From assembly GCA_023247275.1 (NCBI GenBank), contig JAHFGT010000005.1, forward strand, positions 124 to 64,123: a DNA stretch of 64,000 nucleotides. Direction: 5' to 3'. Positions 1 through 64,000 of this stretch are shown piece after piece. Every line of letters begins with the position of its first letter. Positions within the stretch are counted from its first letter, which is position 1. A program made the position numbers and the translations under genes. This stretch comes from Candidatus Omnitrophota bacterium (GTDB lineage: Bacteria > Omnitrophota > Gorgyraeia > Aquiviventales > Aquiviventaceae). The notes beneath the pieces are model-generated. The model was not told the origin of the DNA, searched no databases, and worked only from the letters and a program-made list of their open reading frames with translations.

Positions 1-198
1 CTGCAGCATGGTCGAAAACCCGTACACCGCGTTGGTCGGGCGCCCATTCGAGGTGCTCAACACTCGAATCGCATAGAATGCGCGATAGCAGAACGCGGTG
101 CCGTCAATCAAGAATGCGCGTCGTGATCTTGAACCAGACCCGCGCTCCGCTGCCTGATCTGTGCGATGGCGGGCAGTGCCGTTACGATCCAGGCTCAT
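1..198 (-). CDS. polA: DNA polymerase I, N-terminal (5'-3' exonuclease) end; gene runs off the window start
   Basis: ATG at 198..196, then 66 in-frame codons to position 1: MSLDRNGTARHRTDQAAERGSGSRSRRAFLIDGTAFCYRAFYAIRVLSTSNGRPTNAVYGFSTMLQ. The LIDG..YRAFYA....G.PTNAVYGF pattern is the Pol I/FEN N-terminal signature. Absent from the ORF track because it has no stop in the window. Confidence 0.7.
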   Translation of the reverse strand, partial: MSLDRNGTARHRTDQAAERGSGSRSRRAFLIDGTAFCYRAFYAIRVLSTSNGRPTNAVYGFSTMLQ

Positions 199-346
199 TG
201 AATTGTCTTGGGGGAGAATGACGAGTGTTGACCGCACGCGTTGGGAAGAATGTCAAACGGGAGGTGAACCCGATGTTCTTGAAGAGATCCTGTTCGTTGA
301 GTGGTACCCTAACATCATTCGTTGAGGCCGTCAAGTCAAATTCGTC

Positions 347-832
347 TCAGCGTGAAGCGTCATGATCGGATGACAACGATTCGTCGTTCAGCGTCACCGC
401 TCCAGTGGCGGCACTCACCATCACCACGAACCGTTTTTGTTGTCCGGACAGCACGAGGCTGGCTGATCGGCCGGCCAACGAGCCAGTCGGTCGGAACACA
501 AAAGACGAGTCGTTAGCCGGTGTGCCGCCGATCTGGAGTTCTACGGTGATCGATGGCGGGATGCGGACCTGTTGCTCGAGCGGCTCGCCCTGTTCATCGA
601 ACACCCGTAAGAGCCCCTGCTCAAGATCCAGCGAGACGGTGCGGTCTTGGTGCGAGCCAATCGCAAGGCTGCGCGCCAACGACACCAGGCCCATGACTTC
701 GCGTGCCGTAGATTTGAGGCGGACATTCTGCGCGAATCGAGCGAAGGCAGGCACGGCCAGACCGACCACCAGGCCGATGATGCCCATGACGACCAGCAAT
801 TCAACCAGCGTAAATGCCCGAGATTTTACCAG
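347..832 (-). CDS. GspH/FimT-like pseudopilin (prepilin-type N-terminal domain)
   Basis: The ORF track starts at TTG 799 (MLVVMGIIGLVVGLAVPAF...). The in-frame upstream codons encode (L)VKSRAFTLVE, a class III signal peptide. The only possible start there is CTG 832..830, which overlaps the gspG stop (CTGGTAA). The body is GspH-like in size and in its hydrophobic N-helix. Confidence 0.6.
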   Translation of the reverse strand: MVKSRAFTLVELLVVMGIIGLVVGLAVPAFARFAQNVRLKSTAREVMGLVSLARSLAIGSHQDRTVSLDLEQGLLRVFDEQGEPLEQQVRIPPSITVELQIGGTPANDSSFVFRPTGSLAGRSASLVLSGQQKRFVVMVSAATGAVTLNDESLSSDHDASR

Positions 833-1296
833 TTGACGATGTCGTCGTTGGCACCGCTATCATCGGTGCCGTTCGGGCCATAGGAATACAGGTCATACGA
901 TTTCTTGCGATGCTCTGGTGCGCCGCCATTCACCGAGATGTAGACGTAGGGATGCCCCCAGGGATCTAACAGCTCATCTTCGCTGAGTTCGTCTTGCTTA
1001 AACTCCATATACGGGCCATTCCAATGCACATCCTCAGGGTCATCCTGCAAGGCGGCAACGAGGGTGGCCGTGCCAGTCGCCGGGTATTCTCCCATGTCGC
1101 CTTCATAGTTGGCGATCGCAGTCTCGAGCGCGCTGATGGTCGCTTTCGCCTTGGTCACCGCGGCCCGGCGGCGGGCCGCTTGGGCTCCGGCCATGACCAG
1201 GCTCATGAGAATGCCAAGAATGGCGATGACCACCAACAATTCCACAAGGGTAAACGCCCGCAGCCTCTTCCAACAGGTTGTTCTGCTACACATCAT
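826..1296 (-). CDS. gspG: Type II secretion major pseudopilin GspG
   Basis: KRLRAFTLVELLVVIAILGIL prepilin leader and helix. C-terminal GspG signature: DPWGHPYVYI....YDLYSYGPNGTDDSGANDDIVNW. Confidence 0.85.
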   Translation of the reverse strand: MMCSRTTCWKRLRAFTLVELLVVIAILGILMSLVMAGAQAARRRAAVTKAKATISALETAIANYEGDMGEYPATGTATLVAALQDDPEDVHWNGPYMEFKQDELSEDELLDPWGHPYVYISVNGGAPEHRKKSYDLYSYGPNGTDDSGANDDIVNW

Positions 1297-2590
1297 CTTG
1301 GGTCTCCCGAACCATTTCCTCTACGGTGGTGAGCCCAGCCAGCACCTTGGCAATGCCATCTTCGCGCAGTGTCAGCATGCCCTCGGCCCGTGCGGTGGCA
1401 CGGATCTCACTCATTCCAGCTCCCCCGACGATGAGCAGTCGCAACGGATCCGACATGACCAGCAGTTCATAGAGCCCGCACCGGCCCCGGTAGCCGATTC
1501 CATTGCACACCTCACAGCCGACCGCTCGCATGAGTGGCTGCTGGACCGCGTCCGCCGTCAGCCGAAGCGCGGCCAGATCATCTGGGGTGGCCTCGTACGA
1601 GGATCGACACTGCGTGCAGAGCGATCGCACCAGTCGCTGAGCTAACACGCCTGTGACGGTTGACGTGATGAGAAATGATTCGATTCCCATGTCCAGCATT
1701 CGTGTGACAGCTCCTGGGGCGTCATTGGTGTGCAGCGTCGAAAAGACGCTGTGGCCGGTCAGCGCGGCTTGGATGGCGATTTGAGCGGTCGGTTGATCCC
1801 GGATTTCGCCGACCATGATGATATCCGGATCATGCCGGAGGATGGCCCGCAGACACATCGAGAAGTCCAGTTCAATCTTCGGATTGACCGTGACCTGCAC
1901 CAGGCCGGGAAGATCATACTCGACCGGATCCTCTGTCGTGATGATTTTTACCTCAGGGGTATTGAGCTGCGATAGGCAGGCGTACAGCGTCGTGGTTTTT
2001 CCCGCGCCGGTTGGTCCAGTCACGAGCAACAAACCATGCGGCAGTTTGATGAGCCGCTCAATAGCCTGCTGCATCGGTGGGGTCATCCCCAACTGCCCGA
2101 GCGTCTTTTCCAGCGCCCCTTTGTCCAGCACCCGCAGCACAATGCTTTCGCCGTACATGGTCGGCAGGGTTGAGACGCGCAGGTCGATTTGTCGGGTGTG
2201 GAGGGTCAACAGGATCCGGCCGTCCTGCGGCAACCGGAGCTCGGCGACGTCTAAGTTGGAGAGCACCTTAATACGCGAGGCGATCGCCAATGCCAGGCTC
2301 TTGGGCGGTTGGGCCACTTGATAGCACCGGCCGTCAATGCGGTAACGAATCATGACCTGACGCTCGAAGGCTTCAATATGAATATCCGAGGCGCGCCGGG
2401 CCACGGCTTCCATGAGCATGACGTCGACCAACCGAACCACCGGCGCGGCACTGGCCAGCTCGACGAGGCTGGAGGAATCTTTTGCTCCCTCACCGATGGC
2501 AGATTGTCCAGCTTGGGCGAACGCCTCTGCCAACGCTTGAACATTCAACTGCGCGTCACTCATTTCTTCATGATCCGTCTGTGCTGGCAA
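1286..2590 (-). CDS. GspE/PilB-family secretion ATPase, short form without N-terminal regulatory domain
   Basis: Walker [11 protein letters not shown], the RLPQDGR motif, [14 protein letters not shown], and a tetracysteine CTQC...[19 protein letters not shown]. Track start is TTG 2590. An ATG at 2563 (MSDAQLNV), 5 nt after the upstream stop, is an alternative start. Confidence 0.85.
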
Positions 2591-4394
2591 CGACCCGGAG
2601 CACTTCAGTCATCGTCGTCAGGCCTTCGCGAATCTTTGCGCAGCCGTCTTGACGCAGGCCGCGCATGCCAGCCTGCGTCGCGGTCGTTCGGATCACCGAT
2701 GCGGCCGGCTTGCTCAGAATCAGCTGGTGGATCGCCGGACTCATGACCAACAGCTCAAATAACCCCACCCGTCCAAAATACCCGGACCGATGGCATTTGT
2801 CACAGCCAGTGCTCCGAATCAGTTGTTGGGCGTCTGGAGGTCCCAAAAATTGGCGCTCCTCATTGGTGGCATGGTCGGTCATTCGACACCCTGGGCAGAT
2901 TCGGCGTACCAGTCGTTGGGCCAACACCCCTTGCAAGGTGGACGCCACAAGAAACGCTGGGATCCCCATATCAATGAGCCGGGTGATCGCCGACGGCGCA
3001 TCGTTGGTGTGCAACGTCGACAAGACCAGATGTCCGGTCAACGCGGCTTGGATGGCGATCTGGGCGGTTTCCCGATCTCGGATTTCACCCACCATAATGA
3101 CATCCGGCGCCTGGCGCAGCATGGCCCGTAAGCCAGCCGCAAACGTCAGGCCGATGGTCGCCTTGACCGACACTTGGTTCACCCCGGCCAATTGGTACTC
3201 GACCGGATCTTCTACCGTGATCAGCTTGCGGTCTGGTTGGTTGAGCATCGCCATGGCGCCATATAAGGTGGTGGTTTTCCCTGATCCGGTTGGGCCGGTG
3301 ACCAACACCATCCCATGGGGCCGCTCGATGAGCGATTCCCAGGTGCGCTGGTCCTCCGGGAGCAGGCCCATTTCTTGGAGGCCTCGAATCGGTTGACTGC
3401 GATCCAACAGCCGCATGACAATCGACTCGCCATGCGTGGATGGCAGAATCGAAATGCGCACGTCCAGCGGCCGGTGCTCGACAACGAGCTGCAGTCGTCC
3501 ATCTTGCGGCAACCGTTTTTCCGCAATATTCAGGTTTCCCATGATCTTAATCCTGCTGATGATCGGGCCTTGGAGCGCCTTGGGGGGCGTGTTGACATCA
3601 TGCAACACGCCGTCAATTCGATAGCGCACGCGCACCTGATCGGTGGCCGATTCAATATGAACATCGCTGGCTCGCATGCGGACGGCTTCGGACAGCATCG
3701 AGTTCACCAGCTGAATGATAGGTTCATCGCCGTTGGTCGCCGCGGAGCTGGTCCCCGCTGGTGTGGATGAACGCGGTGATGAACCGCCCCGGAGTGGCGC
3801 GGGTGCAGAAGCTGGCGGCGGGACTCGGCTTTCTCGTGGAGGCGCGACCTGGCTCATCGGCGGCGCTGGCATCGCTGGGTGGATCGATGGTGCCGGAGCT
3901 GGCGCTGAAGGCGAGACGCTCGGCCGGCTTGGCGCCACAGGACCGGACGATGCTCCAGCTGCAGGGCGGTCTAACTGCGTTAGCAACGGGGCAAGATCTT
4001 GTTCGCGGATTAGGACCCCGTCCAACGGCCGACCACATTGACCGCCCAGGAACTCCAGCGCAAAGACGGACAACGGATCATCGGTGGCCACCAACAACCG
4101 GTCGCCAGTGTCTTGGATCGGCACGACATGATGCACGTGCCATAACGCGAGCGTGGGCGCTGCGGGAAGGCTCGCCGTGGCTGCGGGGTCGAGCCGCTGC
4201 GGGATGGAGCCAAGTTGTGCGGCGAGTCGTTTCGCCACATCCGGATCCCGGAGCACACCTTGGCGGACTAAGATCTGGCTAAATCGCTCCTGCGAATGCG
4301 GCAATTCTTGCTTGGCCAATTCAATCTGCTGCGGATTGGCAATGCCCAAGTCGCGCAGCCGGGCCGCGACGACTTCAGGACGCAGCAAGATCAT
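2568..4394 (-). CDS. GspE/PilB-family secretion ATPase, long form with degenerate MshEN-like N-domain and ~90-aa Pro/Ala/Ser-rich linker
   Basis: [31 protein letters not shown], and CPGC...[20 protein letters not shown] set the start at ATG 4394 (MILLRPEVV) because it forms an ATGA overlap with the stop of the upstream 106-aa ORF. The track ORF extends to 4598. Confidence 0.8.
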
Positions 4395-4711
4395 GAGATG
4401 CTTGCGGTCACATAGATGTATCGCGCGGACATGGCCGATCGGTTCACCACCCGATGCCAGGTGTGTGAGGGAAGAAAGGTGGTGCGGCCGGCCGACAGCC
4501 GCACCTGCCGGACCCGTTGACCGGCCCGACGGATTTCCACGTCCAGCCGGCCCTGACACCCGATCAGCAGCTCTTCTCGCGTCAACGTGGAATGCCACGC
4601 CATGATTCCGGCCGGCGGCAATTGCACGGCTCGAGCGCGGAGCGCACGCGCCGTCGATGGCACCAGCCGTCCGGGTTTGCGGATCGATCCGATTCGGATC
4701 CGTCGGATCAT
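4391..4711 (-). CDS. Small cupin-fold protein (106 aa)
   Basis: ATGA overlaps at both ends (4708..4711 with larB, 4391..4394 with the ATPase) argue that it is translated. [23 protein letters not shown]...[23 protein letters not shown]...RYIYV fits the two-motif cupin pattern (H.H..E..G ... G....P....H..N). Confidence 0.5.
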
Positions 4712-5472
4712 GAGCGGCGGCTTGACGACGCGTTGATCAGGTGAGCCAGATATGCTGCGCCGAACCCGTTATCGATATTGACGACGCCAATGCCCGGAAC
4801 ACAGCTATTCATCATCGTTAGAAGCGGCGCGATCCCTTGAAAGCTGGCGCCATATCCGACGCTCGTGGGGACCGCAATGACCGGGCAACGGACCAACCCT
4901 GCCACCACGCTGGGTAAGGCGCCTTCCATTCCAGCCATCACAATAATGACGCGCGCCCGTTGCAGCAAGGACCAGGAGCTCAACAAGCGATGCAGGCCAG
5001 CGACGCCCACATCATAGAGCCGAGCCGAACGGCTTCCGAATAACCGCAAGGCGACCAGCGCCTCTTCAGCCACCGGGACGTCTGACGTGCCGCCAGTGAC
5101 CACGGTCACCAATCCACGAGGTCGGGTTGCCACGAGCCTGTGGTGGTAGGCAATGCGTGCTACCGGCTCATAGTGCAGGGCTGGAAGGGCACGGCGCACG
5201 GCGTCGTAGATCGATGGGTCAAGCCGAGTGAGGATGACTGGGTCGCGATGGCGGGCAAGCCGCCGCACGATAGCGATCAACTGTTGTGGGGTCTTGCCGC
5301 TGGCAAAGATGATCTCCGGTAACCCGCGTCGCAGCGTCCGATGCGAGTCGAGTCGAGCAAATCCGAGATTCTCGAACGGCAACCGACGGAGCGCCTCGAC
5401 CAGCGCCTCGGTCGTGCGGCGGCCTTGACGAACCTGCGTGATCCACCGACGGAGCGCCTGCTCGCTGAGCAT
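4708..5472 (-). CDS. larB: LarB-type PurE-like protein (pyridinium-3,5-biscarboxylic acid mononucleotide synthase family, COG1691)
   Basis: C-terminal AIR-carboxylase-like half: [15 protein letters not shown]...[19 protein letters not shown]...[42 protein letters not shown]. Confidence 0.75.
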
Positions 5473-5517
5473 GAGATCAAGCTGTTCGATCCTGACTGAT
5501 GGTCTTGGGCAATGCGG

Positions 5518-5829
5518 TTAGCCTGATGCGATGAGGTAGACCACCAAGAGCGCTAGCAGCATGGCTGAGACGATATAGAAGTCGTTAAAGTACAAAAAAT
5601 CACGCACCGGGACAAGCGAAAGTAACTTCTTCGGCCGGGATGGCTGTGGCACTGCGGAACGGACCCGCAACTTCCCCTTCAGTTGTTGGACTTGCTCAGG
5701 CCTGAACCGAAGAAACTGTCCTCCAAGCTTGTAGCCGGTTAGCTCCCCTTGCTGGACCAACCGCTGCACCTCACCGTCCGGGATCCCTAAGCACTTCGCG
5801 ACTTCACTGGTTGTCCAAAGTTTCTCCAT
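5518..5829 (-). CDS. Excisionase-type HTH domain protein with C-terminal transmembrane anchor
   Basis: N-terminus WTTSEVAKCLGIPDGEVQRLVQQGELTGYKLGGQFLRFRPEQVQQL (HTH_17-like). C-terminus DFYIVSAMLLALLVVYLIASG is a hydrophobic helix. Confidence 0.6.
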   Translation of the reverse strand: MEKLWTTSEVAKCLGIPDGEVQRLVQQGELTGYKLGGQFLRFRPEQVQQLKGKLRVRSAVPQPSRPKKLLSLVPVRDFLYFNDFYIVSAMLLALLVVYLIASG

Positions 5830-5850
5830 GGTTCGTGCAATACTACTCGT

Positions 5851-5925
5851 GTTCAGAATTCAGATGTCAGAAAACAGACGTTTCGTGTTTTTTTGACTTC
5901 TGCTCTCTGCTCTCTGCTCTCTGAC
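5851..5925. repeat. Inverted arrays of a CAGA-type heptamer (imperfect long hairpin) in the bactofilin/HTH intergenic spacer
   Basis: Left arm 5851..5880: gTTCAGAA TTCAGAT GTCAGAA AACAGAC g. Right arm 5895..5925: gacttct gctctct gctctct gctctct gac, the reverse complement of AGCAGAG x3 + AGCAGAA. The arms are separated by a T-rich 14-nt loop. Confidence 0.45.
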
Positions 5926-5947
5926 CGCCTCGTCTCTCCTCTTTGAT

Positions 5948-6478
5948 TTACTTCACCTTTTCATGCGCGAGCCACTCTTCAATTTTCGACCGGTCAAACC
6001 GCCAATCGTCGCCATCCCGTTGTCCAGGCAACCGGCCGTTCTGCGCCCACTGGGACACGGTACCGGCATCGACCTCCAAATATCGGGCCAGCTCATCAAT
6101 CGTCATCAGCTTGCCATCGGTGCGTGCTCCGAGCATCTCGAGCGTTCCCTGCAAGATTGCGCCATCCTGCATTGCCATCCGGGGTGTGGTAATCTTCCCG
6201 GTGACGCGAGCCGTTGACAGCAGTTCGACTCGGCTACTCGCGGTGAGCGTCCCGTTGACGGTGCCGCCAATGGTGATGGACTCCCCCTGAATGGTCGCTT
6301 TCACACTGGCCTTCTCGCCAATGGCCAGATTGCCCTTGGTATTCAACGTGCCCTCGAACTGCCCGTTGATCTGCAGGTTGACCGGATCTTTGAACGTCAT
6401 CGTGCCGGTCATGCTGGCATCGACCTCCAGCCACCTCTCCGCGCCAGTCTCTTCTTGCCGGTCCCGTCGAAGCGCCAT
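5948..6478 (-). CDS. Bactofilin domain fused to a C-terminal excisionase-type HTH
   Basis: Bactofilin beta-helix repeats: FKDPVNLQINGQFEGTLNTKGNLAIGEKASVKATIQGESITIGGTVNGTLTASSRVELLSTARVTGKITTPRMAMQDGAILQG. These are followed by MTIDELARYLEVDAGTVSQWAQNGRLPGQRDGDDWRFDRSKIEEWL. Confidence 0.7.
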   Translation of the reverse strand: MALRRDRQEETGAERWLEVDASMTGTMTFKDPVNLQINGQFEGTLNTKGNLAIGEKASVKATIQGESITIGGTVNGTLTASSRVELLSTARVTGKITTPRMAMQDGAILQGTLEMLGARTDGKLMTIDELARYLEVDAGTVSQWAQNGRLPGQRDGDDWRFDRSKIEEWLAHEKVK

Positions 6479-6520
6479 CGCTCCCTCCCTCGTTCTCGTC
6501 CTTCACGGTCAGCGGCGGCC

Positions 6521-7174
6521 TTAGGCCCAGTGCGCCGCGGTGACCCGCTCCAATCGCGTGAGCTCGCGGAGGATGTCCTCCCGAGGCTCGTCCGATAATA
6601 GTTTGACTTGTAGTTCCAACCGCACGTCGCCGCGGCCAGATTCCTTGATTTCCAGATCGCGAATCTCGACATCATACTCAGCTAACAGTCCACGGATCCG
6701 GGCCAAATCGTGCGCAGATCCAGCCGTGTCAATGAGCAGCATCTGGTACTGCTCTTTGCGCATCGCGCGTTCCAGGCGAGAGAGGCCGAACAGCACCACG
6801 CCGACAATCACCCCAGCCGCGACCGCCCCGGAAAGAAATCCAGCTCCCATCGCCAGCCCAATGCCCGCCACCGCCCAGAGGCTTGCCGCGGTCGTCAACC
6901 CGCGAATGGAAGCTCGTGATCTGAGGATGGTGCCAGCGCCGAGAAAGCCAATGCCGCTGATGACCTGCGCCGCCATGCGGGTCGGATCAAAGTCTGCGCC
7001 GGTGAGACTCAGCCGCAGATACAGCCCTGTCAACATGATCAGACAGGAGCCGACGCCAACCAGGATATGGGTTCGAAATCCGGCGGCGCGGCCGTGCCGC
7101 TCCCGCTCATAGCCAATGGCGCCGGCAATCGCCGCACTGAGCAAGAGCCGTTGCAGCACCAGCAGGTCGCTCAT
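6521..7174 (-). CDS. MgtC/SapB family membrane protein
   Basis: LLLSAAIAGAIGYERERHGRAAGFRTHILVGVGSCLIM is the MgtC N-terminal signature. A C-terminal soluble domain follows. The start is set at ATG 7174 (MSDLLVLQ); the track ORF extends to 7216. Confidence 0.75.
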   Translation of the reverse strand: MSDLLVLQRLLLSAAIAGAIGYERERHGRAAGFRTHILVGVGSCLIMLTGLYLRLSLTGADFDPTRMAAQVISGIGFLGAGTILRSRASIRGLTTAASLWAVAGIGLAMGAGFLSGAVAAGVIVGVVLFGLSRLERAMRKEQYQMLLIDTAGSAHDLARIRGLLAEYDVEIRDLEIKESGRGDVRLELQVKLLSDEPREDILRELTRLERVTAAHWA

Positions 7175-7301
7175 CCCACCCCCTGTGGCTGCCACGCCGA
7201 AGGCGCGGCACTGCAACGACTCCGCTGACGATCGCTCGTGACAATCTTCCCTTCAATGCCTTCAGGCGCAGGGCTGTTGTTGGCAGCCGCCGCAGATGGG
7301 A

Positions 7302-8384
7302 TCATGCCGCGACCCCGAGACATTGGTTCGGGGCTGTGGCAATCGACAGCGGCGCTGTGAGGCCTTGCTGCAGCAGCGAACAGGCCAACCCAGCAATCAT
7401 CGCTCCATTGTCGACACACAAAGCTGGCGGAGGGAAGACAACATCCAACTTGTGGGGAGCCGCCAGTTCAGCGAATCGACTCCGGAGTCGCCGATTTGAC
7501 GCGACCCCGCCACCAACGACAATTCGGCGCAATCCGGTGCGTTGGCATGCCCGCAACGTTTTGGTGACCAGCGCCTCGACGGCGGTTTCTTGGAAACTGG
7601 CCGCGATGTTGGCGATCTGCTCAGGTTCGAGGCTGGGTGGCGGCAGCGGGTGTGATGCGTTGGCAGATTCCGTGGCACGCTGCGGCGGCGCAGCCTTCAA
7701 GGTCCGAGTCACGTACGTATACACGGCGGTCTTAAGCCCGCTGAAACTGAAATCGAATGTGCCTTTGGTATGCGCGCGAGGAAACGAAATGCTCTTCGGA
7801 TTTCCCTCAACCGACAACCGGTCGATAATTGGCCCGCCTGGATAACCCAGCCCGAGCAGTTTGGCGACCTTATCAAACGCCTCGCCGACCGCGTCGTCTT
7901 TGGTGTCGCCGAGCCGTTCATAGCGGTTGTCGCTGTGCACAATGCACAGCAAGGTGTGCCCGCCAGAAACCACCAGTCCCACGTACGGCGGCTCAAGGGT
8001 TGCCTCGGTCATCTCGCCGGCATACAAATGGGCGGCTAGATGATCGACCGGGACCAAGGGTCGCTCTAATGACAGCGCCAATCCCTTGGCAAACGCCATG
8101 CCGATCAACAGGGCGCCGGGTAATCCTGGGCCCTGCGTCACCGCAATCGCATCAATCGAGTCAAGCGTCTGTTCGGCCTCGGTCAGGGCTTGGGCCAAAA
8201 CCATCCAGACCGCTTCAACATGGGCGCGGGCTGCGATGTCTGGGATCACCCCGCCATAGGGGGCATGCAACGTTAGGCTCGACGCAACGGTGTTGCTGCG
8301 GACAATCCGGCCATCCTCGACGATCCCGATCGCCGTCTCGTCACACGAGGTTTCGATCCCCAGCACTCGAATCACCATCCGCAA
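7302..8384 (-). CDS. tsaD: tRNA N6-adenosine threonylcarbamoyltransferase
   Basis: VLGIETSCDETAIGIV, VSGGHTLL and GYPGGPIIDRL are Kae1/TsaD motifs. Confidence 0.9.
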   Translation of the reverse strand: MRMVIRVLGIETSCDETAIGIVEDGRIVRSNTVASSLTLHAPYGGVIPDIAARAHVEAVWMVLAQALTEAEQTLDSIDAIAVTQGPGLPGALLIGMAFAKGLALSLERPLVPVDHLAAHLYAGEMTEATLEPPYVGLVVSGGHTLLCIVHSDNRYERLGDTKDDAVGEAFDKVAKLLGLGYPGGPIIDRLSVEGNPKSISFPRAHTKGTFDFSFSGLKTAVYTYVTRTLKAAPPQRATESANASHPLPPPSLEPEQIANIAASFQETAVEALVTKTLRACQRTGLRRIVVGGGVASNRRLRSRFAELAAPHKLDVVFPPPALCVDNGAMIAGLACSLLQQGLTAPLSIATAPNQCLGVAA

Positions 8385-8401
8385 CCCCCGATGGCTGAAT
8401 C

Positions 8402-9724
8402 TTAACGATTCAGCGCGTGCACCTTCTCCTTGGTTTGGTAGACGCGAATGCCTTTGAGCAGGTCGACGGCTCGTGCGAGCTGGTTATCGAGCGGTTTCTT
8501 CGCAGTCGCTGGACCAATTTGTTGGCCATCCAGGCGCTTGAATAGCTCTTCACCCTTCGGAGCGGTGTCTTTGTCATGTTCCTTGTCCTTGGCGTCTTTC
8601 TCGTCCTTGTTCTCAGGCGCGTGTTCCAGCGGCACGTCAACGTCCGGTTCAATGCCATGCCCATGGATCGACCGACCGCTTGGAGTGAAATACTTGCTCG
8701 TGGTCAACCGTAGAGCGCTGCCATCTTTCAGCGGAAAGATGGTCTGGACCGATGCCTTCCCGTGTGATTTCGTCCCAAGGATAATTCCGCGTCGATGATC
8801 CTGAATCGCCCCGGCCACAATCTCGGAGGCGGATGCCGACCCTTCATTAATCAGGACCACCAACGGCAGGGTGTTGACCGGGCCGTTGATGCGCGAGCGC
8901 AGCTCCTGGTTTTGATTGCGCAGTCGGCCTTTCGTCGACACGATCAACTCGTGTCGGTCCAGAAACAGCTCGGCCACCGACACGGAGACATCCAGCAACC
9001 CTCCTGGATTGTTGCGCAGATCCAAAATCACGCTCTCGAGGTGCTGCTCTTGAAGCCGTTTGATCGCTGCCTCAAGATCGTCCGCGCTTTTTTCTCGAAA
9101 GTCAGAGAGCCGGATATAGCCGATCCCCTGATCCAGCATGGTCGCTTCACGGATGCTTTGGATCTTGATGATCGCGCGTTCCAGCGCTACCTCGCGTAGT
9201 TGCGTCTCCCCTTCCCGCAGCACGGTCAGGGTCACCGTGGTCTTGGGCTTGCCGCGCAGTTTCTTCACGGCATCCAAGAGGGTGATGCCGCGCGTCAGCT
9301 CACCATCGATTTTGACAATCCGGTCTCCTGGTTGCAGCCCGACTCGATACGCCGGGGTGTCGTCGATCGGCGAGATAATCGTCAGTAAGTCATCCTTGAC
9401 GGTGATTTCGATCCCGAGCCCGCCGAACTCTCCTTCGGTTTCCACCTTCAATTCATTGTAACTGTCCGGGTCAAGAAATTGGCTATAGGGATCCAGCGTT
9501 GAGAGCATGCCCTTGAGCGCCCCGTAGATCAATTGCTTGGCTTCTGGTTCCTCGACATAGTCGGATTGAACCAGCCGAAGCGCATCGGTGAACAGCTCAA
9601 GCTGCCGGTAGATCTCCTCGTGGTCGGTGGGGGCCTGTTTGGTGGTATCGGCCGCCACGCGTGCCCCAGCCGCCACCAGGATGATTGACGCTGCGATTGC
9701 CCAGACTCGCCATCCGCGTTTCAT
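8402..9724 (-). CDS. Carboxy-terminal processing protease (peptidase S41) with PDZ domain
   Basis: Signal-like N-terminus, LKGMLSTLDPYSQFLDP, PDZ segment GLQPGDRIVKIDG, and catalytic region LVVLINEGSASASEIVAGAIQD...GTKSHGKASVQ. Confidence 0.85.
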   Translation of the reverse strand: MKRGWRVWAIAASIILVAAGARVAADTTKQAPTDHEEIYRQLELFTDALRLVQSDYVEEPEAKQLIYGALKGMLSTLDPYSQFLDPDSYNELKVETEGEFGGLGIEITVKDDLLTIISPIDDTPAYRVGLQPGDRIVKIDGELTRGITLLDAVKKLRGKPKTTVTLTVLREGETQLREVALERAIIKIQSIREATMLDQGIGYIRLSDFREKSADDLEAAIKRLQEQHLESVILDLRNNPGGLLDVSVSVAELFLDRHELIVSTKGRLRNQNQELRSRINGPVNTLPLVVLINEGSASASEIVAGAIQDHRRGIILGTKSHGKASVQTIFPLKDGSALRLTTSKYFTPSGRSIHGHGIEPDVDVPLEHAPENKDEKDAKDKEHDKDTAPKGEELFKRLDGQQIGPATAKKPLDNQLARAVDLLKGIRVYQTKEKVHALNR

Positions 9725-9767
9725 GGCACATCCTTCCTTCGTTGGTTGGTTGCGATGGTCTGCCGGC

Positions 9768-11231
9768 TCATTGGGGCGCGTTCACCTGTCCCTGCTCGAG
9801 CTTCCGCTTGAGCAAGGCGGACAGCTGCTGCGGATTGGCTGTGCCCTTTGAGAGCCGCATGGCTTGCCCCATCAAATGCAGTAATGCGCTGGTCTTGCCG
9901 CGACGGTAGTCCTCGATGGATTTCTGATTCGCCTGCAGGACCTCATCGGCGAGCCGTTCCAAGTGAGCCGGATCGCTGATCTGCTCCAGCCCACGTTCGC
10001 CGACCACCTGCTGCGGGGGGACGCCGCGGTCCAACATCTGCGTAAAGACGGTTTTCGCCATCGGGCCGGACAACCGCCCACGCTGAACCAATTCTACCAA
10101 ATCCTTCAACCAGACAGGATCCAGTTTCACGGCCGCCGGCTCAAGGCTCTTGTCTTTCACATACGCCAAGAACTCTCCCATGAGCCAGTTTGCGACCGGC
10201 TTGGCTGGCGTTCCAGCGCGCACCGCCTCCTCAAACAGATGCGCCAAGGCCCGAGATTGAGTCAACACATTGGCATCATACGCGCAGAGCTGATACTGCT
10301 GCTGGAACCTGGCCCGGCGTTGAGCCGGCAACTCGGGTAGTTGGCCACGAACCTGCTCAACCTGCTCAGGGGTGATCATAAACGGTACCAAATCTGGCTC
10401 AGGAAAGTACCGATAATCGGCGGCCTCTTCCTTGCTCCGCATCGATTCGGTCCGTAGCGCGCGAGCGTCCCAGAGGCGTGTCTCTTGGGCGATCCGCTCC
10501 CCGCGCGCCAACGCGGTCGCCTGCCGGTGTTGCTCATGCTCCAGCGCGAGTTTCACCGCGCGGAATGAGTTCAAATTCTTGACCTCAACTTTGACGCCAA
10601 GCGTTTCTGTCCCCTGGGACCGGAGCGAGATATTCGTGTCGCAGCGTAGGCTCCCCTCTTCCATATTACAGGTAGAGACATCCAGATACTCAATGATCGA
10701 TTTTAGCTCGATAAGATATTGATACGCCGTCTCCGCTGATCGCAGGTCTGGTTCGGTGACGATTTCCAACAAGGGGACCCCGGCGCGATTGAAATCCACG
10801 AAGCTCTCGTGTTGGCTGGCATCGTGCAGGAGCTTGCCGGCATCCTCTTCAAGATGGATTCGACGGATTCGAGTTCGGGTGGTTTGGCCCTCCACGACCA
10901 CCTCGAGATGGCCGTGTTGCGCCAGGGGTTGATCATACTGGGAAATTTGGTAGTTCTTTGGCAGATCCGGATAGAAGTACTGCTTCCGATCGAATTTCAT
11001 GACGCTGGCGAGTTGGCAGTTGAACGCCAGCGCAACCCGGATGCCCCAATCAAATGCGCGCGCATTTAGCACCGGCAATACCCCAGGCAATCCAAGGCAG
11101 ACCGGGCAGGTCTGGCCGTTGGGGGGCGCGCCAAACTTCGTGGAGCAACCACAGAACAATTTCGTGGTGGTCTTCAGCTGCAGGTGCACTTCCAGCCCGA
11201 TGACCGGTTCGTAGGACATCACGCTGGTCAT
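9768..11231 (-). CDS. gatB: Asp/Glu-tRNA amidotransferase subunit B
   Basis: YEPVIGLEVHLQLKTTTKLFCGC is the GatB N-terminus. The start at ATG 11231 gives an ATGA overlap with the gatA stop. The track ORF extension to 11501 lies inside gatA. Confidence 0.9.
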   Translation of the reverse strand: MTSVMSYEPVIGLEVHLQLKTTTKLFCGCSTKFGAPPNGQTCPVCLGLPGVLPVLNARAFDWGIRVALAFNCQLASVMKFDRKQYFYPDLPKNYQISQYDQPLAQHGHLEVVVEGQTTRTRIRRIHLEEDAGKLLHDASQHESFVDFNRAGVPLLEIVTEPDLRSAETAYQYLIELKSIIEYLDVSTCNMEEGSLRCDTNISLRSQGTETLGVKVEVKNLNSFRAVKLALEHEQHRQATALARGERIAQETRLWDARALRTESMRSKEEAADYRYFPEPDLVPFMITPEQVEQVRGQLPELPAQRRARFQQQYQLCAYDANVLTQSRALAHLFEEAVRAGTPAKPVANWLMGEFLAYVKDKSLEPAAVKLDPVWLKDLVELVQRGRLSGPMAKTVFTQMLDRGVPPQQVVGERGLEQISDPAHLERLADEVLQANQKSIEDYRRGKTSALLHLMGQAMRLSKGTANPQQLSALLKRKLEQGQVNAPQ

Positions 11232-12682
11232 TCCGGCTGCTGGCGATGCCACTCGGTGGCCTGTTCGTACGCGTACCCGACGCGTAAGAGCACCTCCTCG
11301 CGGAACGGTGCAGCCAACAGTTGCAGCCCGATGGGCCGGCCCTGGGAGGAGAACCCACAGGGCACGGAAAGTGCCGGCACCCCGGCCAAATTCGCAGAGA
11401 TGGTGAAGACATCCGAGAGATACATCTGCAGCGGGTCGTCGATTTTTTCCCCGAGCCGAAACGCCGGGCTCGGCGCCGTCGGCAACAACACGACATCGCA
11501 TCGCGCCAAGGCGTCATCAAAATCCCGCTTGATCAACGTGCGCACCTTCATGCCCTTGAGGTAGTACGCATCGTAATAGCCATGCGACAGCACATAGGTG
11601 CCCAGGAGAATGCGCCGCTGAGCTTCTGCGCCGAACCCCTGATCTCGTGTGCGCTCGTACATGTCCAGGAGCGTGCCCTGGCCGTTGTCGCCGCTGACGC
11701 GCCGCCCATAGCGCACGCCATCATAGCGCGCCAGATTGGAGCTGGCTTCTGCGGTCGCAATGATGTAGTAGGTTGCCACGGCGGATCCGATGTTCGGCAG
11801 TGTGACTGGCACGGTGGAACAGCCCAGCCGCTGGAAGACCGTGATGGCGTCTTGGATGGCACGATGGACCTCAGGGTCGATGCCTTCAACCGAAAGCTCG
11901 GGCAACCCGATTCGGATTCCCTTCACCGGCTGCTGCAGCCCAGCGACATAATCCGGGACGTCCACAGGGGCGGAGGTGGAATCGTTGGGGTCCTGGCCGG
12001 CGATGACGGACAGCAGCCACGCACAATCGGTCACGTCTTTGGTCAACGGGCCAATCTGGTCCAGGGAGGAGGCGAACGCGACGAGCCCATACCGCGAGAC
12101 ACGGCCATAGGTCGGTTTCAAACCCACAATGCCGCAGAACGCGGCCGGCTGCCGGATCGATCCGCCGGTGTCGCTCCCCAGCGCGGCAATTGCCACGTCG
12201 GCCGCGACCGCCGCTGCGGACCCGCCGCTCGAGCCGCCTGGAACGCAGTCAAGATCCCAAGGGTTACGGGTGGGTCCATACGTAGAGTTCTCGGTGGATG
12301 ATCCAAACGCAAACTCATCCATGTTCGCGCGAGGAATCAGAATCGCGCCCTCGCGGCGCAGGCGGTGGATGACCGTCGCATCGTAGGGCGCTCGAAACCC
12401 GGCCAAGATCTTTGAGGCACAGGTGGTCAATTCGCCGTCGATACAGATGTTATCTTTAACGGTGATCGGCACCCCGGCGAGCCGTCCACGAATTGGGGAC
12501 GCCGCCTTGGCCTGCTGACGCAGCCGATCCGGATCGATGGCGGCGTACACATTCAGGCGAGGGTTCAGTCGCTCCATGCGGGCCAGTAGATCGTCCACCA
12601 CCTCTTGCGGACTCACGGCGCGACTGGCCAGACGCGTGCGGAGTTCGTGGATCGTCAGGCTCGCAGGCGATGTGGCTGACAT
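11228..12682 (-). CDS. gatA: Glutamyl-tRNA(Gln) amidotransferase subunit A
   Basis: Amidase signature GGSSGGSAAAVAA and the GSDTGGSIRQPAAFCG motif. Position between gatC and gatB. Confidence 0.9.
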   Translation of the reverse strand: MSATSPASLTIHELRTRLASRAVSPQEVVDDLLARMERLNPRLNVYAAIDPDRLRQQAKAASPIRGRLAGVPITVKDNICIDGELTTCASKILAGFRAPYDATVIHRLRREGAILIPRANMDEFAFGSSTENSTYGPTRNPWDLDCVPGGSSGGSAAAVAADVAIAALGSDTGGSIRQPAAFCGIVGLKPTYGRVSRYGLVAFASSLDQIGPLTKDVTDCAWLLSVIAGQDPNDSTSAPVDVPDYVAGLQQPVKGIRIGLPELSVEGIDPEVHRAIQDAITVFQRLGCSTVPVTLPNIGSAVATYYIIATAEASSNLARYDGVRYGRRVSGDNGQGTLLDMYERTRDQGFGAEAQRRILLGTYVLSHGYYDAYYLKGMKVRTLIKRDFDDALARCDVVLLPTAPSPAFRLGEKIDDPLQMYLSDVFTISANLAGVPALSVPCGFSSQGRPIGLQLLAAPFREEVLLRVGYAYEQATEWHRQQPE

Positions 12683-12697
12683 GCCGATGAATGGGTG

Positions 12698-12994
12698 TCA
12701 ACCAGCCTCAAGCACTTTCGGGACCGCAAGAAATGGTGGGTGTGTGGCTGGAGCCAAGGCGATGACGCTGGTCTGAGGCAGCGATGGCTTCGACTCGTCT
12801 GGCCGGAGCACATTGGATAAGGGGAGGACATGGCTCGTGGGTTCAACTCCATCCGTCGGGACAGCCTGCAACTGGCGGACGTAGGCTAAGATGTCGTTCA
12901 GCTGCTGCGTCACGTGTGCCGCGGCGTGATCGTCTAATCGGAGTCGGGCCAACCGTGCCACCTGCGTCACGACGTCAGGGCTGATGGTTGTCAT
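12698..12994 (-). CDS. gatC: Glutamyl-tRNA(Gln) amidotransferase subunit C
   Basis: VARLARLRLDD......LNDILAYVRQL....T.GVEPTSHV is the GatC pattern, at the head of gatCAB. Confidence 0.85.
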   Translation of the reverse strand: MTTISPDVVTQVARLARLRLDDHAAAHVTQQLNDILAYVRQLQAVPTDGVEPTSHVLPLSNVLRPDESKPSLPQTSVIALAPATHPPFLAVPKVLEAG

Positions 12995-13026
12995 CGACTA
13001 CTCAGCGGGCGAGGGATCATCTGTTG

Positions 13027-13055
13027 TTTGTAACACATGCCCTTGGCAAAGTCAA
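13027..13055 (-). promoter_or_regulatory. Candidate sigma70-type promoter for gatCAB
   Basis: On the minus strand: TTGACT (13055..13050), 17 nt, TACAAA (13032..13027). It lies 33 nt upstream of the gatC ATG. Confidence 0.35.
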
Positions 13056-13091
13056 CGCGCTGCTCGACGACGAGCTGTTGCGATCAGCGTC

Positions 13092-13946
13092 TCACTGGAC
13101 CGAAGGCTGTCTCACGGCCGCCCACAGACGTCCGAATGTTTCTATGGAGAGCTGCTCGGCCCGAACCCTTGGCGGCAACCCCAGCCGATTCAACAGGTCT
13201 TCAGCCTGTCGTTTCGTGATCCGGTGATGGCCGAAGACAACCAGCGCGTGCGCCAACGTCTTGCGTCGTTGGGCGAACGCGGTTTTCACCAACTCAAAGA
13301 ATCCGGACTCATCCGCTTCGGTCACCGGGGAGACGGTTCGCGGGATCAGCTCGAGACATCCGGACTCAACGCTTGGCTGAGGAAAAAATGCGCTCGGCGG
13401 AATCCGGAACAGTCGCTTGACCTGCCAGCCACATTGCACCAAGACGCTGAGTCGGCCGTACGCTTTCGTTCCTGGTTTGGCGATCAACCGGTCGACGACG
13501 TCGTCTTGCAGAATCAACACGGCGTGGCGCACAAACCGTCGATGATGAAAAAGGGTCACCAGGATCGGCGAGGTAATGTGATATGGAATCGCGCCGATGA
13601 CCACGGCCCCGGCGGTGCGTGCCCACGGGAATGTCAGGATATCATCGCACACGAGCTCGACATTGGGAGCACCAGCCAGCCGCTCGGCCAGGAGTTGACA
13701 GATGCGCCGGTCCACCTCGACCGCAATGACCCGCCCGGCGCGCTGCGCCAGCGACTCAGTGATGGCGCCTAACCCGGCCCCGATTTCCACCACGGTGTCG
13801 TGAGGCCTGATTCCAGATTCCGCGATCAGTCGGTCGATGCGCCGCGGATCAATCAGATGATGTTGGCCCAGCCGCTTGGTGAGGCGGATCCCATGCGCGC
13901 GGAGCAGGGTTGTGAGCGCGCCGGGTGTGAGCATTATCCTGCGCAC
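13092..13946 (-). CDS. rsmA: 16S rRNA (adenine1518/1519-N6)-dimethyltransferase
   Basis: LGQHHLIDPRRIDRLI, SAM motif VVEIGAGLGAITESL, and IPYHITSPIL. Confidence 0.85.
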   Translation of the reverse strand: MRRIMLTPGALTTLLRAHGIRLTKRLGQHHLIDPRRIDRLIAESGIRPHDTVVEIGAGLGAITESLAQRAGRVIAVEVDRRICQLLAERLAGAPNVELVCDDILTFPWARTAGAVVIGAIPYHITSPILVTLFHHRRFVRHAVLILQDDVVDRLIAKPGTKAYGRLSVLVQCGWQVKRLFRIPPSAFFPQPSVESGCLELIPRTVSPVTEADESGFFELVKTAFAQRRKTLAHALVVFGHHRITKRQAEDLLNRLGLPPRVRAEQLSIETFGRLWAAVRQPSVQ

Positions 13947-14938
13947 AGCTGCGCAGCTAGCGCAATCGCGTAGCGCATCGAGCCAGGATGCGCGATCCCT
14001 CGGCCGGCAATGTCGAGCGCGCTGCCATGGTCAGGAGCGGTTCGCACCAGCGGCAGCCCGAGGCTCACCTGGCAGCCCTGGTCACGGGCCAGCAGCTTAA
14101 ATGGGATCAACCCCTGATCATGGTAGGCGCAAATAATCGCCGCATACCGGCGAAACGATTCGGCGAACAACCCATCCGCGGCGAATGGCCCATCCACCCG
14201 GACCCCGCGGCGACGCAGACGGCGCATCACCGGTCCCATCATCCGGTGTTCTTCGTCCCCGCAGGTCCCGGATTCTCCCGCATGCGGATTGATTCCGCAG
14301 ACCGCGACCCGCGGATCCGGCAGATGAAATTGGTGGCGCAATGCCGCGAGCGTGAGCGTGATGGTTCGGCGCAGCAATGTTGGGGTGATGCTCTTGCCGA
14401 CGCGGGCGAGTGGAACATGCCGTGTTAGCACAACGACTCGGAGTCGCGCGGACGCAAACATCATGACCACGCACTCGGTCTTGGTGGCCTGAGCGAGATA
14501 CTCTGTTTGCCCGATGAATCCTTGGTGCACGCGATGGATGGCCCATTTGGTGACCGGACCGGTTACGATGCCATCGACGATCCCGGCGCGCCACAACGCC
14601 AGCGCGTGATTGAGGTAAGCCAACGATGCGGCGCCGGCTGCCGAAGAAGACCGGCCAGGGATAAATCGTCGGTCATGGTGCAGATCAAGAAATGTGAGCG
14701 GGCTGTTGACCGAGACCGGGTGGCCTGCTCGCACGAGCTGCCAAGCGGGCAATCGCTGGCGTAACCGGCGCGCAATCTGTTCGAACACCGCGTGATCGCC
14801 GATGATGATCGAGCGAGGCTGATCTGACCCTGGGGTTGCCCTGAGCGATTTGAGCAGAACCTCTGGTCCGATTCCGGTTGGATCACCAGTGGTCAACGCG
14901 AGAGTTGGCTGGGATCGAGCGGGTGCCCTACCCGCCAT
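13934..14938 (-). CDS. pdxA: 4-hydroxythreonine-4-phosphate dehydrogenase
   Basis: LALTTGDPTGIGPEV, GINPHAGE, YHDQGLIPFK and TAPDHGSALDIAG. The start is set at ATG 14938; the track extends to 14986. Confidence 0.85.
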   Translation of the reverse strand: MAGRAPARSQPTLALTTGDPTGIGPEVLLKSLRATPGSDQPRSIIIGDHAVFEQIARRLRQRLPAWQLVRAGHPVSVNSPLTFLDLHHDRRFIPGRSSSAAGAASLAYLNHALALWRAGIVDGIVTGPVTKWAIHRVHQGFIGQTEYLAQATKTECVVMMFASARLRVVVLTRHVPLARVGKSITPTLLRRTITLTLAALRHQFHLPDPRVAVCGINPHAGESGTCGDEEHRMMGPVMRRLRRRGVRVDGPFAADGLFAESFRRYAAIICAYHDQGLIPFKLLARDQGCQVSLGLPLVRTAPDHGSALDIAGRGIAHPGSMRYAIALAAQLCAG

Positions 14939-15929
14939 GGTTGGAAGACTGCGAGGTCGTCGGCAGCTCGTCGGAGGCGACTTCAATGTAGGCCTGTCGC
15001 TTCAAGTCGGTCATCCACCGCACAAATTCCGCTTGGAATTTTTCCTGATACAACTGTTGATAGATGGCTCGATTCGCTTCCACCAGGCTCAGGTCGGCCG
15101 CCGCGCGACGGTCTTCGACCTTCACGAGATGGTAGCCGAGCCGGGTGCGCACCGGCGCCGACAACTGTCCTGACCGCAACGACCCTAAGATCTGGTCGAG
15201 CTCTGGCAGCAACTCGCCCTGCGCGACCCACCCCATCCGACCACCCTGTTCACGATATTGATCTTCAGAATACTGGGTGGCCACATCGCCGAACTCAGCG
15301 CCTTGCGCCAATTGATCATGCAACCGATTGATCAACTCTTGGGCGGCGGATTCAGGGCGTTCGTCGTTGACCCGAATCAGTAGATGGCGAATCAGCAGCC
15401 GATCCCCGGGTTTCGCTTCATCTGGATGTGCCGTTAGCTCGCGGGCGACTTCTTGCGGACTCACCAGGACCTTGGCGCGAACCTGCGCGGCCACAACTTG
15501 TTTCACCAAGAGTTGTTCGCGAATCCGTTCTCGGACCTGCTCCAACGTTCGGCCGGTGGCGGCCAACGATTGCCAAAATGCTTCAGCTGATTCGAATTGA
15601 CTCTGGAGCGTATCAACCTGTCGTTGCACCTCGCTGGAAGCAATGGTGAGCCCAGCGCGTTTGGCAGCCTGGACCATGAGCCGTTGCTCAATCAACCGGG
15701 CGAGGACGATCTGTCGCGTATGGGGATCTGCTGAGCGAGTCTCAAGGCTGGGCGACTGGTCATCCATCAGCGCGTCGGCGTACGAGCTCACGTCAGCCTG
15801 GGTGATGATCTCATCGTTGACGACCGCCACGATCCGGTTCACCGTCGCCGGCCACGCGGTGTGCATCCATGGGCCGCTGGCCAGCACGATGGCGAACGCG
15901 ATCCGTGCAGCCGACTGGGAGGAGGTCAT
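14928..15929 (-). CDS. surA: SurA-like periplasmic chaperone / parvulin PPIase
   Basis: Signal-like N-terminus, a SurA_N-like region, and parvulin domain IRHLLIRV...GGRMGWVAQGELLPELD...GYHLVKVEDRR. It sits in a surA-pdxA-rsmA arrangement. Confidence 0.7.
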   Translation of the reverse strand: MTSSQSAARIAFAIVLASGPWMHTAWPATVNRIVAVVNDEIITQADVSSYADALMDDQSPSLETRSADPHTRQIVLARLIEQRLMVQAAKRAGLTIASSEVQRQVDTLQSQFESAEAFWQSLAATGRTLEQVRERIREQLLVKQVVAAQVRAKVLVSPQEVARELTAHPDEAKPGDRLLIRHLLIRVNDERPESAAQELINRLHDQLAQGAEFGDVATQYSEDQYREQGGRMGWVAQGELLPELDQILGSLRSGQLSAPVRTRLGYHLVKVEDRRAAADLSLVEANRAIYQQLYQEKFQAEFVRWMTDLKRQAYIEVASDELPTTSQSSNHGG

Positions 15930-17806
15930 GACGCCGCAACACCGTCCCGCAACCGGGTCACCGCATCACGTAACAACCGGCAGTACAGATCAAACCCCAC
16001 AGCACTGATATGTCCGGACTGCTCCACGCCCAAGAGATTTCCTGCCCCACGAAGTTTGAGATCTTCCATCGCAATCTGAACCCCAGATCCGAGTGCGGTG
16101 TGCTCTGCCATCGCTTCAAGTCGTCGCCTGGACTCAGTCGTCAGGACGGCGTTTTTGGAGATGACCAAATAGGCAGACGCCGGGCGATCGAATCGCCCGA
16201 CCCGTCCGCGGAGCTGGTACAAGTCAGCTAATCCAAACCGCTCGGCTTGATCAACGATGAGCGTATTGGCGTTGGGAATATCGATCCCGGACTCGATGAT
16301 GGTGGTCGTGACCAGCACGTCCAGCCGGCCATCGATAAACGCCAGCATCACCTGCTCCAGCTCCTGCTCGTGCATTTGTCCGTGGGCGACCCCGATACTG
16401 GCTTCTGGCACCAGCCGTCCGAGCCGTTCGGCCACGCGGTGGATCGTTCGCACGCGGTTATGCACGACATAGACCTGCCCGCGCCGTTCCAGCTCCGGGC
16501 GAATCCAGTCCGAGAAGGCCGCATGCCGCTCATCGACCACATGGGTCGCCACCGGGTGACGGTTTTCCGGTGGGGTCGCGATCAGCGACATGTCTCGCGC
16601 GCCGACCAGCGATAGATACAACGTTCGCGGGATCGGGGTCGCTGAGAGTGTGAGCACATCGACTTGGGACCGCCACTGTTTCAGGCGTTCCTTATCTTTG
16701 ACACCGAACCGCTGTTCTTCATCGACGATCAACAGCCCTAAATCGCGAAATCGGATGTCTCCGGACAGCAGCCGATGCGTGCCGATGACGATATCACACT
16801 GGCCATGGATCAACGCCTGCGCGACCTGGCGCTGCTCGGCGTCGGATTGGAACCGCGTCAACATCGCGACGGCCACGGGAAACCCTTGGAGCCGTTTGGT
16901 AAACGTGCGCTGATGCTGGTACGCGAGGATCGTCGTCGGCACCAACACGGCAACCTGCTTGCCATCCATGACCGCCTTGAAGGCTCCCCGGATGGCGACT
17001 TCAGTTTTGCCATAGCCGACATCGCCGAGGAGCAACCGGTCCATGGGCCGGCGATCTTCCATATCCTTCTTAAGATCGCGCGTCGCCTGGGCTTGGCCTG
17101 CGGTTTCGCGATGGGCAAACGCTTGCTCAAAGGTCTGCTGCCACTCATGATCCGCGGCAAAGGCATGCCCAGGTAATGCTAACCGCTTCGCGTGCAGGTC
17201 AAGCAGTGTTTTGGCATAGATCCAGGCCCCGGCATACGCCCGCTCTTTGGCCCGCTCCCACGCGGTCCCGCCGAGCGTATGCAGCGCAGAGGCTCTGGCA
17301 CCAAACGCCGCATATTTCTGCACGAGGTGCAACTGGTCCATGGGAACATACAGCCGATCTCCATCGGCATATTCCAAGACCAGCGCCTCTTGCGGCCCGT
17401 CGGTCCCGGGTAAGGTCGCGTGACCGACAAACCGGCCAATGCCATGCGCCACATGCACGGCCAAATCGCCCTTGGCCAGATCGACAAACGATTCAAACGG
17501 CATCTCCAGCGATGGGCGGCTCGCGATCTGACGCGGCAAGATGACGATCATGGTATGACGGTCCAGCGTCTCCAGCGTTTTTGGGTTGAAACTGCGCATC
17601 GATTCGATTCGGTTTCCATCGAGTTCGATCCGCACCGGGGCCTCAAAACTCGCCGGAAACACGTCCAATATCCCGCCCCGCATCGCAAGCTGGCCTGGGT
17701 CGCTGACCGAATCGGTGCGTTCATACCCAAGGCATACGAGCGGCTGGATTAATTGATGCGCGCTGTGCTGTTGGCCAACAGCGAGTCGAACATAGTCGAA
17801 CATCAC
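15926..17806 (-). CDS. mfd: Transcription-repair coupling factor, compact form (626 aa)
   Basis: UvrB-homology segment GYERTDSVSDPGQLAMRGGILDVFP...PVRIELDGNRIESMRSF. CarD-like RNAP-interacting domain GDLAVHVAHGIGRFVG...LYVPMDQLHLVQKY. Superfamily-2 helicase motifs GDVGYGKTEVA, DEEQRFG, TLSATPIPRT and QLRGRVGR. GTG start overlaps the argS stop (GTGA). Confidence 0.8.
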   Translation of the reverse strand: MMFDYVRLAVGQQHSAHQLIQPLVCLGYERTDSVSDPGQLAMRGGILDVFPASFEAPVRIELDGNRIESMRSFNPKTLETLDRHTMIVILPRQIASRPSLEMPFESFVDLAKGDLAVHVAHGIGRFVGHATLPGTDGPQEALVLEYADGDRLYVPMDQLHLVQKYAAFGARASALHTLGGTAWERAKERAYAGAWIYAKTLLDLHAKRLALPGHAFAADHEWQQTFEQAFAHRETAGQAQATRDLKKDMEDRRPMDRLLLGDVGYGKTEVAIRGAFKAVMDGKQVAVLVPTTILAYQHQRTFTKRLQGFPVAVAMLTRFQSDAEQRQVAQALIHGQCDIVIGTHRLLSGDIRFRDLGLLIVDEEQRFGVKDKERLKQWRSQVDVLTLSATPIPRTLYLSLVGARDMSLIATPPENRHPVATHVVDERHAAFSDWIRPELERRGQVYVVHNRVRTIHRVAERLGRLVPEASIGVAHGQMHEQELEQVMLAFIDGRLDVLVTTTIIESGIDIPNANTLIVDQAERFGLADLYQLRGRVGRFDRPASAYLVISKNAVLTTESRRRLEAMAEHTALGSGVQIAMEDLKLRGAGNLLGVEQSGHISAVGFDLYCRLLRDAVTRLRDGVAAS

Positions 17807-19500
17807 ATACGGTCCGGAGCGCTGATGCCGAGTACCCCTAGGCCATTCGCCAACGTATGCCGCGTCGCCATGATCAACGCTAGCCGGGCGGCTGACTGCT
17901 CCTGATCATCGGTGATGACCCGGTGCTTGGTATAGAACACATGGAACACTTCGGCCAGTTTGCGCAGATAGGTGGTCACGCCGTGCGGTTCTAAGGCGCC
18001 CGCGCACATGCGCAAGATGATGGGGTACTGGAAAATCGTCCGCACGAGGAGCCGTTCCTCTTCGGCCTGAAGCCGCTCAAACGGCGGCGAGAGGGTTTGC
18101 AACGTCTCGCCAGCTTTGGCCAGAATACTGCAGATCCGCGCATGCGCGTATTGGACGTAATAGACCGGATTCTCCTGCGACTGCGATTTGGCCAATTCGA
18201 GATCGAAATCCAACTGGCTGTCCATCGTGCGCATCAGATAGAAAAATCGCGTGGCGTCCACGCCCACCTCATCCATGATCTCACGAAACGTCACAAACTC
18301 GCCCTGGCGCTTCGACATCGGCACCACGGTTCCGTGTCGGGACAGCGTGACCAGTTGGACGATTCGCACCTGCAGCCGATCGGCCGGTAACCCCAGAGCG
18401 GCGATCGCGGCTTTGACCCGGGCGATATACCCATGATGGTCTGGTCCCCATAGGTTGAGGAGATGGTCATAGCCGCGTTCGAATTTCCATTGATGATACG
18501 CGATATCCGGCGCCAAATAGGTGAGCTCGCCGTCACGCTTACGCACCACGCGGTCTTTGTCGTCACCGAATGTGGTCGACGCCAACCAGGTGGCGTCTTC
18601 AGCCTCGTAGAGCGCGCCCCTGGCTCGCAACTGCTCCAGCGCCGCCTCCAGCCGTCCAGAAGTTCGTAACCAGGTCTGACTGGTCCATTGATCAAAGGTC
18701 AATCCACCGGCGGCAAGATCCTGACGGATACACGCCAGCAACTGTTCCTTCGCAAAGGCCATGAACGTTGGGAGTGTGTCGGATTCAGGTGGTTCGACCA
18801 ACCGGTCGCCGAAGGTCGCTTGACACGCCTCAGCGACCGTACACAGGTAAGCGCCATGATAGCCGTCCTCCGGAATCGCCTGGTCACGACCAAACAACTG
18901 CACATATCGGACGCGGAGCGATCGGCCCAGTTGCTCCACCTGCCGGCCTTCATCGTTGAGATAGTATTCCGTGGTCACCTGCCAACCCTGGGAGCGTAGG
19001 AGTCGAGCCAGCACATCCCCGACAACCGCTTGACGGCCGTGGGCAACGCTCAACGGTCCGGTTGGGTTGGCGCTGACAAATTCGATATTGATAGACGGCG
19101 CAGGGGTTGTCTGAGCCGCTCCATACTGCGGTCCGCGAGCCAGCACGCCGCGCAGCACCTGGATCAAAGCCTCCTGCGAGAGAAACACATTCAGATACCC
19201 AGCTTTCGTCTCGACCCGCTCGACCCAGGGTTCGAGTCTAATCGCCCGGCACGATGCTAAGAACGTCTTGGATAAGAGATCCGCAATGATCGGAGGAGCT
19301 TGACGGCGAGCGCTGGCCAGCTTGAAGGCAAGAGAGTTCGACAAGTCACCGAAACTGGGATCCTTGGGAATCTCCCACCGCTGGGCGGATTCTGTGACGA
19401 GGGCCTGACGCTGGTCGGCGGGCTGTCCGTCCAGAAGCTGTGCGACCGCATGCCGCAACGCATCGCCAAGCTGTTGATCAATAGGGATCTGGCTGTTCAA
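17803..19500 (-). CDS. argS: Arginine--tRNA ligase
   Basis: FVSANPTGPLSVAHGR (HIGH region), VPMSKRQGEFVT (KMSK-like), and the C-terminal anticodon-binding DALR region. Confidence 0.9.
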   Translation of the reverse strand: MNSQIPIDQQLGDALRHAVAQLLDGQPADQRQALVTESAQRWEIPKDPSFGDLSNSLAFKLASARRQAPPIIADLLSKTFLASCRAIRLEPWVERVETKAGYLNVFLSQEALIQVLRGVLARGPQYGAAQTTPAPSINIEFVSANPTGPLSVAHGRQAVVGDVLARLLRSQGWQVTTEYYLNDEGRQVEQLGRSLRVRYVQLFGRDQAIPEDGYHGAYLCTVAEACQATFGDRLVEPPESDTLPTFMAFAKEQLLACIRQDLAAGGLTFDQWTSQTWLRTSGRLEAALEQLRARGALYEAEDATWLASTTFGDDKDRVVRKRDGELTYLAPDIAYHQWKFERGYDHLLNLWGPDHHGYIARVKAAIAALGLPADRLQVRIVQLVTLSRHGTVVPMSKRQGEFVTFREIMDEVGVDATRFFYLMRTMDSQLDFDLELAKSQSQENPVYYVQYAHARICSILAKAGETLQTLSPPFERLQAEEERLLVRTIFQYPIILRMCAGALEPHGVTTYLRKLAEVFHVFYTKHRVITDDQEQSAARLALIMATRHTLANGLGVLGISAPDRM

Positions 19501-19553
19501 GAGACACCCTCATGGTGACAGCAGATAGAACGGCAGGAAAACCAGCGACTGAG

Positions 19554-19958
19554 TTAATTGGAAGGAACGGTGATCCGCGGGGCGTCTGCCCAGAGCTCCT
19601 CCAGTCGGTAGAACGCTCTGGCCCGTGGATCGAGGAGATGAACCACTACATCGCCGCCATCCAACAGGACCCAACGCGGATCAGACGGCGATCGACTGCT
19701 CCCGTGCCCATCGCCCTCAATATGTCGGATCGGCGAGCCCAGACGGTCAAAGACGACCGTGACATGCTCCCTGAGCGCGTCGATCTGTGGGGCGCTACCC
19801 GCAGTGCAGAGAACAAAAAAATCGGTCACGCTGGACAGCGCGCGCAGATCCATGACGACGACATCCTCGGCTTGCTTGTCCATCGCCGCCTGCGCGGCGG
19901 CGACAGCTTTCAATTCGCTCTGTGGTTCCGCGCGTCGTGGGGTGGCTGCCGCCGTCAT
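19554..19958 (-). CDS. rsfS: Ribosome silencing factor RsfS (iojap)
   Basis: AMDKQAEDVVVMDLRALSSVTDFFVLCTAGSAPQIDAL...WVLLDGGDVVVHLLDPRARAFYRLEELW. The start is set at ATG 19958. Confidence 0.8.
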   Translation of the reverse strand: MTAAATPRRAEPQSELKAVAAAQAAMDKQAEDVVVMDLRALSSVTDFFVLCTAGSAPQIDALREHVTVVFDRLGSPIRHIEGDGHGSSRSPSDPRWVLLDGGDVVVHLLDPRARAFYRLEELWADAPRITVPSN

Positions 19959-20013
19959 CAGGTTCCGAGCCGACACGGCACCGGAACACGCCGCGTCGAA
20001 CACGGACGATGAT

Positions 20014-20154
20014 TCACGAACTCATAATGCGATACAGCCCAGTGCCGCAGGTGGGGCACTTCCCCTTCATGGCCGAGCGACCATTCTTCATCTTCACCGG
20101 CTTGGGGTCCTTCATCTCTCTCTTTGCCTTGCACTTCACGCAGTACGCCTCCAT
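20014..20154 (-). CDS. Small zinc-ribbon protein (46 aa), resembles the DUF5679 family
   Basis: Not in the ORF track (<60 aa). My own translation is MEAYCVKCKAKREMKDPKPVKMKNGRSAMKGKCPTCGTGLYRIMSS, with two CxxC pairs. AGGAGG sits 5 nt upstream of the ATG. Confidence 0.6.
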   Translation of the reverse strand: MEAYCVKCKAKREMKDPKPVKMKNGRSAMKGKCPTCGTGLYRIMSS

Positions 20155-20238
20155 GGAGCCTCCTTCTGTTCTGTGTTGTGCCGCCTCCCACAGCTGGCAC
20201 TGCTGCGTCGCGACCGCGCTGGTGCAGCAAGCAGCGAC

Positions 20239-20268
20239 AGCCTAGCATGCCCCCACTGGCACTGTCAA
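20239..20268 (-). promoter_or_regulatory. Candidate sigma70-type promoter for the small zinc-ribbon gene
   Basis: On the minus strand: TTGACA (20268..20263), 18 nt, TAGGCT (20244..20239). It lies ~85 nt upstream of the ATG at 20154. Confidence 0.3.
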
Positions 20269-20287
20269 GCGAACCAGGCTGGACCGA

Positions 20288-21286
20288 TTAACGGTGCGGT
20301 TCCTCATGAATCTCACCGACAATCTCTTCCAAGAGATCTTCGATGGTCACCAGCCCGACGGTTTTGCCCTTGGCATCCTGCACGATGGCGATCTGCCGCT
20401 TGTCGCGCTGGAATTCGCTCAGCAGTTCAGCCATCCGCTTGGTCTCTCGCACGATCGCGATCGGTCGGATCAAGTCTGACAGCACGAACAGACTCCCATG
20501 CCGCACCATGGCGAGCAAATCCCTGGCGTACAACACGCCAACGACCTGATCCAGCGATCCTTGATAGACCGGGATCCGTGAATGTCCTTGCTCGATGAGG
20601 ACATCCAGCGCTTGATCCGATTTGGCGGCGAGATCGATCCCGGCGATGTGCGTACGGGGAATCATGGCATCCTGTACGACCGAGTCGCTGAACTCAAAGA
20701 TCCGATGGAGCAGCCGAAGCTCCTGCTCGGCTAAGACGCCGGCCTCTCGGCCCATTTGGATCATCACTTTGATTTCTTCTTCGGTCACCAGCGGGGATCG
20801 GCGTTTGATGGGGATTCGCAGTAACCGGAGCAGCCACCGGCCGGCCCACGTGAAAAACGTCGCCACCGGGTACAGGAGCTTCATCAGGATATTGAGCGGC
20901 CCGGCCATAACAAACGCGACCGTTTCTGGATGGGTGGCCGCGAACATCTTCGGAGTGATCTCTCCAACGAGCAGCAGGACGGTCGCGACAACCGGGGTCG
21001 CCAATACCAGGCCATGCTCAGAGCCGTAGAGGTTGACGAGGATCCAGGTGGCCAGGACCGAGAGTCCAACACTGACCAAATTGTTCGCCACCAATAGCGT
21101 GCCAATCACATGATCCAACTGGGTCAGGAGGTGATAGGTCAGCCGCGCGCGGCGATGGCCTTGCTCCATCAGATGTCTGAGCCGAACCTTGTTGATGGAC
21201 AGCATCGCCGCTTCGGAGGCGGAAAACACGGCAGAGAGCAACAGTAGGACACCCAACAACACCAGGATCGGCACGGTCACCACCAT
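20288..21286 (-). CDS. CNNM/DUF21 transmembrane domain + CBS pair protein (HlyC/CorC family, no C-terminal CorC domain)
   Basis: N-terminus LLLLSAVFSASEAAMLSINKVRLRHL (DUF21). A CBS pair region follows, and the protein ends right after it (332 aa). Confidence 0.8.
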   Translation of the reverse strand: MVVTVPILVLLGVLLLLSAVFSASEAAMLSINKVRLRHLMEQGHRRARLTYHLLTQLDHVIGTLLVANNLVSVGLSVLATWILVNLYGSEHGLVLATPVVATVLLLVGEITPKMFAATHPETVAFVMAGPLNILMKLLYPVATFFTWAGRWLLRLLRIPIKRRSPLVTEEEIKVMIQMGREAGVLAEQELRLLHRIFEFSDSVVQDAMIPRTHIAGIDLAAKSDQALDVLIEQGHSRIPVYQGSLDQVVGVLYARDLLAMVRHGSLFVLSDLIRPIAIVRETKRMAELLSEFQRDKRQIAIVQDAKGKTVGLVTIEDLLEEIVGEIHEEPHR

Positions 21287-21295
21287 CGCAACGAG

Positions 21296-21868
21296 TTACC
21301 TGCCCCGAGGGGGATACAGATGGTGATCCGCGATATAGCGTTCAACCGCTGACGGAACCAGAAATCGGATGGATCGTCCACCTCGGCATCGCGCGCGAAT
21401 ATCGGATGAGGAAATCTCGATGAGCGGCATGGATAACTGCCGGATTCCCGGCTGGCGCCGCGCGACGGAGACACCTGCCCGGGTGGCCACCACAACCGTG
21501 CAGAGTCGCTTGATCTGGTCCCAGTGCGCCCATCGCACCTGCAACAGATCTTGACCGACCAGCAAGAACAGTGTGGCCATGGGCAACTGCTGCCGCACGA
21601 TACGGACCGTCTCAATCGAGTACGATGTTCCAGGACGTTGGAGCTCGATATCAGAGACGACAAACGCCGGCTGGCCTTGGATCGCCCGTTGGACCAACTC
21701 CATTCGTACGGCCGCCGGCAACAGGCCGCGACTGGATTTGTGCGGGGGTTTTGCCGAGGGAATGAACACCACTCGATCGAGCGCGAGCGTGTCCCGTGCC
21801 GTCTCAGCCAGAATCAGATGACCCAGGTGAATTGGATTAAAACTCCCACCAAAGATTCCAATCCGCAT
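21296..21868 (-). CDS. nadD: Nicotinate-nucleotide adenylyltransferase
   Basis: MRIGIFGGSFNPIHLGHL and ISSSDIR motifs. The start is set at ATG 21868. Confidence 0.85.
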   Translation of the reverse strand: MRIGIFGGSFNPIHLGHLILAETARDTLALDRVVFIPSAKPPHKSSRGLLPAAVRMELVQRAIQGQPAFVVSDIELQRPGTSYSIETVRIVRQQLPMATLFLLVGQDLLQVRWAHWDQIKRLCTVVVATRAGVSVARRQPGIRQLSMPLIEISSSDIRARCRGGRSIRFLVPSAVERYIADHHLYPPRGR

Positions 21869-21910
21869 CACCGATCGACCCGACCCCTCATACCGCACAC
21901 CGAGTTCATC

Positions 21911-23170
21911 TCATGTCCTGACCTGTCCGGAGCCGATGACGACATACTTATAGGTCGTGAGCTCTTCCAAGCCCATCGGGCCACGCGCGTGGAGCCGGTC
22001 GGTGCTGATGCCAATTTCAGCCCCGAGGCCGAATTGAAACCCATCGGTGAATCGAGTCGAGGCGTTCACATAGACCGCGGCTGAATCGACTTCACGCACG
22101 AACCGTTCGGCATGCGACGGATCCTCCGTGACGATGGCATCCGAGTGCGCCGACCCATACGTCCGAATATGCCGGATGGCCTCGTCGAGTGCTGTGACCA
22201 CTCGTACCGATAACACCAGATCCAGATATTCTGTTGACCAATCGGCTTCAGTTGCGGCGGCGACATCAGGCATGAGTGCTCTGGTGCGCTCGCAGCCGCG
22301 GATCTCCACGCCGGCCTGGCGGAGCGCGGTGATGACCTGGGGCAGGAAGGCCGAAGCGATACGCTCATGGATCAGTAACGTCTCCATCGCATTGCAGGTG
22401 GCCGGTCGTTGGCACTTAGCGTTGATGGCGATCTGCTGCGCCATCGTCAGATCGGCCGCCTCGTCCACGAACACATGGCAGACGCCTTTCGCATGTTTGA
22501 TGACCGGAATCCTGGAGGACTCCACGATCTTTCGAATTAAAGCTTCCCCACCCCGCGGGATGATGACATCGATGGCCTGATCCAGTTCAAGTAAGACATC
22601 AATCGCCGCGCGAGCGGCTGACGGCACCGTGGTGATCGCAGCCTCTGGCAACCCGACCGAGTGCACACCTTGGCTTAAGGCCGCGCGGATCGCCTGGTTC
22701 GAACGAAACGACTCTGCGCCGCCTCGGAGTACCACCGCGTTCCCACTTTTGATGCACAGCGCCGCGCAGTCGCTGGTGACGTTGGGTCGGGCCTCATAAA
22801 TGATTCCAATCACCCCGAGCGGCACCCGGACTTTGCGAATCTCCAGCCCATTGGGTCGGTGCCAGCGGCTGATGACCTGCCCCACCGGGTCAGGTAATGC
22901 GACGACCGCTTCCATCGAGGCCACCATCTCCTGAAACCGAGCCGGGGTGAGCGTGAGCCGATCCACGAATGCGCCAGACAGCCCATCGGCCTTGGCCGAA
23001 GCCACCTCCTCCTGATTCACCGCTACAATGTCCGGTTCTGCTCGCCGGAGCGCGTGAGCCATGGCCTGCAGTGCCGTGTTCTTCTGCTCGGTTGGTGCTT
23101 GCGCCAGAATCCTTGCGGCCGATTGAGCCGCTTGCACGGCCTGGATGACTTCCTGACGGAGCGGTGTCAT
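21911..23170 (-). CDS. proA: Glutamate-5-semialdehyde dehydrogenase
   Basis: Full-length ProA-like sequence (VPLGVIGIIYEARPNVT, catalytic NAMETLL.. region, NASTRFTDG). ATGA overlap with proB. Confidence 0.9.
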   Translation of the reverse strand: MTPLRQEVIQAVQAAQSAARILAQAPTEQKNTALQAMAHALRRAEPDIVAVNQEEVASAKADGLSGAFVDRLTLTPARFQEMVASMEAVVALPDPVGQVISRWHRPNGLEIRKVRVPLGVIGIIYEARPNVTSDCAALCIKSGNAVVLRGGAESFRSNQAIRAALSQGVHSVGLPEAAITTVPSAARAAIDVLLELDQAIDVIIPRGGEALIRKIVESSRIPVIKHAKGVCHVFVDEAADLTMAQQIAINAKCQRPATCNAMETLLIHERIASAFLPQVITALRQAGVEIRGCERTRALMPDVAAATEADWSTEYLDLVLSVRVVTALDEAIRHIRTYGSAHSDAIVTEDPSHAERFVREVDSAAVYVNASTRFTDGFQFGLGAEIGISTDRLHARGPMGLEELTTYKYVVIGSGQVRT

Positions 23171-24288
23171 TGGGGGGTGTCCTGGAGCAATACGAGCTGG
23201 TTGCGATGGATCACTTCACGCACCGGCCGGCCCAGCTCTTGACTCGCTGGCGCGCTCTTGAGGCCTTGGATCCGATTCAACTCTGCCGAGGAATATGCGC
23301 AGATTCCCCGCCCGAGTTCTCGCCCGCCGGATTCCACGATCGCGATGCACGCTCCGGACTCGAACCGTCCCTGGATTTCTTGGATCCCTGACGCCAGCAA
23401 GCTTCTCCCCTGCTCGATGAGGGCGCGTGCCGCGCCGGAATCAATGACGACCGTGCCATGGGGCCGACGCAGCGCAAACGCAATCCACCATTGCTTCGAG
23501 GTCAACCGGCTGCGCGGCGGAACAAAGACGGTCCCGAGCGTCTGGCCAGCTACTAGGCGGGTCAGCGTGCCGGCGGTCGTGCCATTGGCAATGATCATCG
23601 GGATTCCGCTATGCCCGGCGATTCGGGCGGCCTCAAGCTTTGAGGCCATTCCGCCCTTCGTGGTCTGCCGCTGGGCGCTGCCAGCGGCTGACCGATGTGT
23701 TTGATTGACGACGTCAATCTGGTCCACGACCCGTCCATCCTGGAGAAATCCGTCCACATCCGACAGCACCACCAGCCCCTGCGCGCTAATCGCTGAGGCG
23801 ACCAACGCCGCCAATCGGTCGTTGTCACCGAACGTGATTTCTTCGACAGCGACAGTATCGTTCTCGTTGACGATCGGAACGATTCGACGATGCAGCAAGG
23901 CGAGCAGCGTCTGCTTGGCGTTTCGAAATCTCGACCGAGTGGACAGATCGTCTTGCGTCAGCAGGAGCTGGCCCACCCGGATCCGGTGACGCGCGAACGA
24001 CTGCGTATAGACATGCATCAAGAGCCCTTGCCCCACCGCCGCGCAGGCTTGTAGCTGCGCCAACGATTTCGGCCGCTGGCGTAACTCCAGCTCGGCCATC
24101 CCGCACGCGATGGCGCCAGACGACACCAACACGACCTGGCGGCTCTGGGCTCGACACGCGGCAATCTGATCCACCAACTGATCGATGCGTGACGGCAGCC
24201 ACTGCCCGTGGGCATTGGTCAACACGCTGCTGCCGATCTTGACGACGAGCCGTTTCAACAACTGTTGGAGAGAATCTCTGGTGGTCAT
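23167..24288 (-). CDS. proB: Glutamate 5-kinase with PUA domain
   Basis: VVKIGSSVLT, VLVSSGAIA, ITFGDNDRLAA, and a C-terminal PUA-like region. Confidence 0.9.
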   Translation of the reverse strand: MTTRDSLQQLLKRLVVKIGSSVLTNAHGQWLPSRIDQLVDQIAACRAQSRQVVLVSSGAIACGMAELELRQRPKSLAQLQACAAVGQGLLMHVYTQSFARHRIRVGQLLLTQDDLSTRSRFRNAKQTLLALLHRRIVPIVNENDTVAVEEITFGDNDRLAALVASAISAQGLVVLSDVDGFLQDGRVVDQIDVVNQTHRSAAGSAQRQTTKGGMASKLEAARIAGHSGIPMIIANGTTAGTLTRLVAGQTLGTVFVPPRSRLTSKQWWIAFALRRPHGTVVIDSGAARALIEQGRSLLASGIQEIQGRFESGACIAIVESGGRELGRGICAYSSAELNRIQGLKSAPASQELGRPVREVIHRNQLVLLQDTPQ

Positions 24289-25334
24289 TCCAGAGGACTC
24301 TGCTGTCCGAGCGCCCGGATCAACGCAGGAATGCCTTCACCGGTCGCGCAGGACACCGGCCACACCGGCTGGTGAACCGCCCGCTTGAACCGAGCAAGGT
24401 TCGCCTTCGCCTGTGGGAGGTCGATCTTGTTGGCAACGAGCACTTGAGGTTTCTTCATGAGATGGTGTTCATACGCGGCCAGCTCTTGGTTCACCTGGGC
24501 CACCGCATCCACCGGGTCGTGCTGATCCACGCCGGCCAGATCCACCACATGCACCAAGACGCTGGTGCGCTCGATATGACGCAAAAACTGCAGCCCAAGC
24601 CCGCGCCCCTGGTGTGCTCCCTCGATCAACCCAGGGATGTCGCACGCCACCAGCGTTCGTTCTGAGTCCAGTCGCACAACGCCCAGCACCGGGTACCGCG
24701 TCGTAAAGGGGTACGCGGCCACCTTCGGATGCGCCGTGGATATTCTGGTCAGGAGCGATGATTTGCCCGCATTCGGCAGACCGATGAGTCCCACATCGGC
24801 AATGAGCTTGAGTTCCAGGATGAGCCGTCGGCGTTCACCCAGCATGCCAGCCGTGGCCGCCTGGTCATCTTCGAGCGACTGTCGGGCACGTCGTCGGGCG
24901 ACGGCTTGCACCCGCTTGGTTTTCGGCAGGGCACGCGGCACGCCACGACTGCCGTTTCCGAATCCCCCGCGGCCGCCTTTGACGACGACGCACGATTCTT
25001 CTAGCCGGGTGAAATCTTTCAACACCAGGCCCGACTCGACCTCGCGCACTACGGTCCCGACCGGGACGCGAATCACCAGGTCATCTCCTCGTTTGCCTGT
25101 CCGGGTGTTGCTGCTGCCATGGCCGCCACGCGCCGCGGCAAATTGTGTCCGAAATTGGAAATCGAGCAGGGTGGCAAGGTTCAGGTCGGCCAGAAGGACG
25201 ACATCCCCCCCGCGTCCACCATCGCCACCGTCAGGATAGGGATATCGAATATAGGGAGGTTGCGCGAATGAATAGCAGCCACGTCCGCCGTCTCCGGCTT
25301 TAACCGTGATCTCGGCCTGGTCGACAAACACCAT
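24285..25334 (-). CDS. obg: GTPase Obg/CgtA
   Basis: FVDQAEITVKAGDGGRGCYSF (Obg fold) and G1 motif GLPNAGKSSL. About 20 extra residues lie between the Obg fold and the GTPase domain. The start is set at ATG 25334. Confidence 0.9.
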   Translation of the reverse strand: MVFVDQAEITVKAGDGGRGCYSFAQPPYIRYPYPDGGDGGRGGDVVLLADLNLATLLDFQFRTQFAAARGGHGSSNTRTGKRGDDLVIRVPVGTVVREVESGLVLKDFTRLEESCVVVKGGRGGFGNGSRGVPRALPKTKRVQAVARRRARQSLEDDQAATAGMLGERRRLILELKLIADVGLIGLPNAGKSSLLTRISTAHPKVAAYPFTTRYPVLGVVRLDSERTLVACDIPGLIEGAHQGRGLGLQFLRHIERTSVLVHVVDLAGVDQHDPVDAVAQVNQELAAYEHHLMKKPQVLVANKIDLPQAKANLARFKRAVHQPVWPVSCATGEGIPALIRALGQQSPLE

Positions 25335-25387
25335 GATGGGGCAGACAGCGGAGGGTCGCGACGGCCTAACGGCTGTGCGCAACCGTG

Positions 25388-25660
25388 TTAGGAAGGCGTG
25401 CGTGAGCCGGCTGGAGCGGCAAGCGGCTCAATGCTGACGACGCGGGGCTTGGGAAATCGCACGATGCCATCCCGCTTCGCATAGAGGGTCCAATCACTGC
25501 CGGTCCCGACATACCAACCAGCACGGAACACCGTGCCGCGTTGTCGCACCAGGATCGACCCGGCCGTGACCCATTGCCCCTCAAACCGTTTGATCCCGAG
25601 TCGACGGCCGGCGCTATCACGACCGTTCTTTGTTGAACCTGCACCGGCTTTATGGGCCAT
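25388..25660 (-). CDS. rpmA: 50S ribosomal protein L27
   Basis: [43 protein letters not shown]. Confidence 0.95.
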
Positions 25661-25663
25661 CGC

Positions 25664-26131
25664 TTAGCTCCTTGCGCTCTTCGTCTTCGGGGCTGGGCGC
25701 GCGGTCTTGGCTTTGGTCGGTACCTGTGCAGTGGCCCGCGATGCGATGGGTGAGGGTTTCGCTTTCTTCGCAGGTGCCGTCACCGAGATGTGCTCGGCAG
25801 CCTGGGGCGCGGCAGCCCCAGACAACAGGATGTCCTTCACGATGAGCCGGGTCAGCCGTTGCCGATGTCCAACCGTTTTGCGCCAGTTTTCCCGTCTGCG
25901 GTATTTATAGGTAATGACCTTCGGCCCCAGCCGATGTTCGACGACCTGGCAGACGACTTGCGCCCCGGTGACATATGGCCGACCGACCTGAGGTTGCTGG
26001 CCATCGTGCGCAAGCAGCACTCGCTCAACCAGATGTTCAGCGCCCACATCGGTGCTGAGTCGGTTCACGTCCAGTCGTGAGCCTGGCATGACCTTCCACT
26101 GCCGCCCACTGAGTTCGATAATTGCGTACAT
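25664..26131 (-). CDS. rplU: 50S ribosomal protein L21 with Ala/Lys/Pro-rich C-terminal extension
   Basis: MYAIIELSGRQWKV...VITYKYRRRENWRKTVGHRQ. The start at ATG 26131 is supported by the promoter that lies inside the longer track ORF. Confidence 0.9.
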   Translation of the reverse strand: MYAIIELSGRQWKVMPGSRLDVNRLSTDVGAEHLVERVLLAHDGQQPQVGRPYVTGAQVVCQVVEHRLGPKVITYKYRRRENWRKTVGHRQRLTRLIVKDILLSGAAAPQAAEHISVTAPAKKAKPSPIASRATAQVPTKAKTARPAPKTKSARS

Positions 26132-26168
26132 GGGATTGCCTCGCATGACGTTGGTGAGGAAAGGTCTG

Positions 26169-26197
26169 AGTATAGCTGAAATCCCGACGTCGGTCAA
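26169..26197 (-). promoter_or_regulatory. Sigma70-type promoter of the rplU-rpmA-obg... gene string
   Basis: On the minus strand: TTGACC (26197..26192), 17 nt, TATACT (26174..26169). It lies 37 nt upstream of the rplU ATG. Confidence 0.5.
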
Positions 26198-26215
26198 TAG
26201 GAGGACAGGTGAGGG

Positions 26216-27001
26216 TCATGGGGCGCGCGATGACAAGGACCGGTTCGGCGTCGTGGGTTTTCGGACATAGGCCGAAGATTTTGTGGGCCGGACGATCGCC
26301 TGATCCATTACTCCCACCCGCTGCAGAAACTCCTGGACCGCGGTGCGGCAGCCGGGCCATTGGCCGTAGTCATCGAAGACAATGAACCCGCCTGGCACGA
26401 CTTTATCATAGAAAGCGTGCAGCACCGTCTTGACCGATGCGTACCAGTCCACATCGATGTGCAGCGCGGCAATCTGCTCTACCGCAGCGGTCGGCAAGGT
26501 CTGTTCAAACCACCCGGCACCGATATGCAGCCGGTCCGGCGAAACCCCATGCGCGACCATGATCTGCTGAACCCGAGCCATATCCCCGGTGCACCAGCCT
26601 GGGAAAAATCTTCGGCGTTCGTTCATCCCGTCCTGTTCGCCAGGTGCTGGCAGGCCTTGAAACGAATCAAAAAGCCAGAACGATCGGCGATCCAGCCAGT
26701 CATCATCACGACATGCCGCGGCCATAATCGCCGCCGAGCCGCCATGCCATGTTCCGCATTCCACGATATCACCGACCAACTCCAGCGCATTCGCTTGCTG
26801 CACGATATCATAGAGCGCCGCGAGTCGATTCGGGGCGACCATAGTATAGCGGGGCGTGACTTGGAGCGCCAGCCTGGCCACTCGCCATGACCTGGCCGAT
26901 GGGCGACGCACGACCAGCCCCATCGCCCCGCCCACCGCACGTCCGAGCAAGAAGGTTTTGCCCAACACAAAATCCGGTGAAAAAAGTTTCGTCGGGTTCA
27001 T
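26216..27001 (-). CDS. TylF/macrocin-O-methyltransferase-like SAM-dependent methyltransferase
   Basis: DIVECGTWHGGSAAIMA and LHIDVDWYASVKTVLHAFYDKVVPGGFIVFDDYGQWPGCRTAVQEF. The start at ATG 27001 forms an ATGA overlap with the upstream gene. Confidence 0.7.
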   Translation of the reverse strand: MNPTKLFSPDFVLGKTFLLGRAVGGAMGLVVRRPSARSWRVARLALQVTPRYTMVAPNRLAALYDIVQQANALELVGDIVECGTWHGGSAAIMAAACRDDDWLDRRSFWLFDSFQGLPAPGEQDGMNERRRFFPGWCTGDMARVQQIMVAHGVSPDRLHIGAGWFEQTLPTAAVEQIAALHIDVDWYASVKTVLHAFYDKVVPGGFIVFDDYGQWPGCRTAVQEFLQRVGVMDQAIVRPTKSSAYVRKPTTPNRSLSSRAP

Positions 27002-27663
27002 TCCGGTTTCACGCACACAACCGTCGCGGTGATATAAGCCGACCAGGCTGGCTGAGGGATGACCTGCTGGACTGTGTAGCCAACCTGCTCCAACATCTCG
27101 CGCCATTCGCCGGCTGACCTAAACCGCAATTTCTCTTTCCCGGCATAGAGGACCCATTCCAAGAGCCAGTTGAAGAGAAAATACCGCACGCGTCGTTGCT
27201 GGTCAGTCTCCCGCATCACCAGGACCCCGCCGGGAGTCAACCGATCGTAGAGATCGGCTAAGATCGGCTGCTGCTCTGTGTAGGGCACATGATGCAGGAC
27301 ATCGGCAATCACCGCTCCATCAAACGTCGCCTCGCTCGGCAGCTGGCGTGAGTCGCTCAACAAGAATTGGATATTGCTCCGCTGACCGATGGTCTGTTGG
27401 GCAGCGCGCACCCGCCCCGTATCCACGTCAATGCCGAGTACCAGGCGCTGGGGAGCCTCAAGGCTGAGGTAATTAGCCAGATAGCCGTAGCCGCATCCGA
27501 GATCCAAGATTCTCCCTTGCCGAGGTATGTGCCGGCTGAACTGCTCGAACGGAATGAGGGAGAATTTCAGGACGGTATAAAGCCTGGCCCACAGGGTCCC
27601 AGGATATAGCGCGGCTACCTGCCGGCGGAGCATACGCTCTGACTGCGGACCAGACAGGGTCAT
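26998..27663 (-). CDS. Class I SAM-dependent methyltransferase
   Basis: RILDLGCGYGYLANYL (motif I), DGAVIADVLHHV and LTPGGVLVMRE. The start at ATG 27663 forms an ATGA overlap with the GT2 stop. Confidence 0.7.
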   Translation of the reverse strand: MTLSGPQSERMLRRQVAALYPGTLWARLYTVLKFSLIPFEQFSRHIPRQGRILDLGCGYGYLANYLSLEAPQRLVLGIDVDTGRVRAAQQTIGQRSNIQFLLSDSRQLPSEATFDGAVIADVLHHVPYTEQQPILADLYDRLTPGGVLVMRETDQQRRVRYFLFNWLLEWVLYAGKEKLRFRSAGEWREMLEQVGYTVQQVIPQPAWSAYITATVVCVKPE

Positions 27664-28877
27664 CCGGTCGGCGGCGTCCCGAGATGGGTTCCGGATCGTT
27701 TGACTTCTTGCAGGATCGCAATAAGGATGCTGCCCATGACTAGTTGCAAGCCGATTAAAAACAGGGTCGCCCCGGTGAGAACGTAGACCCAATGGGTGTA
27801 GATCCGCCCGGTCGTTATGTACTCCAGGATGACCTGGCGGTTGAGCACGGGTGCTGCGAGTATTAGCAGGCCGCCGATCCAACCTGACCACCGAAGAAAC
27901 CCTCGGGTGAGCAACCACCGACCCAGCCATCCATGTTGGTGCAGCCGGTGGCCATGGAAGATTTCTACGGCATAGTTAGCAAACGCGCCGAACGTTATCA
28001 GATTGATTCCAGTGACGGCCAGGACCATGATCGTAAATAGTCGGTAGATCTCCGTGTCCTCGACCCGGCGCACGGTGAGGTAATACATGACCGGCCCGAT
28101 TCCCAACCACGCGGCAAGCGCCAGTATGGCCAGTCCGACGGCGCTAAACAGCCGCAGCGGGTTATACAGCCTGGCGATTCCGACGATGATATTCAGGAAT
28201 CGAAACCCGTCAGTCAGCGGGTTGAGTTTCGAGCGGCCCACCCGCTCATCGTACGGGATCGGCACTTCAAGGATCTTCAGTGATTCGTGATAGGCGCGGG
28301 CGCTCATCGCTGGAGTCAGATGTAGGCCGTTCGGCAGCGGGAGCAGTTGCGGCAAGACGCTTCGCCGGAACACCCGCATGCCGCTGGTGGTATCGGTGAC
28401 CTGGCGGCCCACGATCCAACTTAGCAGCTGCGCAAACAGCCGGTTGCCGATCGAACGTTCCCACGGCATGCGGCTGGCTGCTCCGCTCATTCGTGAACCG
28501 ATCACAATGTCTGCGCCCTGCTGCTCAAGCGTTTGGCACAACTGTGGAAAGTGCTCTGGAGGATACGTCCCATCAGCGTCTAGAAACCCCACGTAGCGTC
28601 CCTGCGCCGCGGCGAATCCGGTCTTGAGCGCGCTGCCGTATCCTTGGTTGACCGGGTGCTGGATAAGGCGGATCTTCGGGTACCGTTGAGCGATCGCCGC
28701 GGTCTGATCGGTTGAGCCGTCATCCACGACAATCAACTCGATGCCGTGGATGTCCGGAACGGCTCGCCGCAGGGCCGATTCCACCCGTAGGGTCCTCTCA
28801 AGGATGGCGGCCAACCCCTGCGCTTCGTTGTAGGCTGGGATTACGATCGAGAGAAGCGCGAGTTCATCGTGGTTCAT
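27660..28877 (-). CDS. Family 2 glycosyltransferase (Dpm1/polyprenol-phosphate sugar synthase-like) with C-terminal transmembrane helices
   Basis: LSIVIPAYNEAQGL, VVDDGSTDQT, and the DADG region FLDADGTYPPE. Four or more hydrophobic helices occupy the C-terminal third. Confidence 0.8.
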   Translation of the reverse strand: MNHDELALLSIVIPAYNEAQGLAAILERTLRVESALRRAVPDIHGIELIVVDDGSTDQTAAIAQRYPKIRLIQHPVNQGYGSALKTGFAAAQGRYVGFLDADGTYPPEHFPQLCQTLEQQGADIVIGSRMSGAASRMPWERSIGNRLFAQLLSWIVGRQVTDTTSGMRVFRRSVLPQLLPLPNGLHLTPAMSARAYHESLKILEVPIPYDERVGRSKLNPLTDGFRFLNIIVGIARLYNPLRLFSAVGLAILALAAWLGIGPVMYYLTVRRVEDTEIYRLFTIMVLAVTGINLITFGAFANYAVEIFHGHRLHQHGWLGRWLLTRGFLRWSGWIGGLLILAAPVLNRQVILEYITTGRIYTHWVYVLTGATLFLIGLQLVMGSILIAILQEVKRSGTHLGTPPTG

Positions 28878-29476
28878 TTATCCAAACGTGCCATGAAATG
28901 CAAGGACCGCTCAAACACCAGATTTGCCGGCCAGGGATACAGACCGAGCTGGTCGAGCCATACCGACGGCCGCAACCCTAGCGCGGCGAATGCCGCGTCC
29001 CATTCCGGCTTGGACCAATACGTGTGCGGCAACGCCACCCCGTGGCGAGCGTTTCCGACCTCATCCATGAACCGCAGCGTGGCGGTGGCCCACACCCCGT
29101 GACAGAGGTGATCTTTGATAATGACCGCCTGCGAGGCGACTCGGACCGCATCCTGGAGCAGCCTCATGGGATCGCGCGTATGGTGCAGCGTATCAATAAG
29201 CAGGACAGAATCAAAAACTCCTGCCGCATACGGCAACCGTTGGCCGTCATACCGATCTACCGGGACCCAGGTCTTGGAGCGCGCCAGCACATCCACCCCC
29301 TGGAGCTTCAGGTCTGGTCGCCGACCGACTAGAGTATGCGCCAGCGCGCCATCGCCGCATCCGACATCCAGCACGAGGGCGTGCGGCGCGATCAGTGAAT
29401 CTAGGTGGGCGGATAGCACGCGCACTCTTCGCGATGCCACATAGCCAGCGTGGATCTGCTCCAGCACCCCAGGCAT
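28874..29476 (-). CDS. Class I SAM-dependent methyltransferase
   Basis: VLDVGCGDGALAHTL (motif I) and FDSVLLIDTLHHTRDP. ATGA overlap with the GT2 start. Confidence 0.7.
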   Translation of the reverse strand: MPGVLEQIHAGYVASRRVRVLSAHLDSLIAPHALVLDVGCGDGALAHTLVGRRPDLKLQGVDVLARSKTWVPVDRYDGQRLPYAAGVFDSVLLIDTLHHTRDPMRLLQDAVRVASQAVIIKDHLCHGVWATATLRFMDEVGNARHGVALPHTYWSKPEWDAAFAALGLRPSVWLDQLGLYPWPANLVFERSLHFMARLDK

Positions 29477-29480
29477 GGGG

Positions 29481-31673
29481 TCAGTCCTTGCGCGAGCGCG
29501 CGAGATGGAATTGGGCCTGGACCGCCTCGATGGCCTGACGCTGTTGCGTATCCTCCGGAGGAATTTTAAATTCCAACAGATAGGTGAAGATCGCCTCGGC
29601 CTGCGTTGGTCGCTGCGCTTGGGCCGCGGTCATCCCCAAGAGGAACAGTTGATTCACCGGAGTCCCCGACGCAAACACGTCAATGCCTCGAGACAAATAC
29701 CGATAGGCGGTTCGTGGCGGCCCGAGTTTGGCGTAGACCCGGCCGATTCGCATGTACAGCGAGGACCGGCGAGACGGATCGGTCTTCTTCAGCGCCGTCC
29801 GATAACATGCCAACGCCGCTCTCAAGGCGCTGGTCCGCTCCAGCAACTCGCCGTTGAGGATAAAGCTTTCCGGAAACTCTGGATATTGGTCGACCACGGT
29901 GTGCGCGAAAGGCAACGCCTCGGCCGGCGCTCCGCGCTCAGACAGGATCATCGCCACCAGCGTGTTCAACCGTCGGCTCTGCGGATAGATATTCAGCAGT
30001 CGGCGGGATTCTTCAAGCACCTGGTCAGGATCGACCGTCCGCAGCCAGTGTTCGTCTTGTTGATCGTCTTGAAATGGGTTCAGCACTCGCAGTTCGTACT
30101 GCGCAGCGAGTTGTGGATGGTGCTGGCGATTGGCGTAAAGCACTTCCACCTCGTCAAAGAAAACAGGAACGAACTGAGGAAACGGCGCGATGACGGTCCC
30201 AAAGGACGGGTGTTCTCTGGGGACGCAGAGAAACGAGGGGTCATAGCGCGCGAGAACGCGTCCAAGGATCACAGGGTCTGTCAACGCGTGCTCGGACACA
30301 TAAAAATCATCGTCCCGGAATGTGGAGTCGACGTCCATCAAGATTCGATAGCTCGGACGAATCATCCATCGCAGATATCCACCGGTATTTTGGACGTTCC
30401 ATACCTTGCCGCCGACATCGACGCGATTGAGGAAGGCCGAAATGCCTTGCGGGAGGGCAGAATGGGAAAGTGGGTATGTCCCCCCATGCCCGATTCCCCA
30501 GACGTCCCGCGCGCTGCTGAACGTCACCGCAATCAGCAGCCCGACCAAGGCCCAGGGCCGGTGCGCTGACGCCCCAGTTCCCTGCTCAACTGGGAGGGAT
30601 AACCAGGCCCGCAACAGGGGCAACGCCAGCAACATGAACTCGAACATAAAACGATTCGCTTTCCAGAGAAGCACGAACCCCACCAGATACAGCACGAGGG
30701 CGCTGAGCCGCACCTGACGCTTAACCGACACGCTCCATGCCGCCATGATACTGGCCAGCAGGAACAGCGTAAAGATCCCTTGGATGGATAGCGCGAACCC
30801 GTCGAGATGCAGCGTACCTAGCGAATCCGGCCCCTGGGGCATCAGCTCGTGGACCCGCAGCGAGAGGAACTTCAGATTTCGAAACGGCGTGGTTAAGAGA
30901 GCGAGTCCAGACGGGGTCAAGTACACCGCCAGCACGCACAAGATGATCGGCGCGATAGAGTCTCGCTCGATGGCTGGATCAGGCGGTTGACCGCGGAGTC
31001 GTCCCAGGACATGCTCCAGCACATACGCCCCGCAGATCGCTAACAGGATCGGGTAGGCCACCCCGTGCAGGTTGCACCACAGGACGGCGACAGGAACCAG
31101 GAGAATCGCGCGCCGTGGATGAAACTCGAATACATACAGGAAGAGAGCGATGCTCAAATAGGTGAACATGTGCGGCCGCACGCTCCAGTACCGTTGCGGC
31201 ATGAACAGGCAGTACGCAAGGCTGAACCCCACCAGCGACCAGCCGGTGGCTGACTGTGCTTGCCCTCGCCAGAGATAGCGTAGGATGATCGCAACCGTGA
31301 TCATGTAACATGCGGATCGCAGCAGGATGAGCCCGTAGTAACCAGAACACTGGTACAACTGGTAGACCAGCGCCTGGAACAACCATCGATAGTTGGGCAT
31401 CACCCGCGGGGGTTCAAGAAAGGAAAAGAAACTATGACTCGGAATATGGCCGTACTGAAACAGATACCGGCCATCGCTCAGATGAATCCAGATATCCGAG
31501 TCGATCTGCTGAATCGGCTGGGTGAGCAGCGAGAGCGCACTACCGGCGAACACGATGAAGACCAGCATGAAACCACCGTACCGCCAGACCGCATCGATCC
31601 GTTGCCGGATCTGCCTAGCCGATGAGCTGGGTCTTGATCTGTTCACAATGGAGGCTGGGATCTGAGAGGACAA
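29481..31673 (-). CDS. Large polytopic membrane protein (GT-C-like, putative periplasmic glycosyltransferase) with C-terminal TPR domain
   Basis: About 10 or more predicted TM helices over ~430 aa, with an acidic first-loop motif DSDIWIHLSDGRY. The C-terminal ~250 aa has TPR-like repeats. The exact start is uncertain: the track start overlaps the rng 3' end by 59 nt, and the next ATG is at 31568. Confidence 0.55.
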   Translation of the reverse strand: MSSQIPASIVNRSRPSSSARQIRQRIDAVWRYGGFMLVFIVFAGSALSLLTQPIQQIDSDIWIHLSDGRYLFQYGHIPSHSFFSFLEPPRVMPNYRWLFQALVYQLYQCSGYYGLILLRSACYMITVAIILRYLWRGQAQSATGWSLVGFSLAYCLFMPQRYWSVRPHMFTYLSIALFLYVFEFHPRRAILLVPVAVLWCNLHGVAYPILLAICGAYVLEHVLGRLRGQPPDPAIERDSIAPIILCVLAVYLTPSGLALLTTPFRNLKFLSLRVHELMPQGPDSLGTLHLDGFALSIQGIFTLFLLASIMAAWSVSVKRQVRLSALVLYLVGFVLLWKANRFMFEFMLLALPLLRAWLSLPVEQGTGASAHRPWALVGLLIAVTFSSARDVWGIGHGGTYPLSHSALPQGISAFLNRVDVGGKVWNVQNTGGYLRWMIRPSYRILMDVDSTFRDDDFYVSEHALTDPVILGRVLARYDPSFLCVPREHPSFGTVIAPFPQFVPVFFDEVEVLYANRQHHPQLAAQYELRVLNPFQDDQQDEHWLRTVDPDQVLEESRRLLNIYPQSRRLNTLVAMILSERGAPAEALPFAHTVVDQYPEFPESFILNGELLERTSALRAALACYRTALKKTDPSRRSSLYMRIGRVYAKLGPPRTAYRYLSRGIDVFASGTPVNQLFLLGMTAAQAQRPTQAEAIFTYLLEFKIPPEDTQQRQAIEAVQAQFHLARSRKD

Positions 31674-33129
31674 GAATCTTCGAATGGCTCTGCGCCTCGA
31701 TCGCGCTCAAACCAGGCCGGTCCTCTTGCAGCAATCGCATCGCCACCTGTGGGTGAACCAGCAGCTCTAACGTCTTGTGCTGGACGTTCTGCAGGGCTCG
31801 TTTGGCGTGCCGAATGGCCTCGATGGCCATCGTCACGCTGGATTTCACAGTCCCCCGCCCTGAACAATATGGGCAAGGCTGGTAACTAACGGTCTGCACC
31901 GACCGGCGCATGCGTTGCCGGGTCAGCTCGGCAACGCAGATCTCTGAAAATGAGACCAGGTTGGTCTTCGCGCGGTCCCGCGCGAGGGCATCCTCAAGCG
32001 TCTTGACCAGTTCCCGTCGATGGGCTGGAACATCGAGATCAATAAAATCGATCACCACAATCCCACCCACATCCCGCAGCCGCAATTGTCGAGCCACTTC
32101 TACAGCCGCTTCCTTATCGACTTGGAACGCCGTGTCCTCAAGGTTTCGTCGGCCGGTGAACTTTGCCGTATTCACGTCGATCGCGACCAGACTCTCGGTT
32201 GGCTCGATGACGATTGAGCCGCCTGATGGGAGCTGCACATTCTTGTCGAACAAGGCGGCGATCTGCTCGTCTAATCCTTCCTTCTCATACAACGGCTGGT
32301 CACCGCGGTACAGTTCTAGGCGGGCCTTCACGCCAGGGATCAGCACTTGGAGGAATCGACGCAGGCGGTGAAACTCGGTCTTGGAGTCCACCACGATCCG
32401 ATGCGTCTCCTCGGTGAAACTGTCTCGGATCACCCGTTGGGCCAGGTCATACTCTTGGTAGACGCAGGCTGGGGCTTTGGCTCGGGCAGCGCTGCGCTTA
32501 ATCTGCTGGTAGATCCGCGACAGGTACCGCACATCACGAGCGAACTCTTTTTCTCCTTTGCCTTCTCCTGCGGTCCGGATAATCAGGCCGGCTTCCTGCG
32601 AAAATCGTAACTTATTCAGGATGTCACGCAGCCGAATTCGCTGCTGGGGATCCTCAATGCGTTTCGACACGCCCAGTCGCGGATCGTTGCACATCAATAC
32701 CATGTACCGACCCGGCAGGCTCAGATGCGTCGTGAGCCGCGCCCCCTTGGTGCCAAACGGCTCTTTCACGACCTGCACGAGTAATTCTTGGTTGATCTTG
32801 AGGACATCCTCGATCCGCGACCGGCGGTGCGATGGCTGAGGTCGGGCTGGCTCTGCGGCGGCCTCACCCTCCAGGATCGCGTCCTCATCCGGTTTCGGCT
32901 CGATGATATCCGCGACATAGAGAAAGCCGTTCTTTCCCAAGCCAATATCAACGAAGGCGGCCCCAATCCCCGGAACGACCGACGTCACCCGGCCTTTGTA
33001 GATGCTACCGACCATCCGGGTGTCCGAAGCCCGCTCAACGTAGAACTCCTCAAGCCGTTTTCCCTCGGTCACCGCGACCCGAGTTTCTTGCGCATCAGCG
33101 CTAATAAAAATCTCACGCATCGTCTCCAT
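31615..33129 (-). CDS. rng: Ribonuclease G/E family endoribonuclease
   Basis: S1 domain SIYKGRVTSVVPGIGAAFVDIGLGKNGFLY, catalytic core VAIDVNTAKF...DFIDL, and C-terminal CPYCSGRG. Confidence 0.85.
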   Translation of the reverse strand: METMREIFISADAQETRVAVTEGKRLEEFYVERASDTRMVGSIYKGRVTSVVPGIGAAFVDIGLGKNGFLYVADIIEPKPDEDAILEGEAAAEPARPQPSHRRSRIEDVLKINQELLVQVVKEPFGTKGARLTTHLSLPGRYMVLMCNDPRLGVSKRIEDPQQRIRLRDILNKLRFSQEAGLIIRTAGEGKGEKEFARDVRYLSRIYQQIKRSAARAKAPACVYQEYDLAQRVIRDSFTEETHRIVVDSKTEFHRLRRFLQVLIPGVKARLELYRGDQPLYEKEGLDEQIAALFDKNVQLPSGGSIVIEPTESLVAIDVNTAKFTGRRNLEDTAFQVDKEAAVEVARQLRLRDVGGIVVIDFIDLDVPAHRRELVKTLEDALARDRAKTNLVSFSEICVAELTRQRMRRSVQTVSYQPCPYCSGRGTVKSSVTMAIEAIRHAKRALQNVQHKTLELLVHPQVAMRLLQEDRPGLSAIEAQSHSKILVLSDPSLHCEQIKTQLIG

Positions 33130-33204
33130 GCGAACCCACTGGTATCCTTTCCATCTCAGCCTGTCGTGCAGGCCTGAAATATTTCCTGCATCAAAGTTTG
33201 GCCG

Positions 33205-33210
33205 ATTATA
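33205..33210 (-). promoter_or_regulatory. Perfect TATAAT -10 hexamer upstream of rng (no convincing -35)
   Basis: On the minus strand TATAAT is at 33210..33205, 75 nt upstream of the rng ATG. The -35 region reads TATGAA, a poor match. Confidence 0.3.
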
Positions 33211-33217
33211 CGTGGAA

Positions 33218-34780
33218 TCAGCCGACTTTCATAGTGGTTCGACCGCGAGCGCCCAAATCCCAGATGAGAGAGAGGACCATGACACCCATAAGCCACCACG
33301 CGATCCACAGTGGTATCACGGCACGGGGTGGCGGGACAGTGAATGGCGTTCCGGGCTGCCGGAAAATAGTCACGATCTCATCATCGGTCACTAACGTGAC
33401 TCCTGGTTGGTGTACGAGCTGCTGCGGTACCGGCTCGAACTTGAACCACATCAACACCTGTGCCGCGTCGCGCGGCTCAAACAGTTTCGCTGGGGAAATC
33501 TCATTGAGCATCGCCGATGCTGTGGGATGAGCCAGCAACGCGGCCACCCATCCCACCGCATACGGCGCGTTCGACCACAGAATCTCCCCTGGACGTGCGA
33601 TACGCTGCACGGAATCCACGACACCACGCATCGCCCGACTGCCGAGCCCGGTTTGGCTCTGTAGACCAGCTACCGGCTCTTCTGTTGCCATACCAGCTCG
33701 CCAGTTGATCCGGCCAGACGACCACACCGCAACCGTAGCAACCTGCAACACGAGCACCAGGCACAGGGTGATCAGCCAGCGAAGATTGCTCCATGGAGCA
33801 CGGATTGTGGCGATCGCACACGCTTGTTGTCGTTGAATCGTCGTCGCGAGCCACCCAGCAACTCGATCTAATCCAATGCCAGCCAGTATCAGTACCGGAA
33901 TCAACCCCTCGCCGTTCAACCAACGATACCGGTAGACCGGCGCGAAAACCGCCATCCCGATGAGGCAGGCCATCAACCACGCGTAACGGCTCTTGGAGCG
34001 CCAGCAGACCCACAGGCCGATCAACCCTGCACCCCACAGCATGATTGGCAGTTGCACGACAGCGTTCTCATATCGTGCGATGGGATGGAGAAACGCCCGG
34101 TGATGCCACAGATGCCACCACCAAGGGATGACCAGCAACACTCCCCACGCCGAAGCCAGAATCTCGTGGCGCCGATCTGGCCGCAGTGCCCAATAGATCA
34201 AACCCATCACGCCTGCAACCGCTGGCAGTCCAAGGTGCGTATAGCACAACAGCGCGACTAGTAGTCCTGCCGCCATCACGCGTCGTTGTTCGATGGCCTC
34301 GATCCACCACAAGAGTTCGATCAGCCCTAACGCAGCCGCCAGCGCCATGGCGGTATGGTGATGGAAACTTGGAACCGTCAACGTGACGGCAAGACAGGCC
34401 AGCCCCACATCCACGCCACACCGTCGTCGTGTCACCAGCCATAGGCTGGCGACCAGGAGCGTTGGCAACACGACACTTAGCAGCCGAATCGCTTCCAACG
34501 GTGGAAGATGCCATTGAATCAATCCGGCCAGCAGCACGTGGAGCACCGGCGGATACAGATTCGGCCGACCGACAGGGGCCCACTGCCATGTTTCAAACCC
34601 AATCGGGCCACCGGCTGCAACGACTTCTTGCGCCACGAGCAGATGGTAGGCAGGATCCAACATCACCGGCAGCCGCGGCCATTGTCCAGCCCAGCTTACG
34701 GTAAACACACCCCAGAGTAGCCATGGCAGCCATTGCGCTGCCCGCGACTGAGGTCGCGGACTCCCCACCAGACCGCTCAC
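33218..34780 (-). CDS. Polytopic membrane protein, possibly GT-C-type glycosyltransferase
   Basis: 520 aa with ~11 hydrophobic helices and many Trp/His. The first loop contains DPAYHLL. GTG start overlaps the rsmE stop (GTGA). I recognise no confident family. Confidence 0.45.
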   Translation of the reverse strand: MSGLVGSPRPQSRAAQWLPWLLWGVFTVSWAGQWPRLPVMLDPAYHLLVAQEVVAAGGPIGFETWQWAPVGRPNLYPPVLHVLLAGLIQWHLPPLEAIRLLSVVLPTLLVASLWLVTRRRCGVDVGLACLAVTLTVPSFHHHTAMALAAALGLIELLWWIEAIEQRRVMAAGLLVALLCYTHLGLPAVAGVMGLIYWALRPDRRHEILASAWGVLLVIPWWWHLWHHRAFLHPIARYENAVVQLPIMLWGAGLIGLWVCWRSKSRYAWLMACLIGMAVFAPVYRYRWLNGEGLIPVLILAGIGLDRVAGWLATTIQRQQACAIATIRAPWSNLRWLITLCLVLVLQVATVAVWSSGRINWRAGMATEEPVAGLQSQTGLGSRAMRGVVDSVQRIARPGEILWSNAPYAVGWVAALLAHPTASAMLNEISPAKLFEPRDAAQVLMWFKFEPVPQQLVHQPGVTLVTDDEIVTIFRQPGTPFTVPPPRAVIPLWIAWWLMGVMVLSLIWDLGARGRTTMKVG

Positions 34781-35502
34781 CAGGCGCCTAAGACGGCTTG
34801 AACAATGGCGATGGTGGCAATCGCCGCGGTTTCAGAGCGCAGCACCTCGCGACCCAGACTGACCAGCGTGGCGCCATGCGCTGTCGCGGCCTGAACTTCT
34901 ACGGGGGAGAAATCGCCCTCTGGCCCGATCAGCACCGCTACATCAGTCGCAGGTTTCAAGCGTTGCAGCGCATCGATGAGTGGCGTACGCTCGCCGGCCA
35001 ACGTTGGCAGAATCATCGGCAGGCGATGAATCTGGTCAAGCGCTCGTGCAAAGGAAACCGGCTCGTTGATCTGGGGCAACATCGGCTGCCCACACTGCTC
35101 GGCTGCTGATCGCGCGATGCGGCGCCACCGTTCGACCCGATGCGCACCCCCTGCCCGCTTAAGACTATGTTCGGTCATCATCGGAATGAGTGCGGCCACC
35201 CCAAGCTCGGTCGCCTTCTCCACGATCCACTCAAACCGCTCCAACCGGATCACGGCGATGGCAAGCACACATCGCACTCGCTGGGCCGGCTCGATCCGCT
35301 TGCGCGTTGTCCGGACATCAATGTGATCCCGAGCCAACTCGACGATCGTGCCCTCGTAGATTCCGCCCTGCCCGTCGAAACATTCCAGCGAAGCTCCCCG
35401 GCGCAGCCGCAGCACATGGACGAGATGGTGAATCGTCTGGCGCTCGCGGATCACAATGGAATCATCTTGGAACGCACTGGGAGGAAGAACAACCCGGGAC
35501 AT
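34777..35502 (-). CDS. rsmE: 16S rRNA (uracil1498-N3)-methyltransferase
   Basis: HHLVHVLRLRRGASLECFDGQG and C-terminal VLIGPEGDFSPVEV...LGREVLRSETAAI. The start is set at ATG 35502 (MSRVVL). Confidence 0.8.
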   Translation of the reverse strand: MSRVVLPPSAFQDDSIVIRERQTIHHLVHVLRLRRGASLECFDGQGGIYEGTIVELARDHIDVRTTRKRIEPAQRVRCVLAIAVIRLERFEWIVEKATELGVAALIPMMTEHSLKRAGGAHRVERWRRIARSAAEQCGQPMLPQINEPVSFARALDQIHRLPMILPTLAGERTPLIDALQRLKPATDVAVLIGPEGDFSPVEVQAATAHGATLVSLGREVLRSETAAIATIAIVQAVLGAW

Positions 35503-35545
35503 ACAAAGCGGTCGGTTTTCAGGCAAGGACGGCAAATCTACGTTC

Positions 35546-35621
35546 TGGTGGAGCAGAGGGGGATCGAACCCCTGGCCTCGACAGTGCGATTGTCGCGCTC
35601 TCCCAGCTGAGCTACTGCCCC
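35546..35621 (-). tRNA. tRNA-Ala (anticodon CGC), CCA encoded
   Basis: Minus strand: GGGGCAGTAGCTCAGCTGGGAGAGCGCGACAATCGCACTGTCGAGGCCAGGGGTTCGATCCCCCTCTGCTCCACCA. It folds by hand as a cloverleaf with anticodon loop AT-CGC-AC, the G3:U70 alanine identity pair, and T-loop TTCGATC. Confidence 0.93.
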
Positions 35622-35634
35622 TGTTCAGGCCGAT

Positions 35635-35663
35635 ATTTTGTCACGAATACGGCTGCGCGTCAA
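35635..35663 (-). promoter_or_regulatory. Candidate promoter of tRNA-Ala
   Basis: On the minus strand: TTGACG (35663..35658), 17 nt, CAAAAT (35640..35635). It lies 13 nt upstream of the tRNA 5' end. Confidence 0.35.
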
Positions 35664-35673
35664 ACCGCATCAG

Positions 35674-35723
35674 AGAAGAAAAACCCGCTGCTTCTCTCTT
35701 GAGCCGGAGAGAGAAGCAGCGGG
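35674..35723 (-). terminator. Rho-independent terminator downstream of the major pilin gene
   Basis: The minus-strand RNA has a perfect 15-bp stem (CCCGCUGCUUCUCUC / GAGAGAAGCAGCGGG), a ~10-nt loop, then UUUUUCUUCU. Confidence 0.75.
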
Positions 35724-35792
35724 CGGCTCTTCAGCATCAAGAATGAAACCGCTTCCTCCCGTAGTGGCACGTTCGGTTCGTTCTCGTATGCG

Positions 35793-36176
35793 TTAGCAGC
35801 TCGCTGGCAAACCGTAGGTTGGCGTATCGTTCGTACAGACCTTGCCGGAATCAAAGTTGGTCTGGATCGTTTTGCCACCAGCAACCCGGGTCGCCGTTCC
35901 TAAACTCCCTGCCGCCCCATAGTTCCACAGGGCGGAGTTGGCGATATCAACGTCCAGCTCGGTGAGGTTTGCCGTGTAGATGTTGGTCGCACTCCCCGCC
36001 CTGTACCGTTGTTCTGCCCCGCGCATCGTGGCCAACATCTGCAACGCCTCGGCTGACCGAGATCGTTCGGCCGTCCGGAAGTACTGCGGCAACGCAATTG
36101 TCGCGAGCACCGCGATGATCACCACGACCATCAACAGCTCCAGCAAGGTAAAACCCTGTTCTCTCTGCGTGTTCAT
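35793..36176 (-). CDS. pilA: Type IV (a) major pilin candidate
   Basis: MNTQREQG|FTLLELLMVVVIIAVLATIALPQY has the class III signal peptide with Glu+5. It is 127 aa with a C-terminal Cys pair (KVCTNDTPTYGLPASC). A strong SD (GAAGGAGGGGG) precedes it and a strong terminator follows. Confidence 0.8.
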   Translation of the reverse strand: MNTQREQGFTLLELLMVVVIIAVLATIALPQYFRTAERSRSAEALQMLATMRGAEQRYRAGSATNIYTANLTELDVDIANSALWNYGAAGSLGTATRVAGGKTIQTNFDSGKVCTNDTPTYGLPASC

Positions 36177-36248
36177 GACCCCCTCCTTCGTTCATCGACA
36201 GCTCATACGGATCATTGCAATGAACGCCAACACCTCCATTCGTATACT

Positions 36249-37481
36249 TTAGTGCACACGGACCCCGGTTGCCAAGCCAAAAATTGGCAAGTACATCGAG
36301 ATCACAATCGTCCCGACCAGGACCGCCATCACCGCAATGGCGATCGGCTCAAACAACACCGTCAACCGTTCGATAAAGGTTGAGACCCGTTCTTCATAGT
36401 ACGACGCTACCTTATCGAGCATCTTCCCCAGTTGGCCGATTTCTTCGCCGACCTGGATCATCTGGACCATCATCGGAGGAAACAAGGGGATCCGGCTCAT
36501 CGGCTCAGCCATCGGCTGGCCTTCGCGGACATACTCGCGAACATCCGCGATCGCCTGACCATACACTTTATTGGACGCGCTGTGCGACATGATTTCCAGG
36601 CTGAACAAAATCGGCACACCGCTATTCAGCAGGGTTGACAAGCCCCGGGAAAACTGGGCCAGTTGAAACTGCTGAAACAGTTTTTGGAAGACCGGGATCT
36701 TCAGCACGAGTCGATCCAACAGCCACCGACCCGACTCGGTTTGCAGATACCGCCGCAGCAGATGCCACGCGAGCACAAACCCGGCCAGCACGAGCACGAA
36801 ATAATGCCGGATGACGTCGCTGATTCCGACAATAACCCGTGTCATCAAGGGCAAGTTGCTGCCCAGCGACTTGAAGATCGTGCTGAAAATCGGAATGATC
36901 TTGATCGCGAACACGAGCATCACGACCACGCACGCAATCATCAGAAATGCCGGATAGGTGAGCGCGGTCATCGCTTTCCGCTGCAAGGTACGAGCCGACT
37001 CCAAATAACCGGCGAGCTGATCTAAGGAGGCGGCCAGGTTACCGCTCGCCTCCCCAGATTCCACGAGGTTCACCCAAAAAGACGTGAACAGTTTTGGGTG
37101 TTGCGCCATCGCTTGGTGTAACGCGCGTCCGGCTTCGACATCTTGCCGAATCTGCTCAACGGCCAGCAGCAGCGGGCGGCTCTCTACCTGGCTTGAAACA
37201 ATTTCCAGACTTTTCAACAACGGCAGGCCAGCCTCGATGAGCGTCGCCAGTTGTTGGCAGAAGAGCACCTTGTCATCAACGGTCACACGGCCTAAAAGCC
37301 GGCGCTGCACTGGCTGTTGTGTGAGCGTGTTGTGCGCTGCCCCATTGCTTCGCGAGAGCTGGGTGACGTACAGTCCCCGGTGCTGAAGAATACCGACCAC
37401 CTCATCTTCATCCACCGCTTCGAGGTGGCCGCTCTTCATCGCCCCGGATTGATCGCGAGCAAGATATACAAAATTTGGCAT
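36249..37481 (-). CDS. pilC: Type IV pilus / T2SS platform protein PilC/GspF
   Basis: 410 aa with a duplicated GspF domain and three TM segments. Typical PilC N-terminus FVYLARDQSGAMKSGHLEA. Confidence 0.9.
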   Translation of the reverse strand: MPNFVYLARDQSGAMKSGHLEAVDEDEVVGILQHRGLYVTQLSRSNGAAHNTLTQQPVQRRLLGRVTVDDKVLFCQQLATLIEAGLPLLKSLEIVSSQVESRPLLLAVEQIRQDVEAGRALHQAMAQHPKLFTSFWVNLVESGEASGNLAASLDQLAGYLESARTLQRKAMTALTYPAFLMIACVVVMLVFAIKIIPIFSTIFKSLGSNLPLMTRVIVGISDVIRHYFVLVLAGFVLAWHLLRRYLQTESGRWLLDRLVLKIPVFQKLFQQFQLAQFSRGLSTLLNSGVPILFSLEIMSHSASNKVYGQAIADVREYVREGQPMAEPMSRIPLFPPMMVQMIQVGEEIGQLGKMLDKVASYYEERVSTFIERLTVLFEPIAIAVMAVLVGTIVISMYLPIFGLATGVRVH

Positions 37482-37486
37482 GAGGG

Positions 37487-39199
37487 TTAGGTCCGTCCCA
37501 TCAGGATCACGCTCTCCACTTCTTCAAGGCTGGTCAGACCCTGCTGGACCTTTCGAAGGCCACCCTGCTCTAACGTGACCAGGCCGTTACGAATCGCTGC
37601 GTCCTTGATGAGGTGGGCGGCCGCGCCTTTGGTGACCAGTTCACGCACCTGTTCATTGATCTCCATCACCTCGTACGCACCCACCCGGCCGCGATATCCA
37701 GTTCCACTGCACGGTTCACACCCCTTGGCTCGGTAGATCGGTCCGGTGCCAAGGGCAAGCCGCTCGCGCAGCGCGGGTGACGGCTCATAGGATTCCCGAC
37801 ACTGGTCGCACAATCGCCGCACCAACCGCTGCGCCACGATCAGCGAGATCGTGGACGAGACCAGGTACGGGGCCACGCCAATATCCAGCAGCCGGGTGAC
37901 CGCTGACGGCGCGTCATTGGTGTGCACGGTGCTAAACACCATATGGCCGGTCAAGGCGGCTTGCACGCAGATTTCAGCGGTCTCCAGATCTCGGACTTCC
38001 CCTACCATGATAACGTCTGGATCTTGGCGAAGGAACGAACGTAAGCCGGCGGCAAAAGTCAGCCCGATGGACGGTTTGATCTGGACTTGGTTCACACCAT
38101 CCAGTCGGTATTCGACCGGGTCCTCGATCGTCAGGATATTTTTCTTTGGCGTCTTGATGGCGCTGAGTGCGGCATACAGCGTCGTGGTCTTGCCAGAGCC
38201 GGTCGGACCAGTCAACAACAACAGGCCGTACGGATCATGGATCACCGACTGGAACAATCCGAGTTCCCGCTCGTCAAATCCCAGCTGTTGCAGATCCAGC
38301 AGCTCTGGGATTTTCTTCAAAATTCTGACGACCACTTTTTCCCCATAGATGGTCGGGATGACCGACACCCGAAAATCGATCGACAGGCCTTCCATGCCCA
38401 TCATGAACCCGCCATCCTGGGGCAGCCGTTTTTCCGCGATATCCAGTTTGCACAAAATTTTAATGCGCGAGATAATCGCCGCGTGCAGCGCCCGAGCCGG
38501 CGGGCTGATCTCGTGCAACACCCCATCAATTCGGTACCGCAGGCTCAACCGCTCACGAAATGGTTCGATGTGGATATCGCTGGCGCGTTGCTTGATCGCC
38601 TGGCGAATGATGAGATCCACCAGCCGGATCACCGGCGCTTCCTGTGCCGCCTCTTTCAGACGATCCAAGTTGAGGACTTCTTCAGTCGCAAGGTCTTCTC
38701 CATTCGACAGCTGGTAGGAATGGCCGATGGCCTCCTGGAGCATCGTGTCTTCGCCATAGAAGGTGCTAATGGCTACTTCGAGGTCGGCTTTTGTCGTGAC
38801 GACCGGATGAATATCGCATCCGGTAAGGCGACTGAGGTTATCCATCGTCAGCAGATCCAGGGGATTGACGCAGGCCACCGTGAGAGAGTTGATGGTGCGG
38901 GACAACGGTAAGACCAAATGCTGCCGGGCAAACTCTGTGGGGACAAGTTGTTCGAGGCCTTGGCCTTTGGGAGGATTCAACAGGCCGCTGGCGGCTGAGG
39001 CGTATGGCACACTCAGCTGTTTGCTAAGCGCAGCGGCGATGTCCAGCTCGCTGACCATGCCGAGCTCGACCAAAATCTCACCGATGCGTTTGGTGGTCCC
39101 ATGCTGAGACTCCAGCGCTTTGGCCAGTTGGTCGACCGAGATCAGGCCGGCCTTGACCAGAATTTCGCCGAGTTTGTCGCCAAGTTTTAGAATTGGCAT
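37487..39199 (-). CDS. pilB: Type IV pilus assembly ATPase PilB with N-terminal MshEN-type domain
   Basis: [31 protein letters not shown], and CDQC...CEPCSGTGYRGRVGAYEVM. The N-terminus has a tandem 24-residue MshEN motif. The start is set at ATG 39199; the track uses GTG 39220. Confidence 0.9.
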   Translation of the reverse strand: MPILKLGDKLGEILVKAGLISVDQLAKALESQHGTTKRIGEILVELGMVSELDIAAALSKQLSVPYASAASGLLNPPKGQGLEQLVPTEFARQHLVLPLSRTINSLTVACVNPLDLLTMDNLSRLTGCDIHPVVTTKADLEVAISTFYGEDTMLQEAIGHSYQLSNGEDLATEEVLNLDRLKEAAQEAPVIRLVDLIIRQAIKQRASDIHIEPFRERLSLRYRIDGVLHEISPPARALHAAIISRIKILCKLDIAEKRLPQDGGFMMGMEGLSIDFRVSVIPTIYGEKVVVRILKKIPELLDLQQLGFDERELGLFQSVIHDPYGLLLLTGPTGSGKTTTLYAALSAIKTPKKNILTIEDPVEYRLDGVNQVQIKPSIGLTFAAGLRSFLRQDPDVIMVGEVRDLETAEICVQAALTGHMVFSTVHTNDAPSAVTRLLDIGVAPYLVSSTISLIVAQRLVRRLCDQCRESYEPSPALRERLALGTGPIYRAKGCEPCSGTGYRGRVGAYEVMEINEQVRELVTKGAAAHLIKDAAIRNGLVTLEQGGLRKVQQGLTSLEEVESVILMGRT

Positions 39200-39248
39200 G
39201 GTCGTTACCCACCGTAACACTGCCCGTCATGCTCAAGCCGAGTACCGC

Positions 39249-40895
39249 TTACAGACTACGTCGCTGTTCGAGCCGCGTGAGCGCCTGTTCGATCTGATCC
39301 TGACGCGCTGGCCCGAGCGCGGCCGCGGCACCGCCGGTTCCTGGCACCTCAGATTCTTGAAATACGCGAGGCGTGACCATCGCGATCAACTCCCGATCGG
39401 TCCCGCTGCGAGTTCGCTGTTTAAACAGCTCACCCAGAACGGGAATCTGTGACAGCCCTGGCACGCGGGGAAACGCGCGCTCATCGCGGCGGTTGATCAG
39501 CCCTCCCAGTATCAGGCTTTCACCTTGCCGAATGCGTACCAGCGATCGGACGCTCTTGGTCTGCGGGTCGACAATTGGATCGGTCGTCGTCGTGATCTCT
39601 GATGCCACGGTATCTGTCACCGATGGCTCAACCAGCATCGTGATGGAACCGTCCTCGTTGAGCTGGGGGGTGACGACCAAGACGATTCCGGTCGGTGCCC
39701 GCTCAGGTCCGGTATTACTGACCGTGCCACCGGTAATGACCACCGACTGGGGCCGGCTGATGGCTTGGTTTTTTTGGAGCCGCACCACCGCGCTCTCATT
39801 GTTCATGGTCAGCACGCGCGGACGAGCCAAAATGCGCGTGTCGGTATCCTGGCTGAGCGCCTGCAGTGTCGCGATCACTTGCGAGGCTTCCACGACCCCT
39901 AACTCGATTTGGCCAGTGCCGGTAAACTTCGGATCCTTTGCCCGGGTCAAATACTTCGCATCATTCACTGTACTTGACATCGTATTGAAAGGAAACTTCG
40001 TTGCGGCCTTCGCCGGAGTGAGCCCAACAGTCGTGATCGAGCTCGACGTGCCCCACGCCACCCCCAGATTCCGCACCGTGCCTAACGTGGACTCAAACAG
40101 ATCGGTCTCGATCATGATCTGCGGCGTCTTCACGTCAAGCTTCTCGATCACCGTCTCAATCTTCTTGAGGTTATCCGGCACATCGGTGATGATCATCGAG
40201 TTGGTCCGTTCGTCAACAACCAGACTGCCCTGCCCGGTGAGGAGTTGCTGGACGATGAGATCCAATCCCAATAGTTCGCTTGCGCTGCCCGCGCCACCGG
40301 TCGCACCACTTGAAGCGTTGGATGTCCCTGCGCCACCACTGGCACTGCCGCTCCCAGAACCTCCGCTCGACCCCAGCGTAACGCCCTGCGCAGTGCTCGT
40401 GCCAGAGCTACCGATCATCCCCCGCAGTTGGCTGCCTGACGCCTCAACCGCTCGGCTTAGACGTGAAGTCGATAGATGCGCATACTTCAAGGTGTAGATC
40501 TTCGTGCTCGGCGCGCCCGCTGGCGCTTCACCCTGCAGAGGGGTCTTCGTCGGATCGGCCCGGACCATGTACACTTCGCTCCCTGGAGGCCGTTCATACA
40601 GCAGCCCGCCGGTCTCTAAAATTCGGTCCAGCGCATCGACGGCTGAGACATCTTCCAAGTAGAGGGTAATGGTGCGGTTCTCGATGTCTTTGCTGGCGAT
40701 CACATTGATCCCGGTCTGTTTGGAGAACGCCTTGAGCACGTCCTTGAGCGGCGCGTTTTCAAACTCCATGGAAATTCGAATCTGTTCTGGCTCGTGTTCG
40801 GTTGCCGACCGAGTTGGTGGTGCCGCCAACGCTCCATCACCCAGCATTCCGATCGCGCTGAGAACAATGCCCAAGACCCGGACCAATCGACTCAT
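39249..40895 (-). CDS. pilQ: Secretin (PilQ/GspD family)
   Basis: Signal peptide, N0-like domain ISMEFENAPLKDVLKAFSKQTGINVI, and C-terminal secretin domain ...VPGLSQIPVLGELFKQR....ELIAMVTPRV. A Gly/Ser-rich insert lies at residues ~152-206. Confidence 0.85.
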   Translation of the reverse strand: MSRLVRVLGIVLSAIGMLGDGALAAPPTRSATEHEPEQIRISMEFENAPLKDVLKAFSKQTGINVIASKDIENRTITLYLEDVSAVDALDRILETGGLLYERPPGSEVYMVRADPTKTPLQGEAPAGAPSTKIYTLKYAHLSTSRLSRAVEASGSQLRGMIGSSGTSTAQGVTLGSSGGSGSGSASGGAGTSNASSGATGGAGSASELLGLDLIVQQLLTGQGSLVVDERTNSMIITDVPDNLKKIETVIEKLDVKTPQIMIETDLFESTLGTVRNLGVAWGTSSSITTVGLTPAKAATKFPFNTMSSTVNDAKYLTRAKDPKFTGTGQIELGVVEASQVIATLQALSQDTDTRILARPRVLTMNNESAVVRLQKNQAISRPQSVVITGGTVSNTGPERAPTGIVLVVTPQLNEDGSITMLVEPSVTDTVASEITTTTDPIVDPQTKSVRSLVRIRQGESLILGGLINRRDERAFPRVPGLSQIPVLGELFKQRTRSGTDRELIAMVTPRVFQESEVPGTGGAAAALGPARQDQIEQALTRLEQRRSL

Positions 40896-40917
40896 CGTTC
40901 CCCCTTGCCGTGCTGCA

Positions 40918-41493
40918 TCACTGCGCTCCCTCCCGATGAAATGGAAATGTCATGGCAAACCGCGTCCCCTGCACATCAACCACGACCCCACCGCGGTCAA
41001 TCGATACGATGGTCGCGTCTTTGATGTGGTCACCCACGCTGTAGACCTGCCCATCGATCAGCGCTTTCGAGCCTGCGCTGGTCCACAAGATCCCTTCCAG
41101 AGCCACCGCAGGCGGCTTAGGTGGTGGCGGTGGGGTGGGTTGTTGTTGGGCAACCGGCGCGGGCACATCGACCGGTGGGTGTTCTTCTGGTTTTGGCAGC
41201 AGACTGGCCATCGGATCACGCAGGTTTGAGGCGGTATACTCAACCGGCGGCGTCAGGCTTGTGGTCGGTCCTGGCTGATCAACTTCTACTGTCGATCCCA
41301 GCGCGTTGGCGTATCGTGAATCAATGTCATTCATCTTTCGAAGCCCGGCCATCACCTGGGCAGGGGCTGATCCGCTCGAGGTGGATCCCCCTGCGCTGCG
41401 CCTTGCCATGTTGTGCCAGACTTGGAACAGCAGAAAGCCGATGCCGAACACGATGATGGCCCGCTCAAGTTGGGATTTCATCCGAGGGTCCAT
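40918..41493 (-). CDS. PilP/GspC-like inner-membrane-anchored periplasmic protein
   Basis: N-terminal TM helix, a Pro-rich linker, and a C-terminal small beta domain LEGILWTSAGSKALIDGQVYSVGDHIKDATIVSIDRGGVVVDVQG. Position between pilO and the secretin. Confidence 0.45.
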   Translation of the reverse strand: MDPRMKSQLERAIIVFGIGFLLFQVWHNMARRSAGGSTSSGSAPAQVMAGLRKMNDIDSRYANALGSTVEVDQPGPTTSLTPPVEYTASNLRDPMASLLPKPEEHPPVDVPAPVAQQQPTPPPPPKPPAVALEGILWTSAGSKALIDGQVYSVGDHIKDATIVSIDRGGVVVDVQGTRFAMTFPFHREGAQ

Positions 41494-41496
41494 GGC

Positions 41497-42006
41497 TTAT
41501 CCGCTCTTTTGGGCCACGGTGGGCAATGGCACCGAAAAACTGCTAATGGTGATCCGAACCGACAACACCCCGGTCTGTGGACCGGTTCCAACCTCAAGAT
41601 CGTCAACTTGAAGAAATGCTGGCGCATTTTCAAGTTGACTGAGGAATGTGCCCAGCTGATGGTACGACGATTCGAACTGGACATTGACCCCCACCTGGGT
41701 AAACTCTTCCAGCGGCTTCGGCGGCAACGGCGTCAACGAGGTCACATTGATCCCGACATTTTGCGCCAGCGTATGCACCTGCTCAAACAGCCACTCGGTT
41801 TCCACTTCAGGCGCCAGGTGGCTGCGGATCTGATCCAGTTGCCGAAGCCGGCTGGCCAGGTCCTCCCGTAGCGCTTGTCGCTGCTGCTCCTCGCTAAACT
41901 GCTGGTGAATGTTAACCAGCTTGGCTTGCTCCCTCGCATAGATTCGCGAACCCAGTAGCCCTGCGGCCAGCAGCACCAGCAGGCCAGACACCAGCCCAGG
42001 TCGCAT
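41497..42006 (-). CDS. pilO: PilO-like pilus alignment protein
   Basis: N-terminal TM helix, a coiled-coil, then ...GINVTSLTPLPPKPLEEFTQVGVNVQFESSYHQLGTFLSQLENAPAFLQVDDLEV. One-nt TAATG overlap with the upstream gene. Confidence 0.65.
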   Translation of the reverse strand: MRPGLVSGLLVLLAAGLLGSRIYAREQAKLVNIHQQFSEEQQRQALREDLASRLRQLDQIRSHLAPEVETEWLFEQVHTLAQNVGINVTSLTPLPPKPLEEFTQVGVNVQFESSYHQLGTFLSQLENAPAFLQVDDLEVGTGPQTGVLSVRITISSFSVPLPTVAQKSG

Positions 42007-43544
42007 TACAGCACCCCTTTCGAACGATAGTTAACCTCGAAGGTGCGGTAGGAGATGTCCTGCTGTTCGGCTGCCTCTGCCACTTTGCCCAACTCCGCAC
42101 GCGCAAACCCCTGCAACAACGTCTGATCTTGCCGAATGTGCTGGAAGAACCGTTGGATCACATCAATCTCTTGACCGGCCTCTGCGCGAAAACACGCTCC
42201 GCGCAATTCCAAGAGGGGGCGCTGAGGTTTAAACCGGTCCACGATATTGTGGTACCCGATGCTCTGAACCCACACGCCGTCAGGCAACGCCTTGGCTAAG
42301 GTGTCCAGCTTTTCTGTCATCGAAATGCGGCCATCAATCGTCCGCTTCAAAAATGCCAGCCGGCTGTCAACCTGCTGCTGCAGATCCTCCAACTCCTGCT
42401 GACCCTGTTCCTTCAATCCCCATCCCACATCAGGAAACGCTCGCACCGTGTGTTCCATCTGCCGACGGGCGGTTGTGACCTGGTACTCTTCAATCCAGAA
42501 AAAAACCCCCAGAATCACCGCAGCCATCGAGAGCTGCCCTATCAACGGTTTGACCAGCCGGCGACTCTCAATCGACGCGACATTAAGGAGTTCTTGGGAT
42601 GTCTTTTTGACCGTGGTGTCGGTCCGGCCGCTCATCAGTTGGATCGCGCTCCGTGGCTGCAGCTCGCGCAATGCCAACCCGGCGACCGCAGCATCCTCAA
42701 GTGTGAATCCGTCTTGTCGAATCTCTTTGGGGATGGTGCCGATTCCGACCGAGCATTTGAGCTGGCTTTTCAGCCGCTCGACAATCGCGTCCACCGCCGA
42801 CGGCGGGCCATACACCGCCACATGGCGGATCATTGCTTGGGGGTTTTCTCGAGTGAAAAATTCAAACGAAATACCCAGCTCACTGAGTAACGACTCAATT
42901 TCCGGTTGGGGTGCTGGGCCGGTAGGGCCTACGGCGGCTGGTGAGGTCAATGCCACCTCACGGGCAAAATACGGCAACCGGTCTTTGGCGATGACAATAT
43001 GGGCGGATTGCTGGCTGACTTCAACAATTCCGACAAACTGTTTGTCGCTGCCCAGCGGCGCGCCACCGCCGAGCCGAGCCAAGCTCAGTGACCGTGGTTC
43101 GATGAACAACGGCTCAATCCCGGCGGCGCGCAGCGTCCCCTGAATTTTTGCGAACGCTTCTGTGCGCATGCCGATGAACACCACCGACAACATCCGGGTG
43201 CCGCGCTGTTTGACAGCTTGGTAGCCCCAGACCAGCTCTTCAATCTTAAATGGAATGTACTTTCGCGCCTCGAACTGTACCGCACGATCGAGCTCGGCCC
43301 GAGGAAAGATCGGCATGGTAAACGACCGTAGCAGCACATCCCGCATCAGCACCGCCACGCCGACCTGAGCTGTCGTGATCCCTAAATGATCGACGACGCC
43401 GCGAATCGCCTGTGCGATGGAGGCTTCATCATTGGCAGCGACCGGCAACTTCGCAGCCCGTAACTTCAGCGTGGACAAAACCCGCTGAGCGGAAAACGCC
43501 TCAACAACCCCAACCCCTAAGACGATGCCTGCGATTTGTGCCAT
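42006..43544 (-). CDS. PilM-PilN fusion (actin-like cytoplasmic domain + TM + PilN-like periplasmic domain; GspL-like architecture)
   Basis: 512 aa. The N-terminal ~330 aa is PilM-like. A TM helix (SMAAVILGVFFWIEEY) follows. The C-terminal ~150 aa has the PilN-type segment LDTLAKALPDGVWVQSIGY. Confidence 0.7.
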   Translation of the reverse strand: MAQIAGIVLGVGVVEAFSAQRVLSTLKLRAAKLPVAANDEASIAQAIRGVVDHLGITTAQVGVAVLMRDVLLRSFTMPIFPRAELDRAVQFEARKYIPFKIEELVWGYQAVKQRGTRMLSVVFIGMRTEAFAKIQGTLRAAGIEPLFIEPRSLSLARLGGGAPLGSDKQFVGIVEVSQQSAHIVIAKDRLPYFAREVALTSPAAVGPTGPAPQPEIESLLSELGISFEFFTRENPQAMIRHVAVYGPPSAVDAIVERLKSQLKCSVGIGTIPKEIRQDGFTLEDAAVAGLALRELQPRSAIQLMSGRTDTTVKKTSQELLNVASIESRRLVKPLIGQLSMAAVILGVFFWIEEYQVTTARRQMEHTVRAFPDVGWGLKEQGQQELEDLQQQVDSRLAFLKRTIDGRISMTEKLDTLAKALPDGVWVQSIGYHNIVDRFKPQRPLLELRGACFRAEAGQEIDVIQRFFQHIRQDQTLLQGFARAELGKVAEAAEQQDISYRTFEVNYRSKGVL

Positions 43545-43652
43545 GATCTTACCCTCTTAGCGAATGCCGAAGCCCTTCTCAAGCCCGACGAGAAGCATCC
43601 ACTAGTATACATGATTAGCAATAAAACGTTATCAAAACATTATTAAGAACTA

Positions 43653-45323
43653 TCAGCGCTGCTGGACAAGCCGATTCACAGTCTCTTCTAACGTTGCAAT
43701 CCGTTGCTGCTGAGACTGTAGCTGTATATTGAGCTGCTCGATATACCGATGCGCATACTCTAGCTCCTGCAACAGACCGGCAAAATCGTCATCAAGACTT
43801 CGTAACCTGGGTTCGGTACCCTTCTCTTGGCTCGGAGCGATCGCCGGCAAATGCTTGTGCGCCCACATTTCGGCAGCATGCTGTTCGATGCTTGGCAACT
43901 TGTAGTCTGGTTGAAAAACAAAATCTGGCAGGACGGTTCCGTTCCGCAAAATCTGACCCCACACCGACAAGTTGACCGGCACCGCAGGAGGCGGTGCGCC
44001 GATCGTCGTGTTTCCGATGATTTGTACCTTTTCTCCGAGCGCTGGATTCGCTGTCCCGATTCCGACATTGCCATTCGCATCAATGACAAATGGGGTGTCA
44101 TCGCCAGGAAGAGGCAGCAATGGGTTGAACTGATCATCGATCCGTAGCACAGGCGCAACCGCAGCAGGATCCGCTTGCATAATGTGCAATTGGGCCCAAG
44201 CCCCAACGTTATTCGGAACCCCAATCGCGACAAACCCTGTATCGCCGGTGATCTTCATGCGCAGGGGAATGGGACTAGAGCCAGTGTCTGTCGTACCAAA
44301 CAGCATATCCCCTGGATTGCCGCTCATGCCAACGATCGGCACTTGTCCAATGTACCCGCGATGATTCCAGTTGGAACGGAACATGATCCAACTTTTCCCG
44401 CCGGAATCGTTGAGATCAATGGAGGCATTACGATTGGCCCCGGTCGCGGCGCGCAGCCGCAGGCTGGCATCATAGGTGGGGCGCGCCTGGATCACCATAG
44501 TGGGGATGTCTGGCTTGGTGGGATCAAAATCATCGACGTTTAACAGCCCGATTCCGACCTGTCCGTTCTGTTCCCACACCATCCGCGGGGGCACCGCGGT
44601 GAAATCCTGGACAAGATTATCCGTGATGGCGACATCGCGACCGCCAAAGAAGGTCGTGCTGATAGTCGGGCGACCGAAGAAGGCTTGCGGTGAAGTATCG
44701 CCGAAACTGAGCTGCATCCCACTGGCCAACCAGGAGGGCGCACCCCAGGACCGGATTCGCAAAATCATCGGCTGCTGAACCCCAGAGGCCAGGTCTAAAA
44801 ACGTATTGGGATCAGGAAGTCCGGATGCCACACCAGATCCGAGCAGGAAGCCTCTAACCTTGCGAGGACTTCCTGCTGTTTCATCCATGGTCATGCCATA
44901 GTTCCCGTCAGAGGTATGCAGTTCAAAGCTCGGAAATGCTCCTGACGAGCCGCCACCCCCATACATCTGGACTGACGTACCCCACATGCCGAGGACCCGG
45001 GCATTTTCGCTGCGGCCACCGAGGTCCCGCGGCCAGACTAACCAGCCGGTACTATGGAGCGGTTGGCTGTATCGAGTGTTCCAATTGACGTTGTCCATAT
45101 AGAGGTTACCGCCGGTGATTGACATTCTCATCTCGGCACCGATATTTGGCGTGAGGGGGTCTGGGGTAGTCGGTGGAGTCCCGACCCCGACCCGTATCTG
45201 GTTATAGACGCCGCGGGGCGACGGGTAGTAGGTACTTAACGTCAGGTCTTCAGCAGCCACATAGCTGATCAGACCGATCGACACGATCATCCCGACCCCA
45301 AATGTCCATCCATGCGTCCGCAT
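43653..45323 (-). CDS. Secreted fibre-like protein of unknown family (556 aa) in the PilY1 position
   Basis: Sec-type signal (…ISYVAA|EDL), not a prepilin leader. It contains the LSTYYPSPRGVY motif, a Gly-rich beta-type body with NGNVGIGTANPALGEKVQIIG, and a C-terminal module DFVFQPDYKLPSIEQHAAEMWAHKHLPAI followed by a coiled-coil. Confidence 0.6.
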   Translation of the reverse strand: MRTHGWTFGVGMIVSIGLISYVAAEDLTLSTYYPSPRGVYNQIRVGVGTPPTTPDPLTPNIGAEMRMSITGGNLYMDNVNWNTRYSQPLHSTGWLVWPRDLGGRSENARVLGMWGTSVQMYGGGGSSGAFPSFELHTSDGNYGMTMDETAGSPRKVRGFLLGSGVASGLPDPNTFLDLASGVQQPMILRIRSWGAPSWLASGMQLSFGDTSPQAFFGRPTISTTFFGGRDVAITDNLVQDFTAVPPRMVWEQNGQVGIGLLNVDDFDPTKPDIPTMVIQARPTYDASLRLRAATGANRNASIDLNDSGGKSWIMFRSNWNHRGYIGQVPIVGMSGNPGDMLFGTTDTGSSPIPLRMKITGDTGFVAIGVPNNVGAWAQLHIMQADPAAVAPVLRIDDQFNPLLPLPGDDTPFVIDANGNVGIGTANPALGEKVQIIGNTTIGAPPPAVPVNLSVWGQILRNGTVLPDFVFQPDYKLPSIEQHAAEMWAHKHLPAIAPSQEKGTEPRLRSLDDDFAGLLQELEYAHRYIEQLNIQLQSQQQRIATLEETVNRLVQQR

Positions 45324-45336
45324 CTACCTCCCCCTT

Positions 45337-46014
45337 TCAGCACGGGTTAGGAGCACTACTTATCGACCCTGTAGGTTCCATGCCTGAACTTGAATTTTGT
45401 GCAGTCGCATTCAAATTGGTGTACGCACCAGCTCGCAGGACCACCTGACTTTGATACGGACGGTTCGTGCTGGGTGTTACTCCTTCTGAAATAACCTTGA
45501 TCTGCAGCAGGTTGTTGTCCGGGCTTGGCGGATCACTTCCAAGTGCCTGCTGGGTTGAGTCGGCATCGTTGTAGGTCACCGTCAGCCCGGCCAGTGAACT
45601 GTCTGGGGCTTGACCGTAGGTGATTGGCGTGGGACAACTGCTGGTCACCGGATAATAGAATAAAATCTGTTTCAGACCTGAATCATACCGGTACTGGCCC
45701 CAGGTGTAATTGGCGGCTCGATCGAAACAGTCTGGAGTGGGGATCGGCTGGCACGCCGCCTCGGTTGGCACTGGCACCCGAAATTGCACATTGTTAGCCG
45801 ATACGACCACAACACGGTCCGCCATCTGCAACCATTTCCCCATATGCGTTAAGGCCAATTCAGCCTCACCGTTGCGGTTCAGGTTGCGTCGAATGTCTTC
45901 AGAGATATAGACACGGGTCATGTCAACCTGCGTAATGGCCAGGATCAGGATCATCGCCAGTGTTGTCGCAATGAGGATTTCGAATAACGTCACCCCGCGC
46001 TCGCGGTGGGTCAT
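45337..46014 (-). CDS. Minor pilin, PilW-like (225 aa)
   Basis: MTHRERG|VTLFEILIATTLAMILILA is a prepilin leader with Glu+5. The ATG 46014 forms an ATGA overlap with the upstream gene. Confidence 0.6.
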   Translation of the reverse strand: MTHRERGVTLFEILIATTLAMILILAITQVDMTRVYISEDIRRNLNRNGEAELALTHMGKWLQMADRVVVVSANNVQFRVPVPTEAACQPIPTPDCFDRAANYTWGQYRYDSGLKQILFYYPVTSSCPTPITYGQAPDSSLAGLTVTYNDADSTQQALGSDPPSPDNNLLQIKVISEGVTPSTNRPYQSQVVLRAGAYTNLNATAQNSSSGMEPTGSISSAPNPC

Positions 46015-46400
46015 TGTTGAACCCAGCTCACTTTGGCCGTCACCTGGATGCAATCTGGCAACCCAGCGGTCCCGCCGCACTGGGGCATCGCTATGACGGT
46101 GTACGTACGGGTGAATTTAGCATTTGGCGGCTGGACAGGATCTGGCACTGGCGTTGGCGTGCCGATGTTCACCACCGCCGCGCAGGTCGTCGGATTAAAC
46201 CAACCATTATCGCAGGCGACTTGATTGCGCATCCGCTCAATGGTTTCCTGTGTGTATTGGATCGCTTCCACCTTGTTGGGAGAGCGCTGCGAAAACTGGG
46301 CGGCCATGATAAAGGCCAGCATCGCGCCACCGGCGACGAACGCGATCAGGATCGCGGCGACGACTAATTCCAACAACGTTGTCCCTCGTTCAGACATCAC
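46011..46400 (-). CDS. Minor pilin, PilV-like (129 aa)
   Basis: MMSERG|TTLLELVVAAILIAFVAGG is a prepilin leader with Glu+5. Confidence 0.6.
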   Translation of the reverse strand: MMSERGTTLLELVVAAILIAFVAGGAMLAFIMAAQFSQRSPNKVEAIQYTQETIERMRNQVACDNGWFNPTTCAAVVNIGTPTPVPDPVQPPNAKFTRTYTVIAMPQCGGTAGLPDCIQVTAKVSWVQQ

Positions 46401-46406
46401 CGACTC

Positions 46407-46808
46407 CTAGGGACAGCTGGTCCAGGTTCCTGATGGGGTGCGGTTGCCATCGGTTACCTTCAGCCAACTGTTATTGCACTGCCCGCCTTGCCGGGTCGCT
46501 TTGGCGGTGAACTTGGCGCACCCGGCAGTGCAGTTGACGGCAAATTGAATCGACCCGTCCGGCGGGTTTGGATCTTCCATGCTGATGTCTTTCCATGCTC
46601 CGGGCGGCACGTCCAGATACTTGCTGTTGGCAAAGAAATAGACCCGTTCCCCGGCATAGGTGGCCATCAACAGATCCTCTGCCTCGCGTCGACGGCCCAA
46701 CTCGATCGTCTTCGTGAAGTTTGGATAGGCGATCGCGGCCAGGACAGCAAGGATGACGATGGTCATCAGCACTTCGCTGAGCGTAAATCCATCCCGGGCG
46801 CGCTTCAT
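46407..46808 (-). CDS. Pilin-like protein (FimU/PilE-like, 133 aa)
   Basis: MKRARDG|FTLSEVLMTIVILAVLAAIAYPNF. The ATG 46808 overlaps the upstream stop by 1 nt (TGATG). It has four Cys in the C-terminal half. Confidence 0.65.
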   Translation of the reverse strand: MKRARDGFTLSEVLMTIVILAVLAAIAYPNFTKTIELGRRREAEDLLMATYAGERVYFFANSKYLDVPPGAWKDISMEDPNPPDGSIQFAVNCTAGCAKFTAKATRQGGQCNNSWLKVTDGNRTPSGTWTSCP

Positions 46809-47173
46809 CAGTTCAGCGTGTAGGTGACATGTACCTGAAGCTTGCGACCTTGGCATGGCGTTGCGGTGCACGGGGGGATTTCGACATCGACAAAATCGTT
46901 CGGGTCGGTGGTCGTTCCATTCCCGTTGACATCGAACACCACATCAGCGTCTCCTGCTGGATCACTCCACGTCGGGTTTTGCCAGAGCTGCTGCATGGCC
47001 CAAACCAGACCGGCCTCTGCCGCGTACCGGGCTTGGAGTCGGCGCACGTGATAGGCTGACTGGTTGATCCGGGCCATCGACATGGTGAGCGCTGCGAACG
47101 CCGCGATCGAGAACACCATCGCGGTGATAATTACCAATCCCAGCGCAATACCGCGTTCGTTGCTTGGCCGCAT
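46808..47173 (-). CDS. PilX-like minor pilin (121 aa)
   Basis: MRPSNERGIALGLVIITAMVFSIAAFAAL matches the PilX_N pattern (ERG.AL......, no Glu+5). GAGGAG SD lies 7 nt upstream. Confidence 0.6.
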   Translation of the reverse strand: MRPSNERGIALGLVIITAMVFSIAAFAALTMSMARINQSAYHVRRLQARYAAEAGLVWAMQQLWQNPTWSDPAGDADVVFDVNGNGTTTDPNDFVDVEIPPCTATPCQGRKLQVHVTYTLN

Positions 47174-47184
47174 CTGAGCTCCTC

Positions 47185-47226
47185 AAAAAATGCAACAGCC
47201 GAACTACTGTCCGGTAGCTCGGCTGT
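47185..47226 (-). terminator. Intrinsic terminator/attenuator hairpin immediately upstream of the pilX SD
   Basis: Minus-strand RNA: ACAGCCGAGCUAC-CGGACA-GUAGUUCGGCUGU (13-bp stem including one G.U), then UGCAUUUUUU. GAGGAGCUCAG-AUG follows directly. Confidence 0.6.
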
Positions 47227-47256
47227 CTCATAACGCCGGGTGTGCACTATTGTCTA

Positions 47257-47319
47257 CTAGCCCGGTCGTCTCAGGTGAGACCCGCAGCTTTGCGCCCCCG
47301 CCTCACGGCGCCCTGTCGC
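47257..47319 (-). ncRNA. Candidate GEMM-I-like (c-di-GMP-I class) riboswitch aptamer in the minor-pilin leader
   Basis: Minus-strand RNA: GCGACAGGGCGCC-GUGA-GGCGGGGGCGC-AAA-GCUGCGGGUCUC-ACCU-GAGACGACCGGGCUAG. Two adjacent hairpins are present, the first capped by a GNRA (GYRA) loop. They are joined by AAA within CGCAAAGCUGCGGGUCU. This resembles the conserved ACGCAAAGCYnCGGG core I recall for GEMM-I. It is not verified with a covariance model. Confidence 0.35.
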
Positions 47320-47438
47320 AACGCTCCTGCGACAAGGTCTGCCACCTGTCCTTCTTAAGGAAAGCGCGCACGTTTCGGTGGCAGCGGTTAACCCTTTTCG
47401 GATCCAGTAACATACATTTCTTTAATATGTACGACAAA

Positions 47439-47468
47439 AGTATATCTCCGACGACAATCAACTGTCAA
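47439..47468 (-). promoter_or_regulatory. Sigma70-type promoter of the minor-pilin operon leader
   Basis: On the minus strand: TTGACA (47468..47463), 18 nt, TATACT (47444..47439). A second TTGACG lies 9 nt upstream. This predicts a ~260-nt 5' UTR. Confidence 0.5.
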
Positions 47469-47548
47469 GCACGACGTCAAGGGTTGAGACGTTCCAGGGT
47501 CTGTACGGTAACAACGGATACGCTCTGCTCAGCAGGAGTATCAAATTC

Positions 47549-47881
47549 TTAGCGAGGATCAACGGTGTCAAGCACCCACCGCGCATAGGGAGGATGGCCG
47601 TGCGTGACCGGCAGGGCGATGATTTCAGGAACCTCATAGGGATGCAGCGAGCGGATGAGTCGGCACAGATCGGCAAATCGATTCGAGCTGGTCTTGATGA
47701 CGAGTAAGACCTCACGAGCTTGCTCAACCTGACCCTTCCACACATAGGTGGATTCTACATCTGCGTTGATCACGTTGACGCAGGCCGCGACCCGCTGCTG
47801 AACTAGCGCATGCGCCAACCGCCGAGCCACCGTGCGAGTCGGGCAGGTCACCAGCACAACCACCACTCGACCGCGCGCCAT
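47549..47881 (-). CDS. cutA: Divalent-cation tolerance protein CutA
   Basis: VVVLVTCPTRTVARRLAHALVQQRVAACVNVI...VESTYVWKGQVEQAREVLLVIKT...LHPYEVPEIIALPV. The start is set at ATG 47881. Confidence 0.85.
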   Translation of the reverse strand: MARGRVVVVLVTCPTRTVARRLAHALVQQRVAACVNVINADVESTYVWKGQVEQAREVLLVIKTSSNRFADLCRLIRSLHPYEVPEIIALPVTHGHPPYARWVLDTVDPR

Positions 47882-47886
47882 GGCTG

Positions 47887-48090
47887 TTAGGGGCGGCGCA
47901 GCGACACGTGAAGATCTGCTCCGTCTTGTCGTACGATCACATGACCCTCGCGGGCCAGCCATCCGAGACTCATCAACACCAGCGTCTGTGACCGATCAAT
48001 CGACTTGGGTAGTTGACTGAATAACGTTTCCCCATGATTATCGAGATAATGCCAGATCTCTCCGGCCACAATTCCGATCTCGGTGATCAT
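47887..48090 (-). CDS. Winged-helix protein, DUF2582-like (67 aa)
   Basis: IGIVAGEIWHYLDNHGETLFSQLPKSIDRSQTLVLMSLGWLAREGHV matches the DUF2582 pattern (IG..AG.IW..L...G......L........ALGWLARE). Confidence 0.6.
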   Translation of the reverse strand: MITEIGIVAGEIWHYLDNHGETLFSQLPKSIDRSQTLVLMSLGWLAREGHVIVRQDGADLHVSLRRP

Positions 48091-48108
48091 GCGTCCTCCT
48101 GTTCCTTG

Positions 48109-48498
48109 CTATTCTGACAGCGTCGCGATATGCACCTGCTCATGCCCGGTTTCCCGACAGACATCCCACAGCTCGATCAATTTGTCCACGTACGCATGGC
48201 GATCCGCTCGGATCAGGATCGGTTTCCCATCCGCGGCGTGCTCCAAGCGATCTCGAACCTGCTTGAGCGAGACGACCTGCTCATCCCAGTATACGACATG
48301 GTCCTTCGTCAGTGTCAGCATGATGTTGGACGGTGAGATCTGCTCGCTGCTGGTCGCTTTCGGCAGCGAAATCTTGATTCCTGGATGCAGCACAAAGCTG
48401 GACGTCAGCATGAAGTAGATCAGCTGCTGAAACACCACGTCGATCATCGGCGCGATATCGACCGAGACCGGTTCGCTGATTCGACGTCGCAGTCGCAT
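48109..48498 (-). CDS. ExbD/TolR biopolymer transport protein
   Basis: VDIAPMIDVVFQQLIYFMLTSSF is the N-terminal TM signature. A periplasmic domain with LIRADRHAYVDKLIELWDVC follows. Confidence 0.8.
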   Translation of the reverse strand: MRLRRRISEPVSVDIAPMIDVVFQQLIYFMLTSSFVLHPGIKISLPKATSSEQISPSNIMLTLTKDHVVYWDEQVVSLKQVRDRLEHAADGKPILIRADRHAYVDKLIELWDVCRETGHEQVHIATLSE

Positions 48499-48501
48499 CG
48501 T

Positions 48502-49200
48502 TCAGTGAGGAGCTCCGGGCCGACGCCAGCCAGCAACGATGGTCGCGGCTTTCTCCATATGAAACTGCGTTTCGCTCACCCGCCCGACAAAATAGTTGTA
48601 CACCAGGATCGTCGGGATGGCGACGATCAACCCTGCGACGGTGGTGATCAAGGCTTCCCACACGCCCCCGGCCAAATCGCCTGGGCTGACTGGGCTCCCG
48701 CCACCGGATTTCATTTGAATCACTTGGAAGGCACGGACCAGTCCGGTCACTGTTCCCAGCAGCCCCAACAGAGTGGCCACTTGCGCCAAGGTGGAGAGCC
48801 AGCGCAGGTGTTGTTCAATAGCTGGCAACTCTTGGTAGGCGGCATCTTCCATGGCTTCGTCGATCTCTTTTGCGGTCGCTTCATGTGACGCCAGCCCGGC
48901 GAGGACGACCCGGGCTACCGGACCTCGCCACGTCTCGCACAACGCCTTAGCCTCTGGCCATCGGCGAGAATCCACAGCGGCGCGCAGCTGCTCAAAGAAT
49001 CGGTCCATGTTGCGCCCATGATTCAGGCTGAAAAAGAACAGCAGCCGTTCCATGGTCAGTGTGAGCGAGAAGATCGAGCACATGACAATCGGAATCATCA
49101 CCGGTCCGCCACGGTGGATGATGTCGACAAAAGCGTACAGCAGCCAGCCGAGCCCGGCGGCGGTGATCAGAAACACGACGAGTTGGATCGCGCGACTCAT
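48502..49200 (-). CDS. MotA/TolQ/ExbB proton-channel protein
   Basis: Three TM helices, with C-terminal signature LSTLAQVATLLGLLGTVTGLVRAF......GGVWEALITTVAGLIVAIP. Confidence 0.8.
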   Translation of the reverse strand: MSRAIQLVVFLITAAGLGWLLYAFVDIIHRGGPVMIPIVMCSIFSLTLTMERLLFFFSLNHGRNMDRFFEQLRAAVDSRRWPEAKALCETWRGPVARVVLAGLASHEATAKEIDEAMEDAAYQELPAIEQHLRWLSTLAQVATLLGLLGTVTGLVRAFQVIQMKSGGGSPVSPGDLAGGVWEALITTVAGLIVAIPTILVYNYFVGRVSETQFHMEKAATIVAGWRRPGAPH

Positions 49201-49213
49201 GATGACGGATCGC

Positions 49214-51304
49214 TTACGGCAACTGTCGCAACTCGCTCAATCGTTCCTTGGCCATCGCGGCTTCAGGGATTGGCTGTCCGGCAAGCGACTGATAGATCGC
49301 CTCGGCTTCTACCATTCGGTCTTCATGCTCGAGCAGTTTTGCGGCAGCGAGCTGTCCGCGGACCTGCCATGGTGACGCTTCCACATGCTGGTACCATGGA
49401 ATGGCGACTCGCACATCCCCGCCCTCTTCGTAACACGAGGCCGTCAGATAGGTCGCTTCAGCGGTGAGGGCTGGTGACAACTGCGAGGCCACATCATACC
49501 ATCGGATTGCCTTAACGTACATCCGCTCTGCGCGGGCCAAATCACCCAACCGCTTTGCCACTTTGGCGCGATGGCTGCCGGTAAGCCGGTCATGCTCATA
49601 GATGTCCGCTAACCAGCCGATCACCTCGGCTGTGGATTGATGGCGCAATCGCAAATCGGCCAGCAAGAGCCGGGCATCCAAAGCCTCTTCTGTTGCTGGG
49701 GCACGGGCGATCGTCTCCTCGCACAACCGTTGGGCAGCCTGTTCATCTCCATGCTCCATCGCCAGCATCGCCTCATAGTAGCTGACCCGAGCCCCTAATG
49801 ACCCTCCGGCATATTGCTGCTTCAGCGACATCAATTGCACTTGCGCTTGCTCATCCTGTCCGTTCGCCAACGCAGCGATCAGCAGTCCAAGCCGCGCTTC
49901 ACCGGCAATGGCCGGATCCGGATGCGCCGATAACATCTCAAACCGCTTCACCGCCTCGGCTGGCTGTCCGGCCTGGAGCTCCATGCGTCCGAGTTGGTAC
50001 GTCGCGTACGCGGCGGTGATCGTGGTCGGTGCTGCCGCGATCGCTTGTTCATACAGTTGCCGAGCTCCCTCGATGTCGGCTTGATACAACTTCACGTCGG
50101 CTAACCCACTCATCGCCACTTGCTGGGTCGCCGGATCGCCCTGTTCGCGCGCCAATTGGAGCACGGTCTGGGCCTGAGCCGGGTTCCCGTCTTCAAGCGC
50201 CACCAGGCCCAATTTGAGTTGGACTTTGGCGCGTGAACCGGTATCAAGCGGCCGCTTCAGCAGTGTCTGGAGCAATTCGCGGGCGAGTTGAAACTCTCCT
50301 TGTCGTCGGTAGCCATCGACAATCAATAGGCCGCTCTCAAACGCCAACGGATGTTTGGGATCCTCGGCAATAATCCGCTTAAACCGGGACAAGGCCTCTA
50401 CTTCACGACCGGCTTGTAACAAGCAACTGCCCTGCGCAAACAGCGCTTCGCTCTGATGTTCGACCGGCGGCTGCTGCAGATACCGCTGGAACAGTTCAAT
50501 GCTTTCAGCACAATGGCCGTCTTGGAAATAGGCCCATCCTAATCCGAATTGAGACAGGTGAGCCCAGGATGACGTTGGCCCGGCACTCAGCGCCCGTTGA
50601 TAGGCTTGAATGGCCTCGCCGTACCGCTGCGCGCCGGTGTAGCTTTCCGCAAGATAGAAGTTGGCCTGAGCCCCAGTGTCCGAGGTTTGCACGTGGGGGA
50701 CAATGGACTCGAGTGTGGCGATCGCTTCAGTGAATCGGTTGAGTCGCAGCTCGCACAAACCTTCGAACAGACGCGCATCCACAGCCAAGGTGGTTCCTGC
50801 CCGTTGAGCAGCCACCTGCTGAAAATAGGTGCTGGCCACCTCATAGGACTGCTGATGGAGATAGACCAATCCGACGCCGAGCTGTGCTTGCGCACCCCAG
50901 GTGGTGTCCGGGTATTGCGTCAACAATTGCTGATAGGCTGTTTTCGCCCGCGCCATGTGCAACGCGCGGCGGCTGATGTCTCCCTCCCAAAACAACACCT
51001 CTGGCCAGAGCCGGTCATTGGCAGTTAAACGTGTCTTGAGCCGATCCAGTTCGCGCAAGGCATCGTTCGCCTGCTGCAGTCGGTCCAGACTGAGCGCGAG
51101 CCACAGCCAAACGCGCGGCACTTCTGGAACCTGCGGGTTTTGCAGAATGAAGGTTTGCGCCAGGGAAGCCACGCGGTCAAATTGTTCCTGAAGGAACGCG
51201 GTTTGGATCGCCGTGTAGCCTGGGGTGGGATCAGCCTGGGCCAGCGCAGCGCGCAGGAGCCACGCGACTATCATAAAACTGATTGTTCGTTGATGACGCC
51301 ACAT
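49214..51304 (-). CDS. Secreted tetratricopeptide-repeat protein (YbgF-like repeats)
   Basis: Signal peptide MWRHQRTISFMIVAWLLRAALAQA when started at ATG 51304, which overlaps the uvrA stop by 1 nt (TAATG). TPR-like units run throughout. Confidence 0.7.
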   Translation of the reverse strand: MWRHQRTISFMIVAWLLRAALAQADPTPGYTAIQTAFLQEQFDRVASLAQTFILQNPQVPEVPRVWLWLALSLDRLQQANDALRELDRLKTRLTANDRLWPEVLFWEGDISRRALHMARAKTAYQQLLTQYPDTTWGAQAQLGVGLVYLHQQSYEVASTYFQQVAAQRAGTTLAVDARLFEGLCELRLNRFTEAIATLESIVPHVQTSDTGAQANFYLAESYTGAQRYGEAIQAYQRALSAGPTSSWAHLSQFGLGWAYFQDGHCAESIELFQRYLQQPPVEHQSEALFAQGSCLLQAGREVEALSRFKRIIAEDPKHPLAFESGLLIVDGYRRQGEFQLARELLQTLLKRPLDTGSRAKVQLKLGLVALEDGNPAQAQTVLQLAREQGDPATQQVAMSGLADVKLYQADIEGARQLYEQAIAAAPTTITAAYATYQLGRMELQAGQPAEAVKRFEMLSAHPDPAIAGEARLGLLIAALANGQDEQAQVQLMSLKQQYAGGSLGARVSYYEAMLAMEHGDEQAAQRLCEETIARAPATEEALDARLLLADLRLRHQSTAEVIGWLADIYEHDRLTGSHRAKVAKRLGDLARAERMYVKAIRWYDVASQLSPALTAEATYLTASCYEEGGDVRVAIPWYQHVEASPWQVRGQLAAAKLLEHEDRMVEAEAIYQSLAGQPIPEAAMAKERLSELRQLP

Positions 51305-54138
51305 TACCGCACCACGTGACCCGTGAGGGGTCGGCGGACACCCTGCAGGAGCGGCTGGAGAAACCGCCCGGTCCACGATTCAGCCACGGCCGCCACCACC
51401 TCAGGGGTTCCGGCAGCCACCAATCGGCCGCCGGCGGCGCCACCTTCCGGACCCAGATCAATCAGATAGTCCGCTGTCTTGACTACATCAAGGTTGTGCT
51501 CAATGACGACCACCGTATTCCCGTGCTCCACCAACCGGTGGAGCACGCCCAGCAGCTGCTCAATATCGGCAACATGCAGCCCGGTCGTCGGCTCATCCAG
51601 GAGATACAGCGTGCGTCCGGTCGCTCGACGCGACAGCTCGCGCGATAATTTGATGCGTTGCGCTTCTCCTCCTGACAGCGTGGTCGCCGATTGTCCCAGC
51701 TCGAGGTAGTCTAAACCCACCGCCCGGATCGTCCGCAGCTTCTCGCCAATCGCCGGCACATCGGCAAAAACCTGGAGCGCCTCCTCGACTGTCATCGCTA
51801 ACACATCTGCGATCGACCGATCTTTGTAGGTGATGTGTAGCGTGTGCTCGTTGAACCGTTTGCCTTTGCAGACCTCGCAGCGTACGTACACATCTGGCAG
51901 GAAATGCATTTCGATCCGCTTGATCCCGTCCCCTTCGCACGCCTCGCACCGACCACCTTTGACATTGAAACTAAATCGTCCAGGCCCGAACCCGCGTAGC
52001 TTCGCCGCCGGGGTGTGACTGAACAGCTCCCGAATCGGACCAAACGCACCGGTATACGTGGCTGGGTTTGACCGGGGCGTGCGACCGATCGGTGATTGAT
52101 CAATCACGATGACCTTATCGATCTGCTCCAGGCCGGTGATTCGCTCGTGTCGACCAGGAGGCTCTCGACTGCCGTAGAACCGACGGGCCAACGCCCGGTA
52201 GAGGATATCATCGACCAGCGTCGACTTGCCAGACCCAGACACCCCAGTCACGCAGACAAAACAGCCCAGCGGGATCTTCACGTCAATGTGTTGCAGATTA
52301 TGCTCAGCGGCGCCATGGATCACCAGGGCCTCGCGATCCGATGGCCGGCGCTGCGACGGCACAGGGATTCGCCGTGCTCCGGTGAGGAACTGGGCGGTGA
52401 CGCTGCGAGGCGCCGTGAGAATCTCATGGAGCGTCCCGCTGGCGACGACTTCTCCGCCATGTTTGCCGGCTCCTGGCCCCAAGTCGACGATATGATCAGC
52501 GCGGCGAATGGTCGCCTCGTCATGCTCGACCACCACCAGCGTGTTGCCAACATCCCGTAAGCGTTCCAGGGTCGTGAGCAGTTTTTCGTTGTCTCGTTGG
52601 TGCAGGCCAATGGACGGTTCATCCAAGATATAGAGGACGCCGACCAACCCTGATCCGACCTGGGTCGCGAGTCGAATGCGCTGCGCTTCACCCCCTGACA
52701 AGCTGGCTGATGCGCGATCCAAGGTGAGATAGCCCAGTCCGACATCCAGCAGAAATTGCAGCCGGCGGCCGATCTCTTTCAAGATCGGTTCGGCCACCGC
52801 GTGTTGCTGCGTGGTCCATCGCAGCGTCACCAGCCATTGCTGGGCCGCGGCGATCGACTCGGTCGTCACCTCGGCAATCGATCGGCCAGCGATCCGCACC
52901 GCCAGACTGGCTGGTTTCAACCGAGCGCCGTGGCACTCCGGGCATGGCAGCACACTCATGAACCGAGCGATGTCTTCCTTCACATAGTCTGAATCGGTCT
53001 GCCGGAACCGACGCTCAAGATTTGGGATGATTCCTTCGAACAGACCTCCCCACGTCGGCTGGTCTGATCCATAAAGCAGGATCTTCTGCAGTCGCCGGTC
53101 GACCGAACGAAATGGCACATCCAAGCTGATCTGGTACTGCTGCGCCACCTCGCGAATCAACCGGTTATAGTACATCATCATATGCATCCCGCCCCGCTTC
53201 CACGGCTCAATCGCTCCGTCGCGCAGCGACTTCTCCGGGTGTGGCACCACCAGCTCTGGATCGATCTCTAATCGCGTGCCGAGCCCATCACATGTTGGGC
53301 AAGCGCCATACGGGGAGTTAAAGGAGAGGCTTCGCGGCGACAGCTCTTCCACGCTAAATCCGCATTGCGGGCAGGCGTAGAGCTCGCTAAAAGCCAGCTC
53401 TCGCGAGCCGGCGATCACCCGCAGAATTCCTTTGCCGGCCTTCAACGCCGTCTCGACAGACTCGGTCAGGCGTGCCGTGGTCTCGGCGTCGCGTGGCGGC
53501 GGCTCAAGGGTCAGTCGGTCAACGACCACCTCAATGGTATGCGCACGCCGTTTATCCAGCCGAATCGGATCATCCAGATCCTGAAGCCGTCCATCGATTC
53601 TGGCTCGCACAAACCCTTGCCGTTTGATATCCCGCAACAGCTCGACATATTCGCCTTTTCGCCCACGAATCACCGGAGCTAACAAGCTCAATGACCCGGC
53701 TGGCAACGCCAAGAGCTGGCCAACGATTTCCTGTGCGGATTGTTGCGTAATCGGGATCTGACACTGGGGACAATGTGGCGTGCCGACCCGAGCAAACAAC
53801 ACGCGGTAGTAATCATAAATCTCGGTCTGCGTGGCGACGGTTGAGCGGGGATTGCTCCCCGCGGTGCGCTGCTCAATGGCAATGGTGGGCGACAGCCCGT
53901 CGATGGATTCCACATCAGGTTTTTCGAGCCGCTCGAGAAACTGTCGCGCATAGGCGGACAGACTTTCCACATAGCGGCGCTGCCCCTCGGCATACAGCGT
54001 GTCGAAGGCCAAGGAGGATTTCCCTGAGCCGGACAGGCCGGTAATGACGATGAGGCGATTGCGTGGCAGGACCAGATCGACGTGCTTGAGGTTATGCTCG
54101 CTGGCCCCTCGGATACGAATTGCGTCGTTGGTTGACAT
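51304..54138 (-). CDS. uvrA: Excinuclease ABC subunit A
   Basis: IRIRGASEHNLKHVDLVLPRNRLIVITGLSGSGKSSLAFDT, two ABC modules (second Walker A GVSGSGKSTL), and zinc-finger Cys clusters. The start is set at ATG 54138. Confidence 0.92.
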   Translation of the reverse strand: MSTNDAIRIRGASEHNLKHVDLVLPRNRLIVITGLSGSGKSSLAFDTLYAEGQRRYVESLSAYARQFLERLEKPDVESIDGLSPTIAIEQRTAGSNPRSTVATQTEIYDYYRVLFARVGTPHCPQCQIPITQQSAQEIVGQLLALPAGSLSLLAPVIRGRKGEYVELLRDIKRQGFVRARIDGRLQDLDDPIRLDKRRAHTIEVVVDRLTLEPPPRDAETTARLTESVETALKAGKGILRVIAGSRELAFSELYACPQCGFSVEELSPRSLSFNSPYGACPTCDGLGTRLEIDPELVVPHPEKSLRDGAIEPWKRGGMHMMMYYNRLIREVAQQYQISLDVPFRSVDRRLQKILLYGSDQPTWGGLFEGIIPNLERRFRQTDSDYVKEDIARFMSVLPCPECHGARLKPASLAVRIAGRSIAEVTTESIAAAQQWLVTLRWTTQQHAVAEPILKEIGRRLQFLLDVGLGYLTLDRASASLSGGEAQRIRLATQVGSGLVGVLYILDEPSIGLHQRDNEKLLTTLERLRDVGNTLVVVEHDEATIRRADHIVDLGPGAGKHGGEVVASGTLHEILTAPRSVTAQFLTGARRIPVPSQRRPSDREALVIHGAAEHNLQHIDVKIPLGCFVCVTGVSGSGKSTLVDDILYRALARRFYGSREPPGRHERITGLEQIDKVIVIDQSPIGRTPRSNPATYTGAFGPIRELFSHTPAAKLRGFGPGRFSFNVKGGRCEACEGDGIKRIEMHFLPDVYVRCEVCKGKRFNEHTLHITYKDRSIADVLAMTVEEALQVFADVPAIGEKLRTIRAVGLDYLELGQSATTLSGGEAQRIKLSRELSRRATGRTLYLLDEPTTGLHVADIEQLLGVLHRLVEHGNTVVVIEHNLDVVKTADYLIDLGPEGGAAGGRLVAAGTPEVVAAVAESWTGRFLQPLLQGVRRPLTGHVVR

Positions 54139-54187
54139 GTTGATGCGTTTGGGACGCCCGTGTGCGGTGGAGAAATGGATGGGACGC

Positions 54188-54218
54188 AGAGGCCAGACCC
54201 GGGAAGGGCCTGGCCTCT
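54188..54218 (-). terminator. Strong hairpin (terminator-like) between the small basic ORF and uvrA
   Basis: Minus-strand RNA: AGAGGCCAGGCCC-UUCCC-GGGUCUGGCCUCU (13-bp stem). The downstream sequence GCGUCCCAUCCAUUUCUCC is only moderately U-rich. Confidence 0.4.
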
Positions 54219-54236
54219 TCAACGTCTGTGAACGAC

Positions 54237-54371
54237 TTACCGGCTCCGCCGGCTGCGGCGACGCTGACCACCTCGAGCCATCTTGGCTCTCGAGATGTCA
54301 CCTTGCTTATCAACGAAGTACAAATAGCCGGCCTGCTTCTTGACTCCGACTTTTGCCACCTTCTCTGCCAC
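54237..54371 (-). CDS. Small basic protein (44 aa), family not recognised
   Basis: Not in the ORF track. GTG start is preceded by GGGAAGGGGGTGA (SD) at 6-nt spacing. Translation: VAEKVAKVGVKKQAGYLYFVDKQGDISRAKMARGGQRRRSRRSR. Hairpins bracket it on both sides. The longer 94-aa track ORF here is in another frame and looks spurious. Confidence 0.45.
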   Translation of the reverse strand: MAEKVAKVGVKKQAGYLYFVDKQGDISRAKMARGGQRRRSRRSR

Positions 54372-54448
54372 GACACGTCACCCCCTTCCCCGTCCGCGTG
54401 TCCAGGTTATCACTGATCGCCACCCCGGGTTGTGGCGACCTCCTTGGT

Positions 54449-55255
54449 TCATGTGCCGATTTGGATGGGGCTGAACAGCCGCTCCAGCGTCGCGATGGCC
54501 GAGCGAACCGCCAATTCACTCGTCTTGGGATTGGCGCTGGGCCGACTCTCAATCACGCAGCGGATTCGCCCACAATCGCCTTCGATGTCCAGCTCATGGC
54601 GGTTCATGCGCAGTTGCGGATCGGCGATCACGCGAATCCGAGGTTGGCGACTCGAGCCTTGGCTGGCCAAGGCGAGCGCGGCGGCGATATTGGTATTCTG
54701 TGGGAACGCGGCCACCGCCGCTGCTGGGGATCCGGTGAAGATGAGCTTGGCGCGGCGGAGACGGTCCAGTCGCAGGCCGCGTCGTCGTACGTATGGAGCG
54801 TCGGCCAATGCGCGAGCCGGCTTACGGGTCGTGAGGGAGAGTCGACGAATGCGGCCAGTGGCTAAGGCCTTGACGCCGTCGAGTCCGGCCAGCGCCCCGC
54901 TCGGCACATACATCCGGCGACCGGCCTGCTGCGCGAGCCGTTGCCATTCTGGAACTCGTAGCAGGCCACCGACACTCATGACGAACACATCACACCCGGC
55001 GCGCAGCGCTGCACGAACCACCTGGGGCACGATCTCGATCGATGCCGCCTCAAGGATAAGCTGACTGCGCTGAACCAAGGCAGGTAACTCGAGTACTGGC
55101 GGCTGGTGGCGGAGCTGCTGGCGGAGCGCGATGGCTCGCACGGCATCCCTGTCGTGCAGACCGACCAACCGAGCCGCATGCCCATACGACTGTTCAATGG
55201 CGTGTGCAAGCCTGGACCCAATGGTCCCACAACCAACCAGACCTACCCGAAGCAT
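54449..55255 (-). CDS. nadX: L-aspartate dehydrogenase
   Basis: [17 protein letters not shown] Rossmann N-terminus and overall NadX-like length (268 aa). The start at ATG 55255 overlaps the panD stop by 1 nt. Confidence 0.7.
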   Translation of the reverse strand: MLRVGLVGCGTIGSRLAHAIEQSYGHAARLVGLHDRDAVRAIALRQQLRHQPPVLELPALVQRSQLILEAASIEIVPQVVRAALRAGCDVFVMSVGGLLRVPEWQRLAQQAGRRMYVPSGALAGLDGVKALATGRIRRLSLTTRKPARALADAPYVRRRGLRLDRLRRAKLIFTGSPAAAVAAFPQNTNIAAALALASQGSSRQPRIRVIADPQLRMNRHELDIEGDCGRIRCVIESRPSANPKTSELAVRSAIATLERLFSPIQIGT

Positions 55256-55632
55256 TACTCGTTGGAGCACGCCTCGGTGACAACCTGGCGGATCCGGTTC
55301 TCCTCATCCACTAACACGATTTTCGGCGTCAATTCGCTGAGTTCTTCTCGTGTCACGTGCGCGTAGGCGATAATGATGATCTGATCACCGGCGGATATCA
55401 GTCGGGCTGCGGCGCCGTTGATGCACACAGTGCCTGACCCTGGCGTTCCCTCAATGCAATACGTCACCAGACGAGCTCCATTGGTGACATCCACCACATG
55501 GACTTGCTCGTAGGGTGCCAGATCAGCGGCCTGCATGAGCTCAGCATCCAGCGTCAAACTTCCCGTATACGCCAGATTGGCTTCGGTCACCGTCGCACGA
55601 TGAATTTTTGCTCTGCAGACTGTGCGCAACAT
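55255..55632 (-). CDS. panD: Aspartate 1-decarboxylase
   Basis: [29 protein letters not shown] includes the G-S self-processing site. Also [12 protein letters not shown] and NGAAARL. Confidence 0.9.
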
Positions 55633-55642
55633 CGTCGAGACA

Positions 55643-56491
55643 TTATGGCACGTCGACGAGAATATTGTCAATCAGCCGCGTCCGGCCGATCCAGACGGCG
55701 ACCAGGATCGCCAGCGCCCCGTGCAACCGCCATTGCGGCTCTAGTGTGCGCGCGTGGACGATGGCGACATAATCGATTCGCGCCGACGTCGCTGCGCTGA
55801 TCAGTTGACGCATCTCGTCGATCAACGGGCCAGCATCCCCCGCGCCGGCCTGGATGCGGGTTCGTGCCAACTCCAACGCCTGGACCAGCACGGTCGCCTG
55901 CCGACGCTCAGCCGGACGAAGAGATGCGTTGCGCGAACTCATTGCGAGGCCATCAGCTTCACGGACCGTTGGCAGCACATGGATCCGACATCGGAACCGC
56001 AGATCGGCGGCCATGCGACGAATCACCACGCTTTGCTGATAGTCCTTCTGGCCGACGTAGGCGTTGGTCGGCTGAGTGAGCTGGAACAGGATCGCCACCA
56101 CCGTGGCCACACCACGGAAATGGCCTAATCGTGAAGCGCCTTCCCACCGCGCAACCAGCTCTCCGACATCAATGCCGGTTTGGAACCCTGCTGGGTAGAT
56201 CTCGGTGATGGACGGGGCGAACACCAGATCCGCCCCAGTGGCTGCTGCCAGACGCCTGTCCTTGGTCAACGATCTGGGATACCGCTTGAAATCTTCCTGC
56301 GGGCCGAACTGAAGTGGATTCACAAAAATGGTCACGATGACGATATCATTCTGCTCACGCGCGACTCGAATGAGCGAGAGGTGTCCCTCATGCAGCGCAC
56401 CCATAGTCGGCACCACACCCACGCGACGGCGCTGTTGCTGATACCCAGCCGTCAGCGCGGCCATCTGTTTGACAGACCGGACCAGCTTCAT
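55643..56491 (-). CDS. panC: Pantoate--beta-alanine ligase
   Basis: [28 protein letters not shown] and VGQKDYQQ. Confidence 0.9.
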
Positions 56492-56507
56492 GGACTACAG
56501 CTCATCG

Positions 56508-56574
56508 CGCGAATCGGGGACAGCCACTGATCTCCTATCCGTAAACTGAGAGATCAGTGGCTGTCCCCGATTTT
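56508..56574. mobile_element. 67-bp palindromic MITE-like insertion flanked by a 9-bp direct duplication
   Basis: Perfect 23-bp inverted repeat: 56512..56534 aatcggggacagccactgatctc and 56550..56572 gagatcagtggctgtccccgatt, with a 15-nt loop. The direct repeat agctcatcg is at 56499..56507 and 56575..56583. Deleting the element plus one repeat copy restores a folK ending ...DEL-TAG 3 nt before the panC ATG. Confidence 0.55.
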
Positions 56575-57035
56575 AGCTCATCGAGCAGTTGCTGGATCGT
56601 GCGATTTAGGATGGGATGCGTGACCTCAGGAGCGAGTTGAGCCAACGGCTCAAGGACAAATCGCCGCTGGTGCAGACGCGGATGCGGGATCATCAGTCTT
56701 GGATCGTGGACCACGCGATCGTCATACAGTAGCAGGTCCAGATCAATCGGCCGTGGACCCCAACGCTCGGCTGATCGCGTTCGCCCCAGGCCCTGCTCAA
56801 TGCTGTGAAGGATTCGGAGCAGATCGGCGGGCTCATGTTCGGTGTGAATTTCAATCGCGGTATTGAAATAGTTGTCTTGCGGCGGCCCGCCCTCTGGCTG
56901 GGTCTCGATGATCGATGCCATCTGTACCACCCGGATCTGCGGCGTCTGGCTGAGCCGACGGATGGCTTGGGAGATCTGTTCGAGCCGGTCGCCTTGGTTC
57001 GACCCTATACCGATAAAGGCACGGGTCATCGTCAA
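56535..57035 (-). CDS. folK: 2-amino-4-hydroxy-6-hydroxymethyldihydropteridine diphosphokinase
   Basis: AFIGIGSNQGDR and ERWGPRPIDLDLLLY...PHPR are HPPK motifs. The last 12 codons (KSGTATDLSVYG) are encoded by the palindromic element. Confidence 0.85.
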   Translation of the reverse strand: MTMTRAFIGIGSNQGDRLEQISQAIRRLSQTPQIRVVQMASIIETQPEGGPPQDNYFNTAIEIHTEHEPADLLRILHSIEQGLGRTRSAERWGPRPIDLDLLLYDDRVVHDPRLMIPHPRLHQRRFVLEPLAQLAPEVTHPILNRTIQQLLDELKSGTATDLSVYG

Positions 57036-57043
57036 TCGCTGCC

Positions 57044-58225
57044 TTAGAGGATCTGTTGGATTCGCCTGACCGCTTCCTGGATCCGCTCAATCGGCATGGT
57101 AAGCGAGAAGCGCACATACCCTTCGCCTGCAGATCCGAATCCAACTCCAGGCGTGATCACCAGATGCGCGCGCTCCAAGACCCGCGTCGCAAATGCCATG
57201 GAGGATGATTCCGTGTTCGGCAGCCGAGCCCACACGTAAAAACTCGCTTTCGGCGCCGGGACGTCCCAGCCACAGCTCTTTAACCCAGCCACCAACGCAT
57301 CTCGCCTCGCTTGGTAGGTGGTCACCGCGTGTCGCATCGGTTCCTGATCGCCTTCAAGCGCCTCGATTCCAGCCCACTGGATCGCCTGAAAAATTCCAGA
57401 GTCAAGGTTCGTCTTCAATTGCGTCAACGCAGCAATGACACCAGCGTTCCCGCACACCCATCCGATTCGCCAGCCGGTCATGTTGTAGGTCTTTGACAAG
57501 CTATGAAACTCGACCCCGACCGTCTTCGCATCCGGGACCTGGAGAAAGCTCATCGGCTGACATCCGTCGAACGCGATCTCTGAGTAGGCCGCGTCATGGG
57601 CGACCAGAATTCCATAGTCAGACGCCAATTGGACGGCCTGGGCGAACTGCTCCTCGGTGGCGACCGCGGCGGTCGGATTGTTCGGATAATTCAGGAACAT
57701 CAGCTTCGCACGCTGGGCGGCCTTCTGGCTGACCCCGCCAAGATCTGGAAAAAACTGCAGGTCCTCTTCAAGCGGCATGGACACCACCTCAGCGCCGGCG
57801 AACCGTGCGCCGCTACGATACGGTGGATAACAGGGATCCGGGACCAGCACGACATCGCCTGGATTGGCCACCGCCAATGGCAAGTGCGCGATCCCTTCCT
57901 TTGATCCTAGCAGCGGCAAGATCTCCATCTCTGGGTCAAGCGCCACATGGAATCGTCGCCCATACCAGCGCGCGATCGCTTCACGTAACGGTTTGATCCC
58001 CTCGCTAAAGCTATACCGATGGTTCGATGGATCATCAACGGCGGTCTTCAACCGTTCTCGAATATGGGATGGGGTCGGCAGATCCGGGTCGCCAACACCG
58101 AGATCAATCACATCCTTGCCCTCGCTGATCAGTCGCCGCTTGGCTCGATCCAACTCAACGAACACATAGGGCGGCAGCTGTTTCAAACGATCCGCTTTGC
58201 ACTCTGTGGCAATCGCAGGGGTCAT
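57044..58225 (-). CDS. dapL: LL-diaminopimelate aminotransferase (class I/II aminotransferase)
   Basis: LKQLPPYVFVELDRAKRRLISEGKDVIDLGVGDPDLPTP and PLP-lysine region SLSKTYNMTGWRIGW. It sits between folK and dapB in a dapA/B/F-lysA cluster. Confidence 0.75.
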   Translation of the reverse strand: MTPAIATECKADRLKQLPPYVFVELDRAKRRLISEGKDVIDLGVGDPDLPTPSHIRERLKTAVDDPSNHRYSFSEGIKPLREAIARWYGRRFHVALDPEMEILPLLGSKEGIAHLPLAVANPGDVVLVPDPCYPPYRSGARFAGAEVVSMPLEEDLQFFPDLGGVSQKAAQRAKLMFLNYPNNPTAAVATEEQFAQAVQLASDYGILVAHDAAYSEIAFDGCQPMSFLQVPDAKTVGVEFHSLSKTYNMTGWRIGWVCGNAGVIAALTQLKTNLDSGIFQAIQWAGIEALEGDQEPMRHAVTTYQARRDALVAGLKSCGWDVPAPKASFYVWARLPNTESSSMAFATRVLERAHLVITPGVGFGSAGEGYVRFSLTMPIERIQEAVRRIQQIL

Positions 58226-58243
58226 CAGTCACCTCAACGGATT

Positions 58244-59014
58244 CTAGCGCCCCGGCTCAGTCGCCCGAAGCACATGGCTCATGTCATACAGCCCTGGGGG
58301 TTGCGTTGCGACAAATTGCGCAGCGCGCACAGCCCCCTGAGCAAAGATCTCACGGCTCTGCGCGCGGTGCGTCAACTCGATCCGCTCTGCACCCGCCGCA
58401 AAGATTACCGTATGATCGCCGATGATCTCTCCGGCCCGGATCGCATGCATCGGGATTGCGCCAGGCGATTGGTGTCGGGCAGACGCCACGACGTCGGCCA
58501 ACCGCTTGGCAGTGCCGCTGGGCGAATCCTTTTTCCCTTTGTGATGACTTTCAACAATGTCAACGTCCACCGATGGACCCAGCCGTCGCGCCGCCAATTC
58601 GACCAGCTCGAACAGGACAGTGACACCGATACTCATGTTCGGGCTGAGCAGAATCGGCACGCGTCGCGCAGCGGCTTGCACCACCGCACGCTGAGCATCG
58701 GTCAACCCGGTAGTGCCAATGACCATCGGTTTGCCCAGTGATTGCGCCAGCTCCACATGCTGCACCGTGGGCTCTGGCAGGGTGAACTCGATCAGGACAT
58801 CTCCACGACTGATCGCCGTCTTGGCATCCTCGCTGACCGGCGGCAGCCCGTTCATTTGCAGACCGAGCACGGTAGCGTACGATTGTCCGATGGCTGGATG
58901 GCCGGGCGCTTCAAACGCCGCGACCACGCTCGCTGCCGACTCGCGTAACGCACATCGGGCAATGGCCTGCCCCATGCGTCCACAACACCCGCTGATCGTC
59001 AGCTTGAGAGCCAT
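58244..59014 (-). CDS. dapB: 4-hydroxy-tetrahydrodipicolinate reductase
   Basis: LKLTISGCCGRMGQAI, IGTTGL and ESHHKGKKDSPSGTA. Confidence 0.9.
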   Translation of the reverse strand: MALKLTISGCCGRMGQAIARCALRESAASVVAAFEAPGHPAIGQSYATVLGLQMNGLPPVSEDAKTAISRGDVLIEFTLPEPTVQHVELAQSLGKPMVIGTTGLTDAQRAVVQAAARRVPILLSPNMSIGVTVLFELVELAARRLGPSVDVDIVESHHKGKKDSPSGTAKRLADVVASARHQSPGAIPMHAIRAGEIIGDHTVIFAAGAERIELTHRAQSREIFAQGAVRAAQFVATQPPGLYDMSHVLRATEPGR

Positions 59015-59020
59015 TGGATT

Positions 59021-59144
59021 CAGATATCAGAGGCCAGAGGGCAGAGATCAGAAGAAACATGCTGCGTAGCCCTCATGCTCTCCTTCCCCCTTGTCCCTTA
59101 ACATCTCGTTCTCTGACTTCTGACTTCTGACCTCTGACCTCTGG
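59021..59144. repeat. Inverted arrays of a CAGA-type heptamer flanking a 54-bp core, in the dapA-dapB spacer
   Basis: Left arm 59021..59054: CAGATA TCAGAGG CCAGAGG GCAGAGA TCAGAAG. Right arm 59109..59144 is the reverse complement of CCAGAGG TCAGAGG TCAGAAG TCAGAAG TCAGAGAA. The same heptamer type occurs at 5851..5925. Confidence 0.5.
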
Positions 59145-60029
59145 AGTTTTCAGCAGCCCGTGCCGCTCTAGTGCGGACGTCAGGCGAGCGAGGTTCGCTT
59201 CTGACATCGGGCACAACGGCAACCGGAGTCCAGGCTCGATCAGGCCCAGGAGTCCCATCGCGGTCTTGACTGGGATCGGATTGGTCTCAACAAACAGCGC
59301 CTTGGCCAACGGCAATAATTTCCGATGCCATTCCAGCGCCTCAGCCTGTCGGCCGGCCAGCGCGGCACCCACCATCGCCGCGGTGTCGGCTGGAACCAGA
59401 TTCGCCACGACAGAGATGACCCCGGTGCCACCGATCGACATTACCGGTAACGTGAGTCCATCATCGCCTGAGAGCAGCGTCAGCTTGCCGTTGGTCAATT
59501 CCAGGATCCGCGCCATCTGTTCAAGGTTACCGCTCGCTTCTTTCACGCCGATGATGGTCGGGATCTCCGCCAGCCTCGCGAACGTCTCCGGCTCGATATT
59601 CACGGCGGTCCTCGAGGCAATGTTATAGAGCACCAGCGGCAGATCCACCGCCTCAGCAATTGCCTTGAAATGCAGATACAGGCCTTGCTGCGTCGGCCGG
59701 TTGTAGTACGGGGCAATCAACAGCGCCGCATCCGCGCCAGCTTCTTTAGCATGCCGTGTGAGCCGAATGGCTTCTCTGGTGTTGTTGGAACCGGTCCCGG
59801 CAATCACCGGGATCCTCCCCCGGGCCGCCTGGACGGTGACATCGATCACCTGATCGTGCTCATCAAACGACAACGTCGCGGATTCGCCGGTGGTCCCGCA
59901 TGGCACCAGCGCCGTGGTCCCGGACTCGATCTGGTGCTCAATCAGCCGCCGCAACGCTGCTTCATCGACCGCCTCCTGTCGAAACGGCGTCACCATGGCG
60001 ACCATCGATCCGCGCAGGGCGAGTGTCAT
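59073..60029 (-). CDS. dapA: 4-hydroxy-tetrahydrodipicolinate synthase
   Basis: MVAMVTPF, GTTGESATLS and catalytic Lys region IIGVKEASGN. The ATG 60029 forms an ATGA overlap with the dapF stop. The last ~24 codons (TPEVRGQKSEVRERDVKGQGGRRA) are encoded by the heptamer-repeat element. Confidence 0.9.
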   Translation of the reverse strand: MTLALRGSMVAMVTPFRQEAVDEAALRRLIEHQIESGTTALVPCGTTGESATLSFDEHDQVIDVTVQAARGRIPVIAGTGSNNTREAIRLTRHAKEAGADAALLIAPYYNRPTQQGLYLHFKAIAEAVDLPLVLYNIASRTAVNIEPETFARLAEIPTIIGVKEASGNLEQMARILELTNGKLTLLSGDDGLTLPVMSIGGTGVISVVANLVPADTAAMVGAALAGRQAEALEWHRKLLPLAKALFVETNPIPVKTAMGLLGLIEPGLRLPLCPMSEANLARLTSALERHGLLKTPEVRGQKSEVRERDVKGQGGRRA

Positions 60030-60940
60030 CGATGTCGGTGACCGTTCCACGGCACGGTGCCTTGCGTCATTTGCCGGACCTCTCCTTCAAGGAACGCCTG
60101 TCCACAGATCATTTGACGACGCCGCGGATTGTAGCGCGCGCTCAATTCGACTCTGAGCTGGCCACCCGGAACATCAACGTCAATTTCAAACCGCGCAGTC
60201 GACCGCCTCGCGTCCTGGCGGCCAGAGACGATCTTGTACGCAACACTGGCGGCAGCGGCAACAGCGCCGGTGCCGCAGGCATGCGTTTCAGCCTCAACGC
60301 CGCGTTCGTACGTTCGCATCGCCATCTGCACCTTCCATACCCCTCTGGTTTGTGTGATCGCGCCGAGGGATGGGACACGAATGAAATCGACGTTCGTCCC
60401 CGCGGGTTGGAACCGGCGATGGGACCGCAGTGCGTGGCCCAACGATTGCACCGGCACGCGACGAAGGTCGTTCATCCAACACACCAGATGCGGCACGCCA
60501 GAATCGATCACATCGACTCTGGCAAACGCCCGCCCGCCGGCGCGCAATCCTGGCAGATGATCCAGCACTCTTGGAACGCCCATGTCCACCCGCACCCGAT
60601 GACCTGGCAAGATCGTGGCGCGCCGAACCCCGGCGTTCGTTTGAATCGTTAGTCGTGTTCCCAAGCCATGCGCCGCCGCATACGCCGCGACACACCGGAC
60701 CCCATTGCCGCACATCGATGGCTCAGATCCGTCCGGGTTAAAAATCCGCATGCGCACATCAGCCCGGGGAGACCGCCCAAGCACCAAGAGCCCATCCGCT
60801 CCGATGTTGGCGCGCCGGTCACACAATGTTGTCGCAAGCCGTGTCCATCGAGGCTGGCTGGTCGCCTGCTGTTGCCGCGCATCGATCAAAATAAACTCGT
60901 TCCCGGTCCCGGTCAATTTCGTATACCGAATGGTGGTCAT
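60026..60940 (-). CDS. dapF: Diaminopimelate epimerase
   Basis: FTKLTGTGNEFILID, and the two catalytic Cys contexts MCGNGVRC and ACGTGAVAAA. Confidence 0.9.
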   Translation of the reverse strand: MTTIRYTKLTGTGNEFILIDARQQQATSQPRWTRLATTLCDRRANIGADGLLVLGRSPRADVRMRIFNPDGSEPSMCGNGVRCVAAYAAAHGLGTRLTIQTNAGVRRATILPGHRVRVDMGVPRVLDHLPGLRAGGRAFARVDVIDSGVPHLVCWMNDLRRVPVQSLGHALRSHRRFQPAGTNVDFIRVPSLGAITQTRGVWKVQMAMRTYERGVEAETHACGTGAVAAAASVAYKIVSGRQDARRSTARFEIDVDVPGGQLRVELSARYNPRRRQMICGQAFLEGEVRQMTQGTVPWNGHRHR

Positions 60941-62214
60941 CGGATGAGCGATCGGGGTATCACGTCGTGCCGGATCAGATCTTTCAATGTCTCACGCTGG
61001 CGGATCACCGCCCATCGTCGCCCACGGACCAGCACTTCGGCCGGACGAAGCCGGCCATTATAGTTTGATGTCATCGTGGACCCATAGGCGCCGGCACCCA
61101 AGATGGCGAGAAGCACTCCTGGTTCCATCACGCCAAGCGACCGACGACGGGCCAGCACATCAGCGCTCTCGCACACCGGCCCCACCACATCATACACCCC
61201 TGCTCTATGCCACCCAGTCACCGGGGCGGTGACCGGCATGACTTCATGATAGGCGCCGTACAACGCTGGGCGAATCAAATCGTTCATCCCGGCATCCACG
61301 ACAGCGAACCGCTTGCCGCGCGCCTGTTTGATATACAGCAGCTCGGTCACGAGCAACCCAGCGTTACCGATGATGAACCGTCCTGGCTCAAGAATGAGTC
61401 GAACCTGCAGCTGTCGGATCAGCGGCAGCACCGCCGCCGCAAACGCCTGTGGCGTCTGCGGGCGCTCGTCCTTATAGATAATCCCCAATCCGCCACCAAG
61501 GTTGAGCCATTCCAGCGGGACACCGACCGCCCGACCCTGCTCTAACACCTCAGCGACTCGGCGGATCGCTTTGACAAATGGCGCCGAGTCGCTAATTTGC
61601 GAGCCGATATGCACATGCAGCCCGATGAACCGGATCCCAGGATAGTCAGCATGCCGGCGCAGCAAGGTGATCGCGGTGACCCGATCGATTCCAAATTTGG
61701 TCTCTGCGACCCCGGTGGTAATGTAGGTGTGGGTGTGCGCATCCACATCCGGGTTGATCCGCAACGCTACCCTAGCGGTGGTACGCATCCGTCGTGCGAT
61801 ATCGTTGATCGCTGCTAGTTCTGGCGCGGATTCAACGTTGAAGCAAAAAATCCCGGCGGTCAGCGCGTGGCGGATCTCATCCGGCCGCTTGCCCACGCTG
61901 GCAAATACGATCCGCGAAGCCGGACAACCGGCTTGCTGGGCCTTGTACAGCTCACCGCCAGAAACAATATCCAATCCAGCGCCCTGCTGCACCACCAGCC
62001 GCAGGATCGCCAGATTGCCGTTGGCTTTCACCGAAAAACAGATCAGCGGGGCGTGCGCACCGAACGCGGCTCGCAGCCGTCTGACATGCTCCACCAGCGT
62101 CTTGTAGCTATAGATGTAGACCGGTGTCCCAACCGCTTTGGCAATCCGAGCAACCAGGACCTGCTCGCAGCACAGGTCCCCATGGCGACGATGCAGATCA
62201 TGCGGGTAGTACAT
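60937..62214 (-). CDS. lysA: Diaminopimelate decarboxylase
   Basis: GTPVYIYS, FSVKAN, GLHVHIGSQ and EPGR are fold-type III PLP decarboxylase motifs. The start is ATG 62214, or GTG 62220 overlapping the argH stop. Confidence 0.9.
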   Translation of the reverse strand: MYYPHDLHRRHGDLCCEQVLVARIAKAVGTPVYIYSYKTLVEHVRRLRAAFGAHAPLICFSVKANGNLAILRLVVQQGAGLDIVSGGELYKAQQAGCPASRIVFASVGKRPDEIRHALTAGIFCFNVESAPELAAINDIARRMRTTARVALRINPDVDAHTHTYITTGVAETKFGIDRVTAITLLRRHADYPGIRFIGLHVHIGSQISDSAPFVKAIRRVAEVLEQGRAVGVPLEWLNLGGGLGIIYKDERPQTPQAFAAAVLPLIRQLQVRLILEPGRFIIGNAGLLVTELLYIKQARGKRFAVVDAGMNDLIRPALYGAYHEVMPVTAPVTGWHRAGVYDVVGPVCESADVLARRRSLGVMEPGVLLAILGAGAYGSTMTSNYNGRLRPAEVLVRGRRWAVIRQRETLKDLIRHDVIPRSLIR

Positions 62215-62216
62215 GG

Positions 62217-63611
62217 TCACCGGGTGTTCAGTCGTCGGCGCCACCGGGCAATCGCCTGGGCCACCAGACGGGGGTTCGGACTTCCAACGCTGCGTTTGCG
62301 CCACACCGACCGATTCGGATCGAGGATCTCGCGCGCGTGGGCATCGAACAACGTTGAAACCTGCTGGAGCTCGTTCATCTGAAGTTCCTGTAACCGTTTG
62401 CCCTGGCGCTCGCTCAGCGCCACCAGGGTTCCGACAATTCGATGGGCATCGCTGAACGCCACCCCGCGCTGCACCAGATGGTCTGCGAGGTCAGTGGCGC
62501 ACAGGGAGTCGGTCTCCAACAACCGATTCAACTGATCAGTCCGCACTCGCACATGTCCCAGGAACCGCGCGAACACGTCAAGCCCATCGCGCGTCAGATC
62601 GATTGACTCGAACAGCAGACGCTTATCCCACTGCAAATCTCGATTATACGTCAGCGGCAACCCTTTCATCACCGTCAAAAACGCCGTCAACTGTCCGATG
62701 ACCAACCCGGCCTGCCCACGCAACAGCTCAAGCACATCCGGATTCTTTTTTTGTGGCATCAGGCTTGATCCAGTCGCCACCGCGTCATCCAACGCGAGAA
62801 TACCGAACTCTTCGGTGGACCAGAGAATAAGATCTTCGGCCATGCGTGAAAGATTCACGCCCAGGATCGCGGCCGCGCTGAGCAATTCCATCACAAAGTC
62901 CCGATCTGCGACCGCATCTAAGCTATTCAGCGCGATCCGAGGAAATCCGAGCAGCTTCGCCACATAAGCGCGATCGATCGGCAGCGATGTCCCGGCCAGC
63001 GCCCCAGCCCCAAGCGGTAGCACATTGATCCGCCTCTCGACAGAAACCAGCCGCTCGCTGTCCCGAGCCAGCATCTCGACATACGCCAGTAGCTGATGCG
63101 CCAGCACGATCGGTTGGCCGCGTTGTAAATGCGTGTAGCCTGGGATCACCGTGCGCGTGTGGCCTGAGGCGAGTTGTATCAACGCCTGTTGGACGCGGAC
63201 GATCGCCTGCTGGACGCGAGCGACTGCATCGCGACAATAGAGACGCAGATCCAGACTGACTTGATCGTTACGGCTGCGCGCGGTGTGGAGCGTGCGCGCG
63301 ACCGGGCCGATGGTGCGCTCGAGTAACTGCTGAATGGCGGTATGCACATCTTCCGCTCGATGATCTGGTCGCCAGCCAGGCGCAGCCACAACCCGCCGAA
63401 CCCGTTGCAAGCCGGTGACCAACCGCCGCGAGTCAGCCGCTGGAATAATACGGCACCGACCCAGCATCTTGGCGTGCGCGATCGAACCGTCCACATCGTA
63501 GACGGCCAATCGCTGGTCCACGGCCAGGCTTGAGGTGTACCGCTCAACCACGGGATCCGTCGCTTGAGAAAACCGTCCGCCCCATAGTTTGCGCGATCGA
63601 GCAGGCGCCAT
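62217..63611 (-). CDS. argH: Argininosuccinate lyase
   Basis: KLWGGRFS N-terminus and fumarate-lyase signature GSSLMPQKKNPD. The start is set at ATG 63611. Confidence 0.9.
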   Translation of the reverse strand: MAPARSRKLWGGRFSQATDPVVERYTSSLAVDQRLAVYDVDGSIAHAKMLGRCRIIPAADSRRLVTGLQRVRRVVAAPGWRPDHRAEDVHTAIQQLLERTIGPVARTLHTARSRNDQVSLDLRLYCRDAVARVQQAIVRVQQALIQLASGHTRTVIPGYTHLQRGQPIVLAHQLLAYVEMLARDSERLVSVERRINVLPLGAGALAGTSLPIDRAYVAKLLGFPRIALNSLDAVADRDFVMELLSAAAILGVNLSRMAEDLILWSTEEFGILALDDAVATGSSLMPQKKNPDVLELLRGQAGLVIGQLTAFLTVMKGLPLTYNRDLQWDKRLLFESIDLTRDGLDVFARFLGHVRVRTDQLNRLLETDSLCATDLADHLVQRGVAFSDAHRIVGTLVALSERQGKRLQELQMNELQQVSTLFDAHAREILDPNRSVWRKRSVGSPNPRLVAQAIARWRRRLNTR

Positions 63612-63612
63612 A

Positions 63613-64000
63613 TCAACTCCGTCCAGGAATTCGACGACCTGATTGATGACTCCCCTCATACGGCAGGCCGAGCAGCTTGATAAACCCGGCTGCGGCGTGT
63701 TGATCAAACCGATCTCCGCTGGCATACGTGGCCAACTCGTGCTGATACAATCCATACGGGGAACGCCGACCCACAACGTGGCAACTGCCTCGGTACAACT
63801 TCAGGCGGACTTCTCCGGTCAGGCGTCGCTGGGTCGTATGGATAAACGCATCCAGCGCCTCCCGCAAGGGCGTCAACCACAACCCTTCGTAGATCAGATC
63901 CGCATAGGTTCCAGCCAACCCGTGCTTGACGCGCAGGAGCTGCCGATCCAGCACAAGCCGTTCCAGCTCTTGATGTGCCTCCAACAACAACGTGCCGGCT
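63613..64000 (-). CDS. argG: Argininosuccinate synthase, C-terminal part (gene continues beyond the window end)
   Basis: ...LLEAHQELERLVLDRQ....YADLIYEGLWLTPLREALDAFI.......GEVRLKLYRG. The reading frame stays open to position 64000. Confidence 0.85.
   Translation of the reverse strand, partial: AGTLLLEAHQELERLVLDRQLLRVKHGLAGTYADLIYEGLWLTPLREALDAFIHTTQRRLTGEVRLKLYRGSCHVVGRRSPYGLYQHELATYASGDRFDQHAAAGFIKLLGLPYEGSHQSGRRIPGRS

Follow-up and report, generated by a model that had tools for sequence, protein, structure and literature searches.

Which protein does an Omnitrophota pilus operon encode between its minor pilins and PilM, and does that protein belong to the pilus beside which it is encoded? 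Omnitrophota are uncultured, mostly ultra-small bacteria that are thought to live attached to, or to prey on, other cells. Few attachment systems have been predicted in this phylum, type IV pili being one (PMC10066038). The 64,000-nucleotide stretch of Candidatus Omnitrophota DNA analysed here, called the window below, contains an operon for a T4P/T2SS-like machine (Table 1), and the gene in question encodes a product that we call the fibre. An earlier note on this DNA had described a Sec-type, non-pilin, fibre-like protein that fills the slot of the tip adhesin PilY1 in a Pseudomonas-type locus. Its 556-aa open reading frame is real, and all the motifs quoted from it are present.

Pfam and NCBIfam searches bear out the gene order that the note had given, from the minor pilins through the fibre to pilM and onward: PilX/GspK-like, pilin, PilV-like, PilW-like, fibre, PilM-N fusion, PilO/GspM, PilP-like, secretin, ATPase, PilC/GspF and major pilin. 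The label "Pseudomonas-type" is too specific, because the machine components score about equally as T4aP and as T2SS; the sole component above its curated cut-off is GspM (65.9 vs 60). By Pfam, a PilY1 homologue is absent from the locus. The fibre ATG lies 13 nt downstream of the PilW-like stop, a few bases 3' of the strong ribosome-binding site GGGGGAGG, and a 108-nt AT-rich spacer separates the fibre stop from PilM-N.

Table 1. Features of the fibre gene and of the pilus operon around it (positions in the window)
Feature	Position	Strand	Basis or remark
Promoter-like site TTGACA, 18-nt spacer, TATACT	47439..47468	-	11/12 matches; consensus match only
5' leader with putative, divergent c-di-GMP-I-class riboswitch aptamer	47209..47351	-	RF03167, custom model R1
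Terminator-like hairpin, 14 bp and U-run	47194..47227	-	20 nt upstream of pilX-like ATG
PilX/GspK-like minor pilin, first of unit	46808..47173	-	NF037980 T2SS_GspK at 1e-6; weak PilX_N
FimU/GspH-like pilin	46407..46871	-	N_methyl at 1.5e-7; weak ComP_DUS
PilV/GspI-like minor pilin	46011..46400	-	TIGR02523, N_methyl
PilW/GspJ-like minor pilin	45337..46080	-	N_methyl, PRK10557; syntenic partner in all linked loci
Fibre gene	43653..45323	-	ATG start, 556 aa
Fibre residues 1-24, Sec-type signal peptide	45252..45323	-	sequence reading, A-x-A rule; AF2 helix
Fibre residues 25-44, constant tag EDLTLSTYYPSPRGVYNQIR	45192..45251	-	alignments, pattern search
Fibre residues 45-429, Gly/Asn/Thr-rich beta-type body	44037..45191	-	sequence reading, profile searches
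Fibre residues 466-556, C-terminal module	43656..43928	-	protein-cluster search, AF2
PilM-PilN fusion, GspL-like architecture	42006..43544	-	PilM_2 at 6.7e-13, TIGR01175, Amuc_1101_fam
Rest of machine	35793..42006	-	Pfam and machine-component scoring
PilO/GspM	41497-42006	-	
PilP/GspB-C-like	40918-41493	-	
Secretin	39249-40895	-	
ATPase with MshE-type c-di-GMP domain	37487-39220	-	
PilC/GspF	36249-37481	-	
Major pilin	35793-36176	-	

The fibre protein contains no cysteine, and glycine makes up 10.9% of its mature part. Its first 24 residues consist of MRTHGW, a hydrophobic stretch and VAA; AF2 folds residues 4-23 into a helix (pLDDT 85-95), and cleavage is predicted between VAA and ED, in keeping with the Sec-type reading. 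A Pfam scan of all 556 residues returned no family at E<=0.1, and the absence of a prepilin leader and of PilY1 features had been rightly noted. All four neighbouring pilins carry N_methyl, which Pfam does not find in the fibre; the conserved motif of the fibre stands after the hydrophobic stretch, not before it as in pilins. The scan likewise found neither the PF05567 PilY1/Neisseria_PilC beta-propeller domain nor the PF13884 S74 domain, whose SDxxxK motif is also missing, nor YadA_anchor, YadA_stalk or YadA_head; the C-terminus is a coiled coil instead. NCBIfam gave nothing relevant and a phmmer search of the PDB no match. No full-length homologue was found among 1.84 billion representative proteins, and protein searches detected no homologue of residues ~60-290. 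VG(I/V)G-type motifs occur four times in the body, starting from residue numbers 45, 256, 365 and 420, and ANGNVGIGTANPALGEKVQIIGNTTIG spans residues 414-440. In the AF2 monomer of the full fibre (23-sequence MSA), the body stays below pLDDT 50, and the model as a whole (mean pLDDT 51.7, pTM 0.27) is too poor for a fold search.

The family to which this protein belongs is defined by LSTYYPSPRGVY (residues 29-40), a motif that the earlier note had listed and whose significance it had not recognised. The motif is the core of a tag that directly follows the signal peptide, with the almost invariant consensus AE(D/E)xTxTTYYPSPRGVYxxLR. In alignments of 21 to 40 members, E25, T31, Y32, Y33, P34, P36, R37 and G38 are invariant, while column identity outside the tag averages 13%. 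The pattern [TS]TYYPSPRG has 54 matches in 185,579 species genomes, 51 of them in confirmed relatives, all from Omnitrophota-type MAGs; a profile search retrieves 406 proteins, and every named one belongs to Cand. Omnitrophica. The tag family is thus restricted to Omnitrophota-type genomes. Literature searches on GNVGIGT and on Omnitrophota pilus fibres found no description of it, and we regard it as previously undescribed. Throughout the family, of which ~63 tag-bearing proteins were recovered, the N-terminus is constant and the C-terminus variable: the tips include Peptidase_S74 (in 3 of 40 members, paralogues in loci L003, L030 and L055), Gly_rich_2, Gp53-like_C, YadA_head, Cys-rich knobs and several unmodelled types. 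Two single MAGs carry 15 and 11 tag loci. The tag itself is coil in the AF2 monomer (pLDDT 60-66), and a separate model of residues 1-110 (94-sequence MSA, pLDDT 65.2) gave only the signal helix and coil for the tag. We propose that it is a docking or export peptide.

The opposite end of the fibre is of another kind. The C-terminal module consists of a DFVFxPDYxLxSIExH...HLP motif, a helix and a heptad coiled coil of ~50 residues, and DFVFQPDYKLPSIEQHAAEMWAHKHLPAIAPSQEKG covers residues 466-501. AF2 predicts helices at 479-488 and 510-555, with pLDDT 91-98 over the last 40 residues; the heptad coiled coil claimed for this end shows a clean pattern over the final ~50 residues, hydrophobic at 13 of 15 a/d positions. 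The earlier note had also recognised the module as one that recurs at the C-termini of uncharacterised fibre proteins, and an exhaustive HMMER search agrees for uncharacterised proteins: 502 cluster representatives match at E<=1e-10, nearly all over residues ~435-552 only, and 85% of the modules end within 15 residues of their protein's C-terminus. The last 127 aa had given no match in a word-index search. A profile of the module found nothing significant in the PDB (best E 0.13) and only coiled-coil noise in Pfam. A degenerate S74 chaperone was considered and rejected, as hhalign gave only 23% probability, over the coiled-coil half alone. Many bacteria have the module, in at least 500 protein clusters, and with neither a Pfam nor a PDB entry it merits a family definition. 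The fibre is built of three shared modules, namely signal peptide plus tag, VGIG-type stalk repeats and the C-terminal module. Since the N-terminal motif and the C-terminal module each recur in hundreds of other proteins, chance is ruled out.

The placement of the gene recurs as well. In 12 species genomes, one to three tag genes lie exactly between PilW-like and PilM-N, and ~12 further metagenome loci, retrieved through PilM-N and not through the fibre, show the same order; a single exception (L046) has its tag gene between PilV-like and PilW-like. The occupants range from 275 to 650 aa and have unrelated C-termini. In loci L029 and L049, the fibre start overlaps the stop of the preceding gene by 4 nt, and from such spacing the fibre starts appear translationally coupled to the gene before them, which is PilW-like in the window and in L029. 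Placement within the minor-pilin transcription unit is therefore recurrent, as had been supposed for the slot after the last minor pilin, but facultative: in ~8 related loci the slot is empty and PilW-like directly abuts PilM-N, so the machine does not need a locally encoded fibre. The linkage of homologues to pilus genes, proposed as a check, holds in the 12 species genomes and fails for most members, since 37 of the 49 tag loci in genomes are unlinked to pilus genes and have no recurrent neighbour.

Regulation points to the same unit. In the window, the putative leader aptamer scores 27.1 bits against RF03167, under the gathering score of 59, and 42 bits (E 7e-8) with R1, a model built from syntenic aptamer copies. 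A c-di-GMP-I-class riboswitch lies just 5' of the PilX-like gene in 20 related loci, the same place as that of the candidate in the window; five syntenic loci pass Rfam gathering (RF01051/RF03167) at this position and a sixth at a site inside the slot. Nine loci have a second copy between the fibre gene or genes and pilM-N, which assigns the fibres to the minor-pilin unit. Unlinked tag genes have no riboswitch. Aligned to the Rfam model, the aptamer shares part of its 3' strand with the terminator-like hairpin, which may therefore be the expression platform, and the coding strand from PilW-like through the fibre to pilM holds no terminator-like site.

Base composition had led the earlier note to suggest that the tip module may be more recently acquired or fast-evolving. 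The hand-tallied values of 43, 58 and 52% GC are exact for the rows at 45361, 45421 and 45481, but these rows lie in the PilW-like gene. The GC content is 56.2% in the fibre gene and 59.6% in the window, which puts the gene at the 3rd percentile among stretches of its size; the dip of 3.4 points is mild and common to the fibre gene and the PilW-like gene, and the CAI-like value of the fibre gene, 0.66 against 0.71-0.75 in other pilus genes, is not decisive. Recent horizontal acquisition was rejected on these grounds.

A comparison with known systems shows which parts of this arrangement are familiar. Like PilY1/PilC of Pseudomonas, Neisseria and Myxococcus, the fibre is a large non-pilin with a Sec signal, encoded with minor pilins, and for both a seat on the minor-pilin tip complex and a role in adhesion are proposed. 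PilY1 docks by a conserved C-terminal part and varies at its N-terminus, whereas the fibre family has its constant end at the N-terminus and its variable end at the C-terminus; the fibre also lacks the C-terminal beta-propeller, and its slot holds zero to three genes. S74 phage tail fibres and tailspikes share with it the GNVGIGT-type repeats and the combination of a fixed N-terminal attachment end and a varying distal one, and its C-terminal coiled coil resembles the end of S74 domains in its arrangement; the fibre differs in its signal peptide, in having no S74 domain or SDxxxK motif and in matching no phage genome. TcpF of V. cholerae and CofJ of ETEC present a short N-terminal mature segment with a critical Tyr, to which the tip minor pilin binds (PMC10120004, PMC6048534, PMC9565799). 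The fibre is likewise Sec-exported and encoded in a pilus operon, and its N-terminal mature segment is predicted to be coil. TcpF and CofJ, however, are single globular T4b exoproteins with a system-specific signal, while the present locus pairs a T4a/T2SS-like machine with a fibre as cargo, and the putative binding would involve one tag common to dozens of paralogues.

A further parallel is with the mosaic adhesive trimer (MAT) fibres of Bdellovibrio bacteriovorus. The cited part of the MAT description gives these fibres a signal peptide, a constant N-terminal part, a trimeric stalk and S74 or non-S74 tips, counts 21 paralogues, raises a possible T4P link and treats the MAT anchor as not known (Caulton et al. 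2024, PMC10769870). The tag family, too, combines a predicted signal peptide and a constant N-terminal tag, a possible counterpart of the MAT N-terminal part, with a beta-rich stalk carrying VG-type loop motifs, mosaic C-terminal tips with or without an S74 chaperone and a phage-like flavour. One Omnitrophota MAG has at least 15 of its loci, and a host-dependent lifestyle has been proposed for both organisms. The differences lie in the constant part, an Omnitrophota-only peptide motif of ~20 residues as against an N-domain of ~130 aa in MAT, compared by description; in the recurrence of tag genes in a T4P/T2SS-like operon, a linkage of which the cited part of the MAT description makes no mention; and in the tip of the present fibre (DFVF..HLP and coiled coil), which matches no solved structure by sequence.

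We tentatively favour, at a little short of an even chance, a reading in which the fibre is a Sec-exported, modular, MAT-like adhesin, addressed by its tag to the adjacent T4P/T2SS-like machine for display at the surface or the pilus tip. Removal of the signal peptide would expose the constant peptide of ~20 residues, E(D/E)xTxTTYYPSPRGVYxxLR, as the mature N-terminus. This address or docking peptide would be recognised in the periplasm by the minor-(pseudo)pilin tip complex of PilX/GspK-, FimU-, PilV- and PilW-like proteins, and the growing filament would take the fibre through the secretin and display it at or near its tip. There the VGIG-repeat stalk would project the variable C-terminal module, here the widespread DFVFxPDY..HLP domain with its coiled coil, which may serve oligomerisation, binding or both. 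Other tips on the same tag would come from paralogues, whether encoded in the slot or at other genomic sites. Tag binding to minor pilins, tip display, pilus attachment and adhesive function are what we infer for the fibre, which is probably trimeric. One observation counts against docking by the tag: outside this phylum it is the C-terminal module that stays constant while the heads joined to it vary (YadA_head and dockerin, for instance), and the polarity of the fibre may be other than this reading supposes.

The same data can be read without the pilus. The tag could anchor a MAT-like fibre to an outer-membrane or other envelope component, with the pilus locus serving as a permissive insertion hotspot or merely co-regulating attachment functions. 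We find this possible, if doubtful. It would accommodate the dispersal of most paralogues, the empty slots and the small tag proteins found between pheS and pheT, where a general role in the envelope is as plausible as one in the pilus, and it agrees with Bdellovibrio, where MAT fibres spread over the predator surface according to the cited part of PMC10769870. What it explains poorly is how specific the insertion point is, after the minor pilins and before pilM-N in ~24 loci with L046 as the one variant, together with the apparent translational coupling and the position inside a putatively riboswitch-controlled minor-pilin unit. Nor was an alternative conserved partner gene found beside the unlinked copies, where only antisense shadow ORFs turned up. 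The machine might instead be a T2SS-like exporter and the tag an export signal, lost by cleavage or release once the fibre has passed through, as in TcpF; the fibre would then work at a distance from the filament, for instance as a cell coat or in host binding. The T2SS scores roughly match those for T4aP, with GspM above its cut-off, a PilX-like protein that matches GspK and the GspL architecture of PilM-N; the TcpF export signal is proteolysed after secretion (PMC10120004), and many scattered substrates with one signal would suit a secretion system. A long stalk with a coiled coil nevertheless resembles a tethered adhesin and not a soluble factor, and the S74-type and knob tips of the paralogues are typical of attached fibres, which makes a released exoprotein unlikely.

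Two further explanations have very little probability left. That the fibre is a highly diverged PilY1/PilC orthologue or another structural part of the machine is suggested by a gene order that puts it behind the minor pilins and by its Sec-type signal; the missing PilY1/Neisseria_PilC domain, occupants of such different sizes with unrelated C-termini, the empty slots and the same N-terminus on dozens of unlinked paralogues make this highly improbable. The GNVGIGT-type repeats, the S74 chaperone of paralogues and the match of 4 of 24 C-module segments to phrog_9942 "tail fiber protein" would speak for a relic tail-fibre gene of a prophage or tailocin, yet this is hardly credible in view of the signal peptide and an operonic position conserved across species. 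A prophage origin was rejected, as tblastn with the fibre gave no match among 50,697 phage records at E<=1e-3 and no phage genes flank the gene.

Beyond the favoured reading of a tag-addressed, MAT-like adhesin lies a bolder one, which we offer as speculative and rather unlikely to hold in full. The Omnitrophota T4aP/T2SS-like filament would be an all-purpose vehicle on which a library of trimeric, phage-like fibres travels, with the tag TTYYPSPRGVY plugging into the minor-pilin tip complex. The pilus would be retractable and its tips swappable, drawn from a cassette slot of zero to three genes and from dispersed loci, and c-di-GMP riboswitches would control the minor-pilin operon together with the slot fibres. 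If true, it would establish a new principle for modular pilus tips and might also explain how predatory bacteria anchor their MAT-type fibres.

To our knowledge, substrate recognition by a T4P/T2SS tip complex has been demonstrated so far only for the T4b exoproteins TcpF and CofJ. The present locus gives a genomic hint on such recognition and on the anchor of Bdellovibrio MAT-type fibres, and its short tag motif can be used to mine adhesins of this kind from metagenomes. A phylum-restricted fibre family with one tag and many tips, found repeatedly in the minor-pilin operon, is a testable candidate for partner recognition, and it suggests that Omnitrophota use pilus-linked fibres with interchangeable tips to grip different host or prey surfaces.

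The fibre gene is a genuine open reading frame that encodes 556 aa from an ATG start, with a GGGGGAGG ribosome-binding site a few bases upstream and a gap of 13 nt after the stop of the preceding gene. The gene order proposed in the earlier note is borne out, with all neighbours on the fibre strand, and the motifs it quoted are all found in the translation. Pfam and NCBIfam models applied to the 556-aa protein agree with its statement that there is neither a prepilin leader nor PilY1, and the protein matches nothing in Pfam, NCBIfam or PDB sequences. The PilW-like proteins of the window, L029, L042, L049 and L053 have Pro-rich C-termini with a Cys at or beside the last residue (...SAPNPC, ...SVAPCP, ...PPTVCS, ...NPASCP). 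Since the fibre protein contains zero cysteines, a disulfide between the two is excluded. The features of the window and of the related loci (L-numbers) are collected in the table. The tRNA gene is the sole RNA gene of the window above its Rfam gathering score.

Features of the window and of related loci (coordinates within each locus)
Feature	Locus	Coordinates	Strand
UvrA, ~720-aa TPR protein, ExbB, ExbD, DUF2582, CutA block	window	47549-54222	-
Promoter-like site, riboswitch match, terminator-like hairpin	window	47194-47468	-
PilX/GspK-like protein	window	46808-47173	-
FimU-type pilin	window	46407-46871	-
PilV-like pilin	window	46011-46400	-
PilW-like pilin	window	45337-46080	-
PilW-like C-terminus	window	45337-45360	-
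Fibre gene	window	43653..45323	-
PilM-PilN fusion	window	42006-43544	-
PilO/GspM, PilP/GspB-C-like, secretin, ATPase, PilC/GspF, major pilin (downstream of PilM-N)	window		-
Machine components compared with T4aP and T2SS models	window	35793-43544, 46808-47173	-
tRNA-Ala(CGC), directly 3' of major pilin gene	window	35546-35621	-
Leader riboswitch	L029	4629-4710	
Leader riboswitch	L047	7493-7574	
Leader riboswitch	L049	7018-7099	
Leader riboswitch	L054	7099-7181	
Leader riboswitch	L106	2944-3025	
Second riboswitch copy	L045	13797-14039	
Second riboswitch copy	L056	15056-15140	
Second riboswitch copy	L061	435-515	
Second riboswitch copy	L062	6288-6380	
Second riboswitch copy	L065	4941-5112	
Second riboswitch copy	L080	7286-7367	
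Second riboswitch copy	L086	1202-1256	
Second riboswitch copy	L109	9736-9880	
Second riboswitch copy	L118	5940-6061	
Three tandem fibres	L046	5185-8899	
Two fibre paralogues	L004	10001-13834	
Antisense PIN-domain gene	L004	11724-12143	
Small signal-peptide protein	L049	9462-9971	
Small signal-peptide protein	L053	539-961	
Multi-copy tag genes	L008	9992-13790	
pheS-pheT tag protein	L057/L058	8001-8375	
pheS-pheT tag protein	L059	8001-8324	
pheS-pheT tag protein	L060	575-898	

The fibre protein was searched exhaustively with HMMER against 1.84 billion cluster representatives, giving 2,702 matches at E<=1e-3, of which 502 reach E<=1e-10. At E<=1e-30 the protein matched itself only, so that no full-length homologue is known. 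The partial matches define three shared modules. Residues ~10-56 consist of a helix resembling a signal peptide and, after it, AE(D/E)xTxTTYYPSPRGVYxxLR, a constant N-terminal peptide (the tag); alignments of 21 and of 40 members show no variation at E25, T31, Y32, Y33, P34, P36, R37 and G38. The second module consists of VG(I/V)G-type motifs (residues 45, 256, 365 and 420), of which the one at 420 is the canonical GNVGIGT repeat; residues ~300-440 match the repeat unit typical of these proteins, and no relative of residues ~60-290 was detected. The third (residues ~435-556), with consensus PDYVFEPDYxLESIEEHAxxMWxxKHLPAV...LEELEKAHIYIEQL and then a heptad coiled coil, makes up almost all of the 150 best representative matches and ends within 15 residues of the protein C-terminus in 85% of cases. 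It is borne by signal-peptide proteins with very unlike heads, such as YadA_head or dockerin, and has no Pfam model and no relative among solved structures. The earlier note was therefore right that this C-terminal module recurs and belongs to no named family.

The AlphaFold2 monomer of the full-length protein (pLDDT 51.7, pTM 0.27) is confident in three helices only: that of the signal peptide, a short one at 479-488 and one at 510-555. When the N-terminal region is modelled with a 94-sequence MSA, the signal helix (residues 4-23) is confident and the tag is coil at pLDDT 60-66. This predicted coil fits a peptide that becomes ordered upon partner binding or oligomerisation, and is no proof of it.

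The tag defines a family. A scan for [TS]TYYPSPRG in one genome per species (185,579 species) gave 54 matches, 51 of them, in 49 loci, confirmed relatives. These come from MAGs titled Candidatus Omnitrophota/Omnitrophica, or 'Planctomycetales' with the same synteny, the single exception being one unclassified MAG. A tag profile matched 406 of 5.8 billion proteins, and all named ones are Cand. Omnitrophica. The 63 unique tag-bearing ORFs extracted have signal peptide, tag and first repeats in common and diverge completely beyond them, ending in a Peptidase_S74 chaperone type, a glycine-rich type closing ...VVISW (Gly_rich_2), several small Cys-rich knobs, a GDLLVTSSKPGYAMRAD...GKALEPL type that lacks a Pfam model, a Gp53-like type, YadA-head repeats or the coiled-coil module described here.

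The MAGs nzgw325 and NC_groundwater_667 have tag genes at 15 and 11 separate loci, often as tandem pairs or triplets (L008, L009, L010, L015, L017, L019, L025 and L038 are multi-copy examples). Their signal peptides and tags are almost identical and their tips unrelated, several being glycine-rich, which suggests tip swapping or gene conversion. In two lineages of Omnitrophota, small tag proteins (~105-125 aa) with the variant TYYPAPYGAY are encoded in a conserved position between pheS and pheT, an odd housekeeping setting for a member of a fibre family; these secreted proteins (107-124 aa in L057 to L060) combine the tag variant EDITLTTYYPAPYGAY with a single GNVGIGT repeat.

Linkage was assessed by comparing the pilus proteins of the window with every retrieved locus by tblastn. 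A tag gene directly follows the PilW-like gene and precedes PilM-N, the PilM-PilN fusion gene, in 12 different assemblies. These loci keep the wider synteny of the window, namely UvrA, a TPR protein, ExbB, ExbD, DUF2582, CutA and minor pilins, continuing with the fibre(s), PilM-N, O, P, Q, B, C and A, and between one and three tag genes, differing in their tips, occupy this slot. As a control for circularity, 80 metagenome loci were retrieved via PilM-N rather than via the fibre, and slots were counted where both PilW-like and PilM-N genes are present: about 12 distinct loci hold 1-3 tag genes, including L089 with the variant TSYYPSPRG, and in about eight the PilW-like gene abuts PilM-N (gaps <600 nt). 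Because occupied and empty slots are both found, the slot is a recurrent, facultative cassette site and not an obligatory machine component. In L118 the slot is taken by a signal-peptide protein of 489 aa whose N-terminus is degenerate. Of the 49 genome loci, by contrast, 37 are unlinked to pilus genes and have no recurrent neighbour gene.

The slot and its surroundings vary in other ways. The UvrA-to-CutA block lies directly 5' of the minor-pilin operon in the window and keeps this position in many species (L029, L042, L043, L045, L047, L050, L054, L056, L067). The commonest tip of slot fibres is a GDLLVTSSKPGYAMRAD...G(M/T)L(I/L)GKALEPL C-terminal domain without a Pfam model (L004, L034, L045, L046, L056, L089). 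The fibres of L046, with degenerate tags TFYPSPRAMY and QTYYPSPRGFY, lie between the PilV-like and PilW-like genes and not after the latter, and a PIN-domain gene separates the two near-identical paralogues of L004. L049 and L053 each have, after the PilW-like gene and before the fibre, a gene for a small signal-peptide protein (140-169 aa) with a possible accessory or chaperone role; this gene overlaps the fibre start and has no counterpart in the window.

The fibre gene has 56.2% GC (GC3 0.62) in a window of 59.6%, at the 3rd percentile of same-size windows (SD 1.7 points), and the PilW-like gene is close to it (54.7%, GC3 0.59). The three GC rows tallied by hand earlier are right in their figures and belong to the PilW-like gene, not the fibre gene. 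This dip fits faster turnover at the end of the minor-pilin unit, matching a cassette-like slot; as a sign of recent acquisition it is weak.

The machine itself scores about equally against T4aP and T2SS models: PilB 624 versus GspE 606 bits for the ATPase, GspF 364 versus PilC 337 for the platform protein, and PilQ 199 versus GspD 173 for the secretin. The sole match above a curated cut-off is GspM (65.9 versus 60), the first minor pilin matches GspK, and the PilM-PilN fusion has GspL architecture. 'Pseudomonas-type T4aP' is thus too narrow a label, and the machine could plausibly export periplasmic cargo.

On the coding strand no terminator-like site lies from the PilW-like gene through the fibre to pilM. 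The PilX-like gene of the window is preceded by a promoter-like site (11/12 consensus matches), then a c-di-GMP-I-GGC riboswitch match that is sub-threshold (27 bits versus a gathering score of 59) and lastly a 14-bp terminator-like hairpin that overlaps the aptamer 3' strand in the Rfam alignment. In five of eight syntenic loci a match at the same position exceeds the gathering score. The leader riboswitches of the operon are mostly of the GGC variant, and the table gives examples. A custom covariance model built from the syntenic copies gave 36 matches in 1.24 Mb of related loci and scored the window copy at 42 bits (E 7e-8). It places a copy just 5' of the PilX-like gene in 20 related loci and the window, and a second just 5' of PilM-N in nine loci; the window lacks the second (its fibre-pilM spacer is 108 nt and AT-rich), and no copy occurs at the dispersed fibre loci of the two multi-copy MAGs. 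The second copy lies between the fibres and pilM-N, for example in L045, L056, L062 and L080, so the fibres are part of the minor-pilin unit, and in such loci this unit and the pilMNOPQ unit are each predicted to be riboswitch-controlled. The ATPase of the machine bears an MshE-type c-di-GMP-binding N-domain.

Our tentative preference is for pilus-linked export and tip display of the fibre via its tag. The nearest mechanistic precedent for the tag is offered by the T4b exoproteins TcpF and CofJ, whose mature N-terminus is disordered, contains a critical Tyr and serves as the export signal to which the tip minor pilin binds (PMC10120004, PMC6048534). In the preferred reading, Sec would export the fibre and cleavage would follow VAA, the constant peptide would be bound by the minor-(pseudo)pilin tip complex of the neighbouring machine, and passage through the secretin would show the fibre at or near the filament tip, where stalk and C-terminal module would supply reach, oligomerisation and binding. 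Against this reading stand the slots without a fibre, the numerous paralogues away from pilus genes, the members between pheS and pheT and the ambiguous polarity of the fibre.

A less probable account, still a serious one, is an envelope-anchored fibre like the mosaic adhesive trimer (MAT) fibres of Bdellovibrio, merely co-located or co-regulated with the pilus. PMC10769870 describes 21 paralogues with a signal peptide, a constant N-terminal part, a trimeric stalk and S74 or non-S74 tips, the same logic of constant N-terminus and varied tips as in the tag family, and gives their surface anchor as not yet known. Release as an exoprotein from a T2SS-like exporter is improbable, with the near-equal machine scores on one side and the coiled-coil and repeat architecture of a fibre on the other. 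The slot recalls PilY1, and a diverged PilY1 is very hard to credit for a protein with no such domain. Phage tail fibres likewise pair a constant N-terminus with diverging ends; tblastn against 50,697 phage records found no match, and a phage remnant is the least credible reading of all.

Mosaic secreted fibre adhesins with phage-like parts are an already known kind. Seymour et al. 2023 discuss the T4aP of Omnitrophota without a tip adhesin, and none of the literature searched describes the tag family, its cassette position or riboswitch control of the unit. What appears to be new is an N-terminal tag family confined to Omnitrophota, its recurrent cassette position within the minor-pilin operon of a T4aP/T2SS-like machine, and the putative riboswitch control of the minor-pilin/fibre unit.

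Follow-up and report, generated by a model that had tools for sequence, protein, structure and literature searches.

A leader of the c-di-GMP-I class, expanded by insertions and probably an ON switch, precedes a pseudopilin/fibre operon in an Omnitrophota bacterium

The window considered here, that is, the whole stretch of 64,000 nucleotides of Candidatus Omnitrophota DNA that was analysed, carries on its minus strand a long leader in front of a pilX-like gene. A sequence-only reading of the window had described this leader as a hairpin-rich transcript of about 260 nt lying in the longest non-coding stretch. The first description is borne out by its predicted fold (z = -3.94 against shuffled sequences, with 0 of 200 shuffles equally stable), and the second is consistent with our inspection, in which two larger gaps arising from crude ORF tiling proved both to be covered by long ORFs. 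The features of the locus, in the order of transcription, are as follows.

47439..47468, minus strand: sigma-70-type promoter, -35 TTGACA at 47468..47463, 18-nt spacer, -10 TATACT at 47444..47439; 11 of 12 consensus positions match
47399..47409, minus strand: P1 5' strand, UACUG at 47409..47405, GAU bulge, CCG at 47401..47399
47386..47398, minus strand: J1/2 and outer first arm, AAAA-GGG-UUAA-CC, with 47393 as the equivalent of G20
47339..47385, minus strand: inserted hairpin A, stem CUGCCACC/GGUGGCAG plus an inner hairpin
47311..47337, minus strand: inserted hairpin B, 10-bp stem CCUUGUCGCA/UGCGACAGGG, present in every predicted fold
47299..47310, minus strand: hairpin C, CGCC-GUGA-GGCG, with a GNRA tetraloop at 47306..47303
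47289..47298, minus strand: first-arm 3' side and junction, GG-GGC-GC-AAA; C47294 is the C44 equivalent and A47291 the A47 equivalent
47277..47289, minus strand: P2-5', the shared 5' strand of the second arm, AGCUGCGGGUCUC; 12 of 12 pairs with C1 or C2
47246..47272, minus strand: C1, proximal version of the aptamer's 3' strand, decayed, GAGACGACCGGGCUAGUAGACAAUAGU
47233..47240, minus strand: linker segment CCCGGCGU, complementary to ACGACCGGG (47269..47261) of C1
47205..47229, minus strand: C2, distal intact aptamer 3' strand and terminator 5' arm, GAGACAGCCGAGCUACCGGACAGUA
47185..47227, minus strand: intrinsic terminator, 5' arm GACAGCCGAGCUAC at 47227..47214, loop, 3' arm GUAGUUCGGCUGUU at 47207..47194, U-tract GCAUUUUUU at 47193..47185
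47173..47184, minus strand: Shine-Dalgarno sequence GAGGAG at 47184..47179, then the ATG (47173) of the pilX-like gene that the leader would control
46808..47173, minus strand: pilX-like gene, first of the pseudopilin/fibre operon behind the leader; about 25 homologs, one of them named PilX in a source

The promoter lies on the minus strand where the sequence-only reading had placed it (47468..47439), and in most orthologous leaders a TTGAC.../TATACT pair is found at equal spacing about 33 nt 5' of aptamer P1. The terminator does run into the Shine-Dalgarno sequence and ATG as had been described, but its stem has 14 pairs (7 of them G-C) rather than 13; the stem-loop 47227..47194 is predicted at -24.2 kcal/mol. 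Its hairpin leads directly into the U-tract, and its 5' arm is aptamer strand C2, an arrangement that recurs in 19 of 19 leaders (the window and 18 orthologs; orthologous loci are labelled L008, L010 and so on below).

Does this leader belong to a known riboswitch class? In an Rfam scan of the 64-kb window, 0 models reached their gathering score. The best Rfam match was RF03167, at 27.1 bits against a gathering score of 59 (E = 2.6e-4 for a 501-nt region), in an alignment that uses C2; the shortfall can be attributed to insertions of 74 nt and 47 nt in the window's aptamer. Among 18 orthologous leaders, each directly 5' of the same pilX-like gene, 14 pass gathering with RF03167 or RF01051, both of the c-di-GMP-I clan. 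RF03167 scores higher than RF01051 for the window and for 10 orthologs (60-77.5 bits for the orthologs), and these 10 ortholog matches are accompanied by lower-scoring matches of the same clan that are also above gathering. We built covariance models from orthologs with the window left out. R1, made from 11 orthologous aptamers, had a single significant match when both strands of the 64 kb were searched, at 47328..47246 (35.8 bits, E = 6.7e-8; next match E = 1.1), and R2, likewise ortholog-only, had its single significant 64-kb match here as well (39.2 bits, E = 3.3e-9), skipping C1. The covariance-model check proposed in the sequence-only reading, with E < 0.01 as its limit, therefore came out in favour of the class with RF03167 locally and with the custom model, though below Rfam gathering. 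The custom model gave 7 additional matches in further loci. The c-di-GMP-II model (RF01786) had no match up to E = 10 in 47100..47600, and we regard two weak Rfam matches, DUF3800-IX (E = 0.19, on hairpin A) and MIR5200 (E = 9.9), as chance.

The core is conserved in orthologous leaders, which was another expectation of the sequence-only reading. Across the family, the GEMM-I fold has 97.8% of its cells paired and 7 pairs changed on both sides, and 0 of 500 shuffles were as good. When the fold is drawn with C2 in 18 leaders including the window, 95.9% of cells are paired (33-39% in slid controls; 32-42% over both versions of the fold), 10 pairs are changed on both sides, and covariation is 0.260 versus 0.112. 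P1 and two arms are thus seen around a three-way junction, with covariation. In total, comparative sequence evidence supports the leader as a real but expanded member of the GEMM-I / c-di-GMP-I class.

The proposal of a GEMM-I-like aptamer and a terminator attenuating the minor-pilin operon was therefore sound as to class, but two of its three strand assignments were wrong, and the 63-nt core that had been quoted gives way to an aptamer of about 205 nt, 47409..47205. The letters quoted for 47319..47257 are correct, and they include the hairpin capped by GUGA, the junction GCAAAGC and strand GCUGCGGGUCUC. The true 5' strand, comprising P1 and J1/2, is UACUGGAUCCGAAAAGGGUUAACC at 47409..47386, whereas the ACAGGGC that had been likened to Vc2 forms the 3' arm of B, one of the two inserted hairpins. 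This short 5' register was rejected on several grounds: its J1/2 would be one arm of a 10-bp hairpin found in every predicted fold; the GC-AAA-CC portion of the first arm is missing from it; with the insertions excised, it falls about 15 bits behind the long register; and the layout of L008, L011, L018 and L030 matches the long register instead. With the insertions spliced out, the window's aptamer in the long register scores 63.5 bits over the full profile, compared with 35.3 bits for the short register, and its 5' segment, which adds about 15 bits, tops 2000 of 2000 random 26-mers from the window (maximum 57.7 bits). The insertion site of the long register is shared with L008, L011, L018, L030 and L035. 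Both custom models favour the short register on account of the insertion of about 75 nt that the long one must pay for; as the long register has no direct covariance-model score, its support comes from in-silico splicing and homology. An HMM of the 23-nt 5' segment alone, scanned over the window, is uninformatively short, and the GAU insertion interrupts the true site.

In this register, P1 is formed by UACUG with CAGUA (47209..47205) and by CCG with CGG (47213..47211) of C2, making 8 canonical pairs. The outer pairs of the first arm are G47392-C47292, U47391-G47293 and C47387/C47386 with G47297/G47298, and hairpin C with the stacked CC/GG pairs makes up the canonical 6-bp first arm, whose 6 pairs are 100% paired and all covary (6 of 6) in 18 leaders. 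The outer pair in the window is U-G, and J1/2 is 1 nt longer than in the orthologs; MAFFT aligns the window's GGGTTAACC with the orthologs' AGGCAAACC at J1/2. Hairpins A and B lie in the 5' strand of the first arm (74 nt) and turn it into a four-way junction, and C1 lies within a further insertion, of 47 nt, enclosed by the second arm. The complete structure model of 46 bp has 0 non-canonical pairs in the window. The competing hairpin that the sequence-only reading had offered as a possible alternative conformer of the junction is a genuine insertion, although the doubt it cast on that alignment was justified.

Hairpin A is a site-matched insertion in L008, L011, L018 and L030, and L035 keeps its 3' end; L034 and L035 encode an identical protein, and the insertion is in L035 only. 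A homologous B-like hairpin with a ...GGG end lies directly 5' of the GNRA hairpin in L008, L011, L018, L030 and L035. Both hairpins are too variable across leaders for a consistent MAFFT alignment. We found no characterised precedent in the literature for a four-way junction in a GEMM-I first arm. The invariant CGGGUCUC/GAGAC helix is a candidate receptor for the GUGA loop at 47306..47303, and the inserted junction could upset this docking.

The most unusual feature is that the 3' half of the aptamer is present twice. The proximal ACCGGGCUA that had been taken as the 3' strand belongs to the decayed copy, and the competent strand is the distal C2, inside the terminator; R1 and the sequence-only reading both took C1 as the 3' strand. 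In the window, C1 keeps all 12 P2 pairs, but A47266 replaces the interhelical G, G47257 replaces C92, and P1 is absent, so C1 was rejected as a ligand-binding strand and is kept in our model as a pairing-only decoy. C2 has the interhelical G (G47223), the C92 equivalent (C47214) and the 3' strand of P1; the P1 duplex has a predicted energy of -8.7 kcal/mol with C2 and -1.4 with C1. The two copies differ at 7 of 27 positions, only 1 of the 7 falling within the 12 P2-paired positions, where pairing is preserved (p of about 0.07 by a hypergeometric estimate). Nearly all riboswitch-bearing orthologs have both copies, each covarying with the shared 5' half, and in 17 orthologous leaders in which both could be anchored the duplicated strand is conserved and covarying. 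G66 and C92 are kept in 35 of 35 anchored ortholog copies and are absent solely from the window's C1; the C1 strands of the orthologs are complete, with C92, the interhelical G and a covarying P1. P1 energetically prefers C1 in L010, L012, L013 and L033, and in L030 it is C2 that has lost its ligand-binding determinants and keeps the pairing part alone. The A or G before C92, considered as a marker of C1 versus C2, was inconsistent across loci.

In Vc2, the ligand is contacted by G20, A47 and C92, and a C of the first arm forms a universal interhelical pair with a bulged G of the second arm (PMC4744006). With C2 as the 3' strand, the window has all of the equivalents: G47393 for G20, A47291 for A47, C47214 for C92, and C47294/G47223 for C44-G83. 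With C1 the set fails, as G47257 occupies the C92 position. C47294 and G47223 are both present and, by homology, would pair with each other. In every leader, the positions of C34 and A47 are conserved. The position of G20 is a G in the window and all orthologs (AAAGGC / AAGGGC), unlike c-AMP-GMP (GEMM-Ib) variants, whose pocket change we take to be G20 to A. The RF03167 consensus has a G at model position 37 (GCGAAGC), where the window and all orthologs have A (GCAAAGC); we assume that the "GGC" of RF03167 denotes positions 20, 47 and 92 and that the position-37 G is the defining A47 to G change. Given that all Vc2-equivalent contact residues are present, we infer that the ligand would be c-di-GMP.

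How might such an element operate during transcription? The predicted folds succeed one another in order. In the minimum free energy (MFE) fold, 8 of 8 C1:linker positions are paired as soon as the RNA extends to 47232; RNAs with 3' ends at 47216..47205, folded without constraints, have the whole C2 aptamer as their MFE fold; and the terminator replaces P1 and the C2-formed P2 once 47199..47194 are transcribed, so that about 11 nt of transcription separate completion of the aptamer from completion of the terminator. On nearest-neighbour energies, which ignore ligand and tertiary contacts, pairing of the shared aptamer 5' half (S5) with C2 is favoured over S5:C1 by 6 kcal/mol in an RNA ending after C2, and the terminator state is favoured by 5.5-16 kcal/mol in the full-length RNA. 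Before the terminator 3' arm is made, S5:C2 is slightly stabler than S5:C1 in 15 of 15 leaders; at full length, the window and 12 of 15 leaders have the terminator state as their MFE fold.

We propose a mechanism in which the shared 5' strand of the nascent RNA would pair first with the proximal decoy C1, the linker would next capture C1 and free the shared strand before C2 emerges, and C2 would then join the shared strand to complete the aptamer. If c-di-GMP is bound, C2 would be locked in place and RNA polymerase would read through into the pseudopilin/fibre operon (ON); if it is not, the 3' arm of the terminator would strip C2 away and transcription would stop at 47190..47185. The sole fold in the window predicted to be ligand-competent, that with C2, excludes the terminator, from which we infer an ON switch. 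We consider it probable that the leader is an expanded c-di-GMP-I attenuation riboswitch acting as a c-di-GMP ON switch.

Several leaders (L010, L012, L013, L033 and L030) look like OFF switches. If the orthologs are OFF-like and the window is ON, the logic would differ between lineages. We speculate, while holding it doubtful, that the family has an undescribed bistable design in which one aptamer 5' half has two alternative complete 3' halves and lineages resolve the choice oppositely. Under such a design, the C1 aptamer would coexist with the terminator and the C2 aptamer would destroy it; the window would have lost the determinants of C1 and become ON, with C1 left as a pairing-only decoy, and L030 would have lost those of C2 and become OFF. 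This would be a natural inversion of regulatory logic through decay of one duplicated strand. And where both copies are intact, might the response be non-monotonic, set by the timing of ligand during transcription?

Other readings of the leader must be weighed against the ON switch. It may be a decaying relic that no longer responds to ligand, in which the terminator sets a fixed read-through or S5:C2 is a constitutive antiterminator. Loss does happen in the family, as shown by riboswitch-less operons (L009, L020, L036, L038 and L039) and by L017, where C2 and the terminator alone remain; and the window, which is under every Rfam gathering score, has big insertions in both arms, a U-G pair, an extra junction nucleotide and a C1 that is decayed in no other of about 22 leaders. 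Yet every ligand- and tertiary-contact position is intact in the S5 and C2 aptamer, P1 has changed on both strands and still makes its 8 pairs with C2, the differences between C1 and C2 spare P2 pairing (the p of about 0.07 given above), the linker remains complementary to C1 within an orderly succession of folds, and the A and B insertion is also found in L008, L011 and L018, all above Rfam gathering. We therefore regard a relic as unlikely. The opposite logic, shared with orthologs, would have ligand lock S5:C1 and leave C2 free for the terminator, with unliganded C2 displacing C1 and antiterminating. The completeness of C1 in orthologs is what this would require, the marginally greater stability of S5:C2 in all 15 leaders before the terminator is what would be expected of an antiterminator, and the C2 of L030 has kept just its pairing part. 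In the window, however, C1 has neither P1 nor the interhelical G nor a C92 equivalent, so the S5:C1 form should not bind ligand, and the one competent fold is incompatible with the terminator. The terminator as the default full-length state, seen in the window and most leaders, is also usual in ON rather than OFF switches. An OFF switch in the window is accordingly quite improbable.

Could the same fold serve another ligand, such as 3'3'-cGAMP, another cyclic dinucleotide or an unknown RF03167-type ligand? The better scores of RF03167 would agree with this, and an expanded first arm might reshape the pocket. GEMM-I variants with altered specificity are on record (PMC7266159; PMC9481103), and in c-AMP-GMP riboswitches a key pocket nucleotide is changed (PMC9481103). 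Against it stand the GCAAAGC junction of the window and every ortholog, as in canonical c-di-GMP-I, a G20 equivalent that is G and not A, the same-clan above-gathering matches beside the 10 RF03167 matches, and a co-encoded MshEN ATPase that points to c-di-GMP. We judge a different ligand to be very unlikely. As for a chance resemblance, in which an ordinary structured leader and terminator merely look like GEMM-I, the sub-threshold Rfam score and the choice of the region for its GEMM-I likeness would invite the thought, but it is effectively refuted by ortholog-trained models that find the site at E = 7e-8 and 3e-9 across the whole window, by position-matched orthologs above Rfam gathering, and by covariation.

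With c-di-GMP-I as the preferred reading, the context of the operon is of interest. The motor ATPase of the cluster has a T2SSE + MshEN architecture, and its N terminus fits two 24-residue c-di-GMP-binding motifs with a 5-residue spacer. Pilus dynamics under c-di-GMP through an MshE-type ATPase have been described (PMC7096442). The riboswitch would link a type IV-pilus/T2SS-like fibre operon to c-di-GMP in a lineage about which little is known (the closest loci are in Omnitrophota and Planctomycetales MAGs), and it leads to the prediction that fibre building is controlled at two levels, with c-di-GMP sensed by an RNA and by the ATPase protein. More generally, standard Rfam thresholds miss this riboswitch because two insertions more than double the length of its aptamer, and expanded relatives of known riboswitch classes in uncultured phyla are probably under-counted. 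The family would also be a compact natural system for work on strand exchange and decoy strands, and possibly on how ON and OFF logic evolve, with natural "mutants" at hand in the window, L030, the L034/L035 pair and L017.

Compared with Vc2 and RF01051 (clan CL00126), the leader has the same P1 and two arms, GNRA loop on the first arm, GCAAAGC junction, G20/A47/C92 equivalents and interhelical C-G residues, and the same placement in a 5' leader, with an intrinsic terminator behind it, in association with surface/pilus genes. It differs in the length of its aptamer (about 205 nt versus about 90), its four-way junction, its duplicate decayed 3' strand and its score below gathering; we found no description of a duplicated 3' strand in GEMM-I in the literature. 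The consensus of RF03167 is near-identical to that of the orthologs (AAAGGCAAACC..., CGGGUCUC..., AGACAGCCGGGCUGCCG), but the window and orthologs are canonical, not "GGC", at model position 37. Like the pilus riboswitches of Clostridioides difficile, the element here would be a cyclic-di-GMP riboswitch transcribed ahead of type IV pilus genes, and the C. difficile pilin-gene riboswitch is an ON switch. The C. difficile c-di-GMP riboswitches mentioned in PMC4744006 are of class II, which has an unrelated fold, and come from a Gram-positive pathogen, whereas ours is of class I, in an uncultured lineage, and precedes minor-pilin/fibre genes rather than the major pilin. Tug-of-war riboswitches require that aptamer and terminator have no strand in common and lie roughly 0-4 nt apart (bioRxiv 10.64898/2026.06.17.733018). 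The S5:C1 aptamer and the terminator of the orthologs are similarly close and without sequence overlap, but their spacing runs from 4 to >50 nt (mostly >8 in orthologs); tug-of-war antitermination was rejected as a model, given the excessive length of the spacers and the overlap of the window's competent aptamer with the terminator. Parallels in logic are the pbuE adenine and ZTP/pfl ON riboswitches, in which, as here, aptamer and terminator share one strand and are mutually exclusive, and the 3' arm of the terminator invades the aptamer within about 10 nt of transcription. What would set the present leader apart from them is an upstream near-copy, C1, that pairs first and is then removed by a complementary linker.

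The 375-nt gap between the CutA1 and pilX-like genes, read on the minus strand, holds the promoter, leader, and terminator that the sequence-only reading placed there, except that the terminator stem has 14 bp, not the 13 bp claimed. The leader is far more stable than shuffled sequence (z = -3.94). The landmarks are as follows.

47549..47962, minus strand: CutA1 gene (Pfam E = 3.9e-36)
47468..47439, minus strand: near-consensus promoter, TTGACA-18-TATACT (11/12 matches)
47227..47194, minus strand: terminator stem (14 bp), with GCAUUUUUU, then GAGGAG and ATG
46808..47173, minus strand: pilX-like gene (121 aa), regulated by the leader in the reading given here

Two ORFs overlap the leader (120 aa at 47190..47552, plus strand; 52 aa at 47303..47461, minus strand); both are most likely spurious, because RNA structure accounts for the region and the identical public contig (L001) carries no gene call in it.

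At gathering thresholds, Rfam reported tRNA alone in the window and no riboswitch model. With permissive filters, the best match in 47100..47600 was RF03167 (c-di-GMP-I-GGC), at 27.1 bits against a gathering threshold of 59 (E = 2.6e-4), covering the full model with an insertion of ~45 nt; because the region had been chosen for its GEMM-I resemblance, this match, taken alone, is only suggestive of GEMM-I identity. R1, a covariance model (CM) trained on 11 simple orthologous aptamers with the window excluded, gave a single significant match over the 64 kb on both strands (47328..47246, 35.8 bits, E = 6.7e-8; next best, E = 1.1). R2, trained on 14 orthologs, 3 of them with insertions, likewise gave a single match over the window (47326..47203, 39.2 bits, E = 3.3e-9). 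Therefore, the leader element is real and homologous to c-di-GMP-I riboswitches; the earlier GEMM-I / c-di-GMP-I-like call is borne out as homology by these matches and by orthologous leaders that score above gathering.

The orthologous loci (given by L numbers) come from genome and metagenome collections, those named being Omnitrophota and Planctomycetales MAGs; the pilX-like protein has ~25 homologs at 37-57% identity. Directly 5' of the gene, a match to the Rfam c-di-GMP-I clan above gathering is found in 14 of the 18 loci with enough upstream sequence (RF03167 in 10, 60-77.5 bits; RF01051, c-di-GMP-I, in 4, 43-57 bits), and a custom model adds 7 matches in further loci. The GEMM-I structure fits the 11 simple aptamers with 97.8% pairing, and in 7 of its pairs both partners have changed; none of 500 shuffles was as good, and slid controls reached 32-42%. 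Five orthologous operons (L009, L020, L036, L038, and L039) have no riboswitch, and L017 keeps the terminator part alone. At L017:320-443 the aptamer 5' half is wholly absent; what is left is the promoter, the distal copy of the aptamer 3' strand (GAGACAGCCGAGCUGCCGAUCCAG), the terminator arm, and the U-tract, and the operon is apparently preceded by an unregulated terminator. Upstream synteny is kept (window 47549..49200, minus strand; L001, L029, L030, L036, and L039) as ExbB/ExbD, CutA1, and then riboswitch or pilX-like gene, with a DUF2582 gene between ExbB/ExbD and CutA1 in relatives; it is the riboswitch that is gained or lost, while the genes around it keep their order. Between the -10 box and the aptamer, the window has an A+U-rich segment (47410..47438, minus strand, e.g., UUUUUGGUAAAAAAUUAAGCUUUAUAUUACUGG) with equivalents in L004, L011, L017, L018, L020, L021, L029, L036, L038, and L039. 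It is conserved even in orthologous leaders without a riboswitch and may serve, independently of the riboswitch, to bind a protein or as a signal in the initial transcribed region.

In 17/17 riboswitch-bearing orthologs with both copies anchorable (18 leaders including the window), the aptamer 3' strand is present twice. The proximal copy, C1, completes the aptamer that Rfam recognizes; the distal copy, C2, lies 4 to >50 nt further 3' and is the terminator 5' arm. In most leaders, C2 pairs with the shared aptamer 5' strand (S5) at 12/12 positions, a slight edge over C1. In L018, C2 alone compensates for a G-to-A change in S5, and in L021, two U-A pairs with C2 have become C-G. Conservation also extends to stretches of C2 that are dispensable for the terminator (GAGAC, outside the stem in 7 loci, and the segment for the 3' strand of P1, the closing helix, which sits in the terminator loop in most). 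In the spliced S5+C2 alignment of the 18 leaders, pairing reaches 95.9%; both partners have changed in 10 pairs, and one P1 pair has turned from G-C to U-A in 4 leaders. Covariation is 0.260 versus 0.112 (0/500 shuffles). These compensations, the conserved dispensable parts, and the covariation show that S5:C2 pairing is under selection. In the Vc2 aptamer, G20, A47, and C92 contact the ligand, and the interhelical C-G pair is universal in GEMM-I (PMC4744006); the matching bulged G and C92 equivalent occur in 35/35 anchored ortholog copies, C1 and C2 alike.

The window departs from this pattern in C1, the strand originally taken to complete its aptamer. There, C1 (47272..47246) still forms its full 12 pairs with S5 and closes a 4-nt loop, but it has lost the interhelical G (now A47266), the C92 equivalent (G47257), and the P1 3' strand (CCG to GUA). 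C2 (47229..47205) carries G47223 and C47214 and forms an 8-bp P1, whose duplex energy is -8.7 kcal/mol versus -1.4 with C1. Both strands of P1 are altered together (consensus CUGG-CG/CG-AA-CCAG to CUG-GAU-CCG/CGG-A-CAG), and the complete window model with C2 has 46 pairs, all canonical. The RF03167 alignment takes the distal strand (47229..47209, the terminator 5' arm), not the proximal one, and the R2 match reaches it by skipping 47 nt. Vc2-equivalent residues are as follows.

47393, minus strand: G20
47294, minus strand: C44
47291, minus strand: A47

L030:1300-1480 mirrors the window: C1 is intact (GCUACCGAACCAGU), and C2 is cut down to its pairing part (ACAGCCGAGCC), without the C92 equivalent or P1 strand. 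Similarity between its terminator 3' arm (GGCCGGCUGU) and part of C1 recalls the classical OFF-switch antiterminator design.

Could the window leader instead be a decaying relic? That no Rfam model reaches gathering there would fit such a reading, but all key residues are intact, the P1 changes are compensated, and the C1 substitutions avoid pairing positions (1/7, pair-preserving; p ~0.07, our own estimate). A ligand other than c-di-GMP is unlikely, given that A, the canonical residue, occupies the position distinguishing RF03167 and that the G20 equivalent is G. A supporting biological argument for a c-di-GMP switch comes from the ATPase of the type IV pilus / T2SS-like cluster 3' of the leader; the cluster encodes three N_methyl pseudopilins, a 556-aa protein, PilM_2, PilO, a secretin, and a T2SSE ATPase. 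The ATPase (37487..39220, minus strand) has an MshEN domain (Pfam PF05157), and its N terminus, KLGEILVKAGLISVDQLAKALESQ-HGTTK-RIGEILVELGMVSELDIAAALSKQ, fits both 24-residue c-di-GMP-binding motifs with a spacer of exactly 5 residues, as defined in PMC5013675, if conservative substitutions are allowed (R to K in motif I; L to I and M in motif II). PMC7096442 places MSHA pilus dynamics under c-di-GMP via an MshE-type ATPase. With such motifs beside a riboswitch, the cluster may come under c-di-GMP control twice, through RNA and through protein. The 556-aa protein (43653..45323, minus strand) matches no Pfam family; it is placed after four pilin-like genes, has an N-terminal hydrophobic segment and a coiled-coil-like C-terminal tail (…LEYAHRYIEQLNIQLQSQQQRIATLEETVNRLVQQR), and is possibly a fibre or tip component of the system.

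The common leader plan runs from the promoter through ~33 A+U-rich nt, ACUGGCGAAAAGGCAAACC, a GNRA hairpin, GGGGCGCAAAGCUNCGGGUCUC, and a short loop to AGACAGCCGAGCUGCCGAACCAG. L008, L011, L018, and L030 carry a two-hairpin insertion between AAACC and the 4-bp GNRA hairpin, and L035, truncated by the contig end, keeps the 3' end of this insertion. The window layout matches that of these orthologs.

47409..47386, minus strand: 5' segment UACUGGAUCCGAAAAGGGUUAACC
47385..47339, minus strand: hairpin A
47337..47311, minus strand: hairpin B (10-bp stem, formed in all predicted folds)
47310..47299, minus strand: GNRA hairpin CGCC-GUGA-GGCG, then GGGGCGCAAAGC

The 'ACAGGGC' formerly read as the aptamer's 5' start thus belongs to the 3' arm of hairpin B. 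R1 and R2 both pick that short 5' register, since an insertion of 75 nt is charged against the long one. With insertions excised in silico, scores against a profile of the 11 orthologs were as follows.

Long 5' + C2, spliced: 63.5 bits (aligned over positions 3-85 of 88)
Long 5' + C1, spliced: 50.7 bits
Short 5' + C2, spliced: 48.6 bits
Short 5' + C1, spliced (the original register): 35.3 bits
L008, L011, and L018, spliced likewise: 72-77 bits

Putting 2000 random window 26-mers in place of the long 5' segment gave 49.6 +/- 1.2 bits (maximum, 57.7). What argues for the long register is splicing plus homology. With the 4-bp GNRA hairpin stacked on the CC/GG pairs, the arm regains its canonical 6 bp, so hairpins A and B are predicted to branch from the first arm's 5' strand as a four-way junction, which might disturb tetraloop docking. 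L034 and L035 encode an identical pilX-like protein (P0008) and the insertion is in L035 only, which points to a discrete, tolerated indel; the difference is an indel polymorphism between near-identical strains (L034:566-654, GGCAAACC-UGUC..., versus L035:1-85, ...GGGGUGGCGGG-UGUC...). Hairpin B (CCCGCC...GGCGGG) is similar across L008, L011, L018, L030, and L035; is it a small mobile or repeat element? At L021:2275-2453 (L022 is identical), two hairpins are inserted elsewhere, between GGGGACGC and AAAGC, adjoining the A47 equivalent. Recoding of the second arm there (GGGCCCC / GGGGC) is matched by compensatory changes in each 3'-strand copy, and the aptamer falls below Rfam gathering (R2, 40.4 bits).

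How might two copies share one 5' strand? In constrained folding, S5:C2 beats S5:C1 in 15/15 leaders before the terminator 3' arm exists (by 0.3-6.0 kcal/mol; 6.0 in the window), whereas at full length S5:C1 plus terminator is favoured in 12/15 (by 5.5 kcal/mol in the window). Along the growing window transcript, the minimum free energy (MFE) fold changes with the 3' end.

47259: S5:C1, 12/12 pairs
47232: C1 captured by linker CCCGGCGU (47240..47233)
47216: S5:C2, 12/12 pairs
47205: P1 8/8 pairs, so that the unconstrained MFE is the full aptamer (-87.6 kcal/mol)
47199..47194: P1 and P2 (the second arm) replaced by the terminator

In this model, C1 would first pair with S5 as a transient, pairing-only placeholder; the linker would then capture C1, and C2 would pair with S5 and complete the aptamer. 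Because the sole ligand-competent fold uses C2, which is also the terminator 5' arm, c-di-GMP binding to the C2 aptamer would be able to favour only read-through. We infer from this that the window leader is a probable c-di-GMP ON switch with C1 as placeholder. Only ~11 nt separate aptamer completion from terminator completion. Tug-of-war antitermination was rejected, as the spacings do not fit. L010, L012, L013, L033, and L030 favour C1 and have the look of OFF switches, which means either that lineages differ in their logic or that the present reading of one group is wrong. That lineages have resolved a dual-3'-strand design into ON or OFF is a tentative idea, and we would sooner bet against it.

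The two-hairpin insertion that makes the first arm a four-way junction, the family-wide duplicated 3' strand, by which one 5' half can form either of two complete aptamers but not both at once, and the lineage-specific decay of either 3'-strand copy are all absent from the descriptions that we found; a c-di-GMP-I riboswitch ahead of pilus genes is precedented in kind.

Follow-up and report, generated by a model that had tools for sequence, protein, structure and literature searches.

A 67-bp palindromic, probably MITE-like insertion at the folK stop codon in a bacterial biosynthetic operon

At the junction of folK and panC, in the 64,000-nucleotide stretch of DNA analysed here (referred to below as the window), a 67-bp palindromic element lies between two 9-bp direct repeats, the whole locus occupying positions 56499-56583 of the plus strand. 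The architecture of this element is a non-random feature, and its reconstruction as a lineage-specific insertion, which draws on relatives whose FolK proteins are about 63-71% identical, is well supported. It is probably a minimal MITE-like insertion, known as a single copy, with an architecture that would fit a repeated family. We infer a transposase-mediated mechanism and membership of such a family, and we judge it fairly probable that a short non-autonomous mobile element entered the last codons of folK by a single transposition.

Read along the plus strand, 56499-56583 has the order AGCTCATCG-CGCG-AATCGGGGACAGCCACTGATCTC-CTATCCGTAAACTGA-GAGATCAGTGGCTGTCCCCGATT-TT-AGCTCATCG. A repeat finder recovered every part of the structure that an earlier note on this DNA had described, namely a 23-bp inverted repeat, a 15-nt loop and a flanking 9-mer. 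The inverted repeat is perfect, its two 23-nt arms (AATCGGGGACAGCCACTGATCTC at 56512-56534 and GAGATCAGTGGCTGTCCCCGATT at 56550-56572) being 100% complementary and 15 nt apart, and the exact 9-mer AGCTCATCG is present on both sides. The panC-proximal copy (56499-56507; coding strand CGATGAGCT) keeps a remnant of the presumed ancestral folK end, ...GAT GAG CT/G TAG, and the folK-proximal copy (56575-56583) encodes D-E-L, the last residues of the conserved motif ...LLDEL in FolK. In the mRNA, which corresponds to the minus strand, the arm at 56550-56572 becomes the 5' arm and is translated as the (K)SGTATDL part of the FolK tail; the loop (56535-56549; minus strand TCAGTTTACGGATAG) encodes S-V-Y-G and, in its last three bases (56535-56537), the folK stop codon TAG; and the arm at 56512-56534 becomes the 3' arm, which lies in the new 43-nt spacer between folK and panC. 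The inverted repeat and the 9-mers do not abut directly, being separated by the non-palindromic CGCG (56508-56511, 4 nt) on one side and the non-palindromic TT (56573-56574, 2 nt) on the other. The direct repeat can be prolonged to 11 matches out of 12 (AGCTCATCGCGC versus AGCTCATCGAGC), and under a 12-bp duplication the bases separating it from the inverted repeat number 1 and 2. CGCG is either the terminus of the element or, should the duplication have covered 12 bp and one base have changed since, in part target sequence. The termini of a parent IS would be expected to begin (CGCG/AA)AATCGGGGACAGCC. There is no capacity to encode a transposase, with stops in all frames but one and an open frame of 22 codons, and the element is neither AT-rich nor located in an AT-rich target.

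The folding energy of the coding-strand RNA is -63.6 kcal/mol for a span of 121 nt (z = -7.9), in keeping with the very stable RNA hairpin that had been proposed, and that of the DNA is -28.8 kcal/mol (z = -8.9). It is the sole perfect inverted repeat of such size in the 64-kb window, where the other strong hairpin is one ordinary terminator at 35675-35732. The chance of a flanking repeat was estimated by taking each window position as a mock 61-bp block and asking for a direct repeat of at least 9 nt within 8 nt of both ends, which was found at 43 of 63,700 positions (6.8e-4). In Rfam 15 the element fell below the gathering threshold for every family, and its best scores, to animal and plant miRNA precursor models (18-33 bits versus thresholds of 58-96), are generic-hairpin noise. 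A tRNA-Ala elsewhere in the window is the sole Rfam match at gathering level.

The genes around the element lie on the minus strand and comprise dapA (59073-60050; Pfam DHDPS), dapB (58244-59014; Pfam DapB_N and DapB_C), dapL, for LL-DAP aminotransferase (57044-58225; NCBIfam), folK, for HPPK (56535-57029; 164 aa from its ATG; TIGR01498, 1.6e-40, residues 6-136), panC, for pantoate-beta-alanine ligase (55643-56491; TIGR00018, 1.7e-87), panD (within the ORF 55255-55671; TIGR00223), the aspartate dehydrogenase gene aspDH (54449-55270; NCBIfam) and uvrA (51304-54222; Pfam UvrA domains in the gene table of L001, which covers the same stretch). The gaps between the called operon genes are 58, 18, 14, 43, 10 and -1 nt, so that the tight spacing said to be seen everywhere else in the window is not uniform within the operon.

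The 3' end of folK reads ...CTC GAT GAG CTA AAA TCG GGG ACA GCC ACT GAT CTC TCA GTT TAC GGA TAG, and FolK ends ...LDEL-KSGTATDLSVYG-stop, where the last 12 residues, KSGTATDLSVYG, and the TAG are contributed by the element, from one of its arms and from the loop. The reading frame agrees here with the 12 new residues and the stop inside the loop that the earlier note had reported. Its further claim that the FolK C-terminus had been rewritten is correct insofar as the tail is element-encoded, but it overstates the change, since FolK tails in this clade normally vary from 2 to about 17 residues and the tail lies outside the HPPK domain. Indeed, the tails that follow LLxxL among relatives are not conserved, and the HPPK profiles end at about the LLDEL motif (the NF007595 match reaches residue 154 of the 166-aa folK ORF), which places the 12-residue tail outside the conserved domain. 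Judged from the relatives' sequences, the reconstructed short FolK end and the present 12-residue tail both lie within the normal variation of the clade. Among named proteins, the closest homologues come from Candidatus Omnitrophota MAGs (58-66% identity), and on this basis the lineage is probably Omnitrophota. Annotators should be aware that the last 12 residues here are not FolK sequence.

When 56508-56583, that is, the element and one repeat copy, is deleted in silico, the coding strand becomes ...CAA CTG CTC GAT GAG CTG TAG TCC ATG AAG... and the reconstructed FolK is intact, ending ...LLDEL-stop, followed by TCC and then by the panC ATG. The proposed ancestral arrangement, with LLDEL and a stop codon 3 nt before panC, is therefore reproduced by the deletion; the panC ATG now lies 43 nt past the folK stop. 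The reconstructed empty-site sequence is CTCGATGAGCTGTAGTCCATG, and the corresponding junction sequence is CAACTGCTCGATGAGCTGTAGTCCATGAAGCTG. The N-terminus of panC, MKLVRS, aligns with MKLIRS and MRVLRS in relatives.

Six related lineages with FolK proteins 63-71% identical share the operon order dapA-dapB-dapL-folK-panC-panD-aspDH-uvrA, and their folK-panC junctions were read directly. The two genes overlap by 4 nt (ATGA) in P0002 (L025), P0004 (L027-29) and P0008 (L030-31) and by 10 nt in P0021 (L032), are separated by a 24-nt gap in P0003 (L026), and have a 3-nt spacer, TAA CCC ATG, in P0006 (L034), whose layout of stop, 3 nt and ATG is shared by the reconstructed empty site. A hairpin or element-like sequence was present at this junction in none of the six lineages, which argues for a lineage-specific insertion and not for an ancestral spacer conserved in relatives, the outcome that would have counted against the earlier interpretation.

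A rather improbable alternative is that a structured intercistronic spacer evolved in situ and was kept by selection, the flanking 9-mer being a coincidence. The 5' arm and loop would then be an ancestral tail, the 3' arm would derive from a template-switch inverted duplication, and the resulting RNA helix would tune the expression of folK and panC, perhaps as a target of RNase III or as a translational coupling device. Such a history would sit comfortably with FolK tails of 6-12 residues after LLxxL in relatives, with a stem that is perfect and fixed in four assemblies, with an SD-like AGGAG in the 3' arm together with a mini-ORF whose end is 3 nt short of panC (see below), and with the unrelated hairpins of ~60-70 nt found at other junctions of the same operon in relatives. 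However, it requires two independent events and a chance flanking repeat (p about 7e-4), it finds no precursor at the junction in relatives, and it does not predict that deletion should yield a complete, sensible gene end, which is expected for an insertion and not for growth in situ. The tail of P0006 (L034) had been considered as a trace of the ancestral one, LPSGSIA being faintly like LKSGTAT, but the DNA encoding this tail (PSGSIA) has no similarity to the arm. Likewise, the hairpins at other operon junctions, which occur in L032 and L026, were ruled out as the same element, being imperfect, without flanking repeats and of unrelated sequence.

Four assemblies carry the locus, with both 9-mers, without a single base of difference: the window's NCBI contig (64,470 nt, nearly all of which is the window), ENA ERZ27276474 k141_3673780, ENA ERZ27280021 k141_6033477 and Logan SRR14366787. 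The exact FolK protein, tail included, is on record in other assemblies. The 9-mer duplication, whose absence from independent assemblies would have spoken against an insertion, is present in all four, and an identical locus in this many assemblies means that it is no artefact. L001 differs from the window at 3 of 6,849 positions, and the assemblies thus sample one population. They exclude an artefact and give no evolutionary depth. Foldback artefacts do sometimes generate perfect palindromes, yet the probability that the element is a palindromic chimera of assembly or sequencing is close to nil: the four identical assemblies derive from three or more samples and from two different assemblers or pipelines, the locus is mid-contig, the structure is far below the k-mer size in the contig labels, and the flanks run on into intact folK and panC.

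A single transposition into a 9-bp staggered cut would explain the inverted repeat and the flanking duplication together. Two 23-bp terminal inverted repeats with a 15-nt linker would have inserted once, in the recent ancestor of the population, when a transposase acting in trans cut the target with a 9-bp stagger (possibly up to 12 bp), and repair of this cut would have duplicated the target CGATGAGCT. folK would then have been read through one arm and the loop, gaining KSGTATDLSVYG and the stop TAG at the end of the loop, while the old folK stop and the 17 nt upstream of panC would have been preserved in the second repeat copy. The distance between folK and panC would have grown from 3 to 43 nt, and the polycistronic mRNA would have gained a perfect 23-bp helix between the two genes.

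The same structure could in principle be a one-off foldback (snap-back) or filler DNA captured at a staggered double-strand break. The site of the break would have been GCTCGATGAGC, a small palindrome with which folK ends, and fill-in of the overhangs would have made the 9-bp duplication. We regard this as unlikely, and as favoured solely by the lack of other copies. It would agree with a single known copy and no transposase nearby, with a breakage-prone target, the mini-palindrome GCUC GAU GAGC folding in both the RNA and the DNA of the empty site, and with the non-palindromic CGCG and TT that separate the inverted repeat from the duplication. However, a clean 9-bp duplication around an inverted repeat is a signature of DDE-type transposition, and bacterial break repair rarely yields one. 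Nor was a source sequence for the arm found in the window or in the scans of GTDB representative genomes and JGI metagenomes, and the negative evidence on copy number is weak, the search having covered 64 kb plus 1.8 kb of the host genome.

That search found no second copy of the arm in the 64-kb window with up to 3 mismatches (none of 100 shuffles gave any match), and no copy of the element in the 1.8 kb that a sister contig adds beyond the window. Genomes and metagenomes were scanned with the exact 18-nt core of the arm; a gapped two-terminus pattern would tolerate more divergence. In GTDB representative genomes the 18-mer matched at 7 loci, in JGI metagenomes at 14 and in IMG/VR at 2, and no two-arm copy was found among these loci; the window's own locus is also absent from the GTDB and JGI scans, which shows that neither collection includes the source genome. 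All of the matches are single-arm and lie in unrelated organisms or genes, and their numbers are close to chance expectation. Those that extend to 20-22 nt (L017, L019/L022, L015 and L013) were set aside as chance in view of their unrelated contexts and lack of a second arm, the match in L019/L022 sitting inside a large coding gene. In IMG/VR the two-arm gapped pattern gave zero matches, and blastn (word 11) with the 85-nt locus gave one 25-nt match at E = 2 among plasmids and none among phages. Six-frame peptides of the element had no match at E <= 10 among 5.8 billion proteins, none of which was seen to read through a second copy, in a comparison so insensitive that the source FolK, a 12-aa exact match, went unscored. 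No IS with matching termini was found in the scanned collections. The remark that no transposase is in the window is upheld by Pfam and NCBIfam, which identified no transposase, integrase or recombinase in its ~59 ORFs, only housekeeping and type II secretion or pilus genes.

Prokaryotic MITEs are shorter than 500 bp; their inverted repeats measure 4-30 bp, young copies carry direct repeats, and their transcripts form stable hairpins (PMC10969869). They are typically AT-rich and found in AT-rich targets. At 67 bp and without transposase coding, the folK-panC element is within this size range (<500 bp). Its inverted repeats of 23 bp, offset by 4 and 2 nt from the direct repeats, fall within the range of about 4-30 bp, the exact 9-mers provide a target duplication, and six relatives with FolK about 63-71% identical lack the element at the orthologous position, one of them (L034) with the reconstructed layout. 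It departs from the typical prokaryotic MITE in being very small, in its perfect arms, in not being AT-rich and in its 4 + 2 unpaired bases. Documented MITEs produce 7-9-bp duplications and, where one has landed at the 3' end of a gene, it gives the gene C-terminal residues and a stop (PMC6382973, PMC5896051), and their copy number per genome can be 1-22, as for MITEAba12 (PMC6382973). Indeed, a palindromic mobile element that sits at the 3' end of a gene and provides a tail, a stop and an mRNA hairpin is well documented in other bacteria.

A good example of this is QMITE2 of Coxiella burnetii, a non-coding element that folds into a hairpin, has terminal inverted repeats and is flanked by direct repeats of 7-9 bp. 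It inserts at the 3' ends of functional genes, supplies enhC with C-terminal residues and a stop directly after them, and forms a very stable hairpin of about -68 kcal/mol (PMC5896051). However, each genome has 62-78 copies of QMITE2, which is also the longer of the two (PMC5896051), whereas the element described here has 67 bp and one known copy, and the two have no sequence similarity. Similarly, MITEAba12 from Acinetobacter is non-coding, has terminal inverted repeats and 9-bp target duplications, can be single copy per genome and, in one copy fused to the 3' end of a gene, gives the stop (PMC6382973). It differs in its length of 113 bp, its 78% AT content, its 16-bp imperfect inverted repeats and its 81-bp core, and has a proposed parent IS (ISAba12) and demonstrated transposition (PMC6382973), whereas the folK-panC element is known from sequence alone. 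Rickettsia palindromic elements (RPE) also join host ORFs and add residues that the protein tolerates, but they are about 150 bp, lie in-frame within genes and form multi-copy families (PMC10969869). In folK, by comparison, the ORF ends after 12 residues.

The earlier description of the locus as the footprint of a transposable element or REP-like insertion stands as far as insertion is concerned, with relatives that lack the hairpin and a 9-mer beyond chance, but not in its REP-like part, which the 9-bp duplication fits poorly. In gamma-proteobacteria, the REP, BIME and REPIN sequences are palindromes located between cistrons; as mRNA they fold into stable hairpins, and they can protect the part of the message that lies upstream. 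The palindrome of a REP/REPIN element is imperfect and has a conserved GTAG head, and such elements number tens to hundreds of copies and insert without duplicating their target. It is very unlikely that the structure at the folK-panC junction is a REP/REPIN-like element spread by RAYT, an IS200/IS605-type tyrosine-HUH transposase, or else an intrinsic terminator, either of which would account for a stable, extragenic-style palindrome at the end of a gene. The likeness to REP, BIME and REPIN sequences ends with an intercistronic palindrome that forms a stable mRNA hairpin: they are imperfect, GTAG-headed, highly repeated, RAYT-mobilised and free of target duplications, whereas this element has a perfect stem, arms without a GTAG head, a single known copy and a 9-bp duplication, and there is no Y1 transposase in the window. 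DDE insertion sequences of the IS1 type and the IS4/IS903 type make 9-bp target duplications, and the terminal inverted repeats of IS1 are ~23 bp long. The element shares both figures with IS1, which is to be taken as a lead only, but it has no significant similarity to any IS in a plasmid collection rich in IS1, IS10 and IS903.

The suggestion that the hairpin is a terminator is contradicted on several counts. In the true terminator (35675-35732) the stem is imperfect and TTTTTCTTC comes after it, whereas the coding strand after the stem of the element reads CGCGCGAUGAGCUG; with no U-tract after the stem it is not an intrinsic terminator. The terminator scan is silent here, and the operon continues with panC-panD-aspDH. 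With 23 bp, a perfect RNA helix has the length needed to serve as a substrate of RNase III or to hold back 3' exonucleases, and could therefore split the mRNA or stabilise its folK and panC parts differentially. Most plausibly the helix would act as a processing or stability determinant between folK and panC. Duplication of the target leaves panC with its original 17 upstream nt. The 9-mer is itself partly palindromic (GCUC GAU GAGC) and in the predicted fold continues the helix into the stretch immediately 5' of panC, so that independent initiation at panC may be hindered. Initiation of panC may thus have become more dependent on ribosomes that open the stem while finishing folK.

A putative mini-ORF region, read from the sequence post hoc at 56495-56536 on the minus strand, may also be relevant to such coupling. 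A Shine-Dalgarno-like AGGAG (56536-56532) overlaps the folK stop, and a GTG (56527-56525) 4 nt past the AGGAG opens a 10-codon ORF, MAVPDSRDEL, that stops at the ancestral TAG (56497-56495), 3 nt before the panC ATG. Translation of this putative mini-ORF could relay the coupling between folK and panC. It is conceivable, but very doubtful, that the element is a minimal functional transposon of 61-67 bp, with two 23-bp transposase-binding ends, a 15-nt linker and a translational relay of its own, adapted to operon junctions. Its size of 61-67 bp on this account is below that of the bacterial MITE examples compared here. If the relay reading is true, the element could insert into operons with tight coupling, behind an essential gene, and leave the translational coupling unbroken; it would then be no neutral scar.

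No paper describing such elements in Omnitrophota was found in the literature. The practical value of the finding is modest. If further genomic copies exist, the element would also be a handy strain-level marker. Read as a probable MITE-like insertion, the locus offers a clean, datable case in which a tiny palindromic insertion on the stop codon of an essential folate-pathway gene has been tolerated in a tightly packed biosynthetic operon. The outcome is a new protein tail and an added 23-bp mRNA helix, with the sequence upstream of panC kept through the target duplication. Should further copies exist in the genome, the element would represent a MITE family of very small size in what is probably Omnitrophota, an uncultivated phylum.

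The site of insertion, GCTCGATGAGC, forms a small palindrome of its own, GCTC-GAT-GAGC, both at window 56575-56587 and in the reconstructed empty site (the folK end with the element and one repeat copy removed), so that the copies of the 9-bp direct repeat on either side of the element lengthen the RNA helix past the 23-bp stem. The same target encodes the conserved FolK terminus LLDEL.

Reading of the minus strand between the present folK stop and the presumed ancestral TAG (window 56495-56536) revealed a possible translational link to panC. Here the folK stop codon, TAG, overlaps a Shine-Dalgarno-like AGGAG, and 4 nt downstream a GTG start opens a 10-codon mini-ORF, MAVPDSRDEL, which terminates at the presumed ancestral folK TAG, 3 nt upstream of the panC ATG. 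From its sequence, this mini-ORF could serve as a translational coupling relay across the inserted hairpin. In L034 (517-560), a locus from a related lineage that has the same operon and lacks the element, the gene caller placed the start of panC at a downstream ATG. The sequence TAA CCC ATG AAG GTG ATT AGA at this locus encodes the conserved PanC N-terminus, MK(V/L)IRS, directly after TAA CCC, and the true panC start is therefore probably 3 nt downstream of the folK stop.

The window also contains a canonical intrinsic terminator on the minus strand (35675-35732), in which the 25-bp stem is imperfect and TTTTTCTTC follows it; a pseudopilin-like ORF (35793-36176) lies on one side of the terminator and tRNA-Ala(CGC) (35546-35621) on the other. 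Strand bias is extreme over the 64 kb, with 57 of the 59 likely genes in window 1-64000 carried on the minus strand, and there are two separate type II secretion/type IV pilus-like gene clusters (approximately 1-4600 and 35793-46871). Three large minus-strand ORFs, 29481-31673 (730 aa), 33218-34780 (520 aa) and 43653-45323 (556 aa), remained unmatched in Pfam even with a threshold of E <= 0.01; the last of these lies within a type II secretion/type IV pilus-like cluster.

In Omnitrophota-like relatives, imperfect and unrelated hairpins of approximately 60-70 nt are found at gene junctions elsewhere in the folK-panC operon, namely dapA-dapB, dapL-folK and upstream of folK (L032 325-380 and 2422-2490; L026 90-160). 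None of these is flanked by direct repeats; some are made up of short tandem units, and the dapL-folK hairpin contains the dapL stop codon in its 5' arm. Hairpins may have been gained recurrently at the 3' ends of genes within the Omnitrophota-like clade.
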